64,000 nt of DNA from a virus (Duplodnaviria; Heunggongvirae; Uroviricota; Caudoviricetes): the IMG/VR virus record IMGVR_UViG_3300037466_003234. One strand, given 5' to 3'. Positions within the stretch are counted from its first letter, which is position 1, and each line of letters opens with the position of its first letter. Position numbers and translations under genes: made by a program. The notes under the pieces are model-generated. The model was not told where the DNA came from. It searched no databases and was given only the letters and a program-made list of their open reading frames with translations. Shown piece by piece: positions 1 through 64,000 of the stretch.

Positions 1-462
1 GGTAAGGGCGATTCCATTCGAGCAGAAGACCGTTAAATCCAACTTAACGGTGAAATTAACGTCTCCATTGGCCTTGGGCGACTCAAGAACGGTCGTTTGG
101 GAGCCAAGAATAGATTTCCACATTCTTTTCGCGTTCTTAATGGCCAGAGAAGGCTTATAATCGCCCGAGTCAAAGTCATAACCCCAATCCTGAATGCCGG
201 GATTGTCAGAAAAAGACTCATCGGAATAATTCTTATATCCAGTAAGCTTTGCGATCTGAGACCGGGAGACCTTGAAAGTGAAGCTATTAACTAGAAGCTT
301 CATGTCGTCCGCGTAAGGGATAAAGAAAGTATTGCCCCTGCCAAGGCCAAGAACGTGGCTTCCTTCCTCGTCCGAGGTGCTATAAAAGAAATCCTTCTTC
401 AGGAATTGTCTGAAGTCGTCCAGACTACGCTTCTTAAGCTCAGCAGCGTCGTCTAGGGCCAT
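1..462 (-). CDS. hypothetical protein; N-terminal part only, gene continues past window start
   Basis: Open minus-strand frame from the ATG at 462 (MALDDAAELKKRSLDDFRQFLKK...) to the window edge with no stop. Absent from the ORF track because it is edge-truncated. Confidence 0.45.
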   Translation of the reverse strand, partial: MALDDAAELKKRSLDDFRQFLKKDFFYSTSDEEGSHVLGLGRGNTFFIPYADDMKLLVNSFTFKVSRSQIAKLTGYKNYSDESFSDNPGIQDWGYDFDSGDYKPSLAIKNAKRMWKSILGSQTTVLESPKANGDVNFTVKLDLTVFCSNGIALT

Positions 463-685
463 GCCTGGCGCATGAGGCGGCGAGTAGACCGTCTTATACT
501 CGAAGTTAAGCCGTGGAGTCCGGCCAGAGCAAAACTGATCCCTTACCTTCCTAAGCTGAACTTTTACAGGAACCTTCTCGGTCGAGATCTGCTCCAGGCG
601 ATGGTAAAGGCTATCGGAAACGAAATGGATAGGGTGATAGTCCTCAGCAAAGGCAGCTTGCGCGAACAGGGCCAATATAACGATA

Positions 686-1396
686 CTACTGACGTTCCAG
701 ATACACATCGACAGACTCCGTTTCTGTTGCCAATTTGCGGTCGCCGCTGAGCGTAACATGTTTTGGTTGATACCCTTCTGCGCGAATAACGATTTCTTTA
801 TCTGAAGGCTCGACCATTACGGTCATTGGATTACTAACGCACCGCATTACTCTTGTTAATTTACCACTAATTAACACTGACTGGCAAGCAGGAATTGACG
901 ATACAATTAACTGCTTATTCTGAGACTGAACGATCTCCTTCTTATCTATATGCCGATCAGAAGTGTCATTTTGGACATTGGCTGAAAATTTATTTTCAGG
1001 TTCGATCTTAGCCTTAGCAATATCGATCCGGCATTGAACCCAGGCTTCCTGAGAATCGTTAATTTTAGCCTCGTATTGCTTTTGGATGTCGCAGGTCAGG
1101 CCAGAGACGTTGTGACTTGCAGTCACTTCCTCATGGTAGGCGGCCATTTGCTCCGTTTCTACACTCAATGACTTTACCTGGAAGTCGCTACTCAACTGCT
1201 GCGTGGCAAGCGCTTTGCATTGATCTACTGCAAGCCGGATCGCAACGTCTCTGTCTGGACCTATACCGTGGCACGCTACAAGTAGCTTGCCTCCTTCTTG
1301 TCTGGGCGGCCTGGTTGCCCATTCCGGTCCTTCAGCAAAGGCGGGCAGGGTGAGCAATATAAGACCTACGAATCCAATGTTCACCCTGCCCAGCAT
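686..1396 (-). CDS. secreted protein (signal peptide), function unknown
   Basis: Start ATG at 1396 preceded by AAGGAAGGTGAG and forming a TAATATG junction with the upstream gene. N-terminus MLGRVNIGFVGLILLTLPAFA is signal-peptide-like. Confidence 0.55.
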   Translation of the reverse strand: MLGRVNIGFVGLILLTLPAFAEGPEWATRPPRQEGGKLLVACHGIGPDRDVAIRLAVDQCKALATQQLSSDFQVKSLSVETEQMAAYHEEVTASHNVSGLTCDIQKQYEAKINDSQEAWVQCRIDIAKAKIEPENKFSANVQNDTSDRHIDKKEIVQSQNKQLIVSSIPACQSVLISGKLTRVMRCVSNPMTVMVEPSDKEIVIRAEGYQPKHVTLSGDRKLATETESVDVYLERQ

Positions 1397-1397
1397 A

Positions 1398-2042
1398 TTA
1401 CTCACCTTCCTTGGCGTTTGAGGCAACCTTAGTTTCTGACTTCTTACCTTCTACAAAACGATCCCACTGAGCGTCCACTTTCTGCTGAAAGTTTTGGCTA
1501 AGCTTATGCTCTGCGACCTTTCCTGAGATAGCGTCATTTACAGCCTTCTTAAGATCTTCCTCGGGCATTGTCACAAGGCTATAGACCTTGTAATAGATCC
1601 GGCGAGATCCGTCGTCTTGGCTTTGAGCATAACGCTTATACCAATGACCTTCTGTCCGCATAGAATGGCTCGTTATCGAAGAGACTTCAGATCCAATATA
1701 CCGAGCCTGTGTTGAGTCCATTCCAGCGTTCTCTTCGCTGTTCTGGAATACGAATTCGAGTCGGTTCTCGATCGTCTTTGCGAAGTTAGCTCTCGCGTTA
1801 TTCTCCGCGATTCTAAAGCCAGCCTCCGGTCGATCTTCGCCACGCAGGGTAGTAACGCCGACTGAATAGACTTTACCGGACCGGATAACGAAAGGAGTAG
1901 ACTCATCAGCCCAATCAGGTTGGTCTTTCCCATTAAGCGTACTAAGAGTCTCATCTTTCTCATAACCTCTCACCGATGGGGCTGAAGAACAGCCTTGAAA
2001 TACAATGGACATAAAACCAATAACAACGATCATCTTATTCAT
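1398..2042 (-). CDS. putative secreted/lipoprotein
   Basis: ATG at 2042 preceded by GAGGAG. N-terminus MNKMIVVIGFMSIVFQGCSS (hydrophobic run ending in Cys). Confidence 0.55.
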   Translation of the reverse strand: MNKMIVVIGFMSIVFQGCSSAPSVRGYEKDETLSTLNGKDQPDWADESTPFVIRSGKVYSVGVTTLRGEDRPEAGFRIAENNARANFAKTIENRLEFVFQNSEENAGMDSTQARYIGSEVSSITSHSMRTEGHWYKRYAQSQDDGSRRIYYKVYSLVTMPEEDLKKAVNDAISGKVAEHKLSQNFQQKVDAQWDRFVEGKKSETKVASNAKEGE

Positions 2043-2053
2043 ACGTTCTCCTC

Positions 2054-2374
2054 TCACAGACAATTGCTAGCTAGGGCCTTCTTACGAAACTCTGGGCTAT
2101 CCGACGGAACGAAGTTAACGCTTACGCCGGAAAGACATCCCTGAAACTTTGGATCTTCCCATTTATTAACTTCGTTGTGGAAATCGGCGAGCATCCATTC
2201 GCTGGCGCACTCGTCTGCTGCCCAGGCATTGGCTGCCTCGGGAGACCGTGCGAAACCAGTCTTAAGAGCTATTCGGGCGGCTACAGACCGGCATGATGCG
2301 ATAAACGGAGCTTTCTTAGGATTCTCTCCTGCATACGCACTTGCGCATAAGAGGAGCACTACTACGTACTTCAT
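2054..2374 (-). CDS. small secreted Cys-containing protein
   Basis: AGGAGG SD. N-terminus MKYVVVLLLCASAYA signal peptide. Confidence 0.55.
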   Translation of the reverse strand: MKYVVVLLLCASAYAGENPKKAPFIASCRSVAARIALKTGFARSPEAANAWAADECASEWMLADFHNEVNKWEDPKFQGCLSGVSVNFVPSDSPEFRKKALASNCL

Positions 2375-2520
2375 TTTGCCTCCTAGTCAATCCTGACTGA
2401 TATACTCAGGTTAACAAAGCTTAGCAGTTTGGTCAACAATTATTTTTCTGCAATAAGTCGTTGACTTCACAGGGTCTAAACATTCACGATTAGGTACGTC
2501 AAAAATGACACGGAGGTCAG

Positions 2521-2814
2521 ATGATCGTTTTGGATGTTGTGTTAATGCGTATGGCTAAGGCTGTGCAGTACCTAAGCCCTACCGTTGTGGATGTTGCCGA
2601 CTATAGAGAGCCCGAAAACTGCAAACCAGAGATCGTTCTTCGAGTCGTTACTGACAATTTTAAGGACATTAGGAACAAAACCAGGGATCGCCTAGTGATG
2701 GAGATGGTTCAACATAACGATCCTGAGATGTCAGAGAAGCTGAATATCGTTTGCCAATGCCTCACTGAGCGCGAATATCGATTGTTTAAGCTCTCAAGAG
2801 ATTTCCTACACTGA
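2521..2814 (+). CDS. hypothetical protein with weak HTH/sigma-region-4-like C-terminus
   Basis: GGAGG SD 6 nt upstream. Segment CLTEREYRLFKLSRDF is weakly LuxR/sigma-r4-like. Confidence 0.5.
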   Translation: MIVLDVVLMRMAKAVQYLSPTVVDVADYREPENCKPEIVLRVVTDNFKDIRNKTRDRLVMEMVQHNDPEMSEKLNIVCQCLTEREYRLFKLSRDFLH

Positions 2815-2905
2815 AAATAACGCTTGCCAACGCTAATCTTATGTCTAACAATTAGACAATAAGCTCAATGAAGAGTTTAGATTAACCAAGGAAAGAGGTT
2901 ATAGT

Positions 2906-3178
2906 ATGGATATGTCGAGTGTACCAGTCGTAGGCAAGGCAGTTGTAGGTCTTGGCCTTATTAACATTGCTCTCACCGCAGCAAAGCAAATTCTTGATAA
3001 AGTAGCTGCAGGCAGCAAGGCCGACACCATCGTCGGTAAAGCTTGCGCGATTCTTGCTAAGATCCTTAGCTTTGTTACCGCAAACACGCAGGCTACTCCT
3101 GCAGCCGGCGCTACGGTAGCAGACCAAGTTGCAGCGGCTCCAGCAGCGCAGCCAGCAGCAGAAGCTCCACAAGCCTAA
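2906..3178 (+). CDS. small hydrophobic protein
   Basis: AAGGAAAGAGG SD. Ala/Gly-rich hydrophobic segment. Confidence 0.5.
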   Translation: MDMSSVPVVGKAVVGLGLINIALTAAKQILDKVAAGSKADTIVGKACAILAKILSFVTANTQATPAAGATVADQVAAAPAAQPAAEAPQA

Positions 3179-3214
3179 TAAGCTTTGTTTTAGGAGTTGT
3201 GAGGAAGAGGGCTG

Positions 3215-3243
3215 TCCAGGGATGGACGGCCTTTTTCTTTTTA
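3215..3243 (+). terminator. putative intrinsic terminator
   Basis: GTCCAGGGATGGAC hairpin followed by GGCCTTTTTCTTTTT. Confidence 0.3.
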
Positions 3244-3420
3244 AGAGGCCTCTTCTCTCTTTTCAGCACAAGCGTCGCAAGGGTAAAGAACTTTGCCATC
3301 CTTGACGCGGTAGATAAGCCTAAAGCCATCCACCTTCCAATTACTCACCTGCCGAACGTAACAAAGCTCGCAATCAGGGCATTTACATTCCATGTTGACC
3401 ATCTTAGGAGAAGGTGTCAT
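3241..3420 (-). CDS. small zinc-ribbon protein (59 aa)
   Basis: MTPSPKMVNMECKCPDCELCY...YPCDACAEKREEAS with CxxC...CxxC. Below the 60-aa track cutoff; weak RBS. Confidence 0.3.
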   Translation of the reverse strand: MTPSPKMVNMECKCPDCELCYVRQVSNWKVDGFRLIYRVKDGKVLYPCDACAEKREEAS

Positions 3421-3664
3421 GGGTGCAAATTAACCAATTGCGAGCTTTTGTCAATTATTAATTGGCGGCGCTGTCCTAACGTTTTGCAGAGATTTCCGAC
3501 GCATTCGCTTCCATCTCACAGCTACGGTCAATACTGTCGAACCAGACTAAGTTTCTGGCACCGATTGGCGTGTCTACAGTGGTTCCGTTTTGGCGTTCCC
3601 AACTTAACAGGAATCCCGCATTTGCCGACCACAGCGAATTCCCACGCCGCCGCCAAACTTTTGA

Positions 3665-3847
3665 TTACTTGGCGCCACCAATCTTGAGCGCGTCAATTTT
3701 GGCTTGGGTTTGCTTGAGATCTTTAGCAAGGAATTCCTTGTATTGCTTCTCGCGACCCACATTCTTAGGTCCAACGTCGCTGGACTGAATCTTCGCTTGA
3801 AGATCTGCTGCGTACTTAGTTAATCTTTGCAATTTGCTGTCAGCCAT
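3665..3847 (-). CDS. hypothetical small protein
   Basis: GAGGGAG SD; coiled-coil-like. Confidence 0.5.
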   Translation of the reverse strand: MADSKLQRLTKYAADLQAKIQSSDVGPKNVGREKQYKEFLAKDLKQTQAKIDALKIGGAK

Positions 3848-3849
3848 AT

Positions 3850-4092
3850 TTATTTCTCCCTCTTATTAAAATGCTCATCACAGAAGTATTCGCTATAGAC
3901 TTCTCCATCGCGAACGCCGTGACATCCTCTAGTGCTTTCGGCACCACACTTACAATTCATGCTTTGACCAAATACAGTCTCGGCCTTTTCCTTACTTTCT
4001 TCGGCTCCAACACCATCAACGCTATAAAGCATAGTAGTGCTGTACCCACCAACATCCTTGTTGTTCTCATACTCTTTCCTTAATGCGATCAT
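3850..4092 (-). CDS. hypothetical small Cys-containing protein
   Basis: AAGGAAGGAA SD. Confidence 0.5.
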   Translation of the reverse strand: MIALRKEYENNKDVGGYSTTMLYSVDGVGAEESKEKAETVFGQSMNCKCGAESTRGCHGVRDGEVYSEYFCDEHFNKREK

Positions 4093-4511
4093 ATTCCTTC
4101 CTTGGCCTTTTTAACTGCTCGTATTGCGCTACTGGACAGATGAACCTTGTCTCTTCCAGAAATAATGTAAACGACCGGAATCTTGAGGCCTAGATCCTCG
4201 TACCAATATTGCTGGATCTTCTCGTCCTCAAAATCCTTAGTGTTTCTAAGGCCGCGAATAATAGCACAGGCGCCTACTTCAGCTGCGTAATCCGGTAGAA
4301 GGTAATTAAAGTGATGAACGCTGACTCTGTCCACGTATGACAAAGCGATGTCGAGCGGAAGAACGTTTTCAAAGTCAGGATAAGCATCCTTATCTGGATT
4401 AATTCCAGGGGCTACAATGACTTTGTCGAACATCTGAAGTGCAGCTAGTAAAACCTGCGTATGTCCGGCATGCCAGGGATTAAAGCTGCCAGGATAGATA
4501 GCGACTCTCAT
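4089..4511 (-). CDS. nucleotidyltransferase of the cytidylyltransferase superfamily (PPAT/CoaD-like or NMNAT-like)
   Basis: MRVAIYPGSFNPWHAGH carries the (H/T)xGH motif. MFDKVIVAPGINPDK, IIRGLRNTKDFEDE and ISGRDKVHLSSSAIR parallel CoaD MFDHVILAI / LIRGLRAVADFEYE / ISSSLVKE. The ATG overlaps the upstream stop (ATGA). Confidence 0.65.
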   Translation of the reverse strand: MRVAIYPGSFNPWHAGHTQVLLAALQMFDKVIVAPGINPDKDAYPDFENVLPLDIALSYVDRVSVHHFNYLLPDYAAEVGACAIIRGLRNTKDFEDEKIQQYWYEDLGLKIPVVYIISGRDKVHLSSSAIRAVKKAKEGI

Positions 4512-5011
4512 GACAGTAAGATCCCGATAATAAGATAGTGGGTTAAGTGATGAACGCCTTGGTCGAGGCCCAAGGCCCACCAAAAGTAGGTGTTTTCCTT
4601 GAGGCGCTGGCGTGCCCACGTAACCTTTTGCTTATATTCTTCACCGATAACAGCTACAGGCATATTGCCTTCAGCCATTTGAGCAACACCTGGGTAGCAA
4701 TTCGCATCCAAGGATTTATAACGACCAAGAAGGTTTGGGCTCGCTTTAATGCGATCCATAGCGAAATGTAGAACAAAATCTAGTAGACCAAGACCGATTG
4801 GCAGCAATTGATGGTCGTGAAGTTTGCCTGTAACAATGAGATAGAAAGAGGCAATGATCCACGTTCCAACTAGATGGACTAGGGCGTGCGCGGAGAGCGG
4901 TAAGATCCACTCACGTCCGCCCTTGAACTTCCCAAGCATGTAAGGGGTCTGCAAAGGATAGTCGCAAAAGAAGTGTTTAAGCTGAAACAGAACTAGAAGT
5001 AGGTAGATCAT
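4508..5011 (-). CDS. integral membrane protein
   Basis: Multiple hydrophobic helices (LLLVLFQL, LVGTWIIASFYLIVTG, WWALGLDQ...IIGILLS). Confidence 0.5.
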   Translation of the reverse strand: MIYLLLVLFQLKHFFCDYPLQTPYMLGKFKGGREWILPLSAHALVHLVGTWIIASFYLIVTGKLHDHQLLPIGLGLLDFVLHFAMDRIKASPNLLGRYKSLDANCYPGVAQMAEGNMPVAVIGEEYKQKVTWARQRLKENTYFWWALGLDQGVHHLTHYLIIGILLS

Positions 5012-5328
5012 TCTTCGTCATCCATTCCTGCCATAATCATGGCAAATTCGATATCGTCCACTGCCTTAGAGATGTTGAGCTTATAGGCTTCTAGCTGTTC
5101 TTTTGTAGCTACATAGGCTTTGCCGTGACTCGTGAGCACGACGGCGCCATTTTTCTCAACTACATAAGTGTCTTCCGTACCTTCTTTCTTATGAAAGAAT
5201 CTAACAGTGAAACCGTATTCATCGCACTCCCAGCCGGAGTAAAACATGCGAAAGGCTTGCACTTCATAGATTCTCTTATTGGGAAAGAGATCTTGAATTG
5301 CTGATACTGGAATTCTTGCGCTCTCCAT
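5008..5328 (-). CDS. hypothetical protein
   Basis: GGAG SD; ORF. Confidence 0.5.
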   Translation of the reverse strand: MESARIPVSAIQDLFPNKRIYEVQAFRMFYSGWECDEYGFTVRFFHKKEGTEDTYVVEKNGAVVLTSHGKAYVATKEQLEAYKLNISKAVDDIEFAMIMAGMDDEE

Positions 5329-5416
5329 TTTATAGCTCCGTCATTAAATTCGCGGTATAACGATTTTTCCGTGTTAATTGCGTTATATGCGACTTAATAC
5401 TCAATATAATTAACGC

Positions 5417-5716
5417 TCATCCTCTCATTGGATCGCCGTAATTATGGTTCACACACTTGTCACAGGCACATTCAAAATCGTGCTCTTCCTTACGCATTCC
5501 AACGAACTGAATCCTATGATTCTTGATGGTCGAAAGAGAGTTGATCAGCTGATCAATATCAAACCAACCGAGATTGGTTCCGCCTTCTCCTTCTTCGCCA
5601 AAGCGAAGCTGAACCATATTGTCACCACCATCCAGAGAATCGGTGCTAATGGAAAGTCCATCGTCACCCTTGTCGGCAGCAACATAGATCTTAATTTCAG
5701 TAAAAGTGCGGCTCAT
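5417..5716 (-). CDS. hypothetical protein
   Basis: GGAGG SD; ORF. Confidence 0.5.
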   Translation of the reverse strand: MSRTFTEIKIYVAADKGDDGLSISTDSLDGGDNMVQLRFGEEGEGGTNLGWFDIDQLINSLSTIKNHRIQFVGMRKEEHDFECACDKCVNHNYGDPMRG

Positions 5717-6129
5717 TTTTCCTCCACAAGTCTTGCAACTTCACATTTTTCCTTGTACTCCCAGGTCTTACCGATCTCAGCCGAAATAACTCTGCCGATA
5801 ACGGTCTTCATTGGATTCTTAATGTCATCGACCAAAATAACATCACCAATGCTAAGATTGCGGATTTCAGAGATGGCCTGGTCGCGAGAAGAGTAGATCC
5901 TCACGGAGCCCACATTATGGTCTTCATGATCAAAGTATGCGTGCCTTACATATTGCTCAACAGAGCCGTAAACTACGGAGGAGAACTTACGACCATCCTG
6001 AAGCTCGTATTCGATGCTGGTTGCACCAATATCTAACTCTTGAGTCTCGTAAACAATGTGATCTTTACGTTCTTTCTTAGGAACTTCGATCTTCTTTTCT
6101 TCAGTCTTATTTTTCTTTTTGAAAAACAT
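5713..6129 (-). CDS. hypothetical protein
   Basis: ATG at 6129 with GGAAGGAAA SD. TAATG overlap with the upstream gene. Confidence 0.5.
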   Translation of the reverse strand: MFFKKKNKTEEKKIEVPKKERKDHIVYETQELDIGATSIEYELQDGRKFSSVVYGSVEQYVRHAYFDHEDHNVGSVRIYSSRDQAISEIRNLSIGDVILVDDIKNPMKTVIGRVISAEIGKTWEYKEKCEVARLVEEK

Positions 6130-6398
6130 TATTTGTTTCCTTCCAACCAATGTCTAAAGTTCTCTGCATCCGGTCCACAAAAACCTAGCGCAGCGTCATA
6201 GCAATCCTGCACGGCATCAGGCTCGCCTGTCGTATATTCTGGGCAAAGCTTTTGCGCAGCCGTATAGCAGCCTGTTTCATAAGCGTTTTGGGCAAGCTGC
6301 ATGCGACGCTCGCGCTGCACATCTCCATCGCGATAAGACTTGTAGCTTAGCAGTAACATCGCCACGACGAAGAGGATGATAAAAACCGTATCTTTCAT
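6129..6398 (-). CDS. membrane-anchored Cys-rich small protein
   Basis: N-terminal TM FIILFVVAMLLL, then 6 Cys. Confidence 0.45.
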   Translation of the reverse strand: MKDTVFIILFVVAMLLLSYKSYRDGDVQRERRMQLAQNAYETGCYTAAQKLCPEYTTGEPDAVQDCYDAALGFCGPDAENFRHWLEGNK

Positions 6399-6449
6399 GC
6401 TTAGAGAATATCTGACTAAAGAAATAAGCGCAATAAGAAAAATAAGGAA

Positions 6450-6995
6450 TTAACTCTTTTTGCGAGGGCCGGAATTGTCTTTCGAGGTCTTACCTTTATG
6501 GCAGGTATTGCAAATAGCCTGGTGATTATCAAGACCTAGGCTTTGTCCGCCCTTTGAAATGGGCACAATGTGATCAACTTCTATACGGCGCTCTTTGGGC
6601 ACCTTACCCTTAAGAAGCTTGATCATATACCAAGAAAACTCCTCTTTGAGGTCTGGAACCTTGAGATTTTTCTTGCGCATATAATCGCTAACTTGGTTAA
6701 CGAACGGCATGTAGTCAAATTGACACATGTTGCACTTATATTCTTGTCTTGCAAGAAGCGCGTTAAGTCCGTGCTCCTTTTGCGGATAGGCCCAAGCCAT
6801 GGCGCTATCGGAGCACTTTTGCGAACAGTATTTTCGCTGCCTTGATGTAAACGTTTGCTCGGCGCACCAGCAGCACTTGAAAAGCTTCTCTTCCGTCTCT
6901 ACCTTGATCGAGCGTAGCGATCCAAGGTGAATCGAGCGCTCGCGGCACGACTTCGTTAATTCCTCAATCTGCGGATTCCCAGGCTTCTTAAACAT
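6450..6995 (-). CDS. HNH endonuclease
   Basis: C-terminal EVDHIVPISKGGQSLGLDNHQAICNTCHKGKT is the HNH motif. Multiple CxxC. ATG at 6995; the track start is a TTG. Confidence 0.7.
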   Translation of the reverse strand: MFKKPGNPQIEELTKSCRERSIHLGSLRSIKVETEEKLFKCCWCAEQTFTSRQRKYCSQKCSDSAMAWAYPQKEHGLNALLARQEYKCNMCQFDYMPFVNQVSDYMRKKNLKVPDLKEEFSWYMIKLLKGKVPKERRIEVDHIVPISKGGQSLGLDNHQAICNTCHKGKTSKDNSGPRKKS

Positions 6996-7136
6996 CGTCA
7001 AACATCAGTAGGGCGTAAAAACATGTGCCTGCCATCAAACCTAAGAAAGCGTTTGTTGAAGGATGTTCGCAGTAATTACCTGCGGAAGAAAGTAAGAAGC
7101 AATAGGCGCAGAGCCATTTAAGGAACCTCTTTAGCT

Positions 7137-7328
7137 TTAGCACTCTTCGCACCTATCGCAGATATATCCCATCGGCATGACGACGTGCCCATTATGGCTC
7201 ATCAGCTCGAACGGCTGATCGCCGCAGGCAGCGCACTGAACCGGATGGTCATCGAAGTGCGTGCGCGGAAGGTTACTGTAAATTAACGAAAGGAGTTCTT
7301 CTTTTGAGAGTTCTGAGATCTTTTTCAT
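7137..7328 (-). CDS. small zinc-finger protein
   Basis: CAACGD...CDRCEEC Cys pairs. Confidence 0.45.
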   Translation of the reverse strand: MKKISELSKEELLSLIYSNLPRTHFDDHPVQCAACGDQPFELMSHNGHVVMPMGYICDRCEEC

Positions 7329-7329
7329 A

Positions 7330-7545
7330 TTAATCTCTTAATACGCAAACGCGGTAAAAACCCTTCTCGTCTTTGACAGGATAAAGACCGTTTGCGACAT
7401 TAACTTTGTACACGTACTTAATGTCTTGATCGTTCTCATGGCCGATCGAAACCCACATGCCGCGTTGGCCTGGGTTTGGATTCGTCTCAACTTCCTTAAG
7501 AATTAAAAGACCTTTTTTATCCTTTGCAAGCTTATAAAATCTCAT
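7330..7545 (-). CDS. hypothetical small protein
   Basis: ATG at 7545 with perfect AAGGAG SD (MRFYKLAKDKK...). Confidence 0.5.
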   Translation of the reverse strand: MRFYKLAKDKKGLLILKEVETNPNPGQRGMWVSIGHENDQDIKYVYKVNVANGLYPVKDEKGFYRVCVLRD

Positions 7546-7555
7546 AATTAACTCC

Positions 7556-7741
7556 TTAGTGGCACCAACAACGGCAGTCTGGGTTATCGCAGCACGGCTG
7601 AATAATGGACTCATACCAGGCTGTACATGAGGGGCATCTAACGTAATGCTGACCCGGAATATCTATATCAGTGTTCTCATCGTTACAGCGCCATTGACTT
7701 GAGTCGGACTCTTGTCCGCACTCGGGGCACTTCTGAAGCAT
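7556..7741 (-). CDS. Cys-rich zinc-binding small protein
   Basis: CPECG...CPSC...CCDNPDCRCWCH. Confidence 0.45.
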   Translation of the reverse strand: MLQKCPECGQESDSSQWRCNDENTDIDIPGQHYVRCPSCTAWYESIIQPCCDNPDCRCWCH

Positions 7742-8865
7742 TAGCCTCTATTCCTTTTGTAAAGCTCTGCAAGCGTTGCTGCGCTATTCTTTGTAATAAT
7801 ATCAGCTTTCACTTCGACTGTGTTATTGGCGATATTTTCTGAGCGCTTGTTTCGAACGATCGAATCCCTATAAAGTTCGGCTGCATTGCGGGCAGCTTCG
7901 TTAACAGTACGCACCGATTCCTTATAGGATTCAGAGTGTGCTTGAAGAAGCTCGTCTTGCGTAAGGCCAAATTGTACGTGAACAGTTTCAATATCGTACT
8001 TTGATGCTGGATCAACGCCGTCAAGGTACTTCGTCATACCTTCGTAGGTTGCGTATTTAACGCCTGGCACATGGCATGGGCTCTTTGGGCTCTGTAAGAA
8101 TTCGGCAAGCGAAATACCCAAAAGCTTTGGGATCTTCTTTGAATCTAGGAAAGGAAAGCAAAAGAGCGTGAACGTATTAAAGCCAGATCCGGTCTGGTCG
8201 GCCATGATCATCATGGATGGCATTGCCAAATGACCTAAGATCAGACCTTTATCGCTTAGGAGCTTGAGGTCATCAACTAAAGCTTGCTGAGCACGCTGAA
8301 GGTCTGGAGCCTCAAACGTAACAGATAGAAAAATAGCGGGCTCGACCCTGCGAATAGGATGGCCAACGTGAAGTAACGGCAGGAGCTTGATTTCATTCAA
8401 GCGATCCAAGTACTCGAATCGATTTTCGATCTTATAGAGGCCTGCGGCCTTCAAGCGGCGCTTGTTAATTAACGAGAACAGGGCGTTAATTGGCTTTGCA
8501 AGGACGCCAAGGATTCGGGCGCCGAAAGATGGATAGTCGGTGTATTGGTAAAGAACTGAATTGGACTTAACCTTTTCGAGGGCCTTTTTGATCTTCGGAT
8601 AGTCATCCAACATGACGGAGGCATCAACGATGTTGAGTAACTTGCCGTCGTTGCGACCGCTCGTAGAAGTAGGAAGGAACTTGACCTTCTCGCCTTCGGT
8701 CTTTTCGATAAACTCGGCTACGATCTCGGTCGGCGTCTTTCCAAGGATGTGCCCTTGGACGGCGTCAAGGCCGGAAAGCACATAGTGCCTAATCTTGTTC
8801 CCACCCATCTGGCGGGCAAAGCGCAGGGACAAATCTACTTGGGCTAAAGGACGAAGTTCGATCAT
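7741..8865 (-). CDS. hypothetical protein (374 aa)
   Basis: ATG at 8865 with GAGGTGA SD (the track start is a GTG). No family recognised by eye. Confidence 0.55.
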   Translation of the reverse strand: MIELRPLAQVDLSLRFARQMGGNKIRHYVLSGLDAVQGHILGKTPTEIVAEFIEKTEGEKVKFLPTSTSGRNDGKLLNIVDASVMLDDYPKIKKALEKVKSNSVLYQYTDYPSFGARILGVLAKPINALFSLINKRRLKAAGLYKIENRFEYLDRLNEIKLLPLLHVGHPIRRVEPAIFLSVTFEAPDLQRAQQALVDDLKLLSDKGLILGHLAMPSMMIMADQTGSGFNTFTLFCFPFLDSKKIPKLLGISLAEFLQSPKSPCHVPGVKYATYEGMTKYLDGVDPASKYDIETVHVQFGLTQDELLQAHSESYKESVRTVNEAARNAAELYRDSIVRNKRSENIANNTVEVKADIITKNSAATLAELYKRNRG

Positions 8866-8891
8866 AATCACCTCGTCCTGTTAATATCATA

Positions 8892-9455
8892 TCAAGGTTT
8901 GCCGGATCGGGCGTTTTTAACGATTTCTTCTTCGGACATTTCGGGCGCTACCTGCTTAGCCCACTTAACGAAGTCCGTCTCTAACATGCGATCAATGCGG
9001 CCTGCAAAATTCTTATTGGGAGCGTAGCAGACTAGGGCAACGCTGTTGCCATTTTTAAGAAGCTTGAAATCTTCAGGATTGGCGATCATCCAGTAGCGCG
9101 GGGCGAGCCTGACCACATGGTTGGGAAGGCCATAGTTCTCGACCGAGTTTATCGCAGCCTCTTCGACCATCTCAACGAGGTCTCGTTTAAAGAGAAACTT
9201 CAGGGTCAGCTGGGGCATCAAGGATGCCAAGGCCACGTCGGCCACATGACCGCGAATTAACGTGACGGCCCTGCGATCATATAGATCGACTTCCTCAGCC
9301 CTACCGTCCTCTTCAAAAGAAGTGGTTCCGATCTGGCAGTTATAATGCTGGACGTTAAATTTGATGTTAACGGTCGCCACCGCGTCCAAGAACTCTTTGA
9401 AAGTGACGAACTTAACGTTAAAGCCGACGACAGTTTGTTGATAGGCGGTTTTCAT
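8892..9455 (-). CDS. hypothetical protein (187 aa)
   Basis: ORF. ATGATATTAAC motif upstream, shared with the next gene. Confidence 0.55.
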   Translation of the reverse strand: MKTAYQQTVVGFNVKFVTFKEFLDAVATVNIKFNVQHYNCQIGTTSFEEDGRAEEVDLYDRRAVTLIRGHVADVALASLMPQLTLKFLFKRDLVEMVEEAAINSVENYGLPNHVVRLAPRYWMIANPEDFKLLKNGNSVALVCYAPNKNFAGRIDRMLETDFVKWAKQVAPEMSEEEIVKNARSGKP

Positions 9456-9537
9456 GCCCAGTTAATATCATGGAGATGGACGCCAAATGGTTGAAAGGGG
9501 CGTCCAAGATAAGAGGGCTTATTCTCCCAGGCCCCAC

Positions 9538-9795
9538 TCAGCGTTCGGGCTTACATACCCGGTTCATGGGCACCAATTTCCCAGGCTTGTCTCTTGCGGC
9601 CCAAGATTCGACCCACATTTCTCGGGCGCCTTCATTCCACGCAAAGTGCGTGACATCGCCCGCTAGGTCACGGATCACTCTTCCGTAGCCCCGCCTTTCT
9701 AGCCGCCGCCAATACGCCTGCGTCATCTCGGGTGCCCCATTAAAGGGGATGCCTTCAATGTATTCGATATAGGGGCCTCCGTTAATGAGCCTCAT
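9538..9795 (-). CDS. hypothetical protein
   Basis: ATG at 9795 with GAGGGG SD. Confidence 0.45.
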   Translation of the reverse strand: MRLINGGPYIEYIEGIPFNGAPEMTQAYWRRLERRGYGRVIRDLAGDVTHFAWNEGAREMWVESWAARDKPGKLVPMNRVCKPER

Positions 9796-9998
9796 TGAAG
9801 GCACACCGCCCCTCGGCTCTCTTTTTGGACCTCTAAGAGGCGGAGACAGTCATTGCACACTGAGACTTCGGGCTTCGAAAAGTAGCCTTCATTTGGGGCC
9901 ATGAGATCGAGGATCGCCTGGGCCGACATGGTGAATAGCTCCGATTGATGGCAGCAATCCCAGCATAGTCCACACGACGAATACTGGATCGTTTTCAT
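9792..9998 (-). CDS. Cys-rich small protein
   Basis: SSCGLCWDCCHQ...CNDC. First minus-strand gene next to the control region. Confidence 0.4.
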   Translation of the reverse strand: MKTIQYSSCGLCWDCCHQSELFTMSAQAILDLMAPNEGYFSKPEVSVCNDCLRLLEVQKESRGAVCLQ

Positions 9999-10035
9999 AG
10001 TGCCGTCATATACGCATGGTACATGCGCGTCAAGT

Positions 10036-10200
10036 GGATTATAGAAGTTATAGGCTGGTTTATAGAACGGTTATAGAAGGGGGCCGTTTTGTTATAGTTA
10101 AGTAACAGCGCCCCTTTGTTACTTTAAAATAACGGTTCCGAAAAAAATTTTTGATATCAGGTAGTTAGACGATATCTGGAAAAAAATTTTGGAAAAAATT
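10036..10200. promoter_or_regulatory. iteron array plus AT-rich tracts; candidate replication origin / divergent control region
   Basis: Five TTATAG(A/G)A repeats at roughly 10.5-bp phasing (10039-10100). Inverted repeat AAGTAACA-n9-TGTTACTT. Duplicated GAAAAAAATTTT tracts flanking two GATATC sites. Confidence 0.35.
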
Positions 10201-11238
10201 AAAGTGTTTGTATGTCGGTATACAAGGGGGGTTAAGGCAGCTGTGTCACACAAACCCCGGAAACCGGTTTTTATGTCTGGTTCCGTATACTTAGCGCATG
10301 TAAGCAAGCCGCATGCCGTTACATGTGTCTGTATATAAAGCTGACACCTAGACAGCCAACAAAGAGTGTGCCAAATCAAAGACCGTGCCAGCTGTCAGCT
10401 TTGACATGGACATAGCCTAGACTAGACAAGGCCTAGTCATGCCGTGGAATAATCCCTAGCCGGCCTAGCCTAGCCGCGCCTAGAGACTTCAAGGGGTTAG
10501 GCGCTTGCGCTTAGTCGTGTCGTAATGAGTTGATTAGTTGACGGTCTTATTAATAAATAACGCGGTTTTTGTTAATAAGGCCTAAGCCTATTAAAGCCGC
10601 ATTGCATACGCTGGACGCACGAATGCACCGCGTGCATTTAGCCGCGATGCTGCAGACCATTAGAGACTATACGCGGCGGAAAAGGACCGCTTTTAGTCAA
10701 GGTCTAGGAAAAGCCACCTAAAGGCTAATCGTGTAGTGTGTCGTTTGGGACACATGTTAATTCTGACGCAGCTACTCTAGGCGCGGCTATACTAGCCGAT
10801 CTATTCCCGCTAGGGTATTCCCTGCTATAGGTCAGAACTGACACACCTACTCTTTTTGCCCTTATTTGCGTTATGCCGTTAGGCGGACTAGCAAGGTCAA
10901 GGCAACTAGATAGGCAAGTTTTAGGGTAAGGCCTAGCCGTCTAAACGAAAGGGTTTATAGGGCAAGCTAACGCGTCGTATGAGGGGTTAGCATTCTAGTT
11001 AGGCTTAAGATTGGATCGCCTAGGCGTTAATTAACGCTAATTCGTATAAGTTTTAGCCAGTGTTAAAGCCTTAGACGGTGCGCTAAGCGCCGAATATGAC
11101 TCAGCTATTCAAGATAGGGCCTAATAAAATCAGATACTTAGACGGCGCTATAGGTCATAGGGCTAAATCCTTATTTTGCTTATATTGTTAACTGGCATAT
11201 GCGATGCATTAACTATCGGCATAACGAAAGGGTTAAAT

Positions 11239-11358
11239 ATGACTAAGCCTAAGTTCTGCCTAGCTAACAAGTTCTGCGTCATGATCGGCATTATGGGGGT
11301 TAGACATATCAGACGCGCTAACCGCATTAAAGAGATTTTGGCCCAATTGGGCGAATAA
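11239..11358 (+). CDS. small protein (39 aa)
   Basis: ATG preceded by the conserved ATAACGAAAGGGTTAAATATG motif. Confidence 0.35.
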   Translation: MTKPKFCLANKFCVMIGIMGVRHIRRANRIKEILAQLGE

Positions 11359-11385
11359 CGGATAACTAAACGAAAGGGATAGAAT

Positions 11386-11616
11386 ATGACTAACGCTAAA
11401 ATCAGTTTTTCAGCTAGTGGCGTCGTGACTCAAGACGTGACTATTCTAGTAGACGGTTTAACGGTTAGCGATCTAGTCAAGGGTTTACAGGAAGGGCTTT
11501 ATTTAACCACAATGCAAGGCGATCGGATTATAAATAGCGAGACATTGCAACCGGTTGCTATCATTGAGGATATGGATACACAACTAGAATATGTTGATTT
11601 TGAATCAGAGGGTTAA
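11386..11616 (+). CDS. hypothetical early protein
   Basis: Conserved AACGAAAGGGATAGAATATG initiation motif. Confidence 0.55.
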   Translation: MTNAKISFSASGVVTQDVTILVDGLTVSDLVKGLQEGLYLTTMQGDRIINSETLQPVAIIEDMDTQLEYVDFESEG

Positions 11617-11618
11617 TT

Positions 11619-11906
11619 ATGACACAGGCCTATGTTTTAAGCTCTATTTTTGGCATGGCTAAAGCCACAATTAACAAGACTAAGCAAGGCTATACGTTGC
11701 ATATCGCTTTAACGCCTAAGGGAAGTCTGAAAGTTGCCAAGTATTTAACACAATCCGGCCATAGACGCAAAATTGACGCGCTTAGGTCATGGGAAGAGTT
11801 AGCCACTAGATTGGAAGTTGAATTGCAGCAATTGCAGGTTAACCATACTGGCCATTGCTTTAGCATTCCTTGCCATTGTAACAAAAAAGACTGTTGTCCG
11901 TTTTAA
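11619..11906 (+). CDS. hypothetical early protein (C-terminal Cys cluster)
   Basis: GAGGG SD; translationally coupled. Confidence 0.5.
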   Translation: MTQAYVLSSIFGMAKATINKTKQGYTLHIALTPKGSLKVAKYLTQSGHRRKIDALRSWEELATRLEVELQQLQVNHTGHCFSIPCHCNKKDCCPF

Positions 11907-11933
11907 TTTAACGAAAGGGATAGGGTTAATTAT

Positions 11934-12398
11934 ATGGGAGTTGACACGCGGCTTTATATTGCATCTAAATGGCAAGTTAGCGACATTAAAAAGGTTTTAG
12001 AGCGTACCTTTAACGTCACGGCTAGCGTAGAGATGCCATTAAAAGACACTTGCAACTATTTTAGATTAAACTTTACGGCGCCAGATGGCGAAAATCGCAG
12101 TATGTCAATTCATACACAGTCTAGCCATAATGGCTTTGAATGCACGACGCTTAGCCTAGGGTGTGGCGGTATGGCTATTGAGATCATGCAAGCGCTTGCC
12201 GATACCTTTGGCGGGTTTTTGCAAAAATATGACTCCGACGAAACATACCACGGCATTAGGGGCAAGCTAGACGATTGTGATAACTTGCCGTTCTGGATTA
12301 AAGACGCTATTCTAGCCGGCATTGATCCCGATAGCCTTGAAGAGTTAAAAGCCCATATTGCTAAAACTACAGCACGTTGGAAGTCTAACGGATTGTGA
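11934..12398 (+). CDS. hypothetical early protein
   Basis: AACGAAAGGGATAGGGTTAATTATATG motif. Confidence 0.55.
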   Translation: MGVDTRLYIASKWQVSDIKKVLERTFNVTASVEMPLKDTCNYFRLNFTAPDGENRSMSIHTQSSHNGFECTTLSLGCGGMAIEIMQALADTFGGFLQKYDSDETYHGIRGKLDDCDNLPFWIKDAILAGIDPDSLEELKAHIAKTTARWKSNGL

Positions 12399-12417
12399 AT
12401 AGTGGCTAAGCCTTGAT

Positions 12418-12450
12418 CACTGGCTAAAAGATCGCCATATTATTAAATTA
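12418..12450 (+). promoter_or_regulatory. sigma70-like early promoter, family copy 1
   Basis: CTGGCT-AAAAGATCGCC...-TATTAA. Member of the conserved AAAAGATCTAC family. Confidence 0.4.
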
Positions 12451-12553
12451 ACAATATAAGGAAAATAAGGCGTTAGCGTTGGCATTCTAGGTGCATAACC
12501 CTATACCATGACGCGGCGCTAACGACGCCGAACGGATAACGAAAGGGATAGTT

Positions 12554-12910
12554 ATGCAAGGCATGAGAAAAACAGGAGTTAGAACGGTTAACGTATATTG
12601 TGGCGCCGTCTATGGTAACGGCAAGCGTGCAAGCGGTTGCGGCGCTAAACCTAAATCTAGCGGCTTTAACGAGTATGCCTATAATCCAGACGGTTATAAA
12701 TCGCTATGGTCTACGGTTAGCCTCTGCCCAAAGTGTGAAGCTAGGGTTATCGTTATGCTTAGAACCTCTAGCGGTGCATTCTATGCGTCTAGTGATCGCG
12801 ATTTAAAGAAGTTGAAACGCACTGGCTTAGGCAACTTAGGTTATTTGTCTCTAGGCTTGCTTGCTAGTCACGTTGCTAAACATGGCTATAACGTTGCAAT
12901 TTTGGGATAA
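12554..12910 (+). CDS. hypothetical early protein (CxxC pairs)
   Basis: GATAACGAAAGGGATAGTTATG motif. Confidence 0.55.
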   Translation: MQGMRKTGVRTVNVYCGAVYGNGKRASGCGAKPKSSGFNEYAYNPDGYKSLWSTVSLCPKCEARVIVMLRTSSGAFYASSDRDLKKLKRTGLGNLGYLSLGLLASHVAKHGYNVAILG

Positions 12911-12925
12911 CGAAAGGGATTAGTT

Positions 12926-13117
12926 ATGTTTATTTTGATCAACTCTAAAGCTCAATGGCGTGAGTATTATAAAGGCATGATGTGCGGCGTTATCGTTGAA
13001 GTATCGCCCGAATTCGAGGAGGCAGTCACATTTGACACAGAGCAAGCCGCACTAAAAGAACGTGACACTAACCACGCGTTTTTAAAAGACTTTAAAGTCA
13101 TGCGCGTTAACGGATAA
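12926..13117 (+). CDS. hypothetical early protein
   Basis: Motif GATAACGAAAGGGATTAGTTATG. Confidence 0.5.
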   Translation: MFILINSKAQWREYYKGMMCGVIVEVSPEFEEAVTFDTEQAALKERDTNHAFLKDFKVMRVNG

Positions 13118-13132
13118 CGAAAGGGATAGATT

Positions 13133-13429
13133 ATGCAATGCTTAGCCAGTGAATTAAAGTCAATTGCTCAAAAATCAGTAGATCAAAGCGAGGTTAAAAC
13201 AATCGTCAATAGCCTTATAGACAAAGCTAAAGAAGCGGCTCAACTAGGCCGGACCTATATGGTTATAAAGCTTTTAGGCGACGCATATAAAACCCGCTTT
13301 GAATATAGCGAGTATAATAAAGACAAAGCCTTGCAAGTTGCCGTTAAAGAACACTTGATCAATCTAGGCTTTGATTTTGAATACCGCCATGGGGTTAACG
13401 GACTATATGCGGTTATGATCTGGGGTTAG
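13133..13429 (+). CDS. hypothetical early protein
   Basis: Motif GATAACGAAAGGGATAGATTATG. Confidence 0.5.
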   Translation: MQCLASELKSIAQKSVDQSEVKTIVNSLIDKAKEAAQLGRTYMVIKLLGDAYKTRFEYSEYNKDKALQVAVKEHLINLGFDFEYRHGVNGLYAVMIWG

Positions 13430-13605
13430 ATATGAGACTAGTTAAACTTATACTAACGCCGCTATTTAGGCTTGCATGCATGATTAGGCGTTATCATAAC
13501 TTCGATACGTCTAAAGTGTTATGGCATTCGTGCAAGCTATGCGGAAAAACTAAATATTGGGTTATGGGTAAGGGTTATCAATTCTAAGCTATTGAAAGGA
13601 TTAGT

Positions 13606-13737
13606 TATGTTGCGGCTTCGTTATGTTAGATATTGTGCAATGTGCTGTAATTACGTTGACTTAGAAGAGCATGAGGATCACGACGCGGAAAGTGTAGAAC
13701 TTTCAGACGATAGTCAAGAACTTAAACAGGCTGCCTA
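13606..13737 (+). CDS. small Cys-containing protein (43 aa)
   Basis: AAAGGATTAGTTATG motif variant. Below the track cutoff. Confidence 0.3.
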
Positions 13738-13862
13738 GACACAGTGTCATTAAGACCTGAAGGAAAATAAGGATTTAGCGATTTTAGCAATTGGCATACT
13801 GGCTGCAATAGATAGATGCATAACGAACGGCGTTAACGACGCCATAACGAAAGGGATAGGTT

Positions 13863-14678
13863 ATGTTAAATAATCAAGTTGCTAAAATCGTAAACCCAAT
13901 CGATCAAGTCAAGGCATTTGTAGAGCGTGACTCATATGGCTTTGTTAATACTCGCGAAGTGTTAGACATTTTCGGTCAAGCTGGATGGTCGCCAGTTAGC
14001 GAGTCATACGGCAAGGTTAAAAAGGAAGAGAAAAAGGGTTATCAAAAACACTTGATTAGACTCGAAAATCCAGCTTTTCCAGCTATTGAGGGGTTGACCG
14101 ATGCAAATAAGTCTAGGCCTCAATTAGTCGTGCTCAATAGTCACGACGGCTCTAGCAGCTTGCAAATCATGTGGGGCCTTATTCGTATCGCTTGCCTCAA
14201 TGGAATCATTGCCGGCACTGGCATTAATGGCGTTAGAATTGTTCACTCTAAATCGATCGTGGACAAGTTGCCTAGCGGTATTGACTATATGTTGAACAAC
14301 TTTGGCAAGTTCAATAGCCAAATCAAAGAGTTGCAAGGTAAGCAATTGAGCGCTGCAGCAACTAAAGAGTTGATTAAAATCGTATACGATGAGCGTCTGA
14401 AAGGTGTGTCTAACTTGACACAGGTCAACTATGACTTGATCCGTTCGCGCCGCATTGAGGATAACGCTAGCGACGCCTATACGATCTTTAACCGCGTGCA
14501 AGAAGCTCTAATGCGTGGCGGTATTCAATATCAATACCTTAAGCAATTTAAAGACGATAACGGCGCGGTTATCGGCTCAAAGCTCATAACGACGCATACC
14601 GGAAAAATCAGCGCGGTAACGAGTCAAGTAAAGCTTAATCAGCTTGCCTATGACACGGCGCTAAACCTTGCCGCATAA
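13863..14678 (+). CDS. hypothetical protein, possibly DUF932-like phage/plasmid family
   Basis: Motif CATAACGAAAGGGATAGGTTATG. LVVLNSHDGSSSLQIMWGLIRIACLNG resembles DUF932, from memory only. Confidence 0.55.
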   Translation: MLNNQVAKIVNPIDQVKAFVERDSYGFVNTREVLDIFGQAGWSPVSESYGKVKKEEKKGYQKHLIRLENPAFPAIEGLTDANKSRPQLVVLNSHDGSSSLQIMWGLIRIACLNGIIAGTGINGVRIVHSKSIVDKLPSGIDYMLNNFGKFNSQIKELQGKQLSAAATKELIKIVYDERLKGVSNLTQVNYDLIRSRRIEDNASDAYTIFNRVQEALMRGGIQYQYLKQFKDDNGAVIGSKLITTHTGKISAVTSQVKLNQLAYDTALNLAA

Positions 14679-14837
14679 TCTCTAGCGGCCTAAAACAGGG
14701 GTTAGGTTATCACGTTGCCGATCGCCTAACCCCTCATACTAAAAGGCTAGTCTATGGCTTTAGCTATTATAACGGTTATCAAGGTTTTAGCGGTTATAGG
14801 CCTAATAAGCATTCTAATTAAATCGGCTAAGCTTTGA

Positions 14838-14872
14838 ACACTGGCTAAAAGATCTACAGATTTTAAATTTAA
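14838..14872 (+). promoter_or_regulatory. sigma70-like early promoter, family copy 2
   Basis: CACTGGCTAAAAGATCTACAGATTTTAAATT. The ~100-bp flank is near-identical to the 12.41-12.50 kb copy. Confidence 0.4.
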
Positions 14873-14972
14873 CAATATAAGCAAAATAAGGCGTTAGCGT
14901 TGGCATTCTAGGTGCATTAACTAGATGCATAACGAACGGCGATAACGACGCCACTAACGAAAGGGATAGGTT

Positions 14973-15275
14973 ATGTTTCAAGTAAAGAATATTGTTAGAG
15001 TTGATAGCGAGACTGTTAAAGTCACGGTTACGATGGACGCTAAAGAATTTAACAAGGCTAAAAAACAGGGATTAGGTCAACTCTTTGGTATCGATATCTC
15101 TAACCACGTCTTTAGGGAATATGGCATTAAAGCCTATAACCCTAGCGTTGACGGCATTAAGTCTCGCGCCGTTCAAGGCGTTAAAACCCTGCAGCTTTAC
15201 TATAAAGATGACGCATGGGTCTACAATGACAACGTTGTCAGAGTTGATTTTGCAGCTAAACGCGTTGCGGCCTAA
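14973..15275 (+). CDS. hypothetical early protein
   Basis: Motif CTAACGAAAGGGATAGGTTATG. Confidence 0.55.
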   Translation: MFQVKNIVRVDSETVKVTVTMDAKEFNKAKKQGLGQLFGIDISNHVFREYGIKAYNPSVDGIKSRAVQGVKTLQLYYKDDAWVYNDNVVRVDFAAKRVAA

Positions 15276-15349
15276 ATAAGAAAATAACGTTTGACGCGCC
15301 GCACGAATTAACGCATACTAGATTTAACGGATAACGAAAGGGATAGGTT

Positions 15350-16162
15350 ATGGACATCACTAAAAAACTTGACATGATTGTTAATGCCAACGAATTGTTA
15401 AGCGAAATGTTTCCTAATAAACATAAGGATATTAAGCTAGACGAAGTTGAGGCAGTCTATAGCCGCAACGTGCTAGGCATTCAAGCCGATGCAAAAACTA
15501 AGAAAGGTACCGGCAAGGGATATTTAACCGGCATTATGTACCTTGCACCTGCTAGCCTTAGCGGCGTCAATATCTGCCCTAAATCTAGTGCGGGTTGCCG
15601 GTCCGCTTGCCTGTTTAGCGCCGGACGTGGACGCTTTTATAGCATCACGCGGGCGCGTATCGTTAAAACGCTTGCATATCACTTGGATACGCCGCGCTTT
15701 GTCGAAACTATTAAAAAATCGATCAAGTCTCTAATCGTAAAGGCTAAAAATCAAGGCCTAATCCCGGTTGTTAGGCTCAATGGCACATCGGATATTCTTT
15801 GGGAACGTACCACGGATATTTTGCAGACATTCCCCGATGTGCAATTCTATGACTATACTAAAATTGCTAAGCGGTTTTTGTTCAGTATTCCCGCTAACTA
15901 TCACTTGACGCTATCGCTTAGCGAGGATAACGATAACGACGCTAAGCTTGCACTATCCAAAGGCTTTAACGTTGCTGCAGTGTTTCGTAAAGAGTTGCCG
16001 TCAAGTCTCTTCGGCTATGATGTAACTAGCGGCGACGAAACTGATTTAAGGTTTTTAGATCGGCGCGGCGTCGTCGTGGGCCTTAAGGCTAAAGGCAAGG
16101 CTAAAACCGATCAATCTGGCTTTGTTAGGGATTATAGCAGCGCGGCTAAGATCGCCGCATAA
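15350..16162 (+). CDS. Cys-cluster protein (C-x6-C-x3-C), possibly Gp37/Gp68-like
   Basis: Motif GATAACGAAAGGGATAGGTTATG. NICPKSSAGCRSAC Cys triad; family assignment tentative. Confidence 0.55.
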   Translation: MDITKKLDMIVNANELLSEMFPNKHKDIKLDEVEAVYSRNVLGIQADAKTKKGTGKGYLTGIMYLAPASLSGVNICPKSSAGCRSACLFSAGRGRFYSITRARIVKTLAYHLDTPRFVETIKKSIKSLIVKAKNQGLIPVVRLNGTSDILWERTTDILQTFPDVQFYDYTKIAKRFLFSIPANYHLTLSLSEDNDNDAKLALSKGFNVAAVFRKELPSSLFGYDVTSGDETDLRFLDRRGVVVGLKAKGKAKTDQSGFVRDYSSAAKIAA

Positions 16163-16178
16163 CGAAAGGGAATCAATA

Positions 16179-16286
16179 TGTTAACTCAAGTTGTGCAAAA
16201 TACCGCGCCAGTGCTAGCGATTGTGCAAGCGGTTGTCTTGATCACTAGCGGCGTTATCATGGCTATCTATTCAGTCTCGAAAGGTT
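16179..16286 (+). CDS. small membrane peptide (35 aa)
   Basis: Motif ATAACGAAAGGGAATCAATATG. Hydrophobic VLAIVQAVVLITSGVIMAIY. Confidence 0.35.
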
Positions 16287-16292
16287 AAACCA

Positions 16293-16454
16293 TATGCCTA
16301 ACTACAGTCGAAACATTGGCTCTAGGGTTAAAGTTGCGCCTAACAGTCTCATTCAAGTTGACGGCAAGACTTATAGGGTTATCGATTCTAAAGAATTGCA
16401 TACCCGCAACGCTAAAGGTTTTAGGTTTTATTTAACGATTAGCCTAGTTGTCTA
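16293..16454 (+). CDS. small protein (53 aa)
   Basis: AAAGGT SD. Confidence 0.3.
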
Positions 16455-16466
16455 GGTCAGATTAAA

Positions 16467-16492
16467 CACATGTGTCAATGGTGACACATGTG
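16467..16492. promoter_or_regulatory. perfect 11-bp inverted repeat CACATGTGTCA-atgg-TGACACATGTG (operator candidate)
   Basis: Seen directly. Lies just upstream of the SD/ATG of the 16530 gene. TGTGTCA reappears at 17021-17030, 10252 and 10740. Confidence 0.4.
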
Positions 16493-16529
16493 TCATAACG
16501 GACACACTGTGTCAGATAGGAGATATGTC

Positions 16530-16982
16530 ATGGGATACTCACACTATTTTACTTTTAAGCCAGTCAATGAACGTCAATGGCGGGATATTGAAACGCGATA
16601 TAAAAAGGCTATTTTAGACTGCCAACGTATCGTTAAAGCATGGTATTCAAAGCATGGCCGGTTATCAGGCTATTCAGCGCATACGCCGCTAGGCCGTTAT
16701 GGCGGTCTAAAGGTTAACGGCAAGGGCATTGATGCATGTGAGGCATTCGAGTTGCGCGAACATTATGGGCAAAATCTCCGCGATTTTAAAGGCTATTGCA
16801 AGACTAACGGCTTGCCCTATGACACGGTTGTCACGGCATGCCTTGCCGTTCTTAAGCATCGCTTAGGCGATGCGATCCAATTGCATAGCGACGGCAACCG
16901 CCACGACTGGAGTTATGGGGTTAGGCTTGCTAGGCGCGTAACTGGCCTTAAGCTCAAAAACCCTATCGTGTGTCTTGATTAA
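16530..16982 (+). CDS. hypothetical protein
   Basis: ATG (MGYSHYF...) with TAGGAGA SD. The track start at 16488 lies inside the palindrome region. Confidence 0.5.
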   Translation: MGYSHYFTFKPVNERQWRDIETRYKKAILDCQRIVKAWYSKHGRLSGYSAHTPLGRYGGLKVNGKGIDACEAFELREHYGQNLRDFKGYCKTNGLPYDTVVTACLAVLKHRLGDAIQLHSDGNRHDWSYGVRLARRVTGLKLKNPIVCLD

Positions 16983-17059
16983 CTGGATACAATCAGGCCT
17001 ATGTCTTGACCAGACACAGGGATGTGTCAAAACGGCCACATGGCCAAAGGAAAGTTGTT

Positions 17060-17479
17060 ATGGGTTACAACACGACGCTAATTATCCTAAACGATGCGTT
17101 ACATGAGATTAAAGACGATAAAGACTTTGGAGCTAAGGTCTATCATGCTGCAATTCGAGTGTCAGGCAATTTAAAGCCCATCGATATATCTAGCGGTCAC
17201 TTCGCTAACGCAGCAACGGTAATAGAGATGCATCATGCCGACGAAATCAAATTGCTTGCTGTTGGCGGTAATTATGCACAAGACTTAGGCTATATGGGCA
17301 ACTATCGGTCTAAGCCAACTGACTGGCTTAAAGCGCTTGCAGATTCCCTAGGCTATCGCGTATCTAAAAAGCCAGGTGTCTGCACTGATTGTTATGTTGC
17401 TAGGCGCGTAGGGCCACTAAAGAACCCGCCATGCGATAAATGCGGAGGGAGGGGGAGGGTCAAAAAACGCTCTAAATAA
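17060..17479 (+). CDS. hypothetical protein with C-terminal zinc ribbon
   Basis: ATG (MGYNTTLI...) with AAGGAAAG SD. CTDCY...CDKCGGRGRV. Confidence 0.5.
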   Translation: MGYNTTLIILNDALHEIKDDKDFGAKVYHAAIRVSGNLKPIDISSGHFANAATVIEMHHADEIKLLAVGGNYAQDLGYMGNYRSKPTDWLKALADSLGYRVSKKPGVCTDCYVARRVGPLKNPPCDKCGGRGRVKKRSK

Positions 17480-17518
17480 TTGGGTTTTTCAGAAGTGTTT
17501 TTTGGATAGAGAGGATCA

Positions 17519-17747
17519 TATGAGCACCACTAGATTTTGTGGCACTTGCTGTAGCAAGCCTAAGATGTGCGAGAATTGTATGGAAGCCACACTGCTATGC
17601 AATGGCTTGTCAGTGAATAAAGAGAATATGGATAAGCTTCGCGCCGTAGAGAGTGCCGAGCGCTCGCGATGGTTTGGAGCTAACGCATACACCTGGGTCG
17701 TCATGGACATTGCTAGAGGGGAGGGGGTTAAAAATGCACTTAGATAG
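17519..17747 (+). CDS. Cys-rich small protein
   Basis: ATG with AGAGAGGA SD. Upstream TTTTCAGAAGTG-TTTTTTGGAT motif. Confidence 0.45.
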
Positions 17748-17787
17748 AGACTATTTTCAGAAGTGATTTTTTGATTGAAAGGATCTT

Positions 17788-18015
17788 ATGCCTAAAGCAA
17801 TTAATCAGTATGTTACTGACTCTGTTAAGTCTTGGTATGTAAATAGAAAAACCTATTGCCTTATCAAGAATGCTGGTCAAGGCGATGAATACTTAGTGCG
17901 GGTTATTCCCGATGGACGCGACGCGGTTAGCTATTGGCTTAATAAAGGCCAAACATGGGAAACCGAGAGCGGCGCCGCATGGTCTATTCTTAATGATTTA
18001 GATGAAAGTGAGTGA
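17788..18015 (+). CDS. hypothetical small protein
   Basis: Upstream TTTTCAGAAGTGATTTTTTGATTGAAAGGATCTTATG. Confidence 0.5.
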   Translation: MPKAINQYVTDSVKSWYVNRKTYCLIKNAGQGDEYLVRVIPDGRDAVSYWLNKGQTWETESGAAWSILNDLDESE

Positions 18016-18260
18016 TTATGCCAAAGACTGAAGTATCCGTAACCTGTAACGACGGTACTAAATTTAAAATCTATTACGATAAGAAACATATGGAATACGT
18101 TCTATCCTATCGTAATGATCGCAAGGCTTTGCCAGCTGGTAACGGCCAAAAGATCAAGGGTAAGTGGCTTTGTCTTGATAGACAACCGTTCTATTCAGAC
18201 GCATTAGACTTTATGTGTGACGAGATCAAACAAATCGACGCCAAAGAAGGAGCTGGCTAA
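18012..18260 (+). CDS. hypothetical small protein
   Basis: ATGA overlap coupling. Confidence 0.5.
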   Translation: MIMPKTEVSVTCNDGTKFKIYYDKKHMEYVLSYRNDRKALPAGNGQKIKGKWLCLDRQPFYSDALDFMCDEIKQIDAKEGAG

Positions 18261-18267
18261 GAATTAA

Positions 18268-18302
18268 ACACTGGCTAAAAGATCTACGAGTTTGTAAAAT
18301 AG
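18268..18302 (+). promoter_or_regulatory. sigma70-like promoter, family copy 3
   Basis: CTGGCT-AAAAGATCTACGAGTTTG-TAAAAT (18-nt spacer). Confidence 0.45.
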
Positions 18303-18391
18303 CGATTTAATAAAAACAACAACTTAGACATGGCACGGTCGCTGCAATAGATAGCTGCATAACTGAACGTATCCTGAGGGAGGATAAACAA

Positions 18392-18610
18392 ATGACCAAC
18401 GGCAAATATAAAGTTACTTTCGAAGTTGAAATTGTTGGCATGCAAAACGGCCAAGAAGCCACGCACGCTATTGTTGATATGTTCAACGAAATGCGCGACA
18501 ACGAAGAAGCTCCGGCTATGGAATTCGAATTGATCGAGGAAGGCGTCGAGCAAGAATACTTGGAAGAAGAGGAAGAAGTCGAGGAGCTAGACCTTGAGCA
18601 AGCAAGTTAA
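18392..18610 (+). CDS. acidic small protein
   Basis: GGGAGGA SD. Glu-rich C-terminus. Confidence 0.5.
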   Translation: MTNGKYKVTFEVEIVGMQNGQEATHAIVDMFNEMRDNEEAPAMEFELIEEGVEQEYLEEEEEVEELDLEQAS

Positions 18611-18827
18611 AAAGTTATCCAAAAGACTCAGTAAAACCAAAGATGTTTTTAACTCTTTAAAGAAAGGATCTAAAATTCACGATACTTGGTATGGTAATGG
18701 AGTTGTGGTTAAAACCTTAAAGACTCGCATTCATATCAAGCTGTACTCTAGCGACGAGATCTATAGCTATGATAAAGCCCACGTAAACGGTTTTATTAAG
18801 CTTGGATACTATCGCCCGAGTAAATAA
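18594..18827 (+). CDS. basic small protein (probable TTG start)
   Basis: GAGGAG SD 8 nt before a TTG. Confidence 0.4.
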   Translation: MSKQVKKLSKRLSKTKDVFNSLKKGSKIHDTWYGNGVVVKTLKTRIHIKLYSSDEIYSYDKAHVNGFIKLGYYRPSK

Positions 18828-18883
18828 GTGTCCCCAATCCTAGCGGAGTCGTTAACCGCTAGTTGTCCTATCCCATCCGTGAC

Positions 18884-18920
18884 GGCGCTACTCGAAAGGG
18901 TAGCGCCGTTTTTTATTTTG
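18884..18920 (+). terminator. intrinsic terminator
   Basis: GGCGCTAC-tcgaaag-GTAGCGCC then TTTTTTATTTT. Confidence 0.6.
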
Positions 18921-18943
18921 CGCTGTAGTGTTTAAGTATTGTA

Positions 18944-18976
18944 CGTTGATTAAAAGATCTACAGCTTTGAAAATAA
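18944..18976 (+). promoter_or_regulatory. sigma70-like promoter, family copy 4
   Basis: TTGATT-AAAAGATCTACAGCTTT-GAAAAT. Confidence 0.45.
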
Positions 18977-19156
18977 CGAATTTAACGATTTCAACACTTT
19001 AGGAATGGCACGAGCGTTGCTTATATATAAGGCATGAGTGATCAAGTAGTTACGATAGTTTGGATGATCGCATGGATCGCTCTAGGAACCTGGGCTGGAA
19101 ACAGGTTTCAAAATAGAAAGTCTAAATAACAGCACTGATACTGCAACAGGAGTTAT

Positions 19157-19369
19157 ATGGCAATGTCTAATAAGGAAGTTAAGAAACCTCTCGAAATTAA
19201 AGATTTAAACGATGTTTTTCATTACCTCGCCCAAATCCAAGAAGAGCTTGAGATTCGAGGTTATCAGCAAGCCGCACTGCATGTGCATAAGTCGATCAGC
19301 AGTCTAAACGGCGCCATGCTACTAGATGCTGCGAGGAAAAGAACAGCTGACAAAGCTAACGCTTGTTAA
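19157..19369 (+). CDS. hypothetical small protein
   Basis: AGGAG SD. Confidence 0.5.
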   Translation: MAMSNKEVKKPLEIKDLNDVFHYLAQIQEELEIRGYQQAALHVHKSISSLNGAMLLDAARKRTADKANAC

Positions 19370-19410
19370 TTATTCTTGACCGCAAAGCATGACTATTATA
19401 ATCTAATAAG

Positions 19411-19722
19411 ATGAACACTCGCGATCTGATGGACTTCGGCCCACGAGAGCGGCGGTTAGCTGCTGAACTCCTATTACTCTTTAGGAGTCCACGAGATAAA
19501 ACGCTCCGGCTAGGGGAGTTTGTTTCGCCAGAATATAACCCCATTTCAAAAATCGTTTTCTTAGTAGACATTAACTTTAATGTCGGCATGGTGCGCGATG
19601 GATACTTAGAGGATTGGTATATCTGCCCCATGTGTAAAGAGGAAGGCTTTGGGGATGCCCTGGCCAAAGGCAAGGTTTGTTGTAGATCATATCTGAAAAG
19701 AGAAATTCCGATCGCTGCTTGA
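19411..19722 (+). CDS. hypothetical protein (CxxC...CC)
   Basis: Preceded by TTGACC-n15-TATAAT. Near-leaderless. Confidence 0.45.
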   Translation: MNTRDLMDFGPRERRLAAELLLLFRSPRDKTLRLGEFVSPEYNPISKIVFLVDINFNVGMVRDGYLEDWYICPMCKEEGFGDALAKGKVCCRSYLKREIPIAA

Positions 19723-19773
19723 TTGGCAAGCCGATTGCATATAGCCGCGCTTTCTTAGCACATGTACCTCCAA

Positions 19774-19812
19774 AGGACACCTATCAGCTGATCGGTGTCC
19801 TTTTTCATTTTT
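19774..19812 (+). terminator. intrinsic terminator
   Basis: AGGACACC-loop12-GGTGTCCT then TTTTTCATTTTT. Confidence 0.6.
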
Positions 19813-20069
19813 GCAACCAAAAAAATGTAGACAGCTCAATTTTGTCACTGAATAATATTATTAAACTAAAAAACGGTCTAAATTAAAAATGAATAATGGA
19901 TTAAAATTTAAGATGTTATCGAATAAAAAACGTATTTAACGATACTATTTTTAGTTGACCATTTTAGTATGTTTAAGCTACTATTAATTCATGGGAGCAA
20001 AGAAGTCTCTCAAATTGGCTAAGGAAATGGCCAGAATCAACAACTCCAGTATGGAGAGAAAGTAGTAAC

Positions 20070-20309
20070 GTGGCACGTATGAGCAATGTAATCATTGGTA
20101 ATTTTGGCTTTGGTGGTCGAGCATACAGCGAATGGGGCTGGACTCGCGCAGTGCTACTAAATCCTGTGGACTATAGAAATGGAGAAGTAATCATTCCCGC
20201 AGGTACGGAGATCGTAGTGGATACGTTTAAAAATGTTGGACGGTTGAATGACGAAGACTTCGAAGTATTTCCAGATGAGTATATGCTGCTAGCGGAAGCT
20301 GCAAACTAA
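20070..20309 (+). CDS. hypothetical small protein
   Basis: ORF. Upstream TTGACC-n18-TACTAT promoter-like sequence. Confidence 0.45.
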   Translation: MARMSNVIIGNFGFGGRAYSEWGWTRAVLLNPVDYRNGEVIIPAGTEIVVDTFKNVGRLNDEDFEVFPDEYMLLAEAAN

Positions 20310-20333
20310 AACGTTTAAGTAGAGTCGCAACAA

Positions 20334-20366
20334 ATGCCGCTCCTTGCAAAGGGAGCGGCATTTTTC
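20334..20366 (+). terminator. intrinsic terminator
   Basis: ATGCCGCTCC-loop-GGAGCGGCAT then TTTTTCATTT. Confidence 0.6.
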
Positions 20367-20433
20367 ATTTATAACATTTGATTTTGCCATATTCCCATGG
20401 TACGCGCTCAACAAATACGCTTTGGGGGAGACA

Positions 20434-20772
20434 ATGAAAGATATTCTGATTATTGAGGAGGACCAGGCCATTAGAGAGGTTCTAGGTCTTTATTGTAATC
20501 ACTGCAGGCAAAATTGCATATGTGTGTGTAATATTGGCGAGGGATTTAAGGAGCTAGAAAAGAAAAATCCATCCCTTATTCTGCTAGATCTAAGTTACCA
20601 TACCGAAAACCTACCAGAATTTATCCGTAAGGCCAGACAATCGGTCTCTAATCCTCGTATTTTTATAATGAGCGCCATGAATGGCGCCGAAGAAATTGCA
20701 AGAAATAATGATGTAAGCTTCATTGCAAAACCTTTTCATCTTGATTTGATTGAGAAAATCATTTGCGAATAA
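20434..20772 (+). CDS. stand-alone response-regulator receiver (REC/CheY-like) domain protein with Cys-rich insertion
   Basis: ILIIEED...LILLDLS...IFIMSA...FIAKPF matches REC acidic pocket, phospho-acceptor Asp, S/T and Lys. CNHCRQNCICVCN inserted after beta1. GGGGAGA SD. Confidence 0.7.
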   Translation: MKDILIIEEDQAIREVLGLYCNHCRQNCICVCNIGEGFKELEKKNPSLILLDLSYHTENLPEFIRKARQSVSNPRIFIMSAMNGAEEIARNNDVSFIAKPFHLDLIEKIICE

Positions 20773-20950
20773 GATGTGAAGAATTCGTCAAAATAATTGT
20801 TGACGCGAGGCAACAATTAACGTATTCTGATATTAGAAACGATCGCAAATTAATAAAACTCTAAGAGTCAGCGGTCATTTCTCAACAATACAAAATGAAG
20901 TACGTGTGGAAGCGTACAAGATAAACGAAAGGTAAAAAAGGTAAACGATA

Positions 20951-21535
20951 ATGAGTCAAAGTGTGAAGTTGAACGGAAGCCGACTGCATAGCATCACCCA
21001 TGCATCTCACAGCGCAGAAGTAACAATGACAGCATTAGCATTACGTGAACGTAACCGGCATTTCTCGGACATTGGCCGGACCCGAACCGCTCTTATCCGC
21101 GCAGGAGAGCGTATTGTTGACGAAGAGTATCGAAGGTTTTGGATTGACCTTGAAAAGGAAGGCGTTGGCAAAATCGTTTATGGAAGACGCGGAAACCCAG
21201 ACCGGTTTGAATGGTACCACGCGCTTAAGATGGTTGCCGATTGCGCATTAACCGGCAAGGATATAACCATTGAGCCACAATCGATGTTGCAAGCTGAGGA
21301 AGAAAAACCAGCTCCTAAGAAGGCAGCTGCACCTAAGAAGTCGGTGCGCATGACCAGTGCGCAAAAGAAAGATAAGGTCGAACATGCCGAAGTTGCTTCG
21401 GCTAAAGGTTCTGCTGAAAAGCTCGTGGTTATTCCATTGAGAAAAGACTTTTTCCTTGAAGTCAAGATGCCAGCTGACGTTTCTAAGGATGAAATGGAAG
21501 TCATTCAGGAAGCTTTGAAACGCGCTTCAGCATAA
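20951..21535 (+). CDS. hypothetical protein with Lys/Ala-rich linker
   Basis: AAAGGTAAA SD. Upstream TTGACG-n17-TATTCT with an 8-bp IR over the -35. Confidence 0.55.
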   Translation: MSQSVKLNGSRLHSITHASHSAEVTMTALALRERNRHFSDIGRTRTALIRAGERIVDEEYRRFWIDLEKEGVGKIVYGRRGNPDRFEWYHALKMVADCALTGKDITIEPQSMLQAEEEKPAPKKAAAPKKSVRMTSAQKKDKVEHAEVASAKGSAEKLVVIPLRKDFFLEVKMPADVSKDEMEVIQEALKRASA

Positions 21536-21567
21536 TAAGGAGAATTTAAGCAAAACAAAACATTTAG

Positions 21568-21601
21568 GCCGGAGCGGAAACGCTCCGGCTTTTTTATTTT
21601 T
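21568..21601 (+). terminator. intrinsic terminator
   Basis: GCCGGAGCG-gaaa-CGCTCCGGC then TTTTTTATTTTT. Confidence 0.7.
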
Positions 21602-21628
21602 ATGGCGTTGATGTTTAAGATATATACA

Positions 21629-21662
21629 GCTGTATAAAAGATCTACGAGTTTTGAAATTAAC
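21629..21662 (+). promoter_or_regulatory. sigma70-like promoter, family copy 5
   Basis: TGTATA-AAAGATCTACGAGTTTT-GAAATT. Confidence 0.4.
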
Positions 21663-21732
21663 TATTTCGTTATTTTCGCTATTTACGAGCGGCATAGACC
21701 ATGCAACACTAGTCAGCAAGGAGATAAACAAT

Positions 21733-22464
21733 ATGTTTAACACAGATAGAGGATCTAAAATGGCAGCTTATAAAATCGGTATCGTCGGCGCTATGTGCGT
21801 CGCCGCTAGTATTCTGAGCGGATGCGGCGGGGCTCCACAAATGGCAGCCGCTCCGAGCGTACCGGTAGACGTTGGCCCTGGCCCTAAAGATGATGGTTAC
21901 GTAGTTCGCGGCGTAGCTCTTTACACCATTAGCAATGAGCAACAAACGGCGCTAATGAAGCTCTTTAACCTCGCTATGCCCACGGCATACGCTGCAACCG
22001 GTAGCACGACTGTTACCTATGTAAACGCAGCATCAGTTAACTTCTCTATCAACGTATCTAATTTCGCAGCTGGATCATTTACCGGTAACACGCTAAGCCT
22101 TGGACATGTTGACCTTGGCTCAATTGACGATAACAATCTAAAGGTATGCGGCGCGGGCGGTAACTCCAAATGTAGCTCTGCAGTGATTCGCGTATATACG
22201 ACTGGATCTATTGCGGGCTTTGTAAATACCGCCGATGGCTATGGCGCTCCGGTCTATGCGGGATCGCTTAACCCATCGACCGCTGTGGGCCTAACTTCGG
22301 CCAATAGCGTCCAGGTTCAGACCTATACTATCCCTTCTAGCGATCACCGCATTACCACGTCAGACTTTGCGTCAACTCAATACGCTGTTAGTTCTGACTT
22401 CGCAAATGCTGGCGCGGGCTCCTATAGCATGACCTTTGTGGTCGAGTACGCTCTCGCTCCTTAA
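21733..22464 (+). CDS. lipoprotein (lipobox LSGC)
   Basis: AAGGAGA SD. MAAYKIGIVGAMCVAASILSGCGG lipoprotein signal. Gly/Ser/Thr-rich mature region. Confidence 0.6.
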   Translation: MFNTDRGSKMAAYKIGIVGAMCVAASILSGCGGAPQMAAAPSVPVDVGPGPKDDGYVVRGVALYTISNEQQTALMKLFNLAMPTAYAATGSTTVTYVNAASVNFSINVSNFAAGSFTGNTLSLGHVDLGSIDDNNLKVCGAGGNSKCSSAVIRVYTTGSIAGFVNTADGYGAPVYAGSLNPSTAVGLTSANSVQVQTYTIPSSDHRITTSDFASTQYAVSSDFANAGAGSYSMTFVVEYALAP

Positions 22465-22492
22465 TTGTCTCCTTAACCCTCTATCCCCCAAA

Positions 22493-22526
22493 GCCTCTGC
22501 CTTAACTGGCAGGGGCTTTTTTGTTT
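22493..22526 (+). terminator. intrinsic terminator
   Basis: GCCTCTGCC-ttaact-GGCAGGGGC then TTTTTTGTTT. Confidence 0.6.
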
Positions 22527-22532
22527 AAGAGC

Positions 22533-22570
22533 TTGACACTGACTAAAAGATCTACGAGTTTTGAAAATAA
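22533..22570 (+). promoter_or_regulatory. sigma70-like promoter, family copy 6
   Basis: TTGACACTGACT-AAAAGATCTACGAGTTTT-GAAAAT. Confidence 0.45.
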
Positions 22571-22626
22571 GGAATTAAGGAAATTAACTACTTAGCTATG
22601 GCATGCCGGTTGCTACATATAGAGAC

Positions 22627-22776
22627 ATGAAGAAGAAGACGAATAAAAAGATAAAAGTTTCAGCTAATGAAATGGTTAAAGCTTTTAAATTCCTTGAGAA
22701 GGAAGGCCACGGCAAGGTCATTACCGTAAAAGGAAAGAAACTTTTTAAATGGAATCGAAAGCTGCGTTAATTCTTA
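22627..22776 (+). CDS. small basic protein (49 aa)
   Basis: MKKKTNKKIKVSANEMVKAF... Below the track cutoff; weak SD. Confidence 0.3.
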
Positions 22777-22827
22777 TTGACGGAATTAACGGATAACAAT
22801 AGACTGAAATTAACGGAAGGGAATAAT

Positions 22828-24879
22828 ATGAAACTCGCAAGCCATAACAATAAACTGGAAACGAACATTCAAGACGCTGAAACCCAAAACTTCGGAATTG
22901 GTGATGCAAGCGTTGTCATTGAAATTCTGCGGAACCGGCTCTATGAACACAAGATCCAAACGCTTGTTCAAGAATATATCTGCAATGCTCGCGACGCAAT
23001 GCGTGAATGCGGCAAGGCTAACGAATTCGAAGTGACTTGCCCTACCTCTTTGAGCCCTGTTTTTAAGGTGCGTGACTTCGGTCCTGGCATCTCCCCTGAT
23101 CGCATGGCTAACGTCTTCATCAAGTACGGCGCTAGCACTAAGCGTGACTCTAATAATCAGACTGGCGGCTTCGGCATTGGCGCTAAAAGCGCTTGGAGCT
23201 ACACCGATAGCTTCACGATTGTGACCTATATTGACGGTAACAAGCGCACCTATGTCGCGCATACCGGAGTCAACAATAACGGACGCCTGGACCTTTTGAG
23301 CACTGCTGCTACCTCGGAACCAAATGGAACCGAAATTCAAGTTCCTGTCGGTCGCTATGACCTTGACGAATTCCGCAGAGCTATCTATCGCGCTGTTTAC
23401 TTCTGGGAGTCTCGCCCAACCCTTAAGGGCGGAAACCACGAGTTGCCTACGCTTGTTGGCGGCGAGCGCATTAGCGATCTCGTCGAAGTGATCGATTATA
23501 AGATGCTCCCTGCCTTCTTGAACGTTGATTACTACGACAACATGCTTGCCGTGATCGATGGCGTGCCATACATGATCACCTCCAAACTCATGGATAAAGT
23601 CAAAAAGCTTAAAGATCTCAAGCAATTGACCAAACGATTCATTGTATTGCACTTTGGAAATGGTCTTGTGGAAGTCTCTGCAAGCCGCGAGTCTATCGCT
23701 GACTCAAAGGCTACAGTCGAAGGCCTGGAAAAACTTGCAGCGCAGGGGGTAGTGGCAATTAAAACCAAGATCTCCAGCGACTTTTCAAAAGTGAAATCTA
23801 GCTCGGATTTCTTTAAGACCTACCTTGCAATGGAACCATACTTCCATGTGGACAAGCTTGCTAAGTATGACGTTTATCAAATCGATGGAGGCTATGTTAA
23901 AGCTGACCTGCTCCATAAGGTTTCGTTGACTCGCATGCATATGTGGGGAAGAAATAGCCGCGTCCAGGTCGATCGCATCACCAAAGAGCAATTCGATCAA
24001 AGACAAAAGCAAAATGGCATTCGTCTTCAATACCTGAATAACGTTTACTTTCTTCGCGCATCTGAAAACGCTATTATCCAAAATAAGCGTCTGCGCGAAA
24101 ACATTGGCCCTAACTTGCCAGAAGTGCTCTTGATCGAGCAACTGGGCGATAACTCTGCGGAATTTGAGAAGTTAATTTTGGATCTGAATGCTAAAGACTT
24201 CCAAACGCTGACCTACGTAGAAAAGCCAAGGGCTCCGCGTGTTAAGATCGAGCGCGATAAGCAAGAATTCTGCATCCATCAATTCTTGGGTGTAAGACAT
24301 CACTATACAAGTCTGGCAGATAACACAGATAAGTGGCTCTATATCCCAATGAGCGGCGGCAGTCTTACAAACTTCTCAAATGTGGACCTTAAAGACGTAG
24401 CTTATTTCGTTAAAGAAACTACTGGACTTATCGTCTGCGGGCTCTCTGAGAACGTTGTGGAGAAGGTGAAAGATAACGCAAATTTCTTGCCATTCTCCGA
24501 ATGGATCGCAAAATTTAAACCTACCGACAAACAAATGGCTTATGTTAAAATGATGGAAGGCAAGAATACCAGTGTCATGTCGATCCTTTCTAAGCTGAAA
24601 GGTCTTAAGGATAAGTTTATTCTTGAAATGATTGAGGAATATAAGGGTGCAGTGAGAAACGATTTTTCTGGCGATCCGGTCCCTAAAATGTTCCTTGAGC
24701 TTATCAAGAACAGTGAAGAATATAAGGAATTCGTCAACAAAGACGGTAAGTTGAAAGATCTTATTGGAAGCAAATATAGACTTCTGAGCATGCTCGATGA
24801 CTACTATTTTTCCAAATCGACAAAATACGCTGAAGAAATCGTTATTTATATGAACGCTAAACACAAGGCTAAGGCTTAA
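22828..24879 (+). CDS. rIIA: rIIA-like protein (GHKL/HATPase_c N-terminal domain)
   Basis: ATG with GGAAGGGAA SD (the track start is a TTG). N-box EYICNARDAM, G1 VRDFGPGIS, G2 GGFGIGAKS. About 680 aa, immediately upstream of rIIB. Confidence 0.8.
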   Translation: MKLASHNNKLETNIQDAETQNFGIGDASVVIEILRNRLYEHKIQTLVQEYICNARDAMRECGKANEFEVTCPTSLSPVFKVRDFGPGISPDRMANVFIKYGASTKRDSNNQTGGFGIGAKSAWSYTDSFTIVTYIDGNKRTYVAHTGVNNNGRLDLLSTAATSEPNGTEIQVPVGRYDLDEFRRAIYRAVYFWESRPTLKGGNHELPTLVGGERISDLVEVIDYKMLPAFLNVDYYDNMLAVIDGVPYMITSKLMDKVKKLKDLKQLTKRFIVLHFGNGLVEVSASRESIADSKATVEGLEKLAAQGVVAIKTKISSDFSKVKSSSDFFKTYLAMEPYFHVDKLAKYDVYQIDGGYVKADLLHKVSLTRMHMWGRNSRVQVDRITKEQFDQRQKQNGIRLQYLNNVYFLRASENAIIQNKRLRENIGPNLPEVLLIEQLGDNSAEFEKLILDLNAKDFQTLTYVEKPRAPRVKIERDKQEFCIHQFLGVRHHYTSLADNTDKWLYIPMSGGSLTNFSNVDLKDVAYFVKETTGLIVCGLSENVVEKVKDNANFLPFSEWIAKFKPTDKQMAYVKMMEGKNTSVMSILSKLKGLKDKFILEMIEEYKGAVRNDFSGDPVPKMFLELIKNSEEYKEFVNKDGKLKDLIGSKYRLLSMLDDYYFSKSTKYAEEIVIYMNAKHKAKA

Positions 24880-24902
24880 TAAGAAGGGAAAACGGAGGAA
24901 GT

Positions 24903-25799
24903 ATGAATAAAGTAAATTATCTGTGGTTGAAAGATTCCATTAATCTGAGCTTTGAAGGGAAGCATTTCACGATTTCAAGCGGCGATCCGCTCTTTGAAAA
25001 GGTTACGCAAGCGATCCGCGAACAGCGCTTGGAGGACATCCCAAGCATTGTGGACATCTCCAAAGACCTTAAGATTGCAGGCTTGGAGCTTAAAGACGGC
25101 GCTCTATACGATGGCGAAACGGCGCTCCCTGAAGCTCTTAACCGTCGCATCTTGGAATATCGCGACGGCGCTATTCCATATGACTCTCTGCTCAAGTTCT
25201 GGGAGAACGTGAAGAAAAACCCATCGTTCAATTCACGTCAAATGCTCTTCTCATTCCTAGCTCACAATGGACACCCTATCACTGAAGACGGATGTTTCAT
25301 TGCCTACAGAGGTGTCAGGGAAGACTTCAAAGATAAGCATTCTGGCACTTTTGACAATTCGCCAGGCTCCGTTTGCGAAATGCCTCGCGACCAAGTGGAC
25401 GACAACCCAAACAACACTTGCTCCAAGGGCTTGCACGTTGCATGCTTCGACTACGCCAAAGGCTTCGGCGCCAAGCTTGTCGAAGTGAAGGTCAACCCAG
25501 AAGACGTTGTTGCGGTTCCTACCGATTACAACGGCACCAAGATGCGCGTCTGTAAGTTCGAAGTGATCCAAGAGTGTGAGTCCATGAGAACTGAGACGCT
25601 CTATAACCACGGTATCAGTCGCGAAGAGCTTTGCGACGACGAGAGCGATGAGGATGGCTGCGAAGACTGTGGAGATTGCGAAGACTGCGATAAGAAAACG
25701 TTAGAAGATGGTAACTGCCCTGAATGCAGAGATGACGTTGAAAGTGACGACGCATTCTGCAAGCACTGCGGCACCGATCTGGACCAGTATCGCGGATAA
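24903..25799 (+). CDS. rIIB: rIIB-like protein
   Basis: HSGTFDNSPGSVCEMPRDQVDDNPNNTCSKGLHVAC...VEVKVNPEDVVAVPTDYNGTKMRVCKFEV aligns with T4 rIIB HSNTFDNTPGKVVKMPRTRVNDDDTQTCSRGLHVCS...VKVKVHPRDVVSIPIDYNDAKMRTCQYEV. GGAGGAAG SD. Confidence 0.85.
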   Translation: MNKVNYLWLKDSINLSFEGKHFTISSGDPLFEKVTQAIREQRLEDIPSIVDISKDLKIAGLELKDGALYDGETALPEALNRRILEYRDGAIPYDSLLKFWENVKKNPSFNSRQMLFSFLAHNGHPITEDGCFIAYRGVREDFKDKHSGTFDNSPGSVCEMPRDQVDDNPNNTCSKGLHVACFDYAKGFGAKLVEVKVNPEDVVAVPTDYNGTKMRVCKFEVIQECESMRTETLYNHGISREELCDDESDEDGCEDCGDCEDCDKKTLEDGNCPECRDDVESDDAFCKHCGTDLDQYRG

Positions 25800-25810
25800 T
25801 TAAACCCCCG

Positions 25811-25846
25811 CCCCGCACTTTGTCGGAGCAAGGTGCGGGGATTTTT
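25811..25846 (+). terminator. strong intrinsic terminator after rIIB
   Basis: 12-bp stem CCCCGCACTTTG/CAAGGTGCGGGG, 6-nt loop, then ATTTTT. Confidence 0.7.
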
Positions 25847-25851
25847 CAGGA

Positions 25852-26085
25852 GTGAATTTTATGTTCGATAGCAATAACCGGAAGTTTGTAAAGACTCAGA
25901 TGACTGTCGAAGCACCGTATGGCCACGGCAATGTCACTGGCAAGTTTAAAGCGGAAAAATTCGATGGCCACCCTATGATGGATACCCACGTAGAAATTAG
26001 CATTACGCCTTTCTCAGTCACCTGGGAGCAAAAGGAACAGATGTTAAGAGAGATCGCCGCAGTAATCGCCAAATACCAGATCTGA
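25852..26085 (+). CDS. hypothetical small protein
   Basis: AGGAGTGAATTTTATG initiation context. Confidence 0.5.
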   Translation: MNFMFDSNNRKFVKTQMTVEAPYGHGNVTGKFKAEKFDGHPMMDTHVEISITPFSVTWEQKEQMLREIAAVIAKYQI

Positions 26086-26097
26086 GGAGTGAATTTT

Positions 26098-26307
26098 ATG
26101 AAGGTCTTGAAAAGATTCAAAGAGGGCGACGCGATTCCAGAGGGTGCTAAGTTCATCTCCAAAGAACAGGTCAAAGATGACATGCCTTACAGGTTCTCGT
26201 CGGAGGTCGTCTCCAGCGGATTTTTCTTTGAGAGAACCAGGACTTATGCGCATTACCATGTGAGAACATATTATATCTATGAGGTAGAAGATGATCACAC
26301 TTCCTAA
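26098..26307 (+). CDS. hypothetical small protein
   Basis: Identical GAGGAGTGAATTTTATG context (MKVLKRF...). Confidence 0.5.
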   Translation: MKVLKRFKEGDAIPEGAKFISKEQVKDDMPYRFSSEVVSSGFFFERTRTYAHYHVRTYYIYEVEDDHTS

Positions 26308-26740
26308 CGATAACCGCATCGGTGGCGCTCATGGTAGCTATGTAAAATTGAGCCCATCTCTTGGCGTGAAGATTATTCATTCTGTCAAGTTTAATAATAT
26401 CGCCAAGGCTTATCGTAGTGGAGCTTATAGGAACGCGCTGAGAGAAGCTTATATCCTTAACGTTGCATTTGAGAGCGGCGTCGTTCCCCGCTGCTATGGA
26501 GTCACATTGGTTCGAGTTAAAAAAGGATATAGGGTGGGGGTGCTTATGCAACACCTCGGAAGTACACCACTTTTCGAAAGTGAATTTTGTGACAAATTTT
26601 CCGAAGCTTTCGACGAAATTAATGATAGATTAATTGAGCTAGGGATTGTTCATAACGATATACACGATGAGAATGTTATGGTCTATCGTGGCAAATTCTA
26701 CGTGATTGATTTTTCGCCCGACTGCGTTAAAATGAAATAA
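26291..26740 (+). CDS. small protein-kinase-like (APH/Kdo-kinase-like) protein
   Basis: IVHNDIHDENVMV resembles the HxDxxxxN catalytic loop. YVIDFS resembles DFG/IDW. GAGGTAGAAG SD. Confidence 0.5.
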   Translation: MITLPNDNRIGGAHGSYVKLSPSLGVKIIHSVKFNNIAKAYRSGAYRNALREAYILNVAFESGVVPRCYGVTLVRVKKGYRVGVLMQHLGSTPLFESEFCDKFSEAFDEINDRLIELGIVHNDIHDENVMVYRGKFYVIDFSPDCVKMK

Positions 26741-26753
26741 ATAAGGAGTTAGT

Positions 26754-27083
26754 ATGGATCAAGTATTTTCTGGCGCTAAAGTTTCTGTAACTGTCGATGG
26801 TGTAACGCACGACCTCGGTCGTATTGATGGCTCCATCACTCTCAAATGCAAGCCTTCTCTTGGTAAACTTAATCGTTTGACCAAAGCTGCTCAAAGTCTT
26901 ATTGCTCACCAAGGTCACGCAACTAAGCGTTTTAAGCGTGACTATGACACTGGCACCGCTAGTTACGAATGCCCTAATTGCGGCGCTCGTGCGCTAGTTG
27001 TGGCTAATCCTGTGGCCGGCGAAACCAAGATGCAGGGGGAGGCCATTAAACTTGGCTGCGTTCCTTCTGAATCTCAGAAGTAA
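26754..27083 (+). CDS. hypothetical protein (CPNCG zinc-ribbon-like)
   Basis: AAGGAG SD. Confidence 0.5.
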   Translation: MDQVFSGAKVSVTVDGVTHDLGRIDGSITLKCKPSLGKLNRLTKAAQSLIAHQGHATKRFKRDYDTGTASYECPNCGARALVVANPVAGETKMQGEAIKLGCVPSESQK

Positions 27084-27108
27084 TTTTTTGATAGATAAGG
27101 AATTAGTA

Positions 27109-27285
27109 TGAAGACGTTGCGCGTTACTATTAGCCTTGAACTTAAAGGCGACGCAGAAGATAGCGAAATGATTAAGGAAGATGTTTACAATTATCTTCAA
27201 GAGCTTATGGAGAGTGATGAGCTTGAAGAGAATTGGGATGTCGTAGAAGTTGAAGAAGACGAAGACAGCGAAGAAGAGCTGTAAT
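27109..27285 (+). CDS. acidic small protein (58 aa)
   Basis: AAGGAA SD. Followed by a hairpin plus TTTTTTT at 27290-27336. Confidence 0.4.
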
Positions 27286-27391
27286 TTCAAATGGCTATGT
27301 TCTTATTTAAGGACGTAGCCATTTTTTTAAAATAATAGTTGACGTAAATAGTCAGATACAGCATACTAAGAATATAAGAATCGAGGAACGT

Positions 27392-27574
27392 ATGAAACAA
27401 AACAAAGAACACTTAGCAAAACTGATCCTGATCCAAGTCGAGAGTCTTAACGAAGCCAAGAAGGAAGGTTCTTACCTTAACCTCGATGGCATCAAGACTC
27501 TTGAGCACGAAATCGCCCGTGATGCCAAGCAGTTAGCTGAACTGATCCAAAACGAAAATAACCAAGTCGCTTAA
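27392..27574 (+). CDS. hypothetical small protein
   Basis: GAGGAA SD. Confidence 0.5.
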   Translation: MKQNKEHLAKLILIQVESLNEAKKEGSYLNLDGIKTLEHEIARDAKQLAELIQNENNQVA

Positions 27575-27586
27575 TTAGGAGGAAAT

Positions 27587-27829
27587 ATGAATAACGTTAT
27601 TAACATGCGGACCAAGAAGCCAATCGAAACTCTCCCTTACGATAAGGAACAAGCGCAAAAGCTTATTGCTCATATCGTGCTTAATTTCAGAGCACCAGAG
27701 GAAGAAGCTTATTCCTACAGAGAAATGATCGAAAACACTCTTCGCCACATCATGAATAATAGCGGCGTTGATATGGAATTCGTTAATAACCTGATCGATC
27801 AACAAATCAAGAAATCGCAAGGAGCTTAA
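27587..27829 (+). CDS. hypothetical small protein
   Basis: TAGGAGGAAAT SD. Confidence 0.5.
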   Translation: MNNVINMRTKKPIETLPYDKEQAQKLIAHIVLNFRAPEEEAYSYREMIENTLRHIMNNSGVDMEFVNNLIDQQIKKSQGA

Positions 27830-27832
27830 TTT

Positions 27833-28120
27833 ATGAAAACTTATCAAGAACTTACTGAGATCCAACAGAAGAAAGCTATCGAACATGCTTATCAAGCTCT
27901 TGTTGCAGAAGTTGTTGAAAAAACCATCGTCTTCAAAGGCGAGATTGGTAAAAACGTAGATAAGGCCCTTAGGGTTGCAACAATGTCCGACCATCCTTCG
28001 GCTCCATATATCGAAGTAGCTCGATACGCAGGTAAGGCACTTATGGATCTAGCAGTAGAAATCGCTGAAGATAGCAAATATACCAACGATGGTGAACAAG
28101 TTATTTACGAAGTCGCTTAA
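27833..28120 (+). CDS. hypothetical small protein
   Basis: AAGGAG SD. Confidence 0.5.
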   Translation: MKTYQELTEIQQKKAIEHAYQALVAEVVEKTIVFKGEIGKNVDKALRVATMSDHPSAPYIEVARYAGKALMDLAVEIAEDSKYTNDGEQVIYEVA

Positions 28121-28131
28121 TTGGGGTTATT

Positions 28132-28329
28132 ATGAAACTCGTTGATTTCGAACGTTTACTTAAGGATTCTGGATATGTTCTTATCAGTAACTCGAAGCAC
28201 CGCAAGTGGAGCAACGGTGTAAATAACGTAGTCGTACCTCAAGGTCGCGTGATCAATCGCATGATTGCTCGCCGCTTACTTAAGGAAATTAACTATTCGC
28301 AACGTGTTCCTGAACTTAACTTTGGATAA
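28132..28329 (+). CDS. HicA/YcfA-like small protein
   Basis: LLKDSGYVLISNSKHRKW...VVVPQGRVINRMIARRLLKEI parallels the HicA pattern G-W-x-L...GSH...VTVPHP...IGTLKSILKQ. Confidence 0.45.
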   Translation: MKLVDFERLLKDSGYVLISNSKHRKWSNGVNNVVVPQGRVINRMIARRLLKEINYSQRVPELNFG

Positions 28330-28338
28330 GAGGTTTAT

Positions 28339-28581
28339 ATGGGAAAAAGTTCTTCACTCTCAGCTATAGCTATGATGGTGGCCGCAGGCATCGACCCATC
28401 TTTATTTTTAGGCCCAGGTGGTCGCGCCCCTACCGCAGATGAGCGCCGATTCCTAGACTCTTTGCACGGAGAAGCTAGACGTATCTGGGGTCGTAGGGTT
28501 GCAAGAGGATTAAGTGAATCAGAAAGTAAATTCGTTAAGGAAAGACTTGAACAGTTAGATAAGGAGATACCATGCAGCTAA
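28339..28581 (+). CDS. hypothetical small protein
   Basis: AAGAGG SD. Confidence 0.5.
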   Translation: MGKSSSLSAIAMMVAAGIDPSLFLGPGGRAPTADERRFLDSLHGEARRIWGRRVARGLSESESKFVKERLEQLDKEIPCS

Positions 28582-28685
28582 TTTTAATCTTGACCGCTTG
28601 TTATTGTCTCGGTGGAAAAGTAGCGCTCGGCTGGGGCTGTGTCGTAGCGCTCTGTCTACAGTTTGCATTCTTTATCTCTGAATGA
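28572..28685 (+). CDS. tiny membrane peptide (37 aa)
   Basis: AAGGAGA SD. Hydrophobic Cys-containing helix. Confidence 0.3.
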   Translation: MQLILILTACYCLGGKVALGWGCVVALCLQFAFFISE

Positions 28686-28692
28686 GGTTGTT

Positions 28693-28923
28693 ATGGTTAG
28701 TCTTTCAGAATTCTGGGATATGCTAAACCAGCATGATTGGTACCATGTTTTTTCGGACAGCTGGGAGATCGATCAAAGAGGTGCTGAAAATCGCGCAAAG
28801 CTATTAGAGATAGCTCACCAGTCAGATGCTCATACAAAGTTATTTATCGACTTTGAAAATCATTACTGGACCGGCAAGCCTTGGGGCACCGAACAAGCTC
28901 CTAAGCCTGAAAGACCAGTTTGA
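28693..28923 (+). CDS. hypothetical small protein
   Basis: GAGG SD (MVSLSEFWDML...). Confidence 0.45.
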   Translation: MVSLSEFWDMLNQHDWYHVFSDSWEIDQRGAENRAKLLEIAHQSDAHTKLFIDFENHYWTGKPWGTEQAPKPERPV

Positions 28924-29018
28924 CAGTAATCGTTAGATAGCCTATAAGGCCTCCAAAGAATTAACTTGCCAAAGCTGACCAATTATGTCAGACTCTTTGG
29001 AACCATTGGAGGTTATAG

Positions 29019-29561
29019 ATGGAAGAACTGACGAACGTTACTGAAACCCAAAAAGTAGAAGAACAAGAGTCCAAAGAAAATAAGTTTAGCGACCATCTGG
29101 TTTTCCTAGGCCTGTTGAGTCGAGACGAAAAGGGATCTCTAGTATTCACAGATCTTGGCAAGCGGACCCTAAGAACTCTCCGGTTCCTTGACGGTAAGAT
29201 CAATTACATTAAGAATGGCAGCAAGAAGGTTAAAGCCATTAAGAAAGCTCCTCTTAAGCGTAATAAGAAGACTGTCATGCATATTAAATACAAGGCGGGA
29301 GCTAAGCCTGTCAGACGCTCTGCCAGACCGCTTAATTTGCGTCAGAAGGGGCCTATCTTTAACCATAGGCTGGCTACCTTCATCTTTGCCAATCACGCCA
29401 AGGAACTCGTTTCTAAGCTCAATAAGGGCAAGGTAGACGCTACTATCCGGCCAACCCTGGATGGCAAGCGGAGCCATGTGATCATCCCTTACAGCAAAGT
29501 CCACGAGGCCCTGCCGATCCTTAAGGCGTTCCGCGAATCTGCCAAGGCTGGTGCAGCATGA
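29019..29561 (+). CDS. hypothetical basic protein
   Basis: GGAGG SD. Lys-rich. Confidence 0.55.
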   Translation: MEELTNVTETQKVEEQESKENKFSDHLVFLGLLSRDEKGSLVFTDLGKRTLRTLRFLDGKINYIKNGSKKVKAIKKAPLKRNKKTVMHIKYKAGAKPVRRSARPLNLRQKGPIFNHRLATFIFANHAKELVSKLNKGKVDATIRPTLDGKRSHVIIPYSKVHEALPILKAFRESAKAGAA

Positions 29562-29851
29562 AGAGCGTTAAAATTAAGGCGAAGGAGAAGCCAGAGATAC
29601 ACGTATTCGTCTACATGGAACAAAAGAGGGCCGAGGAACTTAGGCCTATCATTATGGGCATGGCCCAAGCCAATGCGGGCGAGTGGAATGGAGAAGGAAC
29701 CGACGGTAAAGAGTTCGATGTAAGCTTTACCTTCAAGAGCCAAATCAAAGCTAACGAGTTTGCCGAGAGGGCCAAGAAGCTTGCCATCAGAGAGGTCAGC
29801 TTAAGCCTGTGGGATGGAAACCGGCATAGTACGGTACCTACCCTACATTAG
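29558..29851 (+). CDS. hypothetical protein
   Basis: ATGA overlap coupling. Confidence 0.5.
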   Translation: MKSVKIKAKEKPEIHVFVYMEQKRAEELRPIIMGMAQANAGEWNGEGTDGKEFDVSFTFKSQIKANEFAERAKKLAIREVSLSLWDGNRHSTVPTLH

Positions 29852-30351
29852 CTCTCAAAACCACCCTCGGACTCTTCGCGTTCGAGGTAGCTTAAATTAA
29901 CGTAGCCCCCCTTGGGTAAATTATCCTTGGGGGGTTCGTCTTTTTCAGGAGTGTTTTTTTGATCGGGAACGCCAAGTAAGGTTGTCTCTTTAGCCAAGGC
30001 AGGATGGATAGGCTTACCGGACTCCAAGCGCAAGCGCTCTTCTTCCTCAGCCTGTTCCGCAAATGCGTCAAACTCTTCTTTCTTAATGGACTCGTACTCT
30101 GGATCTTCAATGGAATAGATACGATCCATAAGAACGTCTAGGTTATCGTCAATATCGATATCCTCTAGGTCGTCCTCGAAATAGTTCAAAATGACAAATT
30201 CTGGAGACAATTCCATTACTTGGTGCAATGGCGTATTAAACCTTTTAGAGTAGGCCCTGCATATTTTTCGATAAACGCTTTCAGCGGTTGGCGAAAGTAA
30301 ATTTGCGATTGCCTGCGCTCTCAGCGCATCGGCCAAGTCTTGGAAGTCCAT
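29848..30351 (-). CDS. acidic hypothetical protein
   Basis: GGAGGAG SD. Second gene of a 2-gene minus-strand operon. Confidence 0.55.
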   Translation of the reverse strand: MDFQDLADALRAQAIANLLSPTAESVYRKICRAYSKRFNTPLHQVMELSPEFVILNYFEDDLEDIDIDDNLDVLMDRIYSIEDPEYESIKKEEFDAFAEQAEEEERLRLESGKPIHPALAKETTLLGVPDQKNTPEKDEPPKDNLPKGGYVNLSYLEREESEGGFES

Positions 30352-30833
30352 TACTCCTCCGAACTATCGGAGTCTTCGTCTTCGTCAGCCTTATTGGCAA
30401 GGAAACTCTCAGCGGCCTTCTTAGCTCTTTCGATCGCGTCTTTCTTCTGCTTATCCTTCTCTTGCTTATACTTAAGCTGAGCATCGCCAGCAGCGTTAAG
30501 AACTTGAGTGATCACGTTCACGTCAGGGATGTCACCTGCTATACCACTAGCAGGGATGGTCGCAGTCCAAAAAGGAGGAGCAGAGATAACCCTTTGTTCT
30601 AATTGCGATAAAGCATAAGCCATGAAGCTCTCGTGCTCATCTGCAGCAAAAGGATTTGCACCAAGTAGTTCCCTATGCTTACGGCCAGCAGCGATTACCT
30701 GCGTAGGCGTTAAATAGCAGCGAAACTTGAACGTTCCTGCGTAGGTACCGTGGATATCACCCTCAGCCCTTAGCTGCCAGGTAGCCACGTCACCATCAAT
30801 TGAAATGTCGCTAAAATCTTTTTTATCAGCCAT
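30351..30833 (-). CDS. hypothetical protein
   Basis: ATG (MADKKDFSD...) with AGAGGAA SD; the track start is a GTG. Confidence 0.55.
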   Translation of the reverse strand: MADKKDFSDISIDGDVATWQLRAEGDIHGTYAGTFKFRCYLTPTQVIAAGRKHRELLGANPFAADEHESFMAYALSQLEQRVISAPPFWTATIPASGIAGDIPDVNVITQVLNAAGDAQLKYKQEKDKQKKDAIERAKKAAESFLANKADEDEDSDSSEE

Positions 30834-31105
30834 AGAGTTAATTCCTCTAACCAAGGGTATCGTAGCTGATATATCATAGCGTTAAAAGCCAAGGAAAAGC
30901 TTCCGCTAACTTTTTGCTAATATAATTATTATAATTAAATTATAGTAACTGTATTGAGTGAATAAATTCGTAAGAACAACTCACTCTCGTGAGGTGTATC
31001 ATATCTTTTTTTAAAAAATGAAAGAAAACGACAAAAAAAGAAAATTTATTTTTGCTATTGTCTTATTTTCTTAAATCAACTATCCTTATGCGAATAGGAG
31101 TAAAT

Positions 31106-32983
31106 ATGGATTTAAATACACTTTTTAGCATCGGTCTACACTACGGTGTTTACCTCATTGGTTTTATTGCGTTTTTGGTTTTGGTCTACAAGGCTCTTGG
31201 CATTGTAGTTATCGGTGAATCCGAAGTTGGTGTTGTTACTAAGAAAATTTCTAATAGGAATCTTCCTCCAGGTCGCGTCATTGCTACGAACGGCGAAGCT
31301 GGCGTTCAAGCTGATACGTTGAGCCCTGGTATGCACTTTGGCTACTGGCCATTTGTTTACAAGGTTGACTTGGCACCGCTTACGAGCATTGCTCCAGGCG
31401 AAATTGGCCTAGTGATGGCAATCGATGGTAATCAGATCCCAGCCAATCGCTTGCTTGGCCAAGGTGTTGATTGTGATAACTTCCAGTCCGCAAAGGCTTT
31501 CTTGGCTAATGGCGGTGAAAAAGGTAAGCAACTTGCTATCTTGACCGCTGGTAAGTATCGTATCAACCCAGCATTGTTTAAGATCGTAACGGCTCCTGTA
31601 ACCGTTATCGCTGCAAATCAAGTCGGTATCGTTACAACCTCTGACGGTGTACCTCTGGAACAAGGCGAAATCGCAGCGGCAACCGTTCCTGGCCACAATA
31701 ACTTCCAAGATATTCAGAAGTTCATTGATGCTGGTGGCAAACGCGGTCTTCAAGAGCAAGTTATCTTGGCAGGTCAATGGAACTTGAATCCATGGTTTGC
31801 TCAAGTAAAGACGGTTCCAATGACGAACGTGCCAATCGGACACGTAGGCGTTGTGACCTCTTACGTTGGTAAAGCTCACGTCGATATCTCTGGCTCTGAA
31901 TTCAAGCACGGCGACCTTGTGGACCAAGGCCATAAGGGTGTTTGGGCAAAACCTCTCTATCCTGGCTTGCATCCGATCAATACGGACACTATGAAAGTGG
32001 ATCTCGTCCCTACGACCAACGTCGTCCTTAACTGGGCAACAAATCGTAACGAATCCCATATGCTCGACAAGAACTTGTCTAGCATCACGGTTCGTTCGAA
32101 AGACGGATTCAGCTATAACCTCGACGTTTCTGTGGTTATTCACATCGGCGCTATGGAAGCCGCTCGCGTGATCTCTCGCATGGGCAGCATGTCTGGCCTT
32201 ATCAGCCAAGTCCTTGAGCCTACGATTGGTAACTACTTCAGAAACTCTGCACAAGAGTTCGCAGCCTTGGACTTCCTCAAGACTCGTACTGAAATGCAAC
32301 AAAATGCCGCTCACTTCGTTCATGAAGCTTTGAAGCAATATGACGTGGAAGCTGTCGATACCCTTATTGGCGATATCGTTCTCCCACAACAATTGCTTGA
32401 AACTCAGACACAACGTAAGCTTGCTGAAGAAATGCAAAAGACCTATGAGATCCAACAAGCTTCTCAGAAACAGAAAGAGGCTCTCAATCGCCAAACTGCT
32501 GTGACTGAAATGCAAAAGGATCTTGTGGCCTCTGAACAAGCTGTTAAAATTGCTCAGCAAAACGCAGAAGCAAGCATTCGTAAGGCAGAAGGTGATACCA
32601 AGGTCGCTGAACAGCAAAGCTTGCAAAAGATTCGTCTTGCTGAAGCTGAAGCTGCTCAGATCCAAAAGAAAGCTCTTGCTGAAGCTGAAGGCCTCAAGGC
32701 TCGCGGCTTGGCAGAAGCAGAAGCGATCAAGGCTAAAGGTAACGCCCAAGCTGAAGCATATCAAAACGGCGCTAAAGCAATGGGTGAAAAGAACTTCACC
32801 ATGCTCGAAACTATGTCCGTCATGGCTAAGGAAAAGATGAAGGTCATCCCAGACCTCGTAGTCAATGGCGGTGGTGAAGGCGGTGGAAGCGGCACCGGTC
32901 TCAGCATGCTCAACTTGCTGATGGCTGAAATGGTTAAGGAAAAGTTTCTTGATCCTAAACAGGAAAAGAAAACGACTGCCTAA
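31106..32983 (+). CDS. flotillin-like SPFH/band-7 membrane protein (FloT/YqiK-like)
   Basis: N-terminal TM helix LHYGVYLIGFIAFLVLVY. Long SPFH-like region. C-terminal Ala/Glu flotillin repeats AEAEAAQIQKKALAEAEGLKARGLAEAEAIKAKGNAQAEAYQ. AGGAG SD. Confidence 0.75.
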   Translation: MDLNTLFSIGLHYGVYLIGFIAFLVLVYKALGIVVIGESEVGVVTKKISNRNLPPGRVIATNGEAGVQADTLSPGMHFGYWPFVYKVDLAPLTSIAPGEIGLVMAIDGNQIPANRLLGQGVDCDNFQSAKAFLANGGEKGKQLAILTAGKYRINPALFKIVTAPVTVIAANQVGIVTTSDGVPLEQGEIAAATVPGHNNFQDIQKFIDAGGKRGLQEQVILAGQWNLNPWFAQVKTVPMTNVPIGHVGVVTSYVGKAHVDISGSEFKHGDLVDQGHKGVWAKPLYPGLHPINTDTMKVDLVPTTNVVLNWATNRNESHMLDKNLSSITVRSKDGFSYNLDVSVVIHIGAMEAARVISRMGSMSGLISQVLEPTIGNYFRNSAQEFAALDFLKTRTEMQQNAAHFVHEALKQYDVEAVDTLIGDIVLPQQLLETQTQRKLAEEMQKTYEIQQASQKQKEALNRQTAVTEMQKDLVASEQAVKIAQQNAEASIRKAEGDTKVAEQQSLQKIRLAEAEAAQIQKKALAEAEGLKARGLAEAEAIKAKGNAQAEAYQNGAKAMGEKNFTMLETMSVMAKEKMKVIPDLVVNGGGEGGGSGTGLSMLNLLMAEMVKEKFLDPKQEKKTTA

Positions 32984-33009
32984 ACTGTCAAATCCATAGA
33001 CACTCTGAA

Positions 33010-33044
33010 GGGCGGCCTAAAAAAGGTCGCCCTTTTTATTTTGG
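33010..33044 (+). terminator. intrinsic terminator
   Basis: GGGCGGCC-taaaaaa-GGTCGCCC then TTTTTATTTT. Confidence 0.6.
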
Positions 33045-33125
33045 TAATTACGAAAATAAGGATGTTGCAAATACGAAAATAAGGCGCTAAAGTGGATAAT
33101 ATAAGTCAGCTACTTGGAGGATAAA

Positions 33126-33392
33126 ATGAAAGAATTAAATAGCGCCGGATACGATCTCTCGGAAGTGTCTGAAAATGAATGGATCTTTAGCGTTCGCGGT
33201 GGCAGCCTTTACGTTGGCTCGTTCCTGCAGATCGTTATGATCATGGTCATGAAATTTGGCTTTCATATTGATAATGTTGATGAAGCTATCAAAGAGATGG
33301 TTAAAAAAGATAAGGATTCCGTTCACTTTGGAATGTATGGAACCATGATCTACCCTTACAATAGGGAAGATAACCTCAAGAAGGTGAGCTAA
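33126..33392 (+). CDS. hypothetical protein
   Basis: GGAGGA SD. Confidence 0.5.
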   Translation: MKELNSAGYDLSEVSENEWIFSVRGGSLYVGSFLQIVMIMVMKFGFHIDNVDEAIKEMVKKDKDSVHFGMYGTMIYPYNREDNLKKVS

Positions 33393-33610
33393 TGAGCCTC
33401 AGATTGATTAAGGGTGGTGCCCAACAAAACAGTAATGGTAGGGTCTTAAAGGACGGCCAATACACTCCCCATGAGCCACGTAAGCTCGATAAGGGGCCAG
33501 CTATCGATCCAGCTATTGAATCGCTAAAGAATAATTTACAAACCCTAAATTCTCTTCACGCTAAGCTTAAACATATGATAGAAGAACTTAGGGAGTTAGT
33601 AAGAGAATGA
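33392..33610 (+). CDS. hypothetical protein
   Basis: Coupled start. Confidence 0.5.
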   Translation: MSLRLIKGGAQQNSNGRVLKDGQYTPHEPRKLDKGPAIDPAIESLKNNLQTLNSLHAKLKHMIEELRELVRE

Positions 33611-33858
33611 ACGTCGGTATCCAAGTTCTTAAAGTAATGCATTATGGACCAACAGAAGAGGACAACCGTATGGTGACTATCTCACCGGTTAACGTTCTCA
33701 TGCTCGCGGCTCCATTGGTTTATGAGCGCATCCAAGATCGTGAAGTTAAGCGTGTTACCGTCCTTATGATTGACGGTGGCGAGACCGAGGTCTGTATCAA
33801 TGATATGGATCTAGATCAGCTAGAGCAAGCTGTAGGCGCTTACGGATTGCCTTATTAG
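33607..33858 (+). CDS. hypothetical protein
   Basis: Coupled start. Confidence 0.5.
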   Translation: MNVGIQVLKVMHYGPTEEDNRMVTISPVNVLMLAAPLVYERIQDREVKRVTVLMIDGGETEVCINDMDLDQLEQAVGAYGLPY

Positions 33859-33861
33859 TGG

Positions 33862-34136
33862 TTTGTGGGTGTTATGGTCAGACTCGACCGCCGAGGGCCA
33901 AGGTAGCGCTTTAAACTGGCCCATAGCGAAGATGCCTAGATAGGTATTTCTAGGGACAGCCTCTTCGGCCCACATTTAACTTAGTACATGGCCTAATATA
34001 GGTGCGTGGCAAGCCGGTACAGTTGGAACACTTGAGTCTTAAGCTGAGGGATAAAGGATCGCAACCCCCAAAGCCGCGAGGCCCGCTAGATTCCACGCCG
34101 TAGCTGTGTTATCCCGAGCGGTGGGCGAAGTCGGGG
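33862..34136. other. GC-rich structured non-coding region (ncRNA candidate)
   Basis: About 275 nt with no ORF, higher GC than the surroundings, several short stems (GGTC...GACC, CTTCGG). Confidence 0.2.
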
Positions 34137-34517
34137 TTATTCTTTATCAATCATCTTAGTTAAAAGAGAGACCATCTGACTGAACTGGCCTCTTAGCTCA
34201 GTTCTTAGGTCTTCTATCTTATCGCCAAGATTGCGGATTTCGCCATTGTAGGTCTCGCGGACGTGAGAGAAGTCTTTTTCCACGGATTCCTTGAAGTTAG
34301 AGAGTTCGGCGTCTAAGGCCATGATTTTAGACTCTAAAGCCGCCTTAATTTTGGCGTCTTCTTCTTTGGCCTTTTGGAGTAGGGCAGCTTCGGCCACTTT
34401 ACGTTGCTTGGTGTGGTCCGCGTTAATTTTGCGGATTTTCATATAAGCGCCAGCCACGGTAGAAACCATAGCGGCAAGTGATGCGATTGTCGTAAGGTTG
34501 ATATTTCCGGTTTCCAT
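34137..34517 (-). CDS. membrane-anchored coiled-coil protein
   Basis: N-terminal hydrophobic segment TIASLAAMVSTVAGAY. Lone minus-strand gene; weak SD. Confidence 0.4.
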   Translation of the reverse strand: METGNINLTTIASLAAMVSTVAGAYMKIRKINADHTKQRKVAEAALLQKAKEEDAKIKAALESKIMALDAELSNFKESVEKDFSHVRETYNGEIRNLGDKIEDLRTELRGQFSQMVSLLTKMIDKE

Positions 34518-34584
34518 GGCTTGCTTGGCCCTCTCACTAAAAGATTACTGTAAAGCTATGATATATAGGGTTTTAGAGGTCTTT

Positions 34585-34893
34585 ATGAAAGAGAAAGTAG
34601 CCGAATTCATCAATGTTATCTTTGGGTTCCGCAAGTTCATTATTATGTTACTTGCAATGCTCATCGCTATTATTTTCAGAATGAAAGGCCTTATTAACGG
34701 CGAAAATATGGTTGATTTGCTTAAGGCAACAATCATCTCCTTCTTTGGTGCCAATGGTGTCGAGCATATCATGGCAGTGGTTAAGGACTATGCTGCAGCT
34801 AAGGGTCAAAAAATTGCCGGAGAGGCTTTGGTAGGCCCGGACCAAATCGATGAGGCCGAAGAAGCTAAGGCTGAGGAGAAGAGCAATGAGTGA
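34585..34893 (+). CDS. holin-like small membrane protein (2 TM, charged C-terminus)
   Basis: AGAGG SD. FIIMLLAMLIAIIF and LLKATIISFFGANGV. C-terminus DQIDEAEEAKAEEKSNE. Confidence 0.4.
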   Translation: MKEKVAEFINVIFGFRKFIIMLLAMLIAIIFRMKGLINGENMVDLLKATIISFFGANGVEHIMAVVKDYAAAKGQKIAGEALVGPDQIDEAEEAKAEEKSNE

Positions 34894-35188
34894 GAAACTT
34901 AAGGCGTATTATAACGCCGCTAAAGCTAACGTTGTAGCCTTTGTGCAAGCCAACAAGGCGATTTTAATTGGCTTTCTGTCTATTTTAGCCGTTTTTAAGT
35001 TTAGAGACTTCTTGATGGATCTGTTGCTCAATAGCGCTAAGCGCATTGGTCAGCAAGCCCAGGAAAAAGACAAGGTTCTAGCGGAGCAGGAAAGTAATGC
35101 AAACACACAAGCGAATCACCTTATTGAGCAGGCTGAGAAAGCTAAAGAAGAAACGCCCCAAGCAGACGAAAACTGGTACAAAAAATGA
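34886..35188 (+). CDS. type-II membrane protein with coiled coil (i-spanin-like)
   Basis: GAGGAGAAGAG SD. TM ILIGFLSILAVF followed by a charged helical region. Confidence 0.4.
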   Translation: MSEKLKAYYNAAKANVVAFVQANKAILIGFLSILAVFKFRDFLMDLLLNSAKRIGQQAQEKDKVLAEQESNANTQANHLIEQAEKAKEETPQADENWYKK

Positions 35189-35302
35189 GAAGAAATAAGC
35201 TCTTAATGGCGATTGGCATTTTCATATGCCTATACGCGTGCTGGAATAGGCTTGCAGCCCATTACCAGCAGGTCATTGAGAACAAAAGTACAAGGTGTCC
35301 AA

Positions 35303-35695
35303 ATGAAAAAATTTATTGCGGCAATCCTGATCGCTAACGTCATGTCTAATGCAGCTTTTGCTGAATGCGACTTTAAGACTGGTATTACCGCGAACCAAGA
35401 CGGTTCGTATACTTATACTAAGGAATGTCACGTTAAAGTAGGTCAGATGAAGAATGACCTTGAGACCGCCCAAAAGCAATTGGACAACCTTGGTCAGGCC
35501 ATTACGCTTAAGGATCTAGCCCTTCAGAAGTCTGATGATCGCGTAAATCTTTGGATGCAGACCTCCAGTCAATTGGAAGATCGCATTACAAAGCTTGACT
35601 CTATGCAGAAGCATAACGAGTGGATCTACTTCGGACTTGGCGTTTTAACTACCCTTGGCGCAGGCTTTATGACTGCGAGGATTTTAGGGAAGTAA
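35303..35695 (+). CDS. protein with N-terminal signal peptide and C-terminal TM anchor
   Basis: AAGGTG SD. MKKFIAAILIANVMSNAAFA signal. C-terminal WIYFGLGVLTTLGAGFMTARILGK. Confidence 0.5.
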   Translation: MKKFIAAILIANVMSNAAFAECDFKTGITANQDGSYTYTKECHVKVGQMKNDLETAQKQLDNLGQAITLKDLALQKSDDRVNLWMQTSSQLEDRITKLDSMQKHNEWIYFGLGVLTTLGAGFMTARILGK

Positions 35696-36179
35696 GGTAG
35701 TTAAACACGTCTAGCGGCGTCATGTCGTCCAGATCTCTAGGTAGCTGTGCTCCTGCGTATTGCTGAAGAATGTAAGAAGCAAGCTCTGAGCAAACATAAG
35801 TCTGCCCTTCATCTTGGAATGGATTTGTTATCTTTCTGCCGAGAAGCTCGTTGATCCTTACCCAGGCCATTCCAAAGATCTGTTTAACGCCATAAGGCTT
35901 GCCAGCGTTATCGATGGCAAATTGCACCATGGCTGTTTTGTTCTCTTCAGTGATATCTACTTCGAATTCGTCTACGATGACGTTTTCCGATAGAAACTGA
36001 GCGTCACCCATGAAATTAACCATGAGCTTGCTCGCTTGATAGATCAAATTTCGACCATACTTATCAGAACGATATTTGATGTAGACGTGATCGTATGGGA
36101 TATTGAACGCAACCATGATAAGCCAAGCAAAAGGCTTCCATTTGTTTGGCTTTGAGAATCCTACTAGAATCTTTTCCAT
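35667..36179 (-). CDS. hypothetical protein (possible permuted papain-like hydrolase)
   Basis: Last gene of the tail module. QTYVCSELASY is weakly NlpC/P60-like; speculative. Confidence 0.5.
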   Translation of the reverse strand: MEKILVGFSKPNKWKPFAWLIMVAFNIPYDHVYIKYRSDKYGRNLIYQASKLMVNFMGDAQFLSENVIVDEFEVDITEENKTAMVQFAIDNAGKPYGVKQIFGMAWVRINELLGRKITNPFQDEGQTYVCSELASYILQQYAGAQLPRDLDDMTPLDVFNYLTSLKSSQS

Positions 36180-36180
36180 G

Positions 36181-36642
36181 TTAAACCCCTAAGTATGCCT
36201 TGATCTTGTTGACGTATTTTTCAATTCTTGCTTTAGGAACGAGAGCATCTGGAGGGGTAGCTTCCATAATAGCTATGGCCGTATATAGAGATCCTGCTTC
36301 TAGCGCAGCTTTTGCCCCTGCAAATTTGGTAAGGATCTGAACGATTTGGATAGGGTTGTAGCCCAAAACAATATTTTCTACGCCAACCTCAATAATTATG
36401 GATCTGCCAAAGTCCATAGCGTCTTGAATGGTTCGAGTGATGCCAGGCACTTTTTGATTATGGTCCATAACTACTTGGTAGATTCTGTTCACTTCGCCCT
36501 GCGATAAATCTCTATAGGTGTTAACTGTAAGAATATTACCGTTAACGTCCATAGATGAAATCCAAGAGGAGATGCCAGCTAGTTGCATTTCCTGGGTCAA
36601 AGTGTTCTGATCAATATGTTTGACGTAAGTATAAGTTGCCAT
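36181..36642 (-). CDS. hypothetical protein (possible tail-fibre assembly/chaperone)
   Basis: Immediately downstream of the tail fibre gene. Confidence 0.45.
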   Translation of the reverse strand: MATYTYVKHIDQNTLTQEMQLAGISSWISSMDVNGNILTVNTYRDLSQGEVNRIYQVVMDHNQKVPGITRTIQDAMDFGRSIIIEVGVENIVLGYNPIQIVQILTKFAGAKAALEAGSLYTAIAIMEATPPDALVPKARIEKYVNKIKAYLGV

Positions 36643-39600
36643 TACGATAACTTCTCAAGATTAATAGCGTAAGGCGACGCGTTTGCCGTACCTCCGCTGG
36701 TGTTCCATCTGAGGTCAATTGTTTGAGATCCATTGACGGTAACTACGCAGTCGGTGTAAATTGCGTGCGTATCTCCTGAGCCTATGGCGCCGCCAGTTCT
36801 AACGAGAACGGTAACTGCGGTATCCGCCACTTGAACTCCGTTGGAGTAGATGCTGACGGTCACAAGCCTGTTGTTGGAAGTGGCCGAAACCACCGCTCTA
36901 GCGGTTACTCTATAGGTTCCTGCGGCAGGTGTGAGGGCCATGCCGGTCATCAAGGTGTCTGTAGTGCTTAGCGTAGTGATTACGGTGCTACTAGACGTTC
37001 TAAAGTTCGTAACAGTAACAGCGTGGGTGTGGTCTGCTCTTGCGAAGGAAGTTGCAGACCCTTGGGCATTAGCCGTGCTCGTAGAGATCGAAGTTGCAGC
37101 TGCCGTAGGGATGTTATGAACATGGTCAGCACGAGCAAAGCTGCTTGAGGTTCCAACTGCACTCGTCTGATCTGGAGCCTGTGCGGCAGCCGCAGCCGTA
37201 GGGATGTTATGAACATGGTCAGCACGAGCGAAATTAACGGACGTACCCGCACCGTTAGCTTGGTCAGGAGCCTGAGTAGAAGCTGCTCCAGAAGCGATAG
37301 CGTGGGTGTGGTCTGCGCGAGAGAACGACGTTGATCCACCTTGCGTGTTGATAGATCCAGCGTTTAGGGAGCTTGCAGCAGCCGTAGGGATGTTATGTAC
37401 GTGGTCAGCACGAGCAAGGTTATTTGATGTTCCAGCCGCGTTCACTTGGTCAGGATTCTGAGTAGCAGCTGCAGCGGTAGAAACGGCATGAATATGATCT
37501 GAGCGAGAGAAAGTGGCTCCGATACCTTGAGTGTTAGTGTTATTTGCTCCAATAGATCCGCTAGGCGCAGCCGTAGGGATGTTATGGACGTGGTCAGCAC
37601 GAGCTAGGTTGCCAGACGTTCCGGCAGCATTTGTTTGGTCTGGGATCTGAGAAGATGCTGCACCGGTTGCGATAGCGTGGCCGTGGTCTGCTCTAGAAAG
37701 TGCGTTTTGAGTACCTACCGCATTAGATCCGGTAGCGCTTAAGCCAATTCCCGCAGCTGTAGCTAGAGGATCGGCTCCATTTGGAAGGTGCCTTGAAGCG
37801 TGGGCAGTAACGTCTACGCCGTTAACAGTGCCAGCATTTAAGATATTATTTCCGGCCATGTCCAAAGAGCCAGACATAGCGCGAGATCCATCGCCTAGTA
37901 GGTATTGCTTATGATCGTCCTTATCTAGGCCAAGCAAGTTACCGTGCGTAGATGAAGCGGATATGCCAGATGCTTTGAAACCGATGACTGGGCGCTCGTC
38001 GCGAATCTCGATGAGGTTAGGATAGGTAGTGTTGCTTGCGTTTCCATCACCTTTGACGATAATAGAGGCAATGAGAGTGATACCATCGGTGAAATAAGAT
38101 GGTGGGCTTGGAATATTACCCTGCTCTGCTTCGGTAAGAGTTGAGAATTGATTCTGGCCGTACACAAGCATGTATTTCTCATCATCGTCGTCTCCTACGA
38201 TGTATAGAGAATGCTTAACATATTTACCGGCAGCAATTACCGCAAGTGTTCCAGACCCATCGTCATAATGGGAGTTATCCACGGTGCTAGTGGTGGTTTT
38301 AGTGTAAGTGCTACCGCCGCTGTTACGGAAGTAGGAAACAAAATTTCCTGCGCTTATACCTACAGGTTGGAATTTGTTTCCTGAAAAGTAAAATATGCCT
38401 GAGCTAATGTTTAGCTTTCTTGTGCCTGACTCAGTAACGATAGATCCAGAATCATAAATAGATCCAAGGGCATAGCGGTTAAAAATATCGTTCCTGTTAC
38501 TGGCGTGAGCAGCTACGAAAGGCGACGTATCGATGATCTCAACGCCAGCGCTATCGGTAACTACCCGACCAAATAAGATATTTTGTTCAGTATTTGGCAT
38601 GGTGCTCGAATAGCTGAGGACGCCATCAACATTCACATAGATATAAGAAGAGGTATTGGCAGGCAATGCGATCGATAGGTTTGACCAATCGTAGCGCTTA
38701 AGAGTGCCGGTATCCGCTGTCATCACATAGCCAAAGCCGGCTTCCACGTTAATTGAAAGACCGCTACCTGGAGTTATATCTCCACCCTGAATAAGACCGA
38801 TCGCAGTTCCATGCTCTAGGAGTGGTCTCACGTCAACAGCCGTGGTATGCGTATCTCCCAAATACAATGCGCCAATAGCGGTGAAGCTATTGATAACTGG
38901 GTCGGTGTAAGAGATGGAGATGGTACCGTGGGTTGCGAGCGATGTTTTAGAGCGTTCGAAAGATCCTTCAATACTGCCGGTCGAAAGAGGATGTTCGATC
39001 AAAATATGTTGAGCAGTTTGATTAATTTGAAGTCCGAAGATCTTAACTTTAGGCGCCGCACCGTTGTTAAGTCCATGTAGTCCTGTAGCAAGTCCTTTTA
39101 CGGAAATACTTTGAAAATCAAGCTCTGTACCGTCATAAAATTCTGTGAAAGTGCCGCCGTTACTTTGACCATAGACATTGCTTAACAATACGAGGGTGTT
39201 TACGCCCGATGCTTTAATGAAAGCTTCTGCTGGAGGATTATAGACAGTAGTGAATCCAAAGTTTGTGACGATAAGATATGCCATTGCATTGTTGGCGTTA
39301 TCGATGACAAATCCATTCGTAAAGGCACTAGCGCCGATAGTTGGCGTTTCAAGCTGTAGGAATGCTGGAACTGAAGGGAATGATGCATGGCAATATGCGT
39401 GCGTTTGATTCGCATCAAATTGACAGTTGCTAGCATAGAAAATGCCCGGCACGTCCGTTGGCGAAAAGTAAATACCGTAACTATAGGTAGCGCCTACAAT
39501 TGCTAGATTGTAAATAGCAGCGTTAGCGCAGGCGATGAATACCGGCTCGGTAGGATCTTTAGCCTGAATAACAGTCAGTTTCCTCTCGGCACCAGAGATA

Positions 39601-40172
39601 GCGATATATGGCTTCATTACGATCGTATCTTCTACGTAAGTGCCAATCCCTACCTTGATGAGATATTGATTTGAGACGGATGAGTCTGTGATCGAATCTA
39701 CGGCTGCCTTTAGGGAACTAAAGTGATTTGGAGTAGAAGTGTCGCCTTTGGTGACATAGATAATGTTTTTGTCTGGAAAGAGCCTGGAATTGAAAGAGTC
39801 GTAGTCGGCCTTAGAAATTAAGCCGGAAGTAACCCCTGGTGACGATGCTTGGGGAATATTAATCGTGTTAATGTTGTCGCCAGACTGAGACCAGTTAGGT
39901 GCGGTTCCTGCTGCGCCAGTATTTAGGATCTGCTGTCTGTTTGTGAGTCCGTTGAGGGAACTAAGACCATACGCCTTTGTCCAAGAATCGGTAGTGATAT
40001 CGTAGGTCTCAAGGGACTTTACGTCGGTGTTGTAAATCAAAAGTCCGTTTTGAACGTTGCCTAACTGATCGCGTTCAGCGCTGGTTAGACTTGGAATATA
40101 AAGACCGCTACCCTCGATAGTAAGGAATTCGCCTGAGAAAGGGGTGATATTGTTGACTTTAATTTTACTCAT
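36642..40172 (-). CDS. tail fibre / receptor-binding protein with DHxH tandem repeats
   Basis: 1176 aa. Gly/Ser/Thr/Asn-rich beta-rich composition. C-terminal region holds 8 repeats of (L/F)(A/S)R(A/S)DH(V/T/I/G)H; HxH motifs like the metal-binding needle of T4-type fibres. Confidence 0.75.
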   Translation of the reverse strand: MSKIKVNNITPFSGEFLTIEGSGLYIPSLTSAERDQLGNVQNGLLIYNTDVKSLETYDITTDSWTKAYGLSSLNGLTNRQQILNTGAAGTAPNWSQSGDNINTINIPQASSPGVTSGLISKADYDSFNSRLFPDKNIIYVTKGDTSTPNHFSSLKAAVDSITDSSVSNQYLIKVGIGTYVEDTIVMKPYIAISGAERKLTVIQAKDPTEPVFIACANAAIYNLAIVGATYSYGIYFSPTDVPGIFYASNCQFDANQTHAYCHASFPSVPAFLQLETPTIGASAFTNGFVIDNANNAMAYLIVTNFGFTTVYNPPAEAFIKASGVNTLVLLSNVYGQSNGGTFTEFYDGTELDFQSISVKGLATGLHGLNNGAAPKVKIFGLQINQTAQHILIEHPLSTGSIEGSFERSKTSLATHGTISISYTDPVINSFTAIGALYLGDTHTTAVDVRPLLEHGTAIGLIQGGDITPGSGLSINVEAGFGYVMTADTGTLKRYDWSNLSIALPANTSSYIYVNVDGVLSYSSTMPNTEQNILFGRVVTDSAGVEIIDTSPFVAAHASNRNDIFNRYALGSIYDSGSIVTESGTRKLNISSGIFYFSGNKFQPVGISAGNFVSYFRNSGGSTYTKTTTSTVDNSHYDDGSGTLAVIAAGKYVKHSLYIVGDDDDEKYMLVYGQNQFSTLTEAEQGNIPSPPSYFTDGITLIASIIVKGDGNASNTTYPNLIEIRDERPVIGFKASGISASSTHGNLLGLDKDDHKQYLLGDGSRAMSGSLDMAGNNILNAGTVNGVDVTAHASRHLPNGADPLATAAGIGLSATGSNAVGTQNALSRADHGHAIATGAASSQIPDQTNAAGTSGNLARADHVHNIPTAAPSGSIGANNTNTQGIGATFSRSDHIHAVSTAAAATQNPDQVNAAGTSNNLARADHVHNIPTAAASSLNAGSINTQGGSTSFSRADHTHAIASGAASTQAPDQANGAGTSVNFARADHVHNIPTAAAAAQAPDQTSAVGTSSSFARADHVHNIPTAAATSISTSTANAQGSATSFARADHTHAVTVTNFRTSSSTVITTLSTTDTLMTGMALTPAAGTYRVTARAVVSATSNNRLVTVSIYSNGVQVADTAVTVLVRTGGAIGSGDTHAIYTDCVVTVNGSQTIDLRWNTSGGTANASPYAINLEKLS
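37000..37720. repeat. tandem DNA repeats inside the tail fibre gene
   Basis: GCCGTAGGGATGTTATG(A/T/G)ACRTGGTCAGCACGAGC recurs at about 37108, 37195, 37380 and 37567, alternating with AGCGTGGGTGTGGTCTGC-type units. Confidence 0.7.
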
Positions 40173-40176
40173 AGGA

Positions 40177-40386
40177 TTATAGAACGATTAGTTCCCCTCC
40201 GTCTTGGACTTCGATAGTCATGTCATCTGGAATGCAAAGGTTTGGATAAACTCTGGTGTAGCCATTCATAACGACGAATGGAGCTTTGGCGACATTGCGC
40301 ACCGTAAAGCCCATTTCAAGATCGTTAATGATCTGAAGTTCGTTAGTGAACGGATTTAATGCTGGCTTTGTTCTATTCTGTGCCAT
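40177..40386 (-). CDS. hypothetical small protein
   Basis: ORF coupled to the tail fibre gene. Confidence 0.45.
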   Translation of the reverse strand: MAQNRTKPALNPFTNELQIINDLEMGFTVRNVAKAPFVVMNGYTRVYPNLCIPDDMTIEVQDGGELIVL

Positions 40387-41147
40387 TATGTCACCTTCAC
40401 GTTGGTCATATTGCCGAACTCATCGTACTGCATCGTGAGAGTTGCTACGGCCTGACCGTTAAGCTTATAGGTAGCTCCCGACATATCTTGAGTGTCGGGG
40501 TCATAAGAGATGGAGATCTCGTCATATGGAACCTTGACGAGAGTGTTACGTTTAACGGTTTGTAGTGAACCTTGCCCGGCAGGCCCATCAGGTTGAACGG
40601 CGACTTCAGCGTTTTGATCGCCAATACGAACGGAGTCAGCGGGGGAGTCAGGAGCCTTAGTGCCAGTTTTTGAGGATAGCGCGACGTTAATTTCAGCATT
40701 AACGGTGCCGATGTTAATTGATCCGTCACTGAGCCTTACAGGGAGAGGGTTTGAGGTCTCGTAATAGCGCCCTAGCTGGTCCACCAAGACGTTTCTATAG
40801 GCTACGGCAGGCTCTTGGTCATAGACCGCCATTTCGCGGTCCTGTTGGGTTAACTCGGTCTTTGGCTGCTCTTCAGCGAAGATGTAGGCACCGGCAGAAA
40901 CCGTATAGGAGGTAAGGTTTAGATTTCGGTCAGTAATCTTGCCGCCCATTTTGGTCACGATCATTTGGGTATCGGACAAGACGCGACAGACTAGGACAGG
41001 GAGATTGGGCTGGCCTGGACATGTAATGGCCGCAGTAGCTTTAACTTTGAAGCCACGCGTATTTGCGACAGTGACTAAGCCTGTGGACGTACCATCGCTT
41101 GTAAAGAGCTGCGGGGCGACCGCAGGCCATTTCTTTTCTATAGCCAT
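40386..41147 (-). CDS. hypothetical virion-module protein
   Basis: AAGGAAA SD. First gene downstream of the tRNA cluster. Confidence 0.55.
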   Translation of the reverse strand: MAIEKKWPAVAPQLFTSDGTSTGLVTVANTRGFKVKATAAITCPGQPNLPVLVCRVLSDTQMIVTKMGGKITDRNLNLTSYTVSAGAYIFAEEQPKTELTQQDREMAVYDQEPAVAYRNVLVDQLGRYYETSNPLPVRLSDGSINIGTVNAEINVALSSKTGTKAPDSPADSVRIGDQNAEVAVQPDGPAGQGSLQTVKRNTLVKVPYDEISISYDPDTQDMSGATYKLNGQAVATLTMQYDEFGNMTNVKVT

Positions 41148-41212
41148 ACCATTTCCTTAAAGTCTCAACCCTATGAGACTATTTAAAGATTAGGCTTCTA
41201 GATATGAAATAA

Positions 41213-41288
41213 TGGTCCGAGGGGAGGGAATTGCACCCTCATTTCCGGGTTCGGAAGCCGGCGTTTTAGCTAATTAAACTACCCAAGG
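41213..41288 (-). tRNA. tRNA-like gene, anticodon CCG (Arg) predicted, non-canonical
   Basis: CCA encoded. T-arm GAGGG-TGCAATT-CCCTC. D-stem GTTT/AAAC. Anticodon loop TTCCGAA with a C-C mismatch at the closing pair. Acceptor mismatches at 3-70 and 4-69. Confidence 0.45.
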
Positions 41289-41375
41289 GGCTGTGATGGC
41301 TTTGGGTGAAAAATCAGGTTGTTCGGGCTTGCCAGTAACTCAAATTAGCTATATCGCAAGTACACTTGGAATAAA

Positions 41376-41451
41376 TGGTCCGAGGGGAGGGAATTGCACC
41401 CTCATTTTCTCCTTCACAGGGAGATGTTCTATCTCGCTAAACTACCCAAGG
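41376..41451 (-). tRNA. tRNA-His (GTG), shares acceptor and T-arm with the previous gene
   Basis: Perfect anticodon stem TCTCC/GGAGA, loop CTGTGAA. 3' 31 nt and 5' 14 nt identical to the 41213 gene. CCA encoded. Confidence 0.55.
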
Positions 41452-41461
41452 GACGTTAAAG

Positions 41462-41538
41462 TGGCGGGGCCAGGGGGATTCGAACCCCCGATCTCTGCCG
41501 TGACAGGGCAGCGCATTAGGCCGCTATGCTATGACCCC
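41462..41538 (-). tRNA. tRNA-Asp (GTC)
   Basis: Canonical cloverleaf. T-loop TTCGAAT. Anticodon loop CTGTCAC. CCA encoded. Confidence 0.8.
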
Positions 41539-41543
41539 AAAAA

Positions 41544-41620
41544 TGGCGCACTCCCTGAGACTCGAACTCAGCGCTTACGGTTTAACAGACCGTCTTCTCC
41601 ACCCGGTAGAACTGGAGTGC
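41544..41620 (-). tRNA. tRNA-Asn (GTT)
   Basis: Acceptor GCACTCC/GGAGTGC. Anticodon loop CTGTTAA. T-loop TTCGAGT. CCA encoded. Confidence 0.8.
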
Positions 41621-41625
41621 AAACT

Positions 41626-41702
41626 TGGTAGCGGGTAGAGGTATCGCACCTCTCTGCTAGGCTTATGAGACCTGGCTGGATCTATCTCCAGTCGAACCCG
41701 CT
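41626..41702 (-). tRNA. tRNA-Met/Ile2-like (CAT), non-canonical D-arm and T-loop
   Basis: Acceptor AGCGGGT/ACCCGCT. Anticodon loop CTCATAA. T-arm AGAGG-TGCGATA-CCTCT. Two extra nt before the D-stem. Confidence 0.45.
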
Positions 41703-41723
41703 AAATTAACTTTCCTTTCATTC

Positions 41724-41750
41724 CCCGCCAGGCCCTACTTGCCTGGCGGG
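41724..41750. other. perfect 10-bp GC-rich hairpin between tRNA genes
   Basis: CCCGCCAGGC-cctactt-GCCTGGCGGG. Possible processing or termination element. Confidence 0.35.
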
Positions 41751-41760
41751 ATTTCAAACA

Positions 41761-41836
41761 TGGTGCCTGCTCTTGGTTCCGCTCCAAGTCCTCTAGCTCT
41801 TCAGGCTAGCGCTTCTACTAAGTTAGCTTAGCAGGC
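41761..41836 (-). tRNA. tRNA-Phe (GAA)
   Basis: Acceptor GCCTGCT/AGCAGGC. Anticodon stem CTAGC/GCTAG, loop CTGAAGA. T-loop AGCGGAA atypical. Confidence 0.6.
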
Positions 41837-41841
41837 AAAAT

Positions 41842-41917
41842 TGGTCGGGAAAGCACGATTCGAACGTGCGACCTCCTGTATCCAAAACAGGCCGTCTGAC
41901 CACTGACTTATTTCCCG
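41842..41917 (-). tRNA. tRNA-Pro (TGG)
   Basis: Acceptor CGGGAAA/TTTCCCG. Anticodon stem CCTGT/ACAGG, loop TTTGGAT. T-arm GCACG-TTCGAAT-CGTGC. CCA encoded. Confidence 0.8.
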
Positions 41918-41924
41918 ATTTTAA

Positions 41925-41966
41925 ACCTTATAAAATAAAAAAGCCTCCAAACTTTCGTTGGGAGGC
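41925..41966 (-). terminator. intrinsic terminator for minus-strand transcripts
   Basis: Hairpin GCCTCC...GGAGGC followed on the minus strand by TTTTTTATTTTAT. Confidence 0.55.
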
Positions 41967-42164
41967 CTGTGTTCTTGTTAATTGTACAATAGTGAACACA
42001 AGCCTACATATCAGGGCAATCCTTATTAAAATTATGTTTCGGCATGTGTTTTTGCACAGTAAAATTCCTTATATCTTTATAGATTAGTACGCACTAAAGA
42101 ATATATCATATGAAAAATTACTTAAAAGCGAAAAAATCACTAATTTTAGTAATTTTTAATATTA

Positions 42165-42234
42165 CCGGGGTGCCGTGGTATCGAACCACGCAACTAGTAT
42201 TCGGGCTATTAGACCCTGGCGACCTGCACACCCC
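42165..42234 (-). tRNA. degenerate tRNA-like element (pseudo-tRNA?)
   Basis: Canonical T-arm CGTGG-TTCGATA-CCACG and pairing acceptor GGGGTGT/GCACCCC. D/anticodon region does not fold canonically. No CCA. Confidence 0.25.
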
Positions 42235-42341
42235 AGATTTTCAGATTACAATATAATATGTTAATTCGTTAATGTCAAATAAAAAGGGGCCGACGAATTA
42301 ACGCCGGCCCCGCCTTCAACCCTGAAGTTTATGGGAGGTGA

Positions 42342-42791
42342 TTAGGGGAGGCTTACAGCGCCAGCACCTTCATCTTGAGCACCAGATTCGTCACTTAGAC
42401 GTAGGCCGGTGTAGTTGATGGTGAAACGGCTTGTAGCTCTGGAGTTGTGGTTGCCGTTATATCCGGTAGCCACGCAACCGATAGCGGTTAGGATAGCTTG
42501 GCCAGTTTGACGGTCAACTACGGCAATCGTCACGCCTTCTAGGGTTAGAAGATCCTGAAGCTTAGGAGCTTTAGGAAGTGCGTGAGGTCCGTTACCAATT
42601 ACGCGGAAGCCACCGCATGAGAGGGTGACAGCTTCATAGCTGGTAGGGGTGATTTCGTCTGGGCTGAAACGGCCAAGTAGATGGATTGGCTCAACCCCGA
42701 CACTCATATTGTATGTACAAGTTTCGAAGACACCGACTAGTGCGTTATCCACGTAAACTTTGGCTCTTGCGCCTGTCATTACTTTCGACAT
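42342..42791 (-). CDS. tail tube protein
   Basis: 149 aa directly downstream of the sheath gene. AKVYVDNALVG...RFSPDE...LSCGGFRV is tube-like. Confidence 0.6.
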   Translation of the reverse strand: MSKVMTGARAKVYVDNALVGVFETCTYNMSVGVEPIHLLGRFSPDEITPTSYEAVTLSCGGFRVIGNGPHALPKAPKLQDLLTLEGVTIAVVDRQTGQAILTAIGCVATGYNGNHNSRATSRFTINYTGLRLSDESGAQDEGAGAVSLP

Positions 42792-42822
42792 TGTTTATCT
42801 CCTTAAATTCGTTAAGCCCAAA

Positions 42823-44964
42823 TTACCCAGCGTTTTGCTGAACCTGCGAGAGGCTGATTGCAATTGGGATGAAGTACACGCTGGTTGCGAGCTTCGCTTC
42901 CACAGAAACATCCATCTCTGGTCCAGAGATCGATACTTTTGCGTTCTTGAATCCGAGCGGAGCGTCGTCAGAAGCCGCAGTCATCTTTAGCTTCTTATAT
43001 CCGTCAAACTTCTGAGCCAAGAAAGCTAGTGCGGTAGCAGCGTCAACGTCTGCCAAGGACTTACCGACGAAAGCCTTTTGGAAGCTGTCAGCGAGGTCGA
43101 GGGCAAGGATGTCTGCCAAGTACACAGCCTGGATGCTGTTGTAGACGAAGTTAGTGTCGAAGCCGTAAGTGGTTTGGTCAGAAACCCAACGATTTCCTGC
43201 TGCATCCTTAGTGAGGATGAGGAGGCCAGCGTCGAGTGCGTCTTCAACGTCGCCAGGGCTACCAGAGTCGAGACCGCTTGGGTCAACGAAGCTAATAACG
43301 TTTGCGAACTTGTTGGTGATGGACTTATAGAATCCACCAGCTTGCATACCTGCTGCGACTGCAGCGCCGTACCAAGGCATGAACGTAACGACGTTACCGG
43401 AAGCGTCTACTTGGGAAACCTTTTGGCATGTTAGAGATGCGCGGTAGTTTGCCAAGGATTGAGAAGCTGCCTTAACGTTCGAAAAGCTATCCCAGATGGA
43501 GAGCATTGCGATACGATTGCGCTTGAGCTTAGGCGTGCTGTATTGGATGCAGTGAGACTTAACGATCGCGTGAATTGCCGAGATCGTGTAAGCCGAAGTG
43601 CTGTCCGTGAGGCCATCAGCGATGTCGTCAGCAGCGTCGCGGCTGAAGAGTGGAACGATGATGTTGCACTGAATACCAGCAAGCTGGTTAACAGCGTTAA
43701 CGATATCGTTTGCCGAGGTAGCGCCACGAGCGCCGCCAGCAAGGTAGGCTGGAGCAGACATAACGCCTGGGAGACCTGCCTTAGCGGTAGCAACGAACTC
43801 CACAGCGTGGGAGGTAGCCATTGCCTTCTTGAATGCTGCCATAGCGCTCTTCACGCGGCCTGCCTTAGCTGCTGGAGAAGCGATTCCGATTGCGGAAACT
43901 TCGTCAAGAGCCGAAGGAGCTTGCTGCTGAGCTTTAGCGGAAGCAGAAGCGCTGTATCCAGGCTGAGAAGCGATGTAAGATGCTAGGTCTGCGATCGTGC
44001 GGAACTGGCTCATGTCGATGCTGAGGTTAGAACCTGATCCACCGGTAACCGTCGTGGAGAGGGTTCCAGAAGCGATCGAAAGAGTTGCAGTCGTGCCAGC
44101 ATAACCAACCATGAGGGCAACTTCTGCGTTAACATCGATCGTTTCGCTGAGGCCGGTATCTGGACGAGAGATAGCGACTTCAACGCCTGGCTCTTGAGCG
44201 GAAACAACGAGTCCAGCCGAAAGGCCGAGAGCAGCGAGATCGCCAGCTTGAGCGTCAATGAGTTCAAACGACTTGCCCCAACCCTTACGGTTAGCGGAAG
44301 CGTCAACTGCAACCGTTAGCTTGATGCTATTGGATGCCGTTCCTGGTGCGGCGGTGATGCCAGCAGGAAGTTGAGCATTAAGTTCGGTGCAAAGAGCAGC
44401 GACCGTATTGTGGTCCGAAGACGTGGTGCTGAGGGTAACGGTTGTCTTAGCGCCGCCGTTCAAGCGAACGTCGAACGTTAGACCGTTAAGAGCAGATCCA
44501 AGGGCTGCGATCGTGTCACCGCTAACGGTAGGAGCAGATTCAGCAGCGATTTGGGTGATTTGGAACTTATACTTGTTTCCAGACTTACCAACGTTCTGAT
44601 CTTTGAAGGTACCGAAGTCGCTATCAACGATAGCGGAAGCCTTGGTGCCTTGGTTCGTCTTAACGATGTAGACGAGGTTAGCAGATCCGCTGATGTCAGC
44701 GTCGCTCGATGGAGCAGAAAGAGCGCGGAAAGCGTCTACGATCTGGCCGCTCTGATAAGCCTGGGTGACTTTATCGAGCTGGTCAGGGGTGAATGCGTTG
44801 TCCTTGAGGGCAACTTCTTGGTAGCTGGCGCCGCCATCGGCTTCACCGATAATAACGACAATACCAGAAGCTCCAAGACCTACTGGGTTACTTTTAACAG
44901 TAACGTTAGGATAAGCACCTGGAATATTGGTGTTTACAAAGCTTGTAACTAGTCTTTGAGACAT
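42823..44964 (-). CDS. contractile tail sheath protein
   Basis: 713 aa. N-terminus NIPGAYPNVTV...GIVVIIGEADGG and C-terminus NRWVSDQTTYGFDTNFVYNSIQAVYLADILALDLADSFQKAFVGK resemble the sheath N/C domains. Followed by the tube gene. Confidence 0.75.
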   Translation of the reverse strand: MSQRLVTSFVNTNIPGAYPNVTVKSNPVGLGASGIVVIIGEADGGASYQEVALKDNAFTPDQLDKVTQAYQSGQIVDAFRALSAPSSDADISGSANLVYIVKTNQGTKASAIVDSDFGTFKDQNVGKSGNKYKFQITQIAAESAPTVSGDTIAALGSALNGLTFDVRLNGGAKTTVTLSTTSSDHNTVAALCTELNAQLPAGITAAPGTASNSIKLTVAVDASANRKGWGKSFELIDAQAGDLAALGLSAGLVVSAQEPGVEVAISRPDTGLSETIDVNAEVALMVGYAGTTATLSIASGTLSTTVTGGSGSNLSIDMSQFRTIADLASYIASQPGYSASASAKAQQQAPSALDEVSAIGIASPAAKAGRVKSAMAAFKKAMATSHAVEFVATAKAGLPGVMSAPAYLAGGARGATSANDIVNAVNQLAGIQCNIIVPLFSRDAADDIADGLTDSTSAYTISAIHAIVKSHCIQYSTPKLKRNRIAMLSIWDSFSNVKAASQSLANYRASLTCQKVSQVDASGNVVTFMPWYGAAVAAGMQAGGFYKSITNKFANVISFVDPSGLDSGSPGDVEDALDAGLLILTKDAAGNRWVSDQTTYGFDTNFVYNSIQAVYLADILALDLADSFQKAFVGKSLADVDAATALAFLAQKFDGYKKLKMTAASDDAPLGFKNAKVSISGPEMDVSVEAKLATSVYFIPIAISLSQVQQNAG

Positions 44965-44980
44965 GTTGGTTTCTCCTTAA

Positions 44981-45289
44981 TTAACTAATCTTTTTAAGTC
45001 CGAAATGTTTGAGACCTTGTTCAAACTTCTCGGGTTCGTCCATCTTGGTAGCCTTCAAGTGTAGCCACAAGATTTGTTCTAGGTCTTTGGACTTTCCGTA
45101 CTTGTATTTTTCGCGTGCCCAAAAAAGTCTAAATTCTTCTCTCTTCTCTTCATCTGAAAGCTGCTTTTTAGCAGGCTTCGCTAAGGAAGCTCTAAAAGCG
45201 CGGGCTTCTTCAGCCGTCATTTCGGCTGTAGCGGTCTCTTCAAGAGCTTCAATCAATTCTTGCCCTAGGCTTTTATCTTTCTTAGCCAT
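44981..45289 (-). CDS. hypothetical charged protein
   Basis: ORF in the tail module. Confidence 0.5.
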   Translation of the reverse strand: MAKKDKSLGQELIEALEETATAEMTAEEARAFRASLAKPAKKQLSDEEKREEFRLFWAREKYKYGKSKDLEQILWLHLKATKMDEPEKFEQGLKHFGLKKIS

Positions 45290-45633
45290 TATTCCGCCTT
45301 TGGAGCCTCTTGAGCAGGAGCCTCTTTTGCAGGGGCTTCAGCTTCGGGAGCTTCTTTCTTTTGTCCGCGTTTGTGTTCCATACGGCCCAAGAATTTAGCG
45401 AGTTTGAGATGGCCCTTGAGGTGGCCTTCGGCAGCTTCGGCTTCAGGGTTTTCACCCATATGTTGGTCAACTAGACTTTCAACTTCTTCGCCGAGCTTAG
45501 CGTCTTCTTTTTCGTCTGGATTAGCGGCTGGCACTTCTGCCTTAGCAAGCTTCGAATTCTTAATAACCTCTTCGGCCTTCTTAAGAACGGCTAGAGCAGC
45601 TTCTTTAGCGCTAATTTTCTTTTCGTCTGCCAT
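45289..45633 (-). CDS. Lys/Glu/Ala-rich hypothetical protein
   Basis: ORF coupled downstream. Confidence 0.5.
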   Translation of the reverse strand: MADEKKISAKEAALAVLKKAEEVIKNSKLAKAEVPAANPDEKEDAKLGEEVESLVDQHMGENPEAEAAEGHLKGHLKLAKFLGRMEHKRGQKKEAPEAEAPAKEAPAQEAPKAE

Positions 45634-45662
45634 AAGTTAAAACCTCTTGTACTCCAATAAGA

Positions 45663-45926
45663 TTATCGCTTTGATCTAGTCTTCTCTAGAAAAGCCCTTA
45701 AATTCTCAATACTTGGCTTTTTTATCTTGCCAAAATCCTCGGATTTAAAGAACAAAGATGGCTTTCCAAATGGGTCAGGCATCTTCTTTGATTTCGGCGT
45801 CTTAACGGTTGCCTGGGTTCCCACCTTCATCGGAGATTTCATACCCCCACCGCCAGCGCTAGCCGACGGAAGCAATGTTCCTGGGTTTGAAAGGTTTTCA
45901 CCGATTTTAGGAATCTTGGCGTCCAT
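45663..45926 (-). CDS. hypothetical basic protein
   Basis: ORF. Confidence 0.45.
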   Translation of the reverse strand: MDAKIPKIGENLSNPGTLLPSASAGGGGMKSPMKVGTQATVKTPKSKKMPDPFGKPSLFFKSEDFGKIKKPSIENLRAFLEKTRSKR

Positions 45927-45940
45927 AAGCTAAAGATTAC

Positions 45941-46927
45941 CTAACCTTGCTCTTCATCAGTGCCGGGATCGTTAATTGTGGTCCAAGCTTCCTGAGTGGC
46001 GTCAAAAGTTGAGTCTAAATTGCTCATGATGGTAATTCCGCCAGTCATTCCATCCTTAACAGTAGCCTTCTCAATTACGCGGCGAGGTGACTTAATCCAA
46101 GTGTTCTCGACCTGACCAGATAGGGTGATATAGCGGCTCCAAGCCGTTTCCCCACCTTCGGTGGCAAAATTACCATTTAGGTCAGGATTTCCACGACTTA
46201 CAACGCTTTCAGCGAAACCGTTTGCCTCAAGCAGGCTCTCGCGGTATCGCAAAATGCTATAAAGTACGATCGACTCAAGCCATAGGAGGACTTGAGGGTC
46301 GCCGTGGACGTGGCAGCCTACGTTGTAGGTTTCTTGGAAGAATGTGTGCTCTACGCGTGCCTTATAGAACTGGAATTGTGGTATAATAGCGAATCTGGTC
46401 GTATCAAGCTCAAGGTCTTCTTCAATGAAAACGCCTTCGTCGTCCATTCCAATGATTTGATATCCGTGGCCTGTAGAAGGATCGACAAGGATCATTCCGA
46501 TTGCCACAGAGTCTAGGCCCGACGGAACAGGGACGTGACCGGTAGAGTTTTCATAAGACGTGTCAAATGGCTTAACAACGAAAGGAATAGGTTTTCCGAT
46601 TTCCTGAGGCATCAAAACAACGGTTTCGGAAGAAGAATCGCCCATGCTCTTCATAGGCTCTTTTTCATTGCTGGAGCCGATTTCGATGGTAATGCAAGGA
46701 AGCTCATCTTTATCGTCGCGACCGCGCATAAAGACGTTAATTTTGTTATTTAAGAACCATTCCTTACAGGCGTCGATTTGCTTTTGGCCGTACTTAGCAG
46801 CTGTATAGGGGTTTGAGGCCAGATCGCCAAGCATGTGGTCGATAAGCCATGGGTTCTTACGCATGTCGTCCATGCCGTTTTCAATTGCGGCTTTAATGAA
46901 GATATCGCCTTGAAAAATGCCTGCCAT
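45941..46927 (-). CDS. virion-module protein (unknown)
   Basis: ATG at 46927 overlapping the upstream stop. Confidence 0.55.
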   Translation of the reverse strand: MAGIFQGDIFIKAAIENGMDDMRKNPWLIDHMLGDLASNPYTAAKYGQKQIDACKEWFLNNKINVFMRGRDDKDELPCITIEIGSSNEKEPMKSMGDSSSETVVLMPQEIGKPIPFVVKPFDTSYENSTGHVPVPSGLDSVAIGMILVDPSTGHGYQIIGMDDEGVFIEEDLELDTTRFAIIPQFQFYKARVEHTFFQETYNVGCHVHGDPQVLLWLESIVLYSILRYRESLLEANGFAESVVSRGNPDLNGNFATEGGETAWSRYITLSGQVENTWIKSPRRVIEKATVKDGMTGGITIMSNLDSTFDATQEAWTTINDPGTDEEQG

Positions 46928-46929
46928 AA

Positions 46930-47691
46930 TTAACCCCAATCTTTCATGACCTTAGTCATTAAGTCGGGCAAAACCTTAGTTTCCCATTCTTTCATTGCCC
47001 ACTCTACGGCGCGATCCAAGAACTTCTTGGCGTCCACACCTGGGTGTAACCATTTATCTTTTTGATTAGGCTTGTCGGAGACTGTTCTAAAGGTAAATAT
47101 ATCACGCCTGACTCCGCCACCTGGGGTCTGGGTCTGGTAGATACGCAATCTGTCCAAAACAGGGGTATTGCCCTTGCCTGGGGTTTCGCCACCAAAGTTG
47201 AATTCATGGAGCAGTCCAACGCGAGGGCTGCCTTGGGCGTTCTTTTCAATTTTCTTAAATGGAACCTTTTGCTGCTTTAGCTCAGACTTGATTCTATCGA
47301 CTAGGTTCTGGGCGTAGCCATTCATTTGGCTTGGAGCTTTGCTGTGCTCAAAAGGAACTACTCTGTACTTATGACCATCTTTAGCCGTTTCGCCATCTCT
47401 CAATAGGCCTGGCTTCATGTCAAAATTAGCGTCCAAGCCTTCTTCGATCCAGAGAGCATCTTCGTCGATGGCAACAACCCAAATACCGTCAGAAACCTCT
47501 TCAAACTTTAAGTTATCCTGTAGAGTCTTAAGTGAAGACTTAAGCTCCTGACTGGCTAACTCAGCTACTTTGGCGTGAGTCATGGATGCGAGTGCTTTGA
47601 CGCCCTGAATGAACTCTTGTTCAGCTTCAACTGCAAATTCTTTGAATTGAGCAGCAATAGCAGCAACGTCAATGTTGATCTTAATGCTCAT
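46930..47691 (-). CDS. virion-module protein (unknown)
   Basis: ATG at 47691 with GAGGAA SD (MSIKINIDVAA...). Confidence 0.55.
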   Translation of the reverse strand: MSIKINIDVAAIAAQFKEFAVEAEQEFIQGVKALASMTHAKVAELASQELKSSLKTLQDNLKFEEVSDGIWVVAIDEDALWIEEGLDANFDMKPGLLRDGETAKDGHKYRVVPFEHSKAPSQMNGYAQNLVDRIKSELKQQKVPFKKIEKNAQGSPRVGLLHEFNFGGETPGKGNTPVLDRLRIYQTQTPGGGVRRDIFTFRTVSDKPNQKDKWLHPGVDAKKFLDRAVEWAMKEWETKVLPDLMTKVMKDWG

Positions 47692-47900
47692 CAGTGTTCC
47701 TCGAAGGAGGTTTGACAGGCACGCCGGTAGGGCTTTGAACCATACCTTGCTTACGATCGATAAAGCGAGTCTTGCCAGTTTTTGGATCAACTACCTTTTG
47801 CTGACCTTTGGCGTTAATTGCGCCTGGAGGCATAGGTGTTCTGGCGATATGCTTAGTAGTGTGTTTTGCCGATAGTTTGCCGATAGGCTGACCTACCGGC

Positions 47901-49190
47901 TTACTGCTGTGGGGATTCCGCAGCGTCCTCCTGGGCCGCTGCAGGAGGAGCGGCAGGCGTTTCAGCTTGCTGCCCTGGCTGTTCCGTTGGATCGGCTGGA
48001 GTTTCTTCGGATGGTCCAAGGCCTAGCATCTTTGCCATTTCAATCATGGCCTTAAGCATCATGATCGAAGCTTGATATAGCTGCGGCGCTTGTTCTTTTG
48101 CGCGTTCGAGAATGTCTTTGCTTTGCTTAAAGCCATCAAGGGCTTCGGACACCATTCCAACTACTTTTTCGCGTGCGATCTGATCTGCGTGCTGATCAAG
48201 TCCACCTTGGAGAACTTGCGTGAGATCTGGACCTTGACCTTGATCTTCTTCAGAAAGGCCCATGTCCGCAGGAACGTTTTCTTGGTCTCCTGGGAGCGCC
48301 TGCCCATTCACTGGAAGGGCAGCGTCATCTGACATCGGATCTACTGGAGCTTCTTGATCAAAATGTTGCAGAATATTCTGCATAGCTTGAGCAGTCTCAG
48401 GATCATCTTGTTCTGATCCTTCTGCTGATCCGACGGCTGTGGGGTCTTGCCCAGCAGCGACTTTAGCGTCGTACTCAGCGCAGTGGGGGCAGTCACAACT
48501 GTCTGCACCACCGCGTTCGTCGTATTCTTTACAGTATGGGCAATTGTCGTGATCGTGTTCTTCGCTATTTCCTTCAGCTTGCTTAGCATCGTATTCCTTA
48601 CAATATGGGCAGTCATCGCCGCATGCATGTCCGTCAGCGCCATCCATTTCTGCGCAATAAGGACAATCGTGATGATCATCAGCCGGAGCCGGTTGATCGG
48701 TTGTGGTTTGAACGTCGTCTGATTTTTGTTCTGGAGTCATGTAAGCTTCTCCTAGTTTCTTTTGTTCGGCAGAAGCGTCATCTGCTCCAAGGCTTGATTG
48801 GGCTAGCGCATAGTCCTGCTCTACACTGTCGTCGTAGTTAACGACTTGGTCTTTGCCGCGAAGTTTTCCGACCATGAGGGATTTGCCAGCCTGAGAAAGG
48901 TCTTGTCCAACGCCGACAGTCATGGTTAGGCCTGTCGCGAACTGATAGTCTTTGCGAAGTTCTTCAATGTGGTCCATGGCTTGAGGAGGAACCTGAAAGG
49001 TGCCTTCGTCGCCACCGCCAGAAATGCGGGTTCCGCCCATTTCAGCTACCCAGCGGGTAACGATTTCATGGCCGAGATCAATGCGCTGAGAGGCCTCGCT
49101 GAGACCTTGTGCGTCGTTTGCTAAAATTGCTCTTCCGACCAAACGACCGGCGTTGTCGCCGTCGTAGGCCATAATTAACATGTTATCCAC
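47901..49190 (-). CDS. acidic virion-module protein with N-terminal DxD...GGDE palm-like motif and four CPxC zinc-knuckle repeats
   Basis: IMAYDGDNAG...ISGGGDEGTFQV at residues about 7-62. DCPYCAEMD / DCPYCKEYD / NCPYCKEYD / DCPHCAEYD repeats. Long acidic tail. Confidence 0.55.
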   Translation of the reverse strand: MDNMLIMAYDGDNAGRLVGRAILANDAQGLSEASQRIDLGHEIVTRWVAEMGGTRISGGGDEGTFQVPPQAMDHIEELRKDYQFATGLTMTVGVGQDLSQAGKSLMVGKLRGKDQVVNYDDSVEQDYALAQSSLGADDASAEQKKLGEAYMTPEQKSDDVQTTTDQPAPADDHHDCPYCAEMDGADGHACGDDCPYCKEYDAKQAEGNSEEHDHDNCPYCKEYDERGGADSCDCPHCAEYDAKVAAGQDPTAVGSAEGSEQDDPETAQAMQNILQHFDQEAPVDPMSDDAALPVNGQALPGDQENVPADMGLSEEDQGQGPDLTQVLQGGLDQHADQIAREKVVGMVSEALDGFKQSKDILERAKEQAPQLYQASIMMLKAMIEMAKMLGLGPSEETPADPTEQPGQQAETPAAPPAAAQEDAAESPQQ

Positions 49191-50172
49191 GTTTCCTCCT
49201 CATGACCTCAAGGAGCATTTCGATATTTTCTTCATCCCAGCCTTTGCTGAAACGAACGGTGATGCCATCTTCGGTCTTCTTAATGAAAACCCTACGTTCC
49301 ATGTCATCGCCTAGGCAAATGCAGCCTGAAAAGAGCTTGCCATCAAAAATGTTCTTGCCACAGTCTGGACAATGGACGTTTTCGCCCTTAGCAAGCTCGA
49401 CTGTAAATTCTTTCTTTTTCTTACGAGAGTCTAAGAAGCCTTTAAGGGGAGAACCCTTAGTTTTTGGCGCATCCACAAATTCAGGCTCCTTCTTATTAAC
49501 TATGGCGTCCGCGACTGCCATACCGTTTGCCATGCCTCTGTGGTACTCATTACCGGTAGACTGCTTGGCGACCTGTGCTAGATTAGAAATATCATGCTTC
49601 ATATTACGGAGAGACTCTAACTCCTCCGTTAATTTCATAAGCATGAGTTGGTGGACGGCTTCTTTTTGCGCAATTTTGTTGTCTACGACCTTGTTAACTA
49701 GGTCGTGGAGGGCTAGACGCTCCTCAATAAGCTTCTGGACGCGTTCTTCTGCCCCAGGAGCGAGTTCTGCCTGCTTAGGGCCTTCTAGGCTATCCATGTC
49801 GTAAAGCTCAAAGGCGCTCATAATAACGAGTCCTACGCCGGGGATAGAGCGGAACTTAAAGTCAACGATAACCTTGTTGTCTTGTTCAATCTCGCCAGAA
49901 TAAACGTCACGCTCGTGCTTGTTAATTCTGACCATTGCAGGGGCGCCTGGGACTGGGAGCCAGATTTCCTTGTTATCGCCAAGGTTCATTGGCGTTAATT
50001 CGCGAATTAACAAGGACATAATAGTGCGCGGCACGATACGGAGAGCGGTTTTGATCTCCTCGTGGTCAAGCGTAGTCTTAGTTCCTGGTTTCCAAAGCTC
50101 AAACTTCTCTAGCGACTCAAAAAAGTCATCGCCGAGAGCTTTCTTTAGAAAGTTATCCGCGCCCTTAGCCAT
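49183..50172 (-). CDS. virion-module protein (unknown; C-terminal CPDCG...CIC)
   Basis: ORF. Contains the palindrome GTTAATTCGCGAATTAAC. Confidence 0.55.
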   Translation of the reverse strand: MAKGADNFLKKALGDDFFESLEKFELWKPGTKTTLDHEEIKTALRIVPRTIMSLLIRELTPMNLGDNKEIWLPVPGAPAMVRINKHERDVYSGEIEQDNKVIVDFKFRSIPGVGLVIMSAFELYDMDSLEGPKQAELAPGAEERVQKLIEERLALHDLVNKVVDNKIAQKEAVHQLMLMKLTEELESLRNMKHDISNLAQVAKQSTGNEYHRGMANGMAVADAIVNKKEPEFVDAPKTKGSPLKGFLDSRKKKKEFTVELAKGENVHCPDCGKNIFDGKLFSGCICLGDDMERRVFIKKTEDGITVRFSKGWDEENIEMLLEVMRRKRG

Positions 50173-50180
50173 GCTACACC

Positions 50181-50615
50181 TTAGCGCTTGGCTTCTTGTT
50201 GGATGTAGCTTTCGTCGTCAATTAAGAAGACTAGAAGCGTTGAAGCAGTAGTTCTAACGAAAGTCTTCGATCCGCAAGCAATGTAGGTCCAGTCGCCGGG
50301 GGCGCAAGGAATACCTACGTTTCCGTTTGCATCGCAAGCTCCAGGGGCCAATGCGGCAATGGAAGCGTCGTCTCCAAGGGTAACAGCGCCAACCGAAGTT
50401 GCGTTATTGTAAATAGCCAAGTTCTTACCCATGGAAGGAAGGACTTTAGCGGTAGCTGCGTTGGTGGTAAAGCCAGCGCCAGTTCCGTCGTCCAAAGGAA
50501 TGAGTTTACGGCCCACTTCCATATTCTTTTCTGCGCCAGAAGCCTCATTGTACGTGAGGTTGCCAAGCTGACCAGTGTCTTTGATATTACTAGTGTTTCT
50601 CTTGTTAATTGCCAT
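50181..50615 (-). CDS. hypothetical protein
   Basis: ORF. Confidence 0.5.
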   Translation of the reverse strand: MAINKRNTSNIKDTGQLGNLTYNEASGAEKNMEVGRKLIPLDDGTGAGFTTNAATAKVLPSMGKNLAIYNNATSVGAVTLGDDASIAALAPGACDANGNVGIPCAPGDWTYIACGSKTFVRTTASTLLVFLIDDESYIQQEAKR

Positions 50616-50647
50616 AAGTCGTTAACTTCCTTACAGTTAGGTTACCT

Positions 50648-51565
50648 TTAAGATTGCTCGCCGTCGTCGCCAAAGGCTGCCATATCGACTGCGATAGAGC
50701 CGTTATCGGGCTTTACGGAATCGGTAGGGGCCTCAACGGCACGCTGAGGATCTTTGGATTTATTTTGGTTTTCTGGACCACCCTTATTTTGGTTGTGGTA
50801 GATGTATTCTCTAACGATAACAGCATGATACGGCATTCTTTCGGAAGTTCTTACATTTCCGTTAGTTACGCCGGTTACGCGGACTTCCTTAGGTAAGGAA
50901 ACAACGTACCAGTAGGCCTTGTAGAGATAACGCACTGAATATACACGGCCTTTTCCAGTGTCCGGGTCAATGCCAGGATTCTTACCGCCAGAGAGCCAGC
51001 GAATATTGCCGTTTTGGGTGATGCAGTAGTCAACACCTTCGACGTATTCTTTATTTTGGCTATCCACAATTGGGACTTCTAGCTTGGAAATAGGGAACAT
51101 TGGGACATTATCTTGTCCCGATTCGTAGTCCATGCGTTGGTAATTGCTGACTAAAACGTCGGCTTGGGGATCAGAAATGTAGATACGATCGCCTGGAGCC
51201 ATGTAAATTCTTGTTTTTCCGTCTTCGTAAAAACGAGGAAGGACCAGTCTTGACTGGGAGGTATCCAAAAGGTCATTTTGACCACTCTTTTGGTTGCGCT
51301 CGTTATCTTCCATGGTGGCCGTAAACGTTCCAGCGCACTTATAGATCATGCCATTGGAAGTAATGGTATCGACGCCGTCAGAACGACGGTAGTCGCCACG
51401 GTCTTTGAGCCCAATAGGGCTTGGCATAGCCTTGTAGTGCGAAAAGGTAACGCCAAAGCTTTTGACGAACTTATCCTGCTTGTTCAAGTCCAAGGACATC
51501 TGAACAAAAGGGCTAGTTCTGTTAATTGCGTCGGCCTGATTGCCGTCTGGTTTACGATCTGCCAT
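50648..51565 (-). CDS. virion-module protein (unknown)
   Basis: ORF, 305 aa. Confidence 0.55.
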   Translation of the reverse strand: MADRKPDGNQADAINRTSPFVQMSLDLNKQDKFVKSFGVTFSHYKAMPSPIGLKDRGDYRRSDGVDTITSNGMIYKCAGTFTATMEDNERNQKSGQNDLLDTSQSRLVLPRFYEDGKTRIYMAPGDRIYISDPQADVLVSNYQRMDYESGQDNVPMFPISKLEVPIVDSQNKEYVEGVDYCITQNGNIRWLSGGKNPGIDPDTGKGRVYSVRYLYKAYWYVVSLPKEVRVTGVTNGNVRTSERMPYHAVIVREYIYHNQNKGGPENQNKSKDPQRAVEAPTDSVKPDNGSIAVDMAAFGDDGEQS

Positions 51566-51767
51566 TTTTTTCCAATAGATCTTTGATCTCTTCTATCTTT
51601 CTATCAGCGCTCTCCAGCGAAGAAGACATAAGTTTAACCATTTCTTGGAATTGCTGCTTTTTAACCTCTTTGTCGCTCCAAGACTTTTCGTTAATTTTGC
51701 TTTCTAATCTTTTATTCGCTGCTTTTGGCATAATTAACTCTCGATGCGCGTTTTCTTGGCTCCGCAA
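51552..51767 (-). CDS. small charged protein
   Basis: ORF overlapping neighbours. Confidence 0.4.
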   Translation of the reverse strand: MRSQENAHRELIMPKAANKRLESKINEKSWSDKEVKKQQFQEMVKLMSSSLESADRKIEEIKDLLEKNGRS

Positions 51768-52237
51768 GCCATTGCCTTCTCGATCGTCGCGCCGGCCAAA
51801 GCCCTTGCAAATTCTTTTGGCATTTTTAGTTCTTCAAACACGATCGTATCGCCTCTGAGTGATCCGGTAGCGGTACCGATTCTCTCGCCATGCTTTTGGA
51901 CATGGAATTCGATCTTTTCGTTGGTCTGAACTGAATAGATATCATGGCCAGACTTCCTAAGTTCATCAGAAAGGAAGTGCGAGTGCTGGTCCACGGTAGG
52001 ATTTACGGAATCTTCGCTCTTCATAAGGGTAGGCTGGAATTGAGGGTAAGCTTTTTCGATGTTATACTTAACGATAGCTGGGTGAGAGCCTGCAGCGAGA
52101 GCTTCTTCGCGAGCCTTTCCCTTTGGCTTGCCGATACCAATCCAGAATCCGCCCTTAGTGCGAATCATCTTGACTGGAGCGTTGTCGAGCATGCCAGCTT
52201 CTTCAATTGAATGAATTTCGTTTGGAGTAATATTCAT
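51734..52237 (-). CDS. hypothetical protein
   Basis: ORF. Confidence 0.5.
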   Translation of the reverse strand: MNITPNEIHSIEEAGMLDNAPVKMIRTKGGFWIGIGKPKGKAREEALAAGSHPAIVKYNIEKAYPQFQPTLMKSEDSVNPTVDQHSHFLSDELRKSGHDIYSVQTNEKIEFHVQKHGERIGTATGSLRGDTIVFEELKMPKEFARALAGATIEKAMACGAKKTRIES

Positions 52238-52238
52238 G

Positions 52239-53372
52239 TTATTTCCCTTTATTGTACGCGTCGTTAATTTTCTTAACGTGCCAATGATGGCTTATATTCT
52301 TGTGCTCTTTTTGGGCTCGATAGGTACCTTTGATGCCCTCTAACCATGCGTAACCTATCGCCGATGGATCATGACCGAAATGATGCTCAAGTCTTGCGAG
52401 ATGGCGGGAGGCTACTTGGTCCTCTAGCTCAGGATGATCTTGCATATAGTGATGCAAGTCTTGACCGTGTAGCATTAACGCCTTTTTGTGCTTGGCCTTG
52501 AGATCGGCACTGAGCCCGACAGTGTCGCGGATGATGGCAGGAGTAAGGCCGTATTTTCCGTACGCCTTTTCGCCATGATGCATTCCGCCTAACGCGTGGT
52601 GATCCATCTGTTTGCCATTGCTACTTTCGACCTGTGCGATCGTATGAAGCATTTTTTGGCTAGAATATGCAGGAATAGTTTGCTGGTGAGCAATATCGTT
52701 GTTGACCGGAGCCATCGATTGGCCCGGAGTACCTACTGCGACTGCGGCAGCTGCGCCGAGTGCAGTTCCTAAGTTTTTGAGAGCACCTTTTTCTAGCGGA
52801 TCGCCCAAGTCTTGCTCGGACGCTGCTAGTTTTTCATACTCCTCATGCTGTTTAGGAGGATGGAAGGTGTCAATTACCTTATGACCATGCCTTAACTGGG
52901 CAGGTCCAAATTCAATGCCTGCCTCGTGGGCAGTTTTTGGTTTTTTAGCGAAAACGTTATCAAACGTCTTTTTGTCCACTGTGATGTGGACAGGGTGATC
53001 TGGAGAGTGTCCAGGGTAGCCGTATTGAGAGAGCTTCTTTCTGTTCTCTACAAAGTGTTTTTGATGCTCGCCGAGCAGCTTAATGGCGTAGGTGTCGTTT
53101 CCGAACCTATCCTTAAGCACTGCGGGCTCAATATGAGTCTTCTTAGGATCAATCGCTGGGTAGTGAAGGCCCTTAGCCGCCTCATGAGCTTGCGCAAGAG
53201 GATCTTTGGTGTGGTCGAACATTTTAATGGTAGAGTGATATGCAATGCCATTGTCCGGTCTATGGGTTTGACCGTTAATGGTTACTGGATGACCCAAAAG
53301 AATACCCTGCTCGGCGATCTTTTTATACGCCTGCGGATCTTCAGCTTTGAGGAGTTCCAGAAAGTAGTCCAT
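52239..53372 (-). CDS. fusion protein: N-terminal 2H-phosphoesterase-like domain plus C-terminal lytic transglycosylase (SLT)-like domain
   Basis: Two H-x-T-x motifs about 85 aa apart (AYHSTIKM and PVHITVD), as in LigT/2H. C-terminal TIAQVESSNGKQ...GGMHHGEKAYGKYGLTP resembles the SLT catalytic ES and GLMQ region. Confidence 0.55.
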   Translation of the reverse strand: MDYFLELLKAEDPQAYKKIAEQGILLGHPVTINGQTHRPDNGIAYHSTIKMFDHTKDPLAQAHEAAKGLHYPAIDPKKTHIEPAVLKDRFGNDTYAIKLLGEHQKHFVENRKKLSQYGYPGHSPDHPVHITVDKKTFDNVFAKKPKTAHEAGIEFGPAQLRHGHKVIDTFHPPKQHEEYEKLAASEQDLGDPLEKGALKNLGTALGAAAAVAVGTPGQSMAPVNNDIAHQQTIPAYSSQKMLHTIAQVESSNGKQMDHHALGGMHHGEKAYGKYGLTPAIIRDTVGLSADLKAKHKKALMLHGQDLHHYMQDHPELEDQVASRHLARLEHHFGHDPSAIGYAWLEGIKGTYRAQKEHKNISHHWHVKKINDAYNKGK

Positions 53373-54199
53373 TAGAAGTTACTCACATGAAATCTTGAGA
53401 AGAAGAGGGCCTTAAGCTTTTTGATAAGCTCCGCCTTCTTATTTTCGAGATCTTCTAGCCTCTTATTATAAACGTTAACGCCTGGACCGCTTGACGACTG
53501 AGAAATGCCGTCTTGAGACATCGATTGAGAGTTGTAAATGTTCGAAGGAGCGATGCTGCTCAAGATGTCGATAGCTGCAACCACGCCAATGAGTTCATTG
53601 ACAGGAATCGGAATCTGACCTTCGGTAGCGGAGATGCCGGCGGTGTAATTGATTTGCCAATAGGCAGGAACCCAGCCGAGTCCACCCATGACAGAGAGGA
53701 ATGCGATACCTGCGTTACCTACGGCGCCCTGAACGGTGTTAATTCCATAAGCTGCAAGTAGCGGGATGACGTTGATTTGGCGCTTAGAGAAATTGGCAGT
53801 TTCGATCCAATCAGGTGGAAGTTCAAAGATATTTTCGCCGTTAGCACTGACGATAGCTAGATGCTCGATACTTACGATAGGGCCTTGCTCGGTGCGAAGC
53901 TGAATGAATGCGTCGTAGAGGCTTTTGTCGAATGGGGCTTTTTCTTGGACAGCATTGCGATAGATTGGGCAGCCAATAAGAGTTTCGACTTCGTTAGAGG
54001 CTAGATTGATACGATCCTTAAGCTCATCTGGGGTAAAGCTATCGCCGTTAGGGAACTGGAGTGGAATACCCTTCAAGTAGCGGCTGATAAGTTTGTCTGG
54101 CGTCAAAAGAGGTTCAACGCGCTTAAGAAGGCCTGAGGTCTCCTTTGCGTGAACCGGATAGACGGCAGTGCCGAAGTTTTTAGTCTGATTGAAGTTCAT
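53372..54199 (-). CDS. virion-module protein (unknown)
   Basis: ATG at 54199 with GGAG SD. TAATG coupling. Confidence 0.55.
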   Translation of the reverse strand: MNFNQTKNFGTAVYPVHAKETSGLLKRVEPLLTPDKLISRYLKGIPLQFPNGDSFTPDELKDRINLASNEVETLIGCPIYRNAVQEKAPFDKSLYDAFIQLRTEQGPIVSIEHLAIVSANGENIFELPPDWIETANFSKRQINVIPLLAAYGINTVQGAVGNAGIAFLSVMGGLGWVPAYWQINYTAGISATEGQIPIPVNELIGVVAAIDILSSIAPSNIYNSQSMSQDGISQSSSGPGVNVYNKRLEDLENKKAELIKKLKALFFSRFHVSNF

Positions 54200-54585
54200 T
54201 AGCAACTCCCATCGGCGCCTGGATACTCAACGGACATCAAATTGATTCCACTGAATTTGCGCGTGACGTTATTTTCAGTGATCGAGAAGACGACGTTACC
54301 GCTAGCAGGGATCTGCGTGCTGGATAGGTCGATCTTCCATAGGGAGCCATCTCCAGTGACCTGGACGGCGTTAATTGTGATCTTTTTAGCGTCGTCAACT
54401 GAAGGGAAATTAACGCTTAAAGCCACGGCAGGATCTTGGGGCATATAGCGCAAGCCATCCTGGTCCATGTCAACTAGTTGGAAATAAAGAGTATTTGGCT
54501 CTCCAGCTCTGATTTCCCACTGGTTAGCGTAGCCGAAGTGATTGATATCACTGAAATTTTTGATAACTTTTGCGGATAGCCTCAT
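54199..54585 (-). CDS. hypothetical protein
   Basis: GGAG SD. Confidence 0.5.
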   Translation of the reverse strand: MRLSAKVIKNFSDINHFGYANQWEIRAGEPNTLYFQLVDMDQDGLRYMPQDPAVALSVNFPSVDDAKKITINAVQVTGDGSLWKIDLSSTQIPASGNVVFSITENNVTRKFSGINLMSVEYPGADGSC

Positions 54586-54664
54586 CTTTTAACTCCAAAA
54601 GGGTATAGTCCTTAATAAAGATTGGAACAAAGGGCTTGATAACCCTTCTATATCGTGCTTAAAT

Positions 54665-54689
54665 AAGGAATTAAGGAATTAAGGAATTA
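54665..54689. repeat. 3x tandem GGAATTAA in the divergent intergenic region
   Basis: Seen directly, between the minus-strand gene ending 54585 and the plus-strand gene at 54708. Confidence 0.6.
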
Positions 54690-54707
54690 ACGAAAATAGG
54701 AGTTAAC

Positions 54708-55424
54708 ATGAAAGTAATCGCTGTAAGTGGCTGGAAAGGTTCAGGAAAAGACACTCTAGCTGCGCATTTGATCGATAAATTTGGTGCAGTCCGCACTTCT
54801 TTTGCTGACCCTCTGAAAGATATGGTGGCCGAAGAATACGGTATTGACCGTACCTCCCTGGACGACCCAGGCCGCAAGGAGCGAGCCCTTCTTCACCTCC
54901 CAGTGAATCCACAAGACCCATATAGTCGCATGATTGCCGAATTCCTCATTAAGGAATTTCGTACTACTCAAGGCATTCAGCCGACAGACTTCACCTATCA
55001 AAACGGTGATTTTTATGGCGTGATCGGAGACATCTCTACTGGACAAACCGTTCGCGTTTATTGGACCCCTCGCGCATTGGCCATTTTGAAGGGTTCTACC
55101 AATCGTTCCGTTCGCTCAAACTACTGGGTGAAGAGAGCGGTTGAGGAAGTTGCTCGCAAAGCCGCAGATGGCTTCGAGCTTCACGTTATTTCTGACCTTC
55201 GCTATCAGTCTGAAATGCAACAATTGAAAGACACCTTTGGATCGGACGTAGTATTCGTAAGAGTCAATCGTTTCGAAGAAAGCCCATCCAAAGATCCTTC
55301 GGAAAGAGATTTGGATAACGCGACCTTCGATTTCTACGTGAACAATAAGGGTACGAAAGAGGAAGCTTTCGCTAGGATGGAAGACATCCTAAGACAAGTG
55401 ACCGTAAACGCCCAAAGCGCGTAA
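54708..55424 (+). CDS. deoxynucleoside monophosphate kinase (T4 gp1-like)
   Basis: MKVIAVSGWKGSGKDTLAAHLIDKFG parallels T4 Dnk MKLIFLSGVKRSGKDTTADFI. P-loop present. TAGGAG SD. Confidence 0.7.
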   Translation: MKVIAVSGWKGSGKDTLAAHLIDKFGAVRTSFADPLKDMVAEEYGIDRTSLDDPGRKERALLHLPVNPQDPYSRMIAEFLIKEFRTTQGIQPTDFTYQNGDFYGVIGDISTGQTVRVYWTPRALAILKGSTNRSVRSNYWVKRAVEEVARKAADGFELHVISDLRYQSEMQQLKDTFGSDVVFVRVNRFEESPSKDPSERDLDNATFDFYVNNKGTKEEAFARMEDILRQVTVNAQSA

Positions 55425-55431
55425 TAAGTTA

Positions 55432-55472
55432 GGGGCCAGTAGCCGACGATGCTGGCCCCTATTCATTTTCTA
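55432..55472. terminator. hairpin between convergent genes (bidirectional terminator candidate)
   Basis: AGGGGCCAG-loop12-CTGGCCCCT then ATTCATTTTCT. Confidence 0.45.
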
Positions 55473-56136
55473 CGTAATATTCGCCATCTTCCGATTTAAC
55501 GATTTTCTTTGGATTTCCTTCGGTCGGTAAATACTGACCGTCCAAAACCGCCGCATTTACCCATACTTTGCCGTCTTTGTAGGTATAGCCGCGAGACTCG
55601 TGAATGTGACCAAAGATATGGAGTTTCACATTGGTCTCCATGATCCTCTTATAGAGGGCTGGGCAGCCAACGTTTTTATTTTGATGTGGAATAAAATCTA
55701 GGCGATCCCAAGCGGGGCCATGGGTAATAAGGATTTCGGTATCCTCTGGGATCATATCCCAGTGGGGTTGAATTTCGATCTGATTGCGATTAAATGCCCA
55801 ATTGCAGAATTCTGGCTGAACAGGCGAACCCCAGATCTTAATTCCTTCGATTTCGATTCCGCTATCGTTAAGGAGTATGATCCCGCGATTCTTGCACTCG
55901 TCTGCGCAGAGGCTTGGATTTTCCTCAAAGAGCCAGTCGTGGTTGCCTGGAACGAATATCTTATGCTTGTAATTCTGTTTGGCATACCAGTCCAAAAAGT
56001 TCATTACTTCGCTAACTCTGCCGCCAAGGGTGGCGTCGCCAGCGTGAATAAGAATGTCTCCGCCAGGCATGGTAAATTTGTTATGCCTATTATGGGTGTC
56101 CGAAATAGCGTGAATTTTGATACCTTCTAAACTCAT
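55459..56136 (-). CDS. calcineurin-like metallophosphoesterase
   Basis: HAISDTHNRH, HAGDATLGG and VPGNHDW (GDxHG / GDxxDRG / GNH[DE]). Also ITHGPAW and GHIHE. Confidence 0.7.
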   Translation of the reverse strand: MSLEGIKIHAISDTHNRHNKFTMPGGDILIHAGDATLGGRVSEVMNFLDWYAKQNYKHKIFVPGNHDWLFEENPSLCADECKNRGIILLNDSGIEIEGIKIWGSPVQPEFCNWAFNRNQIEIQPHWDMIPEDTEILITHGPAWDRLDFIPHQNKNVGCPALYKRIMETNVKLHIFGHIHESRGYTYKDGKVWVNAAVLDGQYLPTEGNPKKIVKSEDGEYYVENE

Positions 56137-56270
56137 GCCATATTTATATCAGATCGGGTATAAGAATGGTTATTTCGTTAATTTCTATACCCGAAGGGGT
56201 ATAAAATAAAAAAGGGCCGGTACCCGAAGGTACCGACCCTTTAATTATTTACGCTACTAGCGCTCCAGGC

Positions 56271-57653
56271 TTAGTGGAGTTGGCCAGTGATGTTCTCGAT
56301 GAGAACATTCTTGCGAGGCTGATAAACAGCCAAGCTGAGGAAGCGGAAGTGCGCTTCTGGGAGCGACAAATCGCTAACAGCGAGCTTGAGCTTGCTGTAT
56401 GGAGCGAGTTGAGCGAGGCCCATCGTGTTTGCTTGGACCAAGAATCCGGTGACCGAGCCTGGAGCGCGGTTGCCGAGGTCGGTGAACACTGGGTTGCCAG
56501 CGCCTTGAGCAACGCGACCGATGAACTTAGCAGAAGCAGCGCTTCCACCAACGTCAGAGCGGTAAACGTTGTAATACTTAGCCTGAGCAACAGCGCCGAT
56601 CGTGACCGTGATCTTGTGCTGAGCAGCGATCGTTACAGATCCAGCAGCCGAAGGCATGGACTCACCGCGTTCGTTGCAAGCCGTAGCGTAGTACGTGAAT
56701 GCGCCGGCAGCGAGGAGGGTTCCTGCGGCACCTGCGTCAGCAACCGTGATCGAAGGAGCAGCTGGGCTGCCAGAACGAGCGCGGGCTGGGCGGGTCTTAC
56801 CAGACAAGAAGCGAGAAGCTTCTAGGCTGACAACTGCGCTGGAGGTCCACTGAGTGCGGAGGTGAGCGCCGGTTGATTCTTGAGCAGATCCAGCAAGAAC
56901 GATACGCTCCTTAGCGTGTGCGATCTTGTTGTATGCAGACAAGCTGATTGGGTCGAGCATGAGCTTGTCAGCTGCGCCCATGTTCATTGCAGAACGAACT
57001 GCAGCGTCTTCGATGATGGATTGCGAGAGCGTTCCACCAGCAGAGAGGACGACGGTTTGGTCAGAGCCAAACTCAGCGAACATAAGGTCTTGGGTGTTCG
57101 ACTGAGCGTCCGATTGACGAACTTGCTGGTCGAGACCGATCATGTTAGGAACCTTAGCAGCTGCCAATGGGTTACCATCGAACACACCTGCGTTGGAGTA
57201 GTCAGATTGACCACGGAAGCAGTCGAACTCGATGTCGCCAGCGAGCTTCATAGCTGCATCGCTAGCTGCGCGGTCTTCAGCCTTTTGGCCGTCGAACGTG
57301 CCGATCAAGTTAGCGGCAACGGTGACACGACGAGTCGTGCTGTAGTATGCCATAGGCACCACTGCACGAACGTAGTTCGAGGTTTCTTCTTCCCCGATAC
57401 CACCTTCATACTGTGCCGATCCACCAAAGATACCGTAGTCTAGCTGACGGTTGAATTGGTGAAGCTGGGACTTAACGTCCTTAGAAGGGATCATCTTCTG
57501 AAGCTTAATGTGTTGGTCTTCGAAAGTGACGTTGTGCATAACAGGGGAAAGGTCTTCCACCATTAGCGCAGCGCCTTGGGCTAGTTGGCCTGGAGCAGCA
57601 TTATAAGAACCTGCTTCCAAAGCTTTCATGAGTGATTGTAGTTGCTCAATCAT
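56271..57653 (-). CDS. major capsid protein (HK97-fold type)
   Basis: 460 aa immediately downstream of a scaffold-like gene. Ala/Gly/Ser/Thr-rich capsid-like composition. Confidence 0.6.
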   Translation of the reverse strand: MIEQLQSLMKALEAGSYNAAPGQLAQGAALMVEDLSPVMHNVTFEDQHIKLQKMIPSKDVKSQLHQFNRQLDYGIFGGSAQYEGGIGEEETSNYVRAVVPMAYYSTTRRVTVAANLIGTFDGQKAEDRAASDAAMKLAGDIEFDCFRGQSDYSNAGVFDGNPLAAAKVPNMIGLDQQVRQSDAQSNTQDLMFAEFGSDQTVVLSAGGTLSQSIIEDAAVRSAMNMGAADKLMLDPISLSAYNKIAHAKERIVLAGSAQESTGAHLRTQWTSSAVVSLEASRFLSGKTRPARARSGSPAAPSITVADAGAAGTLLAAGAFTYYATACNERGESMPSAAGSVTIAAQHKITVTIGAVAQAKYYNVYRSDVGGSAASAKFIGRVAQGAGNPVFTDLGNRAPGSVTGFLVQANTMGLAQLAPYSKLKLAVSDLSLPEAHFRFLSLAVYQPRKNVLIENITGQLH

Positions 57654-57679
57654 TGTTATTCTCCTTAGTTAATTTCCGC

Positions 57680-58564
57680 TTACTTGAGTAAGTGGCTGAT
57701 TTTCTCAATACTTACTTGGCCCGTGCCGTAGTAAGCGTTAATTGCATCTCTGTCAGACTTGGTTAAAGTTGGATCTGCTGCTTTCTTCGTTAGAATCTGA
57801 GTGATTTCACTCTTAGTGAAGGTTTTCGCTTCGGCTTGAACGTTTTCGCTCTTAGCGACAACGTCGAGAGAAGTGATTGCCTTACCTACTGGAGCGGATC
57901 TCTTAGACATTTTGGTCAAGATTTCCGTAACTCCATCTAACGTTTTCTTAAGTTCTTCGATCTTTGCATCTTTTGCAGCGATCTCAGACTTTAGAAGGTC
58001 GGTCTCTTCGGACTTAACTTCGACCGAAACTTCCGTTTCAGACTTAGTCATTGCTGGGGCTGGAGCTTCAGCTTGCTGAGCTGCACCCTTAGCGTCTAGA
58101 GCCTTACGAACGGCGTCGTGGTGAGCCTTAAGTTCACCATGCGACATGGAGCTATACATCTGGTGCATATGTTCCATATCTTCGTCGTCGTACCCGTGAT
58201 CGTCGCCTTCTGCAGCTGGAGCTTCAGGAGCCTTAGCTTCATCAGCTGGGGCTTCTTTCTTATCTTCAGCTGGAGGAGCTTCTTTGCTTTCTTCCTTAGC
58301 TTCAGGGGCTTTTTCGCCTTCTTCTGCTTTAGGAGCTTCTTCAGCGGGTTTTTCTTCTTTCTTTTCTTCTGCTTTTGGCTCTTCCTTTTTCTCTTCAGGC
58401 TTCTTTTCGTCTTCAGCCTTAGCGAGAGGAGCAGCATCAGCAGCAGCGGTCGTAGATTCATCGGACTTAGCGAGCTTGAAGTCTTCTTCAGCTTTAGCCA
58501 AGTGAGCCGTGAACTCTCTTTCCACGTCTTCAATTAATTTTGCTAGTTCCTTCTCGGTGTACAT
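57680..58564 (-). CDS. scaffolding-like protein
   Basis: Highly charged Lys/Glu/Ala/Pro-rich helical protein directly upstream of the capsid gene. Confidence 0.5.
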   Translation of the reverse strand: MYTEKELAKLIEDVEREFTAHLAKAEEDFKLAKSDESTTAAADAAPLAKAEDEKKPEEKKEEPKAEEKKEEKPAEEAPKAEEGEKAPEAKEESKEAPPAEDKKEAPADEAKAPEAPAAEGDDHGYDDEDMEHMHQMYSSMSHGELKAHHDAVRKALDAKGAAQQAEAPAPAMTKSETEVSVEVKSEETDLLKSEIAAKDAKIEELKKTLDGVTEILTKMSKRSAPVGKAITSLDVVAKSENVQAEAKTFTKSEITQILTKKAADPTLTKSDRDAINAYYGTGQVSIEKISHLLK

Positions 58565-58591
58565 AGTAGTAACCTCCTACAATGTTACCGA

Positions 58592-59041
58592 TTAGACGCC
58601 CTTAGTTGGCCAGTAGAGATCCTCTAGCTCGATTGCAGCAGCGGCAGCGTTAAGAGCAGCTTCGCTTGGAACGGTTCCGTTAGCGATTTCCTTAACTTGC
58701 ACTTTTGCGCCGATAGCGAAAACTTCGCGAGCAACAGTCATGAGGTCAGTAGCAGCTGGGGTTGGCTTGCCGTTAGCATCGAGTTCGTAGCCGAGTTCGA
58801 TAGCGTGTGGAGCGAAAGCGGTAAGCGAGTTACCGAAAACGTCCTTAGAAACTGCGTCAGCAGCGCTGCAGCGAAGAGCGATAACAGATTCGCCGGTAGC
58901 TGGGGTTGCGTCTGCGGAAACGATGATCATTGGCCATCCTTGAGCGTCGGTCGATTGCGTAATGACTTTGCTTGCAAGGCGGATTTTAAGCTTGTCAGCG
59001 AGATCGCGGAATAGCGCGATTGCTTTTGCGGTTGATTTCAT
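58592..59041 (-). CDS. hypothetical head-module protein
   Basis: First gene of the minus-strand structural operon. Function unknown. Confidence 0.5.
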   Translation of the reverse strand: MKSTAKAIALFRDLADKLKIRLASKVITQSTDAQGWPMIIVSADATPATGESVIALRCSAADAVSKDVFGNSLTAFAPHAIELGYELDANGKPTPAATDLMTVAREVFAIGAKVQVKEIANGTVPSEAALNAAAAAIELEDLYWPTKGV

Positions 59042-59250
59042 GTAAAAATCTCCTGTTTAGAGTTGTGTTAACACCGCTACTTTCACTAAGTAGCGTAACC
59101 TTACGATATGATTAAATGATTCTTGCTCTGACCATTTATTAAGTCATTTCAATAGGTTACGAGCATTTTATTGCAATTTAACCAATTAGATCGGTTACTT
59201 AATGCCGTTATTTCCAGCCTAATCTTCTTTAAGATATAGGTAGGACATAG

Positions 59251-60753
59251 ATGGCCACATTCATTCACGGCATTGCCGCATCAGAAAATATCGATTCCTC
59301 TGGCGAAGTAGTTTCCATCGTCGGTATGGATATTTCTTCACTAGACAAGACTGGCGTGTTCAATTGGGAGCACGATCAGGCCACAGGTCCGAATGGCGAG
59401 AAATTAACGATTAAGCTACCTTCCAATGTTGTAGGTAAGATCTTGAAAGCAAAGAAGATCTTTTCCGAACAAGACTGTGAAGATGAGCACCAGCTTTATT
59501 TCTGGAATAAGATCAAAACCCCATACCTTTACGTTATGGGCGAACTTTTGGACGATTATAAGGATTCTGCCAAGGAAGTAGCTGGAATGTTCCGCTATGA
59601 CGCAGATAGGCAGAATCAAAATGAACACGACATTATTGGTTTTTCGATCGAAGGCAATAACCTCAAAAAAGAGGGAATGACCATTACCCGCTCGATCGCC
59701 CGAAAATTAACGATCACAACCGGCCCTTGCAATAAAGCTTGTGTGGCCGAAATAATGCCTGATCAGGGTGAAAGTCAGATTAAAGACGATATTGATAGCA
59801 TCTTCAAATCCGAAGAAAGCTTTGATATTCAACTATTTAAGTCTGACAAGCTTGATCAGATGTACGAAGACTTCTTGGCCAAGAAAGAGGAAGCCATGAA
59901 TAAAGCAGATCCAAAAACCCTCAATGGCCCAGCTAAGGCACCGATGGCGCCTATGGCTCCTGCCCAGACCACGACCGCCGGTCGAGTCCATGGTTGGCAT
60001 GCTTCTATTAGCCAGCATAGCGGTGGAACTAACGTTAATTTCGAACATCCGCAGCATGGCATGGTCACGGTTCATAAGAATCCTGAGTCCAATCACTACG
60101 AAGTAAAGCATAATGGCGCTCACGCAGGTCTTATGGGTCACAAAGGTATTCATCCAGATGCCGCCTCTGCCGTAGCCCACGCTAAAAACTACATCCAAGC
60201 AGTTAACTCCGGCAAGGTAGCAGGCAAACGCATGATGAACGTTAATTCCAATATGGGAATTGACAAAAAACCTGTCGCCAAGGCCGATACCGCTGGATCT
60301 GCCAACGTAGCTCCATCACAATTAACAGGCACCGCAGCCCTCGCCAAAGAAGATCTTGATAAGGCAGACGCAGGTGTTTACAATCAAAAAGGAGTTCACC
60401 TTCCTCCTTTGAGCGATAAGAAGGGTGGAACCAGCGTAATGGGCACTCATGTCAGAAACCCTTCTAGTGCCGGAGCAGGATCTAAAGAGATGGCTCGCCG
60501 CCATGCTCAAAATGGCCTAAAACAGCTCAAAGAAATGCCTAAGCCGAAATTAACGAAGTCTGACTGGCTTGATCGTGCGGACGAAGCTTACCAAAACTGG
60601 GATAAAAAAGAACAATTTGAAGCATTTATGCATTCCCGCCTTCCGCACCTAGCTAAGGGTGAGGTTGAAGCTATCGGAAAAACGTTAGCGTTGAAAAAAT
60701 CCCTTGATTTCGAGGCCGCTTTAGGTAAACTGATTAAGAAACAAGAAGAATAA
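59251..60753 (+). CDS. prohead protease-like (HK97 U35/S78 family) N-terminal domain fused to long low-complexity C-terminal region
   Basis: N-terminus FIHGIAASENIDSSGEVVSIVGMD resembles the protease pattern G-Y-A-S...D..G-[DE]-V-V. Divergent from the capsid operon. Confidence 0.4.
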   Translation: MATFIHGIAASENIDSSGEVVSIVGMDISSLDKTGVFNWEHDQATGPNGEKLTIKLPSNVVGKILKAKKIFSEQDCEDEHQLYFWNKIKTPYLYVMGELLDDYKDSAKEVAGMFRYDADRQNQNEHDIIGFSIEGNNLKKEGMTITRSIARKLTITTGPCNKACVAEIMPDQGESQIKDDIDSIFKSEESFDIQLFKSDKLDQMYEDFLAKKEEAMNKADPKTLNGPAKAPMAPMAPAQTTTAGRVHGWHASISQHSGGTNVNFEHPQHGMVTVHKNPESNHYEVKHNGAHAGLMGHKGIHPDAASAVAHAKNYIQAVNSGKVAGKRMMNVNSNMGIDKKPVAKADTAGSANVAPSQLTGTAALAKEDLDKADAGVYNQKGVHLPPLSDKKGGTSVMGTHVRNPSSAGAGSKEMARRHAQNGLKQLKEMPKPKLTKSDWLDRADEAYQNWDKKEQFEAFMHSRLPHLAKGEVEAIGKTLALKKSLDFEAALGKLIKKQEE

Positions 60754-60838
60754 GAACATAGTGTTGTCATGTATTCCTTTTATGGGCCAGGGGTGGCAAA
60801 CCTCTGGCCCTTTTTGTTTATGATATATACGGTTCAAT

Positions 60839-60914
60839 GGGGTCGTAGCTCAGTTGGTAGAGCGGTAGCTTTGCAAGCTATAGGTCAAGGGTTCGAGTCC
60901 CTTCTTCTCCACCA
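60839..60914 (+). tRNA. tRNA-Ala (TGC) with imperfect acceptor stem
   Basis: D-arm GCTC-AGTTGGTA-GAGC. Anticodon loop TTTGCAA. T-arm AAGGG-TTCGAGT-CCCTT. CCA encoded. G3-U70 present; mismatches at 5-68 and 6-67. Confidence 0.6.
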
Positions 60915-60957
60915 AGTTTAATTTGCCGCTTGCGGGCGGGGCCTGCCGCAACAGGTC

Positions 60958-61029
60958 GCTATCGTCGTCTAGGGGCCTAGGATACCGTCATTTCGGGCGG
61001 AGACGCTGGTTCAAATCCAGCCGATAGCT
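60958..61029 (+). tRNA. tRNA-Glu-like gene with aberrant anticodon loop
   Basis: Acceptor GCTATCG/CGATAGC. D-arm TCGTCTAGGGGCCTAGGATA and T-arm GCTGG-TTCAAAT-CCAGC parallel E. coli tRNA-Glu. Anticodon region CCGTCATTTCGGGCGG is 1 nt short (6- or 8-nt loop). Confidence 0.4.
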
Positions 61030-61142
61030 ATTTTCTTGTTGTCTTATTTTCTTATCTGATATAATCTTATTTGTATAGCGATGCCGATTGATAGTGCAAA
61101 GCTAGAAATTAACACTCGTAGGAATATTACGAGGAGGACAAA

Positions 61143-61922
61143 ATGATTTATCTCAATGACCAACCGGTCAATACTACCATTTTCCCAGACAACACTTCTC
61201 AGGTCTGGAAGCTTCCCAAAGATATCTTTTTTAAATCCTATATTTCAATTAAATGGGCTTTTTCTAATGAAGGCGAGTTTTTACAGCTTGCTCAGCTAAA
61301 GCATCTTTTGAGTAATAAGTGCCAATACGGTCCATTTATCACTCTTACCTTAACCTATTTGCCATATGGCAGACAAGATAAGGAAGTTTGCAATGAGGCC
61401 ACTTTCGCCCTTCGCACTTTTGCCGCTCTGCTCAACACCTTGCAATTCGACTCTGTCATCATTCATGATCCTCACAGTAAAATTGCGCTGGATTTGATCA
61501 ATAATTCTCATGCAGTTTATCCAGAGAGAAAAATTTTAGACGCTAGAGTGGCCACAAATTCTCCGCTACTCTGCTATCCCGATAAGGGCGCTGTAAGTAA
61601 ATATTCTGAGACGTATCCTGGGTGGGATTACATTTACGGTCAAAAAGTCCGCGATCAATTGACTGGAAACATTACGCACTATGAGCTTATCGGTGATTGT
61701 GTCGGCCAAAACGTACTTATCGTGGACGATATCTGCGATGGCGGAATGACTTTTATTTTGCTTGCCAAAAGCTTGCTGGCAGCAGGTGCTAAAGAGGTAA
61801 ACCTTTTTGTCACCCATGGAATTTTCTCCAAAGGGACGAGAGTTCTATTTGAAGCAGGCATTAAACGCGTGTTTACCCAAGATGGTGAAGTCGGGCCACG
61901 CGAAACCTCAATTCAGTTCTAA
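61143..61922 (+). CDS. PRPP-synthetase-family pyrophosphokinase (candidate ADP-ribose pyrophosphokinase, Adps-like)
   Basis: VLIVDDICDGGMTFILLAKSLLAAGAKEVNLFVTHGIFS is the PRPP-binding / phosphoribosyltransferase motif. Directly upstream of a NAMPT-family gene. Confidence 0.7.
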   Translation: MIYLNDQPVNTTIFPDNTSQVWKLPKDIFFKSYISIKWAFSNEGEFLQLAQLKHLLSNKCQYGPFITLTLTYLPYGRQDKEVCNEATFALRTFAALLNTLQFDSVIIHDPHSKIALDLINNSHAVYPERKILDARVATNSPLLCYPDKGAVSKYSETYPGWDYIYGQKVRDQLTGNITHYELIGDCVGQNVLIVDDICDGGMTFILLAKSLLAAGAKEVNLFVTHGIFSKGTRVLFEAGIKRVFTQDGEVGPRETSIQF

Positions 61923-61936
61923 TTATAGGAGATTAT

Positions 61937-63397
61937 ATGAAGAACTTATCTGCAATGTTGTTGTGTGATTTTTATAAAATTAGCCATAGGGCTATGTATC
62001 CAGTGGGCACTGAAGTCGTTTATTCGACCTGGACGCCTCGCGCTTCTCGCATGAATGGAGTGGAAAAGGTCGTTGCCTTTGGCTTCCAAGCTTTCTTGAA
62101 AGAGCTTAACGAATATTTTGACGTTAATTTCTTCGGTAGAGATAAGGAAGAGGTTGTTTTTGAATATTCTCGTATTGTCAAACACACCTTAGGTGTCGAA
62201 AATCCTGAAACTAAGCATATCGAAGATTTGCATGATCTTGGATACCTGCCTTTGTCGATCAAGGCCCTCCCAGAAGGAACCTTGGTACCACTTCGCGTTC
62301 CAATGCTTACGATCCAAAACACCGACCCTCGCTTCTTCTGGCTCACCAACTACATTGAGACCTTGGCCTCATGCCAACTCTGGCAGCCTTGCACGTCGGC
62401 AACGATTGCACGCGAATATCGTCAGATCCTTGATAAATGGGCCATGAAGACCGTTGGAAATACTGATTTCGTTCCTTTCCAGGGCCACGACTTCTCTATG
62501 CGCGGCATGAGTTCGCTTGATTCAGCGATGCTCAGTGGCATGGGCCACCTCACCCAATTCGTTGGCACCGACACGATTCCTGCTATCCAGGTAGCTGAAA
62601 AGTATTATGGAGCTAATGTTCAGACGGAAATGGTAGGAACGTCAATTCCTGCAACGGAACACTCGATCCAATGTGCTTATGGTAACGACGTTGAATACTA
62701 CAAAAACATGATCAATCGCGTCCATCCAAGTGGCTTCGTATCGATCGTGTCTGACGGATACGACTTCTGGGATGTCATCACTCGCGTAATTCCTTCCTTG
62801 AAACGCGATATCTTGAAACGCGATGGTCGCGTTGTTGTTCGCCCTGACTCTGGAGATCCAGTTCTTATTGTTTGCGGTGATCCAAATGCTCCAGTTGGAA
62901 GCCCTGAATATAAGGGTGCAATTGAGTGTCTTTACGAAACTTTTGGTGGAACCGTCACTAAAGAAGGTTATAAAGTGCTCGATAGCCATATCGGCTTGAT
63001 TTACGGTGACGCTATTACCCTTCGCCGCGCAGAAGAGATCTGCGAGCGTTTGGCTGCCAAGAGATTTGCTTCGATTAATGTTGTGTTCGGTATCGGTTCT
63101 TATACGTACCAATACAATACTCGTGACACCTTCGGATTTGCCCTTAAGAGCACGCTCTGCGTGATTAACGGCGAAGAAAAGCATATCTTTAAAGACCCTA
63201 AGACCGATAACGGCATCAAAAAGAGCCAAAAAGGTCGCGTGGCCGTCTTGAAGGATGGTAAAGAAGGTCTTAAATTCGTTGACGGCCTTGGCCTTCAAGA
63301 TAACCTCGTTAGTGATCAGCTTGTCGAGATTTATCGTGACGGCGAAATCCTTAAAGAGTATACTTTCGAAGAGATTCGCGCTCGCCTGAAGGGCTAA
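61937..63397 (+). CDS. nicotinamide phosphoribosyltransferase family protein (NAMPT/NadV-like; candidate nicotinamide ADPR transferase, Namat-like)
   Basis: N-terminus LLCDFYKISH and overall about 486 aa are NAMPT-like. Adjacent to the Prs-like gene. Confidence 0.75.
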   Translation: MKNLSAMLLCDFYKISHRAMYPVGTEVVYSTWTPRASRMNGVEKVVAFGFQAFLKELNEYFDVNFFGRDKEEVVFEYSRIVKHTLGVENPETKHIEDLHDLGYLPLSIKALPEGTLVPLRVPMLTIQNTDPRFFWLTNYIETLASCQLWQPCTSATIAREYRQILDKWAMKTVGNTDFVPFQGHDFSMRGMSSLDSAMLSGMGHLTQFVGTDTIPAIQVAEKYYGANVQTEMVGTSIPATEHSIQCAYGNDVEYYKNMINRVHPSGFVSIVSDGYDFWDVITRVIPSLKRDILKRDGRVVVRPDSGDPVLIVCGDPNAPVGSPEYKGAIECLYETFGGTVTKEGYKVLDSHIGLIYGDAITLRRAEEICERLAAKRFASINVVFGIGSYTYQYNTRDTFGFALKSTLCVINGEEKHIFKDPKTDNGIKKSQKGRVAVLKDGKEGLKFVDGLGLQDNLVSDQLVEIYRDGEILKEYTFEEIRARLKG

Positions 63398-63447
63398 CAG
63401 AGAATGTAGGGTCGCTCCCTACCCAGACCGGTGGTTCCTGGTGACAA

Positions 63448-63471
63448 GCGGGGAGAGACCCGCACATTTTT
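63448..63471 (+). terminator. weak intrinsic terminator
   Basis: GCGGG-gagaga-CCCGC then ACATTTTTA. Confidence 0.35.
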
Positions 63472-63513
63472 ACAGACGATGCGTCACCTGCCCACCCAGG
63501 AGGGTGGCTGTGG

Positions 63514-63753
63514 ATGAGTGGTGAGGATGGCCTGCTGGCTACTTTTATGACTGAATTGCTTATATCCCTAGCTTTAGCGTCTTGCCCGGCTACGCAAATG
63601 ATCAATAAGACAGCGTATCCATGGAACGATAACGATAAGCAGACGATGAAATACTGTCAGAGAAGGTGCTCAGACTACTACCCCGACGCGCCCTGTCTTA
63701 AACAGTTCATCAAGTGGAATAAGCAAGACTATCACTGTCTTTGTGGCATTTAA
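63514..63753 (+). CDS. Cys-rich small protein
   Basis: GGAGGG SD inside a CCACC/GGTGG stem. MKYCQRRCSDYYPDAPC...CLCG. Confidence 0.45.
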   Translation: MSGEDGLLATFMTELLISLALASCPATQMINKTAYPWNDNDKQTMKYCQRRCSDYYPDAPCLKQFIKWNKQDYHCLCGI

Positions 63754-64000
63754 GGCTTAAAGAAGCGTAAATGAATAACTGGTAAATTGTCGAGATGAAC
63801 CCAGCCACCGTTAAGGTCTTCCATGCGTAGTCCAAGCTCTTCTAGGTGAGGAAGAAGGATCTGACGGATCTTTGCACAGTTTGCGGCGCCTTCAAAGCCA
63901 GAGATGTGGAAATCGATAGCGTGACCGGTCTTGTGAGGCGAGTTTGGAACGTGCTTTTTAGCCTTTTCTTCAGGTGTTAAGTCTTTCCAAACCTGGGTCT
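63750..64000 (-). CDS. peptidase M15 family (L-alanyl-D-glutamate peptidase/VanY-like) endolysin, C-terminal part; gene continues past window end
   Basis: Minus-frame translation ...SPHKTGHAIDFHISG...GGWVHLDNLPVIHLRFFKP* carries the SxHxxGxAxD and VHxD zinc-peptidase motifs. Confidence 0.55.
   Translation of the reverse strand, partial: TQVWKDLTPEEKAKKHVPNSPHKTGHAIDFHISGFEGAANCAKIRQILLPHLEELGLRMEDLNGGWVHLDNLPVIHLRFFKP

Follow-up and report, generated by a model that had tools for sequence, protein, structure and literature searches.

The window, by which we mean the whole 64,000-nucleotide stretch of DNA that was analysed (64 kb of about 171 kb), was identified as phage by its rIIA, rIIB, tail sheath, major head protein and NAMPT genes, and it carries 8 tRNAs. 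The gene under study lies in an open frame spanning 31052..32983 on the + strand, in which the ATG at 31106 gives a protein of 625 aa, identical to a recorded protein, P0001. The features of the locus are the following:

30855..31105, + strand: AT-rich stretch separating the SPFH gene from the divergent genes upstream, presumed to contain a promoter (A+T content)
31096..31100, + strand: Shine-Dalgarno sequence AGGAG, 5 nt 5' of the ATG (read directly)
31106..32983, stop codon included, + strand: coding sequence of a 625-aa membrane-anchored SPFH-family protein (ORF, Band_7 match)
31121..31198, + strand: predicted N-terminal transmembrane helix, about aa 6-31 (hydropathy, AF2 helix aa 3-31)
31202..31387, + strand: beta module R1, aa 33-94 (hhalign, BLASTP self-matches, pLDDT 85-90)
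31388..31606, + strand: beta module R2, aa 95-167, which includes a short helix as well as a GGxKGxQ loop (hhalign; repeat HMM aa 95-166)
31607..31828, + strand: beta module R3, aa 168-241, a duplicate of R2 (hhalign; repeat HMM aa 168-241)
31829..32020, + strand: beta module R4, aa 242-305, corresponding to the beta portion with which the Band_7 match opens
31829..32467, + strand: Pfam Band_7/SPFH domain, aa 242-454, with the alpha/beta core modelled at aa 325-425
32387..32590, + strand: long helix after the SPFH core, aa 428-495 (AF2 model, Foldseek MVP matches)
32633..32782, + strand: Ala/Glu-rich coiled coil, aa 510-559, reading RLAEAEAAQIQKKALAEAEGLKARGLAEAEAIKAKGNAQAEAYQ from aa 510 (sequence; AF2 helix aa 517-559)
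32834..32980, + strand: C-terminal tail, aa 577-625, with a conserved 'IPD..VNGGG', a Gly-rich linker and a short amphipathic helix
33007..33045, + strand: intrinsic terminator with a 12-bp stem (7 GC pairs, 33007-33035), a 5-nt loop and a T-run

A start codon at 31106 is supported by a 97.7% identical variant contig (L004/L008), as the sole amino acid change that it introduces into the longer, 643-aa reading falls upstream of this ATG. The A+T content of the intergenic region reaches 72.5% against 54% for the window, so that the AT-richness reported in the preliminary description holds. The promoter placed there is another matter, as a consensus scan of 30855-31105 detected no sigma-70 -35/-10 pair and a promoter of its own is presumed on the sole basis of the gene arrangement, the genes upstream being divergent. 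A k-mer enrichment over 41 upstream regions yielded the motifs AATTAACG and ACGAAAATAAGG, both absent upstream of the SPFH gene, so expression timing is not assignable from motifs. At the other end of the gene, the terminator announced earlier is indeed present and is a strong one, its stem beginning 24 nt past the stop codon.

The N-terminal anchor, SPFH-like core and EA-rich C-terminal segment of the preliminary description were all recovered. About aa 5-41 form the sole strongly hydrophobic stretch of the protein (Kyte-Doolittle >1.6), which is modelled as a helix, and an N-terminal hydrophobic segment is common to all aligned relatives. Band_7 (PF01145) matches aa 242-454 with 81.8 bits against a cutoff of 23.6 (E 8.4e-23), and the EA-rich segment is seen from aa 510 on. 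The protein shows two hallmarks of the SPFH (stomatin/prohibitin/flotillin) superfamily, namely N-terminal membrane attachment through the hydrophobic helix at aa 3-31 and an alpha/beta SPFH fold that leads into a long coiled-coil helix. In 144 family members, the mean number of K+R in the 15-aa flanks is 0.09 before the transmembrane helix and 2.39 after it, and by the positive-inside rule of thumb the bulk of the protein is predicted to be cytoplasmic, although part of the charged flank is a conserved KK belonging to the first beta strand.

Between the helix and the SPFH core lies a series of related beta modules. R3 is aligned by hhalign with R2 at a probability of 98.6% (E 1.4e-15) and with R1 at 77% (E 2e-5), while R4 is weakly similar to R1-R3 (E 2e-3 to 7e-3); no Pfam match to R2 or R3 was found at E<=10. 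In the AF2 monomer (pTM 0.51), pLDDT is 85-93 over most of the repeat region and below 50 at aa 490-520 and 576-625. The C-terminal tail has a low pLDDT with a helix at aa 600-614, and P582 is invariant in the family alignment (A1). In this model, the helix at aa 428-495 would be the equivalent of the CC1 helix of SPFH cages or of the cap helix in major vault protein (MVP).

Judged from its sequence, the source phage is a myovirus related to Myxococcus phage Mx1, with which its structural module is collinear. The closest cultured phage infects Myxococcus, with a major capsid protein identity of 55% only, and the host is not assignable, the bacterial homologues of the SPFH protein being all 49-56% identical and scattered over many phyla. 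A megablast of 29000-35000 against 50,697 phage records gave no match. The genes around the SPFH gene are unannotated and conserved neither between phages nor between bacteria: Pfam and PHROG scans gave no informative function for the window neighbours at 29019-36642, and neighbour clustering of 35 phage and 80 bacterial loci revealed no conserved partner gene, NfeD or other, beyond lineage-specific synteny. Likewise, no Pfam match was obtained for an 87-aa transmembrane ORF found upstream in 6 jumbo-phage loci or for a 136-aa ORF found upstream in Hymenobacter. Elsewhere in the window, the ORF at 59251-60753 and an odd tRNA-like element were considered as a Ro60/Y-RNA pair and rejected, as the ORF aligns with the N-terminal portion of Mx1's prohead protease and Rfam finds tRNAs only.

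The subfamily to which the protein belongs extends over at least 587 bacterial species as well as two separate large-phage lineages, contigs of 250-676 kb included. Its presence on 35 IMG/VR contigs is to be set beside the 50,697 deposited phage records, which hold one close relative and seven distant ones. Such genes had been called uncommon in phages, which is right only in part: SPFH/Band-7 ORFs of T4-like phages were listed as early as 2006 (PMC1524935), and phage SPFH/Band-7 proteins make up a PHROG family, with viral models in BFVD numbering about 25. A search with no more than the N-terminal region (aa 33-241) retrieves 1,644 cluster representatives. According to the repeat HMM, relatives have 1-13 tandem repeat copies; in those five long relatives where Band_7 is matched, the copies always lie on its N-terminal side. 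Between phage and bacteria, identity amounts to 58-72% in the repeats, 62% in the SPFH core and 37-49% in the coiled coil. The searched literature contains no experimental study of bacterial family members.

The viral copies form two monophyletic clades that have diverged to 46-80% identity. The 34 recovered from IMG/VR are full-length, with 565 aa on a contig ending at the gene and 605-661 aa elsewhere, except for one that a contig end truncates. All 41 nucleotide differences between the phage gene and the variant contig are synonymous, and dN/dS is 0.06-0.15 where dS is measurable, the values for more distant phage copies being unusable because dS is saturated. Selection on the SPFH gene is purifying, and the gene is intact and selectively maintained. 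Furthermore, its GC and GC3 equal the phage average, and no bacterial homologue exceeds about 56% identity, so that a recent capture from a host can be set aside. The preliminary description would have been abandoned for want of an SPFH profile match or for a recent host-derived fragment: the Band_7 score is far above its cutoff, and full-length viral copies, phage-like composition and exclusively synonymous differences speak against such a fragment.

What the protein may build is suggested by its predicted structure. The 12 best Foldseek matches are all full-length MVP (E 3e-11 to 7e-9, 646-800 aligned columns), followed by prohibitin, erlin, stomatin, HflK/C and QmcA; MVP R1-R7 crystal structures are matched at E 6e-5. 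Global TM-scores to MVP remain low (0.17-0.32), as the domains are oriented differently relative to one another. As in MVP, tandem small beta repeats precede an SPFH-like shoulder and a cap helix in the predicted structure, and this series of beta repeats, SPFH 'shoulder' and long helix matches MVP end to end, the modelled C-terminal half also matching SPFH cage proteins. The similarity to MVP is structural only, and sequence homology is not detectable. Indeed, Pfam Vault and MVP_shoulder do not match the repeats or the C-terminus at E<=10. Among PDB sequences, the family profile A1 found QmcA, flotillin, erlin and HflC weakly and did not find MVP, and a 34-sequence repeat profile (A2) returned nothing meaningful, MVP again not being found.

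MVP forms the shell of the eukaryotic vault, a soluble particle without membrane anchor in which two half-shells are paired. The phage protein does not have the make-up of such a membrane-free particle, as a conserved transmembrane helix occupies the position of MVP's waist-forming N-terminus. The vault itself appears as an exception among SPFH complexes in having no membrane association, and all solved SPFH assemblies are domes, whose subunit number follows 0.1782 x CC1 length + 10.22 (PMC12624060).

Taken as a whole, the data show a single-pass SPFH membrane protein and lead us to favour, with slightly better than even confidence, its assembly into a homo-oligomeric dome on the host inner membrane. 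By analogy with the solved SPFH assemblies, the long helices would drive self-assembly into a closed dome, which would be homo-oligomeric because the window holds no second SPFH gene, and the transmembrane helices would hold it to the host inner membrane at the cytoplasmic face. The CC1 regression would give about 22 subunits for a 68-aa helix and up to about 34 if the helix reaches aa 559, both helix length and subunit number being uncertain because the monomer model has a pTM of 0.51 and pLDDT below 50 at its two weak segments. The extra beta modules would lengthen the wall into a membrane-capped half-vault, and the dome would fence off a membrane patch together with the protein domains projecting from it. 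More speculatively, such a structure may keep the host membrane organised and energised over a long infection cycle, or sequester particular membrane proteins, and it may act as a scaffold and not as an enzyme.

A bolder version, which we would put forward only tentatively as it is unlikely, has the phage protein build a tall half-vault that the host membrane caps from its inner face, and makes its family the missing structural intermediate between membrane SPFH cages and the free eukaryotic vault. Walls would have been lengthened by 1-13 duplicated modules, and the gene captured at least twice by large phages to enclose and hide specific membrane complexes in the course of infection, for instance proteases, DNA-entry sites or effectors of defence.

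The cage model would also accommodate another unlikely reading, a device of membrane-level conflict that cages or occludes its targets, either for superinfection exclusion or to neutralise abortive-infection effectors. The gene has been kept in two large-phage lineages, within variable 'accessory' regions, and in the window a distance of 5.3 kb separates it from rIIA/rIIB, to which it is downstream; in T4 these two genes counter exclusion and are membrane-associated. Within the jumbo-phage clade the gene stands amid NAMPT, NADAR, a NadR-like gene and a PRPP-synthase-like gene, and phages use NAD-salvage and ADP-ribose genes against NAD-depleting defences. However, this association may be plain synteny of related phages, the PADLOC-DB defence models gave 0 families at E<=1, and the bacterial homologues occur in housekeeping contexts, not in defence islands.

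The preliminary description had taken the gene for a phage-encoded flotillin and suggested a search with Band_7 and flotillin profiles. An SPFH/Band-7 membrane protein with an EA-rich coiled coil is what we find; the FloT/YqiK type is not borne out, since Band_7 matched and the flotillin profiles did not. Flot (PF15975) has no match on the whole protein at E<=1 nor on aa 440-625 at E<=10, and it is also absent from the four relatives scanned, whereas YqiK of E. coli, taken as a control, gives 139.8 bits (E 6e-41); the NCBIfam FloT equivalog (NF058507) scores 18.7 bits against a cutoff of 700. Moreover, three extra modules separate the transmembrane helix from the Band_7 match, which begins at aa 242 in the phage protein and at aa 39 in YqiK, and flotillin ranks in structure searches below MVP, prohibitin, erlin, stomatin, HflK/C and QmcA. 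Flotillins of the FloT/YqiK type are paired with NfeD partners, as in yqiJ-yqiK and yuaF-floT, and in E. coli yqiJ lies directly upstream of yqiK; here, the Pfam scan covered the window neighbours, representatives of the neighbours conserved among phage loci and a single Hymenobacter neighbour, and detected neither NfeD nor DUF1449 in them. The protein is not a true flotillin and represents a distinct, largely undescribed SPFH subfamily. A true bacterial flotillin orthologous to FloT/YqiK, taken from a host and organising fluid or 'raft-like' microdomains of the membrane with an NfeD partner, is accordingly a distinctly unlikely reading, as bacterial homologues at about 56% identity or less also indicate. 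In its favour, an EA-rich coiled coil does follow the SPFH domain as in flotillins, weakly similar to that of flotillin-2 (E 0.024) and to the FloT model, and it alone is aligned by BLASTP with YqiK (low-complexity, 30% over 178 aa). Names point the same way, JGI calling the protein 'YqiK', NCBI listing some homologues as 'flotillin family protein' and the literature describing Synechocystis Sll1021, which may be related to the family, as a flotillin homologue (PMC9950537).

Still less probable, and in our view very unlikely, is an HflK/HflC-like modulator of the host FtsH protease that would alter the turnover of membrane or regulatory proteins, in the way that HflKC affects lambda CII. The TIGR01932 hflC model does match weakly (E 0.005), and the taller predicted wall could in principle enclose the cytoplasmic domains of a membrane complex; the match, however, reaches 15.7 bits where the cutoff is 134.4, HflK/C assembles in the periplasm as a hetero-oligomer from two paralogues whereas a single gene with a predicted cytoplasmic product is present in the window, and no lysogeny genes were seen near it in the 64 kb covered. 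Finally, although no SPFH protein of a phage has an experimentally known function (PMC13239085), the reading as an annotation artefact or a passenger gene without function is effectively refuted by the selection data. The intactness of every recovered copy in both viral clades, the Shine-Dalgarno sequence and terminator, and a composition fully ameliorated to the phage average also speak against it.

SPFH proteins form closed domes over membrane patches, and the purpose of these domes is still debated; we know of no virus-encoded SPFH protein with an established role. A compact, strongly conserved and stand-alone SPFH gene long kept by large phages offers, through phage knockout, a tractable route to what an SPFH cage does. 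The subfamily furthermore brings a variable-copy beta repeat covered by no Pfam model and a predicted MVP architecture combined with a membrane anchor. If confirmed, this structure would bear on the evolution of vaults from membrane SPFH cages and would imply a cage height tunable by repeat number.

Among known systems, MVP lacks a membrane anchor, whereas the phage protein has a transmembrane helix and only four modules. YqiK/FloT share with it an N-terminal anchor, an SPFH domain, a long EA-rich coiled coil, a Gly-rich C-terminal region and a probable cytoplasmic orientation, but YqiK has a Flot domain (PF15975), carries Band_7 (aa 39-192) straight after the anchor and adjoins yqiJ, none of which applies to the phage protein. 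The E. coli SPFH-NfeD 26-mer cage QmcA-YbbJ and the HflK/C 24-mer are built from proteins of about 300-420 aa without extra beta modules and work with NfeD or FtsH partners, neither of which was found for the phage protein.

Other viruses likewise encode SPFH/Band-7 membrane proteins, namely the T4-like phages 44RR, Aeh1 and RB43, Vibrio phages Kuja and 207E48.1, Rhizobium phage Pasto, mimivirus-like viruses and a Streptomyces phage ('band-7-like membrane protein'). Those of the Vibrio phages are only about 22% identical to the phage protein, and the BFVD phage entries, of 173-431 aa, are without the repeat extension. The sole functional datum found for such phage proteins is the mild toxicity of LeBron gp49 on overexpression (PMC13148394). 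The closest counterparts are bacterial proteins of 600-740 aa named 'SPFH domain-containing', 'band 7' or 'flotillin family' (e.g. from Hymenobacter nivis, P0086; Fischerella, P0097; and Prosthecobacter, L046), which are 49-56% identical over about 90-95% of the length and in which Band_7 is the sole Pfam domain, starting about 245-320 aa in. Most cellular members have an insert of ~13 aa between R2 and R3, which both viral clades lack, and cyanobacterial members possess an additional signal-peptide-like N-terminal extension; their layout is the same from end to end, and they are true members of the family.

The SPFH gene occupies an open frame at 31052..32983 (+), in which the ATG at 31106 lies 5 nt after the Shine-Dalgarno sequence AGGAG and opens a reading of 625 aa. 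In a variant of this phage with 97.7% identity (L004/L008) the 625-aa product is identical, and the one residue that differs when the frame is read as 643 aa lies before this ATG, which makes ATG 31106 the likely start codon. The preliminary description had credited the gene with its own promoter and terminator, and the second of these is readily seen:

33007-33045, + strand: terminator, hairpin with a 12-bp stem and a T-run, 24 nt past the stop codon

The upstream intergenic region (251 bp) is indeed rich in A+T (72.5%), but a consensus scan found no sigma-70 pair in it, and a promoter is suggested only by the fact that the upstream genes diverge from this one. Just past the terminator and upstream of the next gene, the 12-mer ACGAAAATAAGG occurs in two copies 23 nt apart (33050-33084); with one mismatch it is found 6 times in the window for 0.47 expected, the other copies being at 12459, 13761, 10860(-) and 50782(-). 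AATTAACG is present in 8 upstream regions. Both may be phage promoter or regulatory motifs, and neither occurs upstream of the SPFH gene.

Judging from profile searches, the 625-aa protein is a member of the SPFH family and not a flotillin in the strict sense. The N-terminal membrane anchor initially described is borne out by a single strongly hydrophobic segment, N-terminal and modelled as a helix (aa 3-31), and the SPFH core by a Pfam Band_7/SPFH match at aa 242-454 (E 8.4e-23, 81.8 bits for a cutoff of 23.6). The proposed FloT/YqiK type does not survive as well: the Ala/Glu-rich stretch is present (aa 510-556), but Pfam detects no Flotillin domain, not even when the threshold is relaxed to E<=10 for the C-terminal 186 aa, and the match to the NCBIfam FloT equivalog reaches 18.7 bits where 700 are required. 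Escherichia coli YqiK, used as a control, displays the Flotillin domain at E 6e-41, and its BLASTP alignment with the phage protein is confined to low-complexity coiled coil. Furthermore, Band_7 starts at aa 39 in YqiK, directly after the anchor, whereas it starts at aa 242 in the phage protein.

The roughly 210 residues before Band_7 and the ~65 residues with which the Band_7 match opens constitute four tandem beta modules:

R1, aa 33-94: related to R3 (hhalign E 2e-5)
R2, aa 95-167: unambiguous duplicate of R3 (hhalign probability 98.6%, E 1.4e-15)
R3, aa 168-241: duplicate of R2
R4, aa 242-305: weakly similar to the other modules (E 2e-3 to 7e-3)

No Pfam model covers R1-R3 at E<=10. Searching the repeat region alone (aa 33-241) against 1.84 billion cluster representatives gave 1,644 matches at E<=1e-3 and 872 at E<=1e-10, the best being much longer proteins. 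Among the best 150 representatives, a repeat HMM detected 1-13 tandem copies of ~72 aa, two copies being the commonest number, as in the window protein; where a long relative has a Band_7 match (five cases), the repeats precede that domain, and a C-terminal VWA domain is also present in three of the five. This variation in copy number and this position indicate that the beta module is a unit that can be multiplied, inserted after the anchor and before the SPFH core. Giant relatives from this search, P0121, P0122 and P0123 (1,638-1,802 aa), have 11-13 tandem beta modules followed by Band_7 and a C-terminal von Willebrand factor A domain; a P0138-type protein of 875 aa has 9 repeats and no Pfam match.

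A family alignment of 35 sequences served as input for an AlphaFold2 monomer model (mean pLDDT 73, pTM 0.51; pLDDT 85-93 over most of the repeat region). This model shows a membrane anchor, an SPFH fold, long helices and a vault-like series of domains:

N-terminal half: TM helix, then a beta-rich region, aa 34-310
SPFH part: alpha/beta core, aa 325-425, and a 68-residue helix, aa 428-495
C-terminal part: poorly predicted break, then helices aa 517-559, 561-576 and 600-614

Foldseek against the PDB placed full-length major vault protein (MVP) at ranks 1-12 (E 3e-11 to 7e-9, 646-800 aligned columns), followed by prohibitin, erlin, stomatin, HflK/C and QmcA, flotillin not appearing before ranks 41-45; isolated MVP R1-R7 crystal structures match too (E 6e-5). 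Global TM-scores to MVP are low because the domain orientations differ. The predicted likeness is structural only, MVP being undetected by sequence with the family profile or the repeat profile. An SPFH domain is recognised in the shoulder of MVP, of which true homologues are found in a few bacteria and in Asgard archaea (10.1101/872010, PMC3762200, PMC12962969); in Daly et al., one 'band 7' protein of bacterial origin (Herpetosiphon A9AUD4) is reported to thread onto MVP.

The window is clearly phage DNA, with genes for rIIA, rIIB, tail sheath, major head protein and NAMPT and with 8 tRNAs called by ARAGORN, 6 of them confirmed by Rfam; the source contig is ~170 kb long. ARAGORN gives no identity to a tRNA-like element at 60958-61029, adjoining tRNA-Ala, whose 'anticodon' has 2 nt, and Rfam makes no above-threshold call for this element or for tRNA-Asn 41544-41620. 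Among cultured phages, Myxococcus phage Mx1 is the closest relative (55% identity in the major capsid protein, collinear structural module), and the SPFH protein has no match in it. ORF 59251-60753 (500 aa), weakly similar to a PHROG head maturation protease, matches just the N-terminal ~225 aa of the 1,239-aa Mx1 'prohead protease', so that the two phages differ in the length of this part of the head module. The Mx1 annotation also includes one protein with a VWA domain and one with a TROVE domain (Ro60/TEP1-like), at 2812-3465 and 6915-8564. Both domain types also occur in vault accessory proteins, which is probably a coincidence.

A word-index search gave at least 8,000 candidates, all at E<=1e-3. 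Among the matches listed, the window's own clade comprises 46 proteins (60-100% identity), and beyond it stand bacterial proteins with 51-56% identity over ~90-95% of the length, named 'SPFH domain-containing', 'band 7' or 'flotillin family' and encoded in ordinary chromosomal contexts. Two window-clade contigs examined in detail are phage-like in their closely packed small ORFs and in their genes for T4-type RNA ligase, PNKP and RNR. With one genome per species, at least 587 species have a relative at 49-55% identity, those among the matches listed including Verrucomicrobiota, Cyanobacteria, Bacteroidota, Chloroflexota, Bdellovibrionales, Haliangiales and Armatimonadota. In IMG/VR the gene lies on 35 viral contigs, two from the window's clade and 33 from a second, jumbo-phage clade (46-52% identity; many contigs of 250-676 kb). 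Both viral clades are monophyletic in a neighbour-joining tree (distance-based, midpoint-rooted, from a biased sample), and the window's clade groups with bacterial sequences, not with the jumbo-phage clade; this topology speaks for either two or more ancient acquisitions or a viral history that reaches very far back. The N-terminus (…YKFILRVFFGMVIVPENRIGLVTKKF…) of ORF 3947-5866 on a 239-kb contig of the Chitinophagaceae MAG UBA4407 (L117) is almost that of the jumbo-phage clade, which would make this contig either a phage contig binned into the MAG or a sign of a Bacteroidota host or donor of that clade.

Strong constraint acts along the whole length of the protein. All 41 differences between the window and the variant contig in the 1,878-nt gene are synonymous third-position changes, and more distant pairs have dN of 0.15-0.32 with saturated dS (dN/dS 0.06-0.15 where measurable). 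Conservation between phages and bacteria reaches 58-72% in the repeats, 62% in the SPFH core and 37-49% in the coiled coil; an insert of ~13 aa between R2 and R3, found in most bacterial members, is missing from both viral clades. A recent host-derived fragment, envisaged at the outset, is at odds with the intactness of all viral copies recovered and with GC (0.472) and GC3 (0.460) values equal to the phage's own averages.

The SPFH gene has no conserved partner. Within +/-10 kb it is the sole gene common to the window and two other members of its clade, its window neighbours have no informative Pfam or PHROG match, and bacterial neighbourhoods are lineage-specific. In the jumbo-phage clade (L009-L041, within +/-6 kb) it stands beside NAMPT in 22 loci, and with NADAR, NadR-like AAA_28, PRPP-synthase-like, nucleoside deoxyribosyltransferase-like and DUF1937 genes the surroundings look like a NAD-salvage/ADP-ribose block, an association that may simply be shared synteny. 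The window's own NAMPT lies at 61937-63397. In 14 cyanobacterial genomes (loci including L050, L054, L056, L058, L066 and L082) a conserved neighbour of 271-685 aa has kinase-like motifs, as judged by eye; it is directly downstream of the SPFH homologue in the one example checked (L094), and other phyla do not show this lineage-specific synteny. Pfam scans of the window neighbours, of representative conserved neighbours in phage loci and of one Hymenobacter neighbour revealed no NfeD-like gene, and the 64-kb window has no SPFH paralogue. Homologues of rIIA (700 aa) and rIIB (298 aa), which in T4 are membrane-associated anti-exclusion genes, lie 5.3 kb upstream (22777-25799). Three small ORFs, 1.2 kb downstream at 34137-35188 (one of 126 aa on the - strand; two, of 131 and 112 aa, on the + strand), have predicted membrane-anchored or coiled-coil products without family match and could be lysis-related, holin- or spanin-like; no endolysin was identified near them.

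Since all SPFH assemblies solved (HflK/C, QmcA, flotillin, prohibitin, erlin, stomatin, vault) are closed domes held by parallel CC1 helices, the long helices after the SPFH core, with a subunit number of 0.1782 x CC1 length + 10.22 (PMC12624060), the 625-aa protein would assemble as a homo-oligomeric dome, with ~22 subunits for the 68-residue helix and as many as ~34 should that helix run unbroken to aa 559. Over 144 family members, K+R residues average 0.09 before the TM helix and 2.39 after it (positive-inside rule), and cyanobacterial homologues have an extra, signal-peptide-like N-terminus; on these grounds the dome would sit on the cytoplasmic face of the membrane. According to a recent paper (PMC13239085), why a phage genome has an SPFH gene 'remains unclear', and the sole functional datum found is the mild toxicity of an overexpressed mycobacteriophage Band-7-like protein (PMC13148394). 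Our preferred reading of the role is that, during infection, the protein organises or stabilises the membrane or sequesters proteins in it; exclusion of superinfecting phages, or counter-defence, would be compatible as a more specific form of this role, and HflK/C-like control of FtsH seems less likely.

Phage SPFH genes as such are not new, as SPFH/Band-7 ORFs were listed as early as 2006 (PMC1524935) and such proteins are common in BFVD. The literature searched contained no account of this widespread, TM-anchored SPFH subfamily, whose beta repeat varies in number and is covered by no Pfam model, of its end-to-end predicted resemblance to MVP, or of its long-term retention in two large-phage lineages; the case for its novelty rests on the predicted monomer. 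In the proposed assembly, the extra beta modules would raise the dome wall, giving a half-vault with the membrane, in place of a second half-shell, closing its open end. The vault stands as an apparent exception among SPFH complexes, having no membrane association (PMC12624060), and a membrane-anchored protein with the vault-like build predicted here would for this reason be a notable intermediate.

Follow-up and report, generated by a model that had tools for sequence, protein, structure and literature searches.

A candidate leader-peptide attenuator whose codons mirror the anticodons of a phage tRNA array with non-canonical members

The window analysed here, a stretch of 64,000 nucleotides from the IMG/VR virus record IMGVR_UViG_3300037466_003234, carries on its minus strand seven CCA-encoding tRNA genes (Pro, Phe, Met, Asn, Asp, His and Arg-CCG) and one degenerate tRNA-like element (Table 1). 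The initial annotation, made from the sequence without database searches, had counted seven to eight tRNA genes on this strand, and this was borne out. ARAGORN with default settings called six (Arg-CCG, His-GTG, Asp-GTC, Asn-GTT, Phe-GAA and Pro-TGG), all on the minus strand, and the suggested relaxed run (-ps90) added a CAT tRNA of 77 nt and the degenerate element of 71 nt, giving eight calls in total. The Rfam tRNA model, searched with Infernal, matched five genes at or above the gathering score (Asp with 67 bits, Pro 63, His 54, Arg 49 and Phe 43); Asn was not matched by this model, and Met, Asn and the degenerate element scored low or not at all with Infernal. MFE z-scores computed for each tRNA as a single sequence, between -0.2 and -2.6, were uninformative.

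Table 1. Genes, RNA elements and predicted control signals at the tRNA array, in the direction of transcription
Feature	Position	Strand	Remarks
Tail tube gene, 149 aa	42342..42791	-	PHROG 985 virion structural protein; PF26461 (Phi812_tail_tube) on an identical protein; upstream neighbour
Intrinsic terminator of the tube gene	42286..42311	-	10-bp stem, then T run; kept in relatives
Putative sigma-70-like promoter, TTGACA-17-TATATT	42250..42278	-	11/12 consensus matches; -35 hexamer spans the insertion junction
Haplotype-specific 120-nt insertion	42157..42276	-	promoter and tRNA-like element; missing from the IMG/VR sister haplotype
Degenerate tRNA-like element, 71 nt	42165..42235	-	'Arg-CCG'-like; relaxed ARAGORN only; no Rfam match
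Predicted extended -10 promoter TGATATATT	42100..42108	-	phage-family-wide
Predicted Shine-Dalgarno sequence AAGGA	42066..42070	-	8 nt before the leader start codon
Candidate leader ORF MQKHMPKHNFNKDCPDM	42004..42057	-	GTG start, 17 codons and TAG
Predicted attenuator region 1	42041..42058	-	5' part of the leader ORF; partner of region 2 in the free RNA (MFE)
Predicted attenuator region 2	41983..42004	-	begins at the last base of the stop codon
Predicted attenuator region 3 GAACACAGGCC	41964..41974	-	3' strand of the antiterminator; GCC common to the terminator stem
Predicted intrinsic terminator GCCUCCCAAC-GAAA-GUUUGGAGGC and U6	41937..41968	-	ends about 20 nt before tRNA-Pro
tRNA-Pro(UGG)	41842..41917	-	canonical, CCA encoded; ARAGORN and Rfam; first tRNA after the terminator
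tRNA-Phe(GAA)	41761..41836	-	A54 and G55 in the T loop, D loop without GG, A8
GC-rich 10-bp hairpin in the Phe/Met spacer	41724..41750	-	without U tract; z = -4.1
tRNA-Met(CAU)-like, 77 nt	41626..41702	-	relaxed ARAGORN; CCA encoded
tRNA-Asn(GUU)	41544..41620	-	canonical elbow, A8; ARAGORN; orthologue in L228
tRNA-Asp(GUC)	41462..41538	-	canonical; ARAGORN and Rfam
tRNA-His(GUG)	41376..41451	-	tandem acceptor mismatch; A18/G55-type elbow
His/Arg spacer, 87 nt	41289..41375	-	identical in both haplotypes
tRNA-Arg(CCG)	41213..41288	-	His-derived paralogue; C31.C39
Downstream gene, 253 aa	40386..41147	-	without Pfam or PHROG match; relatives carry homologues after the tRNA site

The array belongs to an Mx1-like myovirus of about 170 kb: the window shares 97.6-99.2% identity with an IMG/VR contig of 170 kb, and its sheath 42% identity with the sheath of Myxococcus phage Mx1. 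Directly upstream of the tail tube gene is the sheath gene (713 aa, PHROG 279), and the slot directly after the tube gene, occupied by the array, is recombination-prone. The array had been placed between tail fibre and tube genes; the tube is supported by its PHROG and Pfam assignments, but for the downstream genes of 253 and 1176 aa Pfam and PHROGs gave no evidence of a tail fibre. Among the neighbours, the two databases named only the sheath, the tube and one mCpol domain. Searches of phage GenBank DNA for near and distant relatives returned generic tRNA matches only (77-85% identity) and no relative of the cluster. An ORF at the tRNA site of L002 was considered as a homing endonuclease, but its Pfam domains are of the Mom family and DUF723.

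Both haplotypes of the array were found in independent samples. The window haplotype recurs at 100% identity in the independent assembly Logan SRR35106392, and the window array is therefore not an assembly artefact. It lacks a tRNA-Tyr gene that is present in the sister haplotype; the ARAGORN call of this gene in L001 was considered as a false positive over the terminator, a reading rejected by the alignment, in which it is a real extra gene. The 120-nt insertion that distinguishes the window haplotype (alignment A1) is identical at 100% in the same Logan assembly and had no other match in IMG/VR. It contains the degenerate element and contributes a sigma-70-like promoter of its own. The element has good acceptor and T arms, a weak D arm and the loop GCCCGAA with C33, and it encodes no CCA. 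Further copies of the element and of the attenuator core described below were searched for in IMG/VR, and none was found beyond the same contig.

The elbow is canonical in three members of the array (Pro, Asn and Asp). The reported unusual T loops exist, in four members instead of the three initially listed: UGCAAUU in His and Arg, UGCGAUA in Met and AGCGGAA in Phe. The ends common to His and Arg measure 14 nt on the 5' side, as annotated, and 32 nt rather than 31 on the 3' side. U3.C70 and U4.U69 are present in both genes, confirming the acceptor-stem mismatches noticed in two members; His and Arg-CCG are paralogues, and the tandem pyrimidine mismatch that they share is conserved. The four members Phe, Met, His and Arg represent a recurrent class of mobile-element tRNAs in which U55 is replaced by G and G18G19 of the D loop by AG. 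Among 301 unique tRNAs, U55 with GG occurred in 242, G55 without GG in 42, G55 with GG in six and U55 without GG in six, so that G55 was associated with loss of G18G19 (Fisher 6e-38). The D loop carried AG in 44 of the 48 G55 tRNAs. This association points to an alternative A18/G55 elbow. The class was present in bacterial-virus tRNA arrays and tmRNAs. The pattern used on the genome collection required an encoded CCA, and its results do not extend to G55 T arms in the housekeeping tRNAs of bacteria without encoded CCA.

Several members also deviate from their canonical counterparts elsewhere. In both the window and the relative L228, tRNA-His has no G-1 (C at -1) and carries A73 instead of the C73 of canonical bacterial tRNA-His. 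The tRNA-Met(CAU)-like gene has a shifted 5-bp D stem (CUGGA/UCCAG) and a conserved C.A mismatch in the anticodon stem. Compared with initiator tRNA-fMet, position 1:72 is A1-U72 in the window and L228, and U.U and C.U in L198 and L204; the anticodon stem of the Met family has only two or three G:C pairs, offset from the three of tRNA-fMet at 29-31:39-41.

These oddities are retained while the stems around them change. The four sequences of the Met family are 93.5% paired, with four pairs changed on both sides and the C.A mismatch and G55 in every member. The His orthologue in L228 keeps U3.C70/U4.U69, and its anticodon and T stems are altered by compensation; its elbow is canonical, the His elbow switching as a unit between GG/UUCG and AG/UGCA. 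Compensatory changes were also seen in Asn orthologues and, between the Pro alleles of the sister haplotypes, in every stem. The stretch from Phe to Arg (624 nt) has no substitution between haplotypes, and its flanks differ by 0.8-2.6%. An equivalent but different hairpin occupies the Phe/Met spacer in L228. The tRNA genes are evidently under purifying selection for tRNA structure. Given that the odd features persist in orthologues whose stems have undergone compensatory change, the non-canonical members are very probably conserved functional RNAs and not pseudogenes. The 'chimeric' and non-canonical members of the initial annotation are thus genuine.

That Arg, His, Met, Phe and the degenerate element are instead pseudogenes or assembly chimeras is, in our estimate, highly improbable. 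The idea draws on the missing universal U55 and G18, the mismatched acceptor stems, the low or absent Infernal scores for Met, Asn and the degenerate element, the two short-read assemblies that break exactly at the 32-nt His/Arg repeat, and the degenerate element itself, which is confined to one haplotype, has C33 and carries no CCA. It is countered by the covariation and conserved oddities in orthologues of other phages, by the identical sequence in four independent assemblies, by the joint change of G55 and GG loss in 42 of 48 cases, by whole arrays made of G55-type tRNAs (L173) and by the cognate codons in the leader (see below). Only the degenerate element, and perhaps Arg-CCG, could still plausibly be read as a pseudogene.

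Directly before the first tRNA gene, and within the coordinates of the array, lies what appears to be a previously unreported leader and attenuator. The predicted extended -10 promoter is located 43 nt upstream of the start codon of the leader ORF, and its motif also follows the tube terminator in the relatives L231, L007 and L005. In the window, TRTGATATA occurs four times, where 0.78 copies would be expected; another of these copies lies ahead of tRNA-Ala. The promoter, the Shine-Dalgarno sequence and regions 1, 2 and 3 are invariant in alignment A2, whereas the middle of the ORF is hypervariable with in-frame indels, so that the ORF measures 17, 18 or 19 aa among relatives. The terminator stem consists of 9 bp and one mismatch, followed by U6, and shows one compensatory change from C:G to G:C in L228; a simple terminator scan had missed it because its loop definition was exceeded. 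Rfam matches over the leader (Phe_leader with 17 bits, His_leader with 21 bits, trpB and L10_leader) were far below gathering scores and were discarded as noise. A search for more leaders of the MKM type found only two, both already among the loci analysed.

We examined how the position of a ribosome might affect the leader fold by equilibrium folding, assuming that the footprint extends from -15 to +12 nt, an approach that is only a proxy for co-transcriptional folding. The free leader contained the 1:2 helix and the full terminator, at -35.7 kcal/mol. Once region 1 was masked, region 2 paired with region 3: with the footprint at codons 4-8, an 11-bp 2:3 helix formed and the terminator shrank to 3+3 bp, and with the footprint at codon 13 or the stop codon, the terminator was restored. 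The same position-dependent switch was obtained for L001 and L228, bringing the constraint folds to three haplotypes or relatives. The distant relatives L231, L007 and L005 have kept the ORF, the hairpin and the terminator, and the latter two coexist in the MFE structure.

The codons of the leader correspond to the anticodons of the array behind it. In the window leader, 10 of 16 codons are read by array tRNAs and six of the seven anticodons are represented (joint P 7e-5). The values are 11 of 17 codons and 7 of 8 anticodons in haplotype B (joint P 2e-4), and 15 of 18 codons and 8 of 8 anticodons in L228 (joint P <1e-5). These joint P values were obtained from composition-preserving shuffles, with a similar result against random windows of phage ORFs; they apply to an ORF noticed post hoc and to three window-lineage leaders that are related and so are not independent tests. 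Overall, the match was significant in five of six leader-array pairs (joint P about 1e-4 or lower), and each of the five matched its own array best. Codon matches were not significant in L231 (P 0.12), L007 and L005. Not every codon fits: the window leader has no codon for Arg-CCG, and its Gln, Lys and Cys codons have no matching tRNA in the array. Runs of the same regulatory codon are absent, each amino acid appearing one to three times and in tandem only as NN in L228. A Tyr codon is found only where tRNA-Tyr is present and a Phe codon only where tRNA-Phe is present; a Glu codon occurs only in L228, where the Gln codons increase from one to three. Leader codons follow the gain and loss of tRNAs (Tyr, Phe, Gln, Glu) in the sister haplotypes and a relative.

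We consider it probable that this phage tRNA operon is controlled by a ribosome-mediated transcription attenuator, which would switch the array on when cognate tRNAs are scarce. As modelled, the conserved extended -10 promoter would start a leader RNA encoding the 17-codon ORF. In the free RNA, region 1 would pair with region 2 and the 3:4 terminator would form; a ribosome at the stop codon would cover region 2, with the same outcome. If the ribosome stalled anywhere from codon 2 to codon 9 (Gln Lys His Met Pro Lys His Asn), region 2 would become free for region 3, and a stall at Phe, codon 10, would still free it partly. Pairing of regions 2 and 3 would strip the GCC base of the terminator, and RNA polymerase would read through into the tRNA genes. 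The stall-sensitive codons would be those read by the array's own tRNAs. Synthesis of these tRNAs would therefore be induced whenever any of them ran short, be it through demand, shut-off of the host or defences that cleave tRNAs, and the tRNAs so produced would re-establish termination in a negative feedback.

The textbook explanation for phage tRNAs is that they plainly and constitutively supplement codon usage, here for the late genes of the phage; the ORF would have arisen by chance or encode an unrelated micropeptide, and the hairpins would form a leaky terminator. This explanation accords with the frequency of His, Asp, Asn, Phe and Pro codons in phage ORFs and with the relatives L004 and L006, whose arrays sit directly behind the promoter with no leader. 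We nevertheless judge it improbable for this locus, in view of the joint P values and own-array preference in five leader-array pairs, the leader codons that change along with tRNA gain and loss between 99%-identical haplotypes, the invariance of regions 1, 2 and 3 around a hypervariable ORF middle, and the folds that switch with ribosome position. Moreover, CGG, the codon read by Arg-CCG, is the rarest Arg codon of the phage (5% of Arg codons), and codon supply alone thus does not explain this tRNA.

The predicted attenuator design recurs in an unrelated phage of 177.8 kb (L053/L177), which has two arrays with matching leaders. The array Phe-Lys-Lys-Arg-Ile(GAU)-Val-Gly(GCC) is preceded by the leader MMNVFKKISFGRWGFKPHVRLFL and a terminator (14 of 22 codons, 7 of 7 anticodons), and the array Gly(UCC)-Ser-Cys-Ser-Ile(UAU)-Ser-His-Leu by the leader MNKLLSSHSLSLSSYIGCEIGLLW and a terminator (13 of 23 codons, 8 of 8 anticodons). 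Both leaders fit the array behind them far better than the other one. The Ile codon follows the anticodon, being ATT in the former leader and ATA in the latter. The former has GGT twice and the latter one GGA, read by Gly(UCC), and one GGT, which Gly(UCC) does not read under the strict wobble rule used. Constraint folding reproduced the antiterminator switch for the first array; for the second, the terminator persisted in every equilibrium fold. These two were the only further convincing cases beyond the window lineage in a generic scan for an ORF and a terminator before every tRNA block, covering 31 arrays (150 blocks). Leader candidates at L177 block 1 and L189 had no cognate codons and were dismissed as chance ORFs, and small CDSs between the tRNAs of Mx1 showed no leader-like design. 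The Mx1 annotation 'RNA ligase A' belongs to a Cys-rich ORF of 89 aa and was given no weight.

Two linked claims can be put forward jointly, as a tentative proposal that we do not yet favour: programmable multi-codon attenuators would be common in phage and mobile tRNA arrays, and the A18/G55 elbow would mark a separate tRNA lineage. The leader may be a codon-by-codon readout of the array tRNAs, rewritten at each gain or loss of a tRNA cassette, and the array may act as a self-regulating emergency supply that fires on depletion of any encoded tRNA, for example by tRNA-cleaving defence systems. The A18/G55 elbow, together with the tandem pyrimidine mismatches in the acceptor stem, may distinguish a lineage of mobile-element tRNAs shaped by conflict with host tRNA-directed enzymes.

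A more specific suggestion is that the array is a cleavage-resistant replacement kit, in which the isoacceptors would be targets of host anticodon nucleases and the odd tRNA bodies, with their G55 elbow and acceptor mismatches, would make the phage copies insensitive. In general terms, the idea is already in the literature (van den Berg et al. 2023, PMC10264068), with further support from the PARIS and retron cases, and it would suit the conserved, non-decaying changes of the tRNA bodies, the induction at tRNA shortage implied by the attenuator logic and the Arg-CCG gene left unexplained by phage codon demand. However, the anticodon loops of Asn (CUGUUAA), Asp (CUGUCAC) and His (CUGUGAA) are ordinary, and the emphasis laid on these three tRNAs as colicin E5 targets gains nothing from them, as they show no feature predicting resistance. 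Known anticodon nucleases act on the anticodon loop or stem and not on the elbow. Tyr, the fourth Q-family tRNA, is missing in the window haplotype. The proposed agreement of the set with typical anticodon-nuclease targets also proved unspecific, because the nuclease list covers most tRNAs and would accommodate almost any set. Cleavage resistance is therefore possible but, on balance, unlikely. It is compatible with the attenuator, which could be the sensor of such a kit. The attenuator logic by itself fits a role of replacement on depletion, in which the array would be on when the matching cellular tRNAs are limiting.

Whether phage tRNA genes supplement codon usage or replace tRNAs destroyed during infection has been debated for about 50 years. 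A leader that mirrors the anticodons of its array makes this debate readable from sequence and testable: it would name the shortages to which the phage responds and predicts on-demand, self-limiting expression. If general, the arrangement would extend classical attenuation to tRNA genes, allow the tRNAs that are limiting or under attack in uncultured hosts to be predicted, and supply synthetic biology with compact multi-input sensors of how much tRNA is available. Separately, the A18/G55 class is evidence that the tRNAs of mobile elements explore a part of structure space almost unused by cellular tRNAs. This bears on how tRNAs are recognised by RNase P, TruB/TrmA, the ribosome and nucleases directed at tRNA, and on orthogonal tRNA design.

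Among known systems, the closest in design are the amino-acid operon attenuators. Like trpL, hisL, pheL, leuL, thrL and pheM of pheST, the candidate leader has a promoter-proximal short ORF with a Shine-Dalgarno sequence; it shares with these attenuators a four-segment RNA with mutually exclusive 1:2, 2:3 and 3:4 helices, an intrinsic terminator ahead of the genes under control, regulatory codons that are cognate to what is controlled, and predicted read-through at an early stall and termination at the stop codon. Unlike them, it is phage-borne and precedes tRNA genes rather than biosynthetic or synthetase genes, has mixed codons of six to eight amino acids (an OR gate) mirroring the array anticodons in place of the codon runs of the his, phe and leu leaders, yields a product, tRNA, that would act directly on the sensor, and matches no Rfam leader family above noise. 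T-box riboswitches likewise sense tRNA status for terminator read-through, but they bind uncharged tRNA directly and involve no ORF; the T-box model (RF00230) gave no match to the window leader even at E <= 10, and no specifier or antiterminator bulge was found in it.

The array resembles the tRNA clusters of T4, T5 and Mx1 in its tandem co-oriented genes, its large lytic-type phage, nearby endonuclease genes and variable content, and in Mx1 the tRNA array lies at the same position, after sheath and tube. It differs from them in that four of its seven members have a non-canonical elbow; control of these clusters by a leader peptide is not described in the literature searched. The Anabaena trn operon (PMC8421152) is similarly a horizontally mobile, HNH endonuclease-associated array of supernumerary tRNAs, silent until translation is impaired and then strongly induced, for which its authors have suggested control by a labile repressor through direct repeats in the promoter. 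Unlike the window array, it is bacterial or plasmid-borne, and no leader ORF or attenuator has been described for it (PMC8421152). Counter-defence tRNAs of phages, such as T5 tRNA-Lys against PARIS AriB, T5 tRNA-Tyr against retron PtuAB and mycobacteriophage tRNAs against VapC, are proposed or shown to replace host tRNAs destroyed in infection; their resistance maps to the anticodon stem-loop, whereas in the window array these loops look ordinary and it is the elbow and acceptor stem that deviate. The G18-Psi55 contact is known to be lost in tRNA-Pyl and type II mitochondrial tRNAs (reviewed in PMC7609411 and PMC4810234), and the UGCAA T loop of the tymovirus tRNA-like structure (Rfam consensus GGGGUGCAACUCCCC) resembles the phage elbow class. 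In contrast to all of these, the phage class has retained C56, a T loop of 7 nt, a D loop of full size that includes G19, and stems of normal length; only the 18/55 pair is swapped, to A18/G55.

The initial annotation described an unusual tRNA cluster on the minus strand, which we confirmed with small corrections by ARAGORN and Infernal/Rfam. ARAGORN at its default setting called six genes, five of which were matched by Infernal/Rfam at 43-67 bits, Asn being missed; lowering the ARAGORN threshold to 90% (relaxed run) added two calls to these six, a CAT tRNA and a degenerate element. CCA is encoded in all seven proper tRNA genes, and the anticodon loops of the array are ordinary, the deviations being located in the elbow and acceptor stem. 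The His and Arg tRNAs share the 14-nt 5' end reported earlier, but their common 3' end is 32 nt long instead of 31, and both carry the mismatches U3.C70 and U4.U69, as had been noticed for two acceptor stems. T loops lacking U55 were also found, although in four members rather than three: UGCAAUU in His and Arg, UGCGAUA in Met, and AGCGGAA in Phe. The tube gene, preceded by the sheath gene, lies upstream as proposed, whereas the downstream 253-aa and 1176-aa genes gave no evidence of a tail fibre.

Features of the window discussed in the text
Feature	Position	Strand	Remarks
Six tRNA genes	41213-41917	minus	Arg-CCG, His-GTG, Asp-GTC, Asn-GTT, Phe-GAA, Pro-TGG; ARAGORN default
CAT tRNA	41626-41702	minus	77 nt; relaxed ARAGORN
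GC-rich hairpin	41724-41750	minus	ahead of Met tRNA; no U tract
Intrinsic terminator	41968-41937	minus	strong; ends 20 nt before tRNA-Pro; predicted by folding
Region 3	41974-41964	minus	predicted
Region 2	42004-41983	minus	predicted
Leader ORF MQKHMPKHNFNKDCPDM	GTG 42057 to TAG 42004	minus	putative; from translation
Region 1	42058-42041	minus	ORF start; predicted
SD AAGGA	42070-42066	minus	ahead of leader ORF
Extended -10 promoter TGATATATT	42108-42100	minus	family-conserved; between degenerate element and tRNA-Pro
Insertion absent from sister haplotype	42157-42276		120 nt
Degenerate element	42165-42235	minus	71 nt; loop GCCCGAA, C33, weak D arm, no CCA; relaxed ARAGORN
mCpol-domain ORF	47901-49190	minus	429 aa
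Second tRNA locus	60839-61029	plus	immediately 3' of promoter-like motif TATGATATA
tRNA-Ala(UGC)	60839-60914	plus	G3.U70

The window and IMGVR_UViG_3300037423_001736, a contig of 170 kb, encode tube proteins of 100% identity, with a DNA identity of only 97.6-99.2%, and the window is therefore a sister haplotype of that contig. Alignment of the two haplotypes revealed differences by whole cassettes. The 120-nt insertion of the window, absent from the IMG/VR haplotype, contains a TTGACA-17-TATATT promoter, the -35 element of which is created by the insertion junction, and the degenerate tRNA-like element. The IMG/VR haplotype carries a Tyr-GTA gene that the window array lacks, and its Pro-UGG gene is a different one, in which all stems differ by compensation. 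This alternative Pro-UGG allele (L001, the sister haplotype, 6854-6931) has C33 in the anticodon loop (CCUGGAA); U33 is near-universal in tRNA anticodon loops. From Phe to Arg including the spacers (624 nt), the haplotypes show no substitutions and a single 9-nt indel, and the flanks differ by 0.8-2.6%. Because each haplotype was found again in an independent Logan assembly, that of the window haplotype being SRR35106392, we consider the window sequence real. Two short-read Logan contigs (L255 and L256) both terminate exactly within the 32-nt His/Arg repeat; tRNA arrays with such paralogous gene ends can cause phage assemblies to break.

The content of this site varies among relatives. In L228, with a 93% identical tube protein, the site holds a Tyr-like tRNA and tRNAs for Gln, Pro, Met, Glu, Asn, Asp, and His, with a weak HNH ORF behind them; L002 (81%) has a 478-aa Mom/DUF723 ORF and no tRNA; L004, L006, L007, L005, and L231 (about 65%) have other tRNA sets; and the site is empty in many relatives. 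The only characterised relative, Myxococcus phage Mx1 (42% sheath identity), likewise places a tRNA array directly after sheath and tube, with HNH and Hef-like endonuclease genes interspersed. The array is a tRNA operon with shuffled cassettes, located at a hot spot shared across the phage family. In L231 (about 1530-1640), a duplicated TGTGATATATT promoter motif together with tRNA-fragment-like pieces (GTGAGTTCGAGTCTCAC T arm, GTAGCTCAATTGGCAGAGC D arm) is inserted between promoter and leader, resembling the promoter and tRNA-like element of the 120-nt insertion in the window.

L228 carries a homologue of the CAT tRNA, as do two tRNA arrays, L198 and L204, that were assigned to Planctomycetota MAGs by binning. 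In the four sequences of this Met/CAT family, 93.5% of the cells are paired in a cloverleaf with a shifted 5-bp D stem, and both sides changed at four pairs, including A-U/G-C/U-A at one anticodon-stem pair. Letters 54/58 are exchanged in the L228 member (U..A to A..U), while a C.A mismatch and G55 are each kept in all four. The His orthologue in L228 retains the acceptor stem with both mismatches and A73, and its anticodon and T stems differ by compensation. From the sequence pattern, the acceptor mismatches look selected. The Arg-CCG tRNA, with a D arm similar to that of L228 His and a T arm and acceptor identical to those of the window His, is a His-derived paralogue. It has C31.C39, its codon CGG is the rarest Arg codon of the phage (5%), and it is the least secure of the seven members. 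Judged by sequence, the Phe, Met, and His genes are very likely functional; our confidence is lower for Arg-CCG, and a function of the degenerate element is doubtful.

Several further tRNA-like features were observed. A tRNA on an unrelated GC-rich viral contig (IMGVR_UViG_2831870349_000001; L252, 3269-3347) has a His/Arg-type mismatched acceptor stem (CCUUGGG/CCCUCGG, A73, CCA) on a canonical body, with an odd anticodon loop that reads UGA or forms a 9-nt loop. The GC-rich hairpin ahead of the Met tRNA has a counterpart in L228 (1620-1650), also without a U tract, with a different sequence and an equivalent helix; it may be a processing or pause site dividing the array in two. At 1352-1447 of L228, a Tyr-GUA class-II tRNA-like gene with the T loop UUAAACU (A56) was called by neither ARAGORN nor Infernal and folds into a full cloverleaf by MFE alone (z = -2.6). 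In the second tRNA locus of the window, tRNA-Ala(UGC) has tandem mismatches U5.U68/C6.U67, similar to the His/Arg tandem mismatch. The tRNA-like gene that comes next is 72 nt long and lacks CCA; its acceptor, D, and T arms are perfect, and its anticodon loop, AUUUCG, has 6 nt. Inside the structural/tail module, the 429-aa ORF has an N-terminal mCpol domain (minimal CRISPR polymerase, PF18182; E = 2.6e-10) and may encode a nucleotide-signalling or counter-defence enzyme.

The D loops of all four G55 members carry AG at the place of G18G19 (uAGc, gAGa, uAGa, and uAGu). D and T loops switch jointly between the His orthologues, with AAGUGGCA and UUCGACU in L228 and AGCGAGAUA and UGCAAUU in the window. 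Among 301 unique ARAGORN tRNAs from the window and the fetched loci, U55 occurred with a GG D loop in 242 and without GG in 6, and G55 in 6 and 42, respectively (Fisher's exact test, 6e-38); 44 of the 48 G55 tRNAs have AG in the D loop. This covariation suggests that G19-C56 is retained and that A18-G55 takes the place of the G18-Psi55 contact. On G55 members, the modifications Psi55 and m5U54 are impossible. The exact 17-nt His/Arg T arm, GAGGGTGCAATTCCCTC, has at least 120 occurrences in IMG/VR viral contigs (L035-L154), in phage tmRNA genes, tRNAs, and other tRNA-like elements. Among the matches listed, about 30 are in phage-encoded tmRNA genes (with tags such as ANNLAMAA and ANDNFA..ALAA), and many others are in either of two elements, a short 3'-UTR "minihelix" composed of AGCTAAATAGATTTAATG, the T arm, and CCTAGCT, or an AT-rich tRNA-like element (TGTTGGTAATAGC...CACCAACA) uncalled by ARAGORN. 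A search of 185,579 species genomes for the same T arm with CCA directly behind it gave 62 matches; this pattern needs an encoded CCA and says nothing on absence from housekeeping tRNAs. Most of these matches fall in tmRNAs, from Omnitrophota, Fermentithermobacillaceae, Saccharibacteria, and MAGs of a similar kind, and those in tRNAs lie in dense arrays. The T loop UGCAAUU is shared by tmRNAs in MAGs of Omnitrophota, Fermentithermobacillaceae, other Bacillota, and Saccharibacteria (L165-L226, GTDB), and G55 therefore seems, in some phyla, to be a tmRNA variant of the whole lineage. In L173 (Lacunisphaera MAG contig DASYDH010000050.1) and L208, nearly every tRNA of the dense arrays combines G55 in the T loop with AG in the D loop, and these members (Arg, Asn, Cys, Gln, His, Ile, Leu, Met, Pro, Tyr, and Val) amount to a near-complete parallel set of alternative-elbow tRNAs. 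The A18/G55 class is without mention in two reviews on the tRNA elbow and non-canonical tRNAs (PMC7609411, PMC4810234). The four G55 members of the array fall into this conserved elbow class, which is characteristic of mobile arrays and also of some tmRNAs.

Ahead of tRNA-Pro, the promoter, SD, leader ORF, and terminator have the order of an attenuator; the ORF was noticed post hoc, after inspection of the region. In the predicted fold of the free leader RNA, region 1 pairs with region 2, the first base of which is the last of the stop codon, and the terminator forms in full. With a ribosome footprint masked at codons 4 to 8, regions 2 and 3 are predicted to form 11 bp, and this helix captures the GCC base of the terminator, reducing it to 3+3 bp. 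Moving the footprint to codon 13 or to the stop codon restores the complete terminator in the model. Identical three states were predicted for the leaders of the sister haplotype and L228. The three-way alignment of these leaders shows no change in the promoter, the SD, or regions 1 to 3, and one terminator pair has changed by compensation from C:G to G:C. The ORF is hypervariable in its middle part, in-frame indels resulting in 17, 18, and 19 codons. The distant relatives L231, L007, and L005 keep the promoter, SD, ORF (MKM...), hairpin, and terminator, with hairpin and terminator coexisting in the MFE structure; L004 and L006 are without the leader. Conservation and predicted folding suggest that a ribosome-mediated attenuator probably controls the array.

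We compared leader codons with array anticodons under strict wobble rules and obtained joint P values against stop-free shuffles preserving the base composition of each leader. Array tRNAs read 10/16 codons of the window leader, covering 6/7 anticodons (joint P 7e-5); the corresponding values are 11/17 codons and 7/8 anticodons for the sister haplotype (2e-4) and 15/18 and 8/8 for L228 (<1e-5), these three leaders being related to one another. With random windows of phage long ORFs as control, the codon-match result was similar. Leader differences track array differences: the Tyr codon is present only in the two leaders with a Tyr tRNA in the array, the Phe codon only where a Phe tRNA exists, and the Glu codon only in L228, in which one Gln codon has become three. 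The stall-sensitive zone (codons 2 to about 10) holds His, Met, Pro, His, Asn, and Phe codons; Asp is codon 13, where the predicted fold has already restored the terminator. No array tRNA matches the Lys, Gln, and Cys codons in the window leader, Arg-CCG has no leader codon, and the leader contains no runs of regulatory codons. The codon match was not significant for the leaders of L231, L007, and L005, whose arrays are truncated by contig ends.

A blind scan of all fetched loci for an SD, short ORF, terminator, and tRNA block returned the window lineage and two arrays of one unrelated 177.8-kb phage, binned in a Melioribacteraceae MAG (L053, identical to L177). Its array 1, comprising Phe, Lys(UUU), Lys(CUU), Arg(ACG), Ile(GAU), Val(GAC), and Gly(GCC), is preceded by the leader MMNVFKKISFGRWGFKPHVRLFL and a terminator, with 14/22 codons and 7/7 anticodons matched (joint P 1e-4). 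Array 2, with Gly(UCC), Ser(UGA), Cys, Ser(GCU), Ile(UAU), Ser(GGA), His, and Leu(UAG), follows the leader MNKLLSSHSLSLSSYIGCEIGLLW and a terminator, with 13/23 codons and 8/8 anticodons (6e-4). Against the swapped arrays, the leaders matched poorly (4/22 and 2/23). The Ile codons follow the anticodon, ATT with Ile(GAU) in array 1 and ATA twice with Ile(UAU) in array 2. The Gly fit is less clean: GGT occurs twice in leader 1 and is read by Gly(GCC), and in leader 2 GGA is read by Gly(UCC) but GGT is not. For array 1, masking a ribosome footprint at codons 5 to 9 is predicted to replace the terminator by an antiterminator, the 5' strand of which lies inside the ORF end. Array 2 has a 9-bp candidate antiterminator (GUCUGCUUU with AGAGCAGAC), and the terminator prevails in every equilibrium fold. 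The same leader design is replicated in this unrelated phage. On codon content and modelled folding, the window leader, whose codons mirror the array anticodons, is probably part of a ribosome-mediated attenuator.

The initial annotation proposed that the array may be a cleavage-resistant replacement kit against anticodon nucleases, a hypothesis reportedly also backed by experimental cases. The attenuator would imply that the array is made when exactly its own tRNAs run short. Such induction on shortage is what a replacement kit would need, and it would equally suit supply under high demand. The replacement-kit hypothesis has already been published in general form (PMC10264068). In the literature searched, the coverage of which is incomplete, we came across no tRNA operon under the control of a leader peptide. 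Attenuation and phage tRNAs are each known, and their combination and the multi-codon "mirror" leader appear new. The three-state folding predicted for the window leader follows the logic of the trp and his attenuators, and the Anabaena trn array, silent as long as translation is unimpaired (PMC8421152), provides a conceptual precedent for a shortage-induced array as proposed here.
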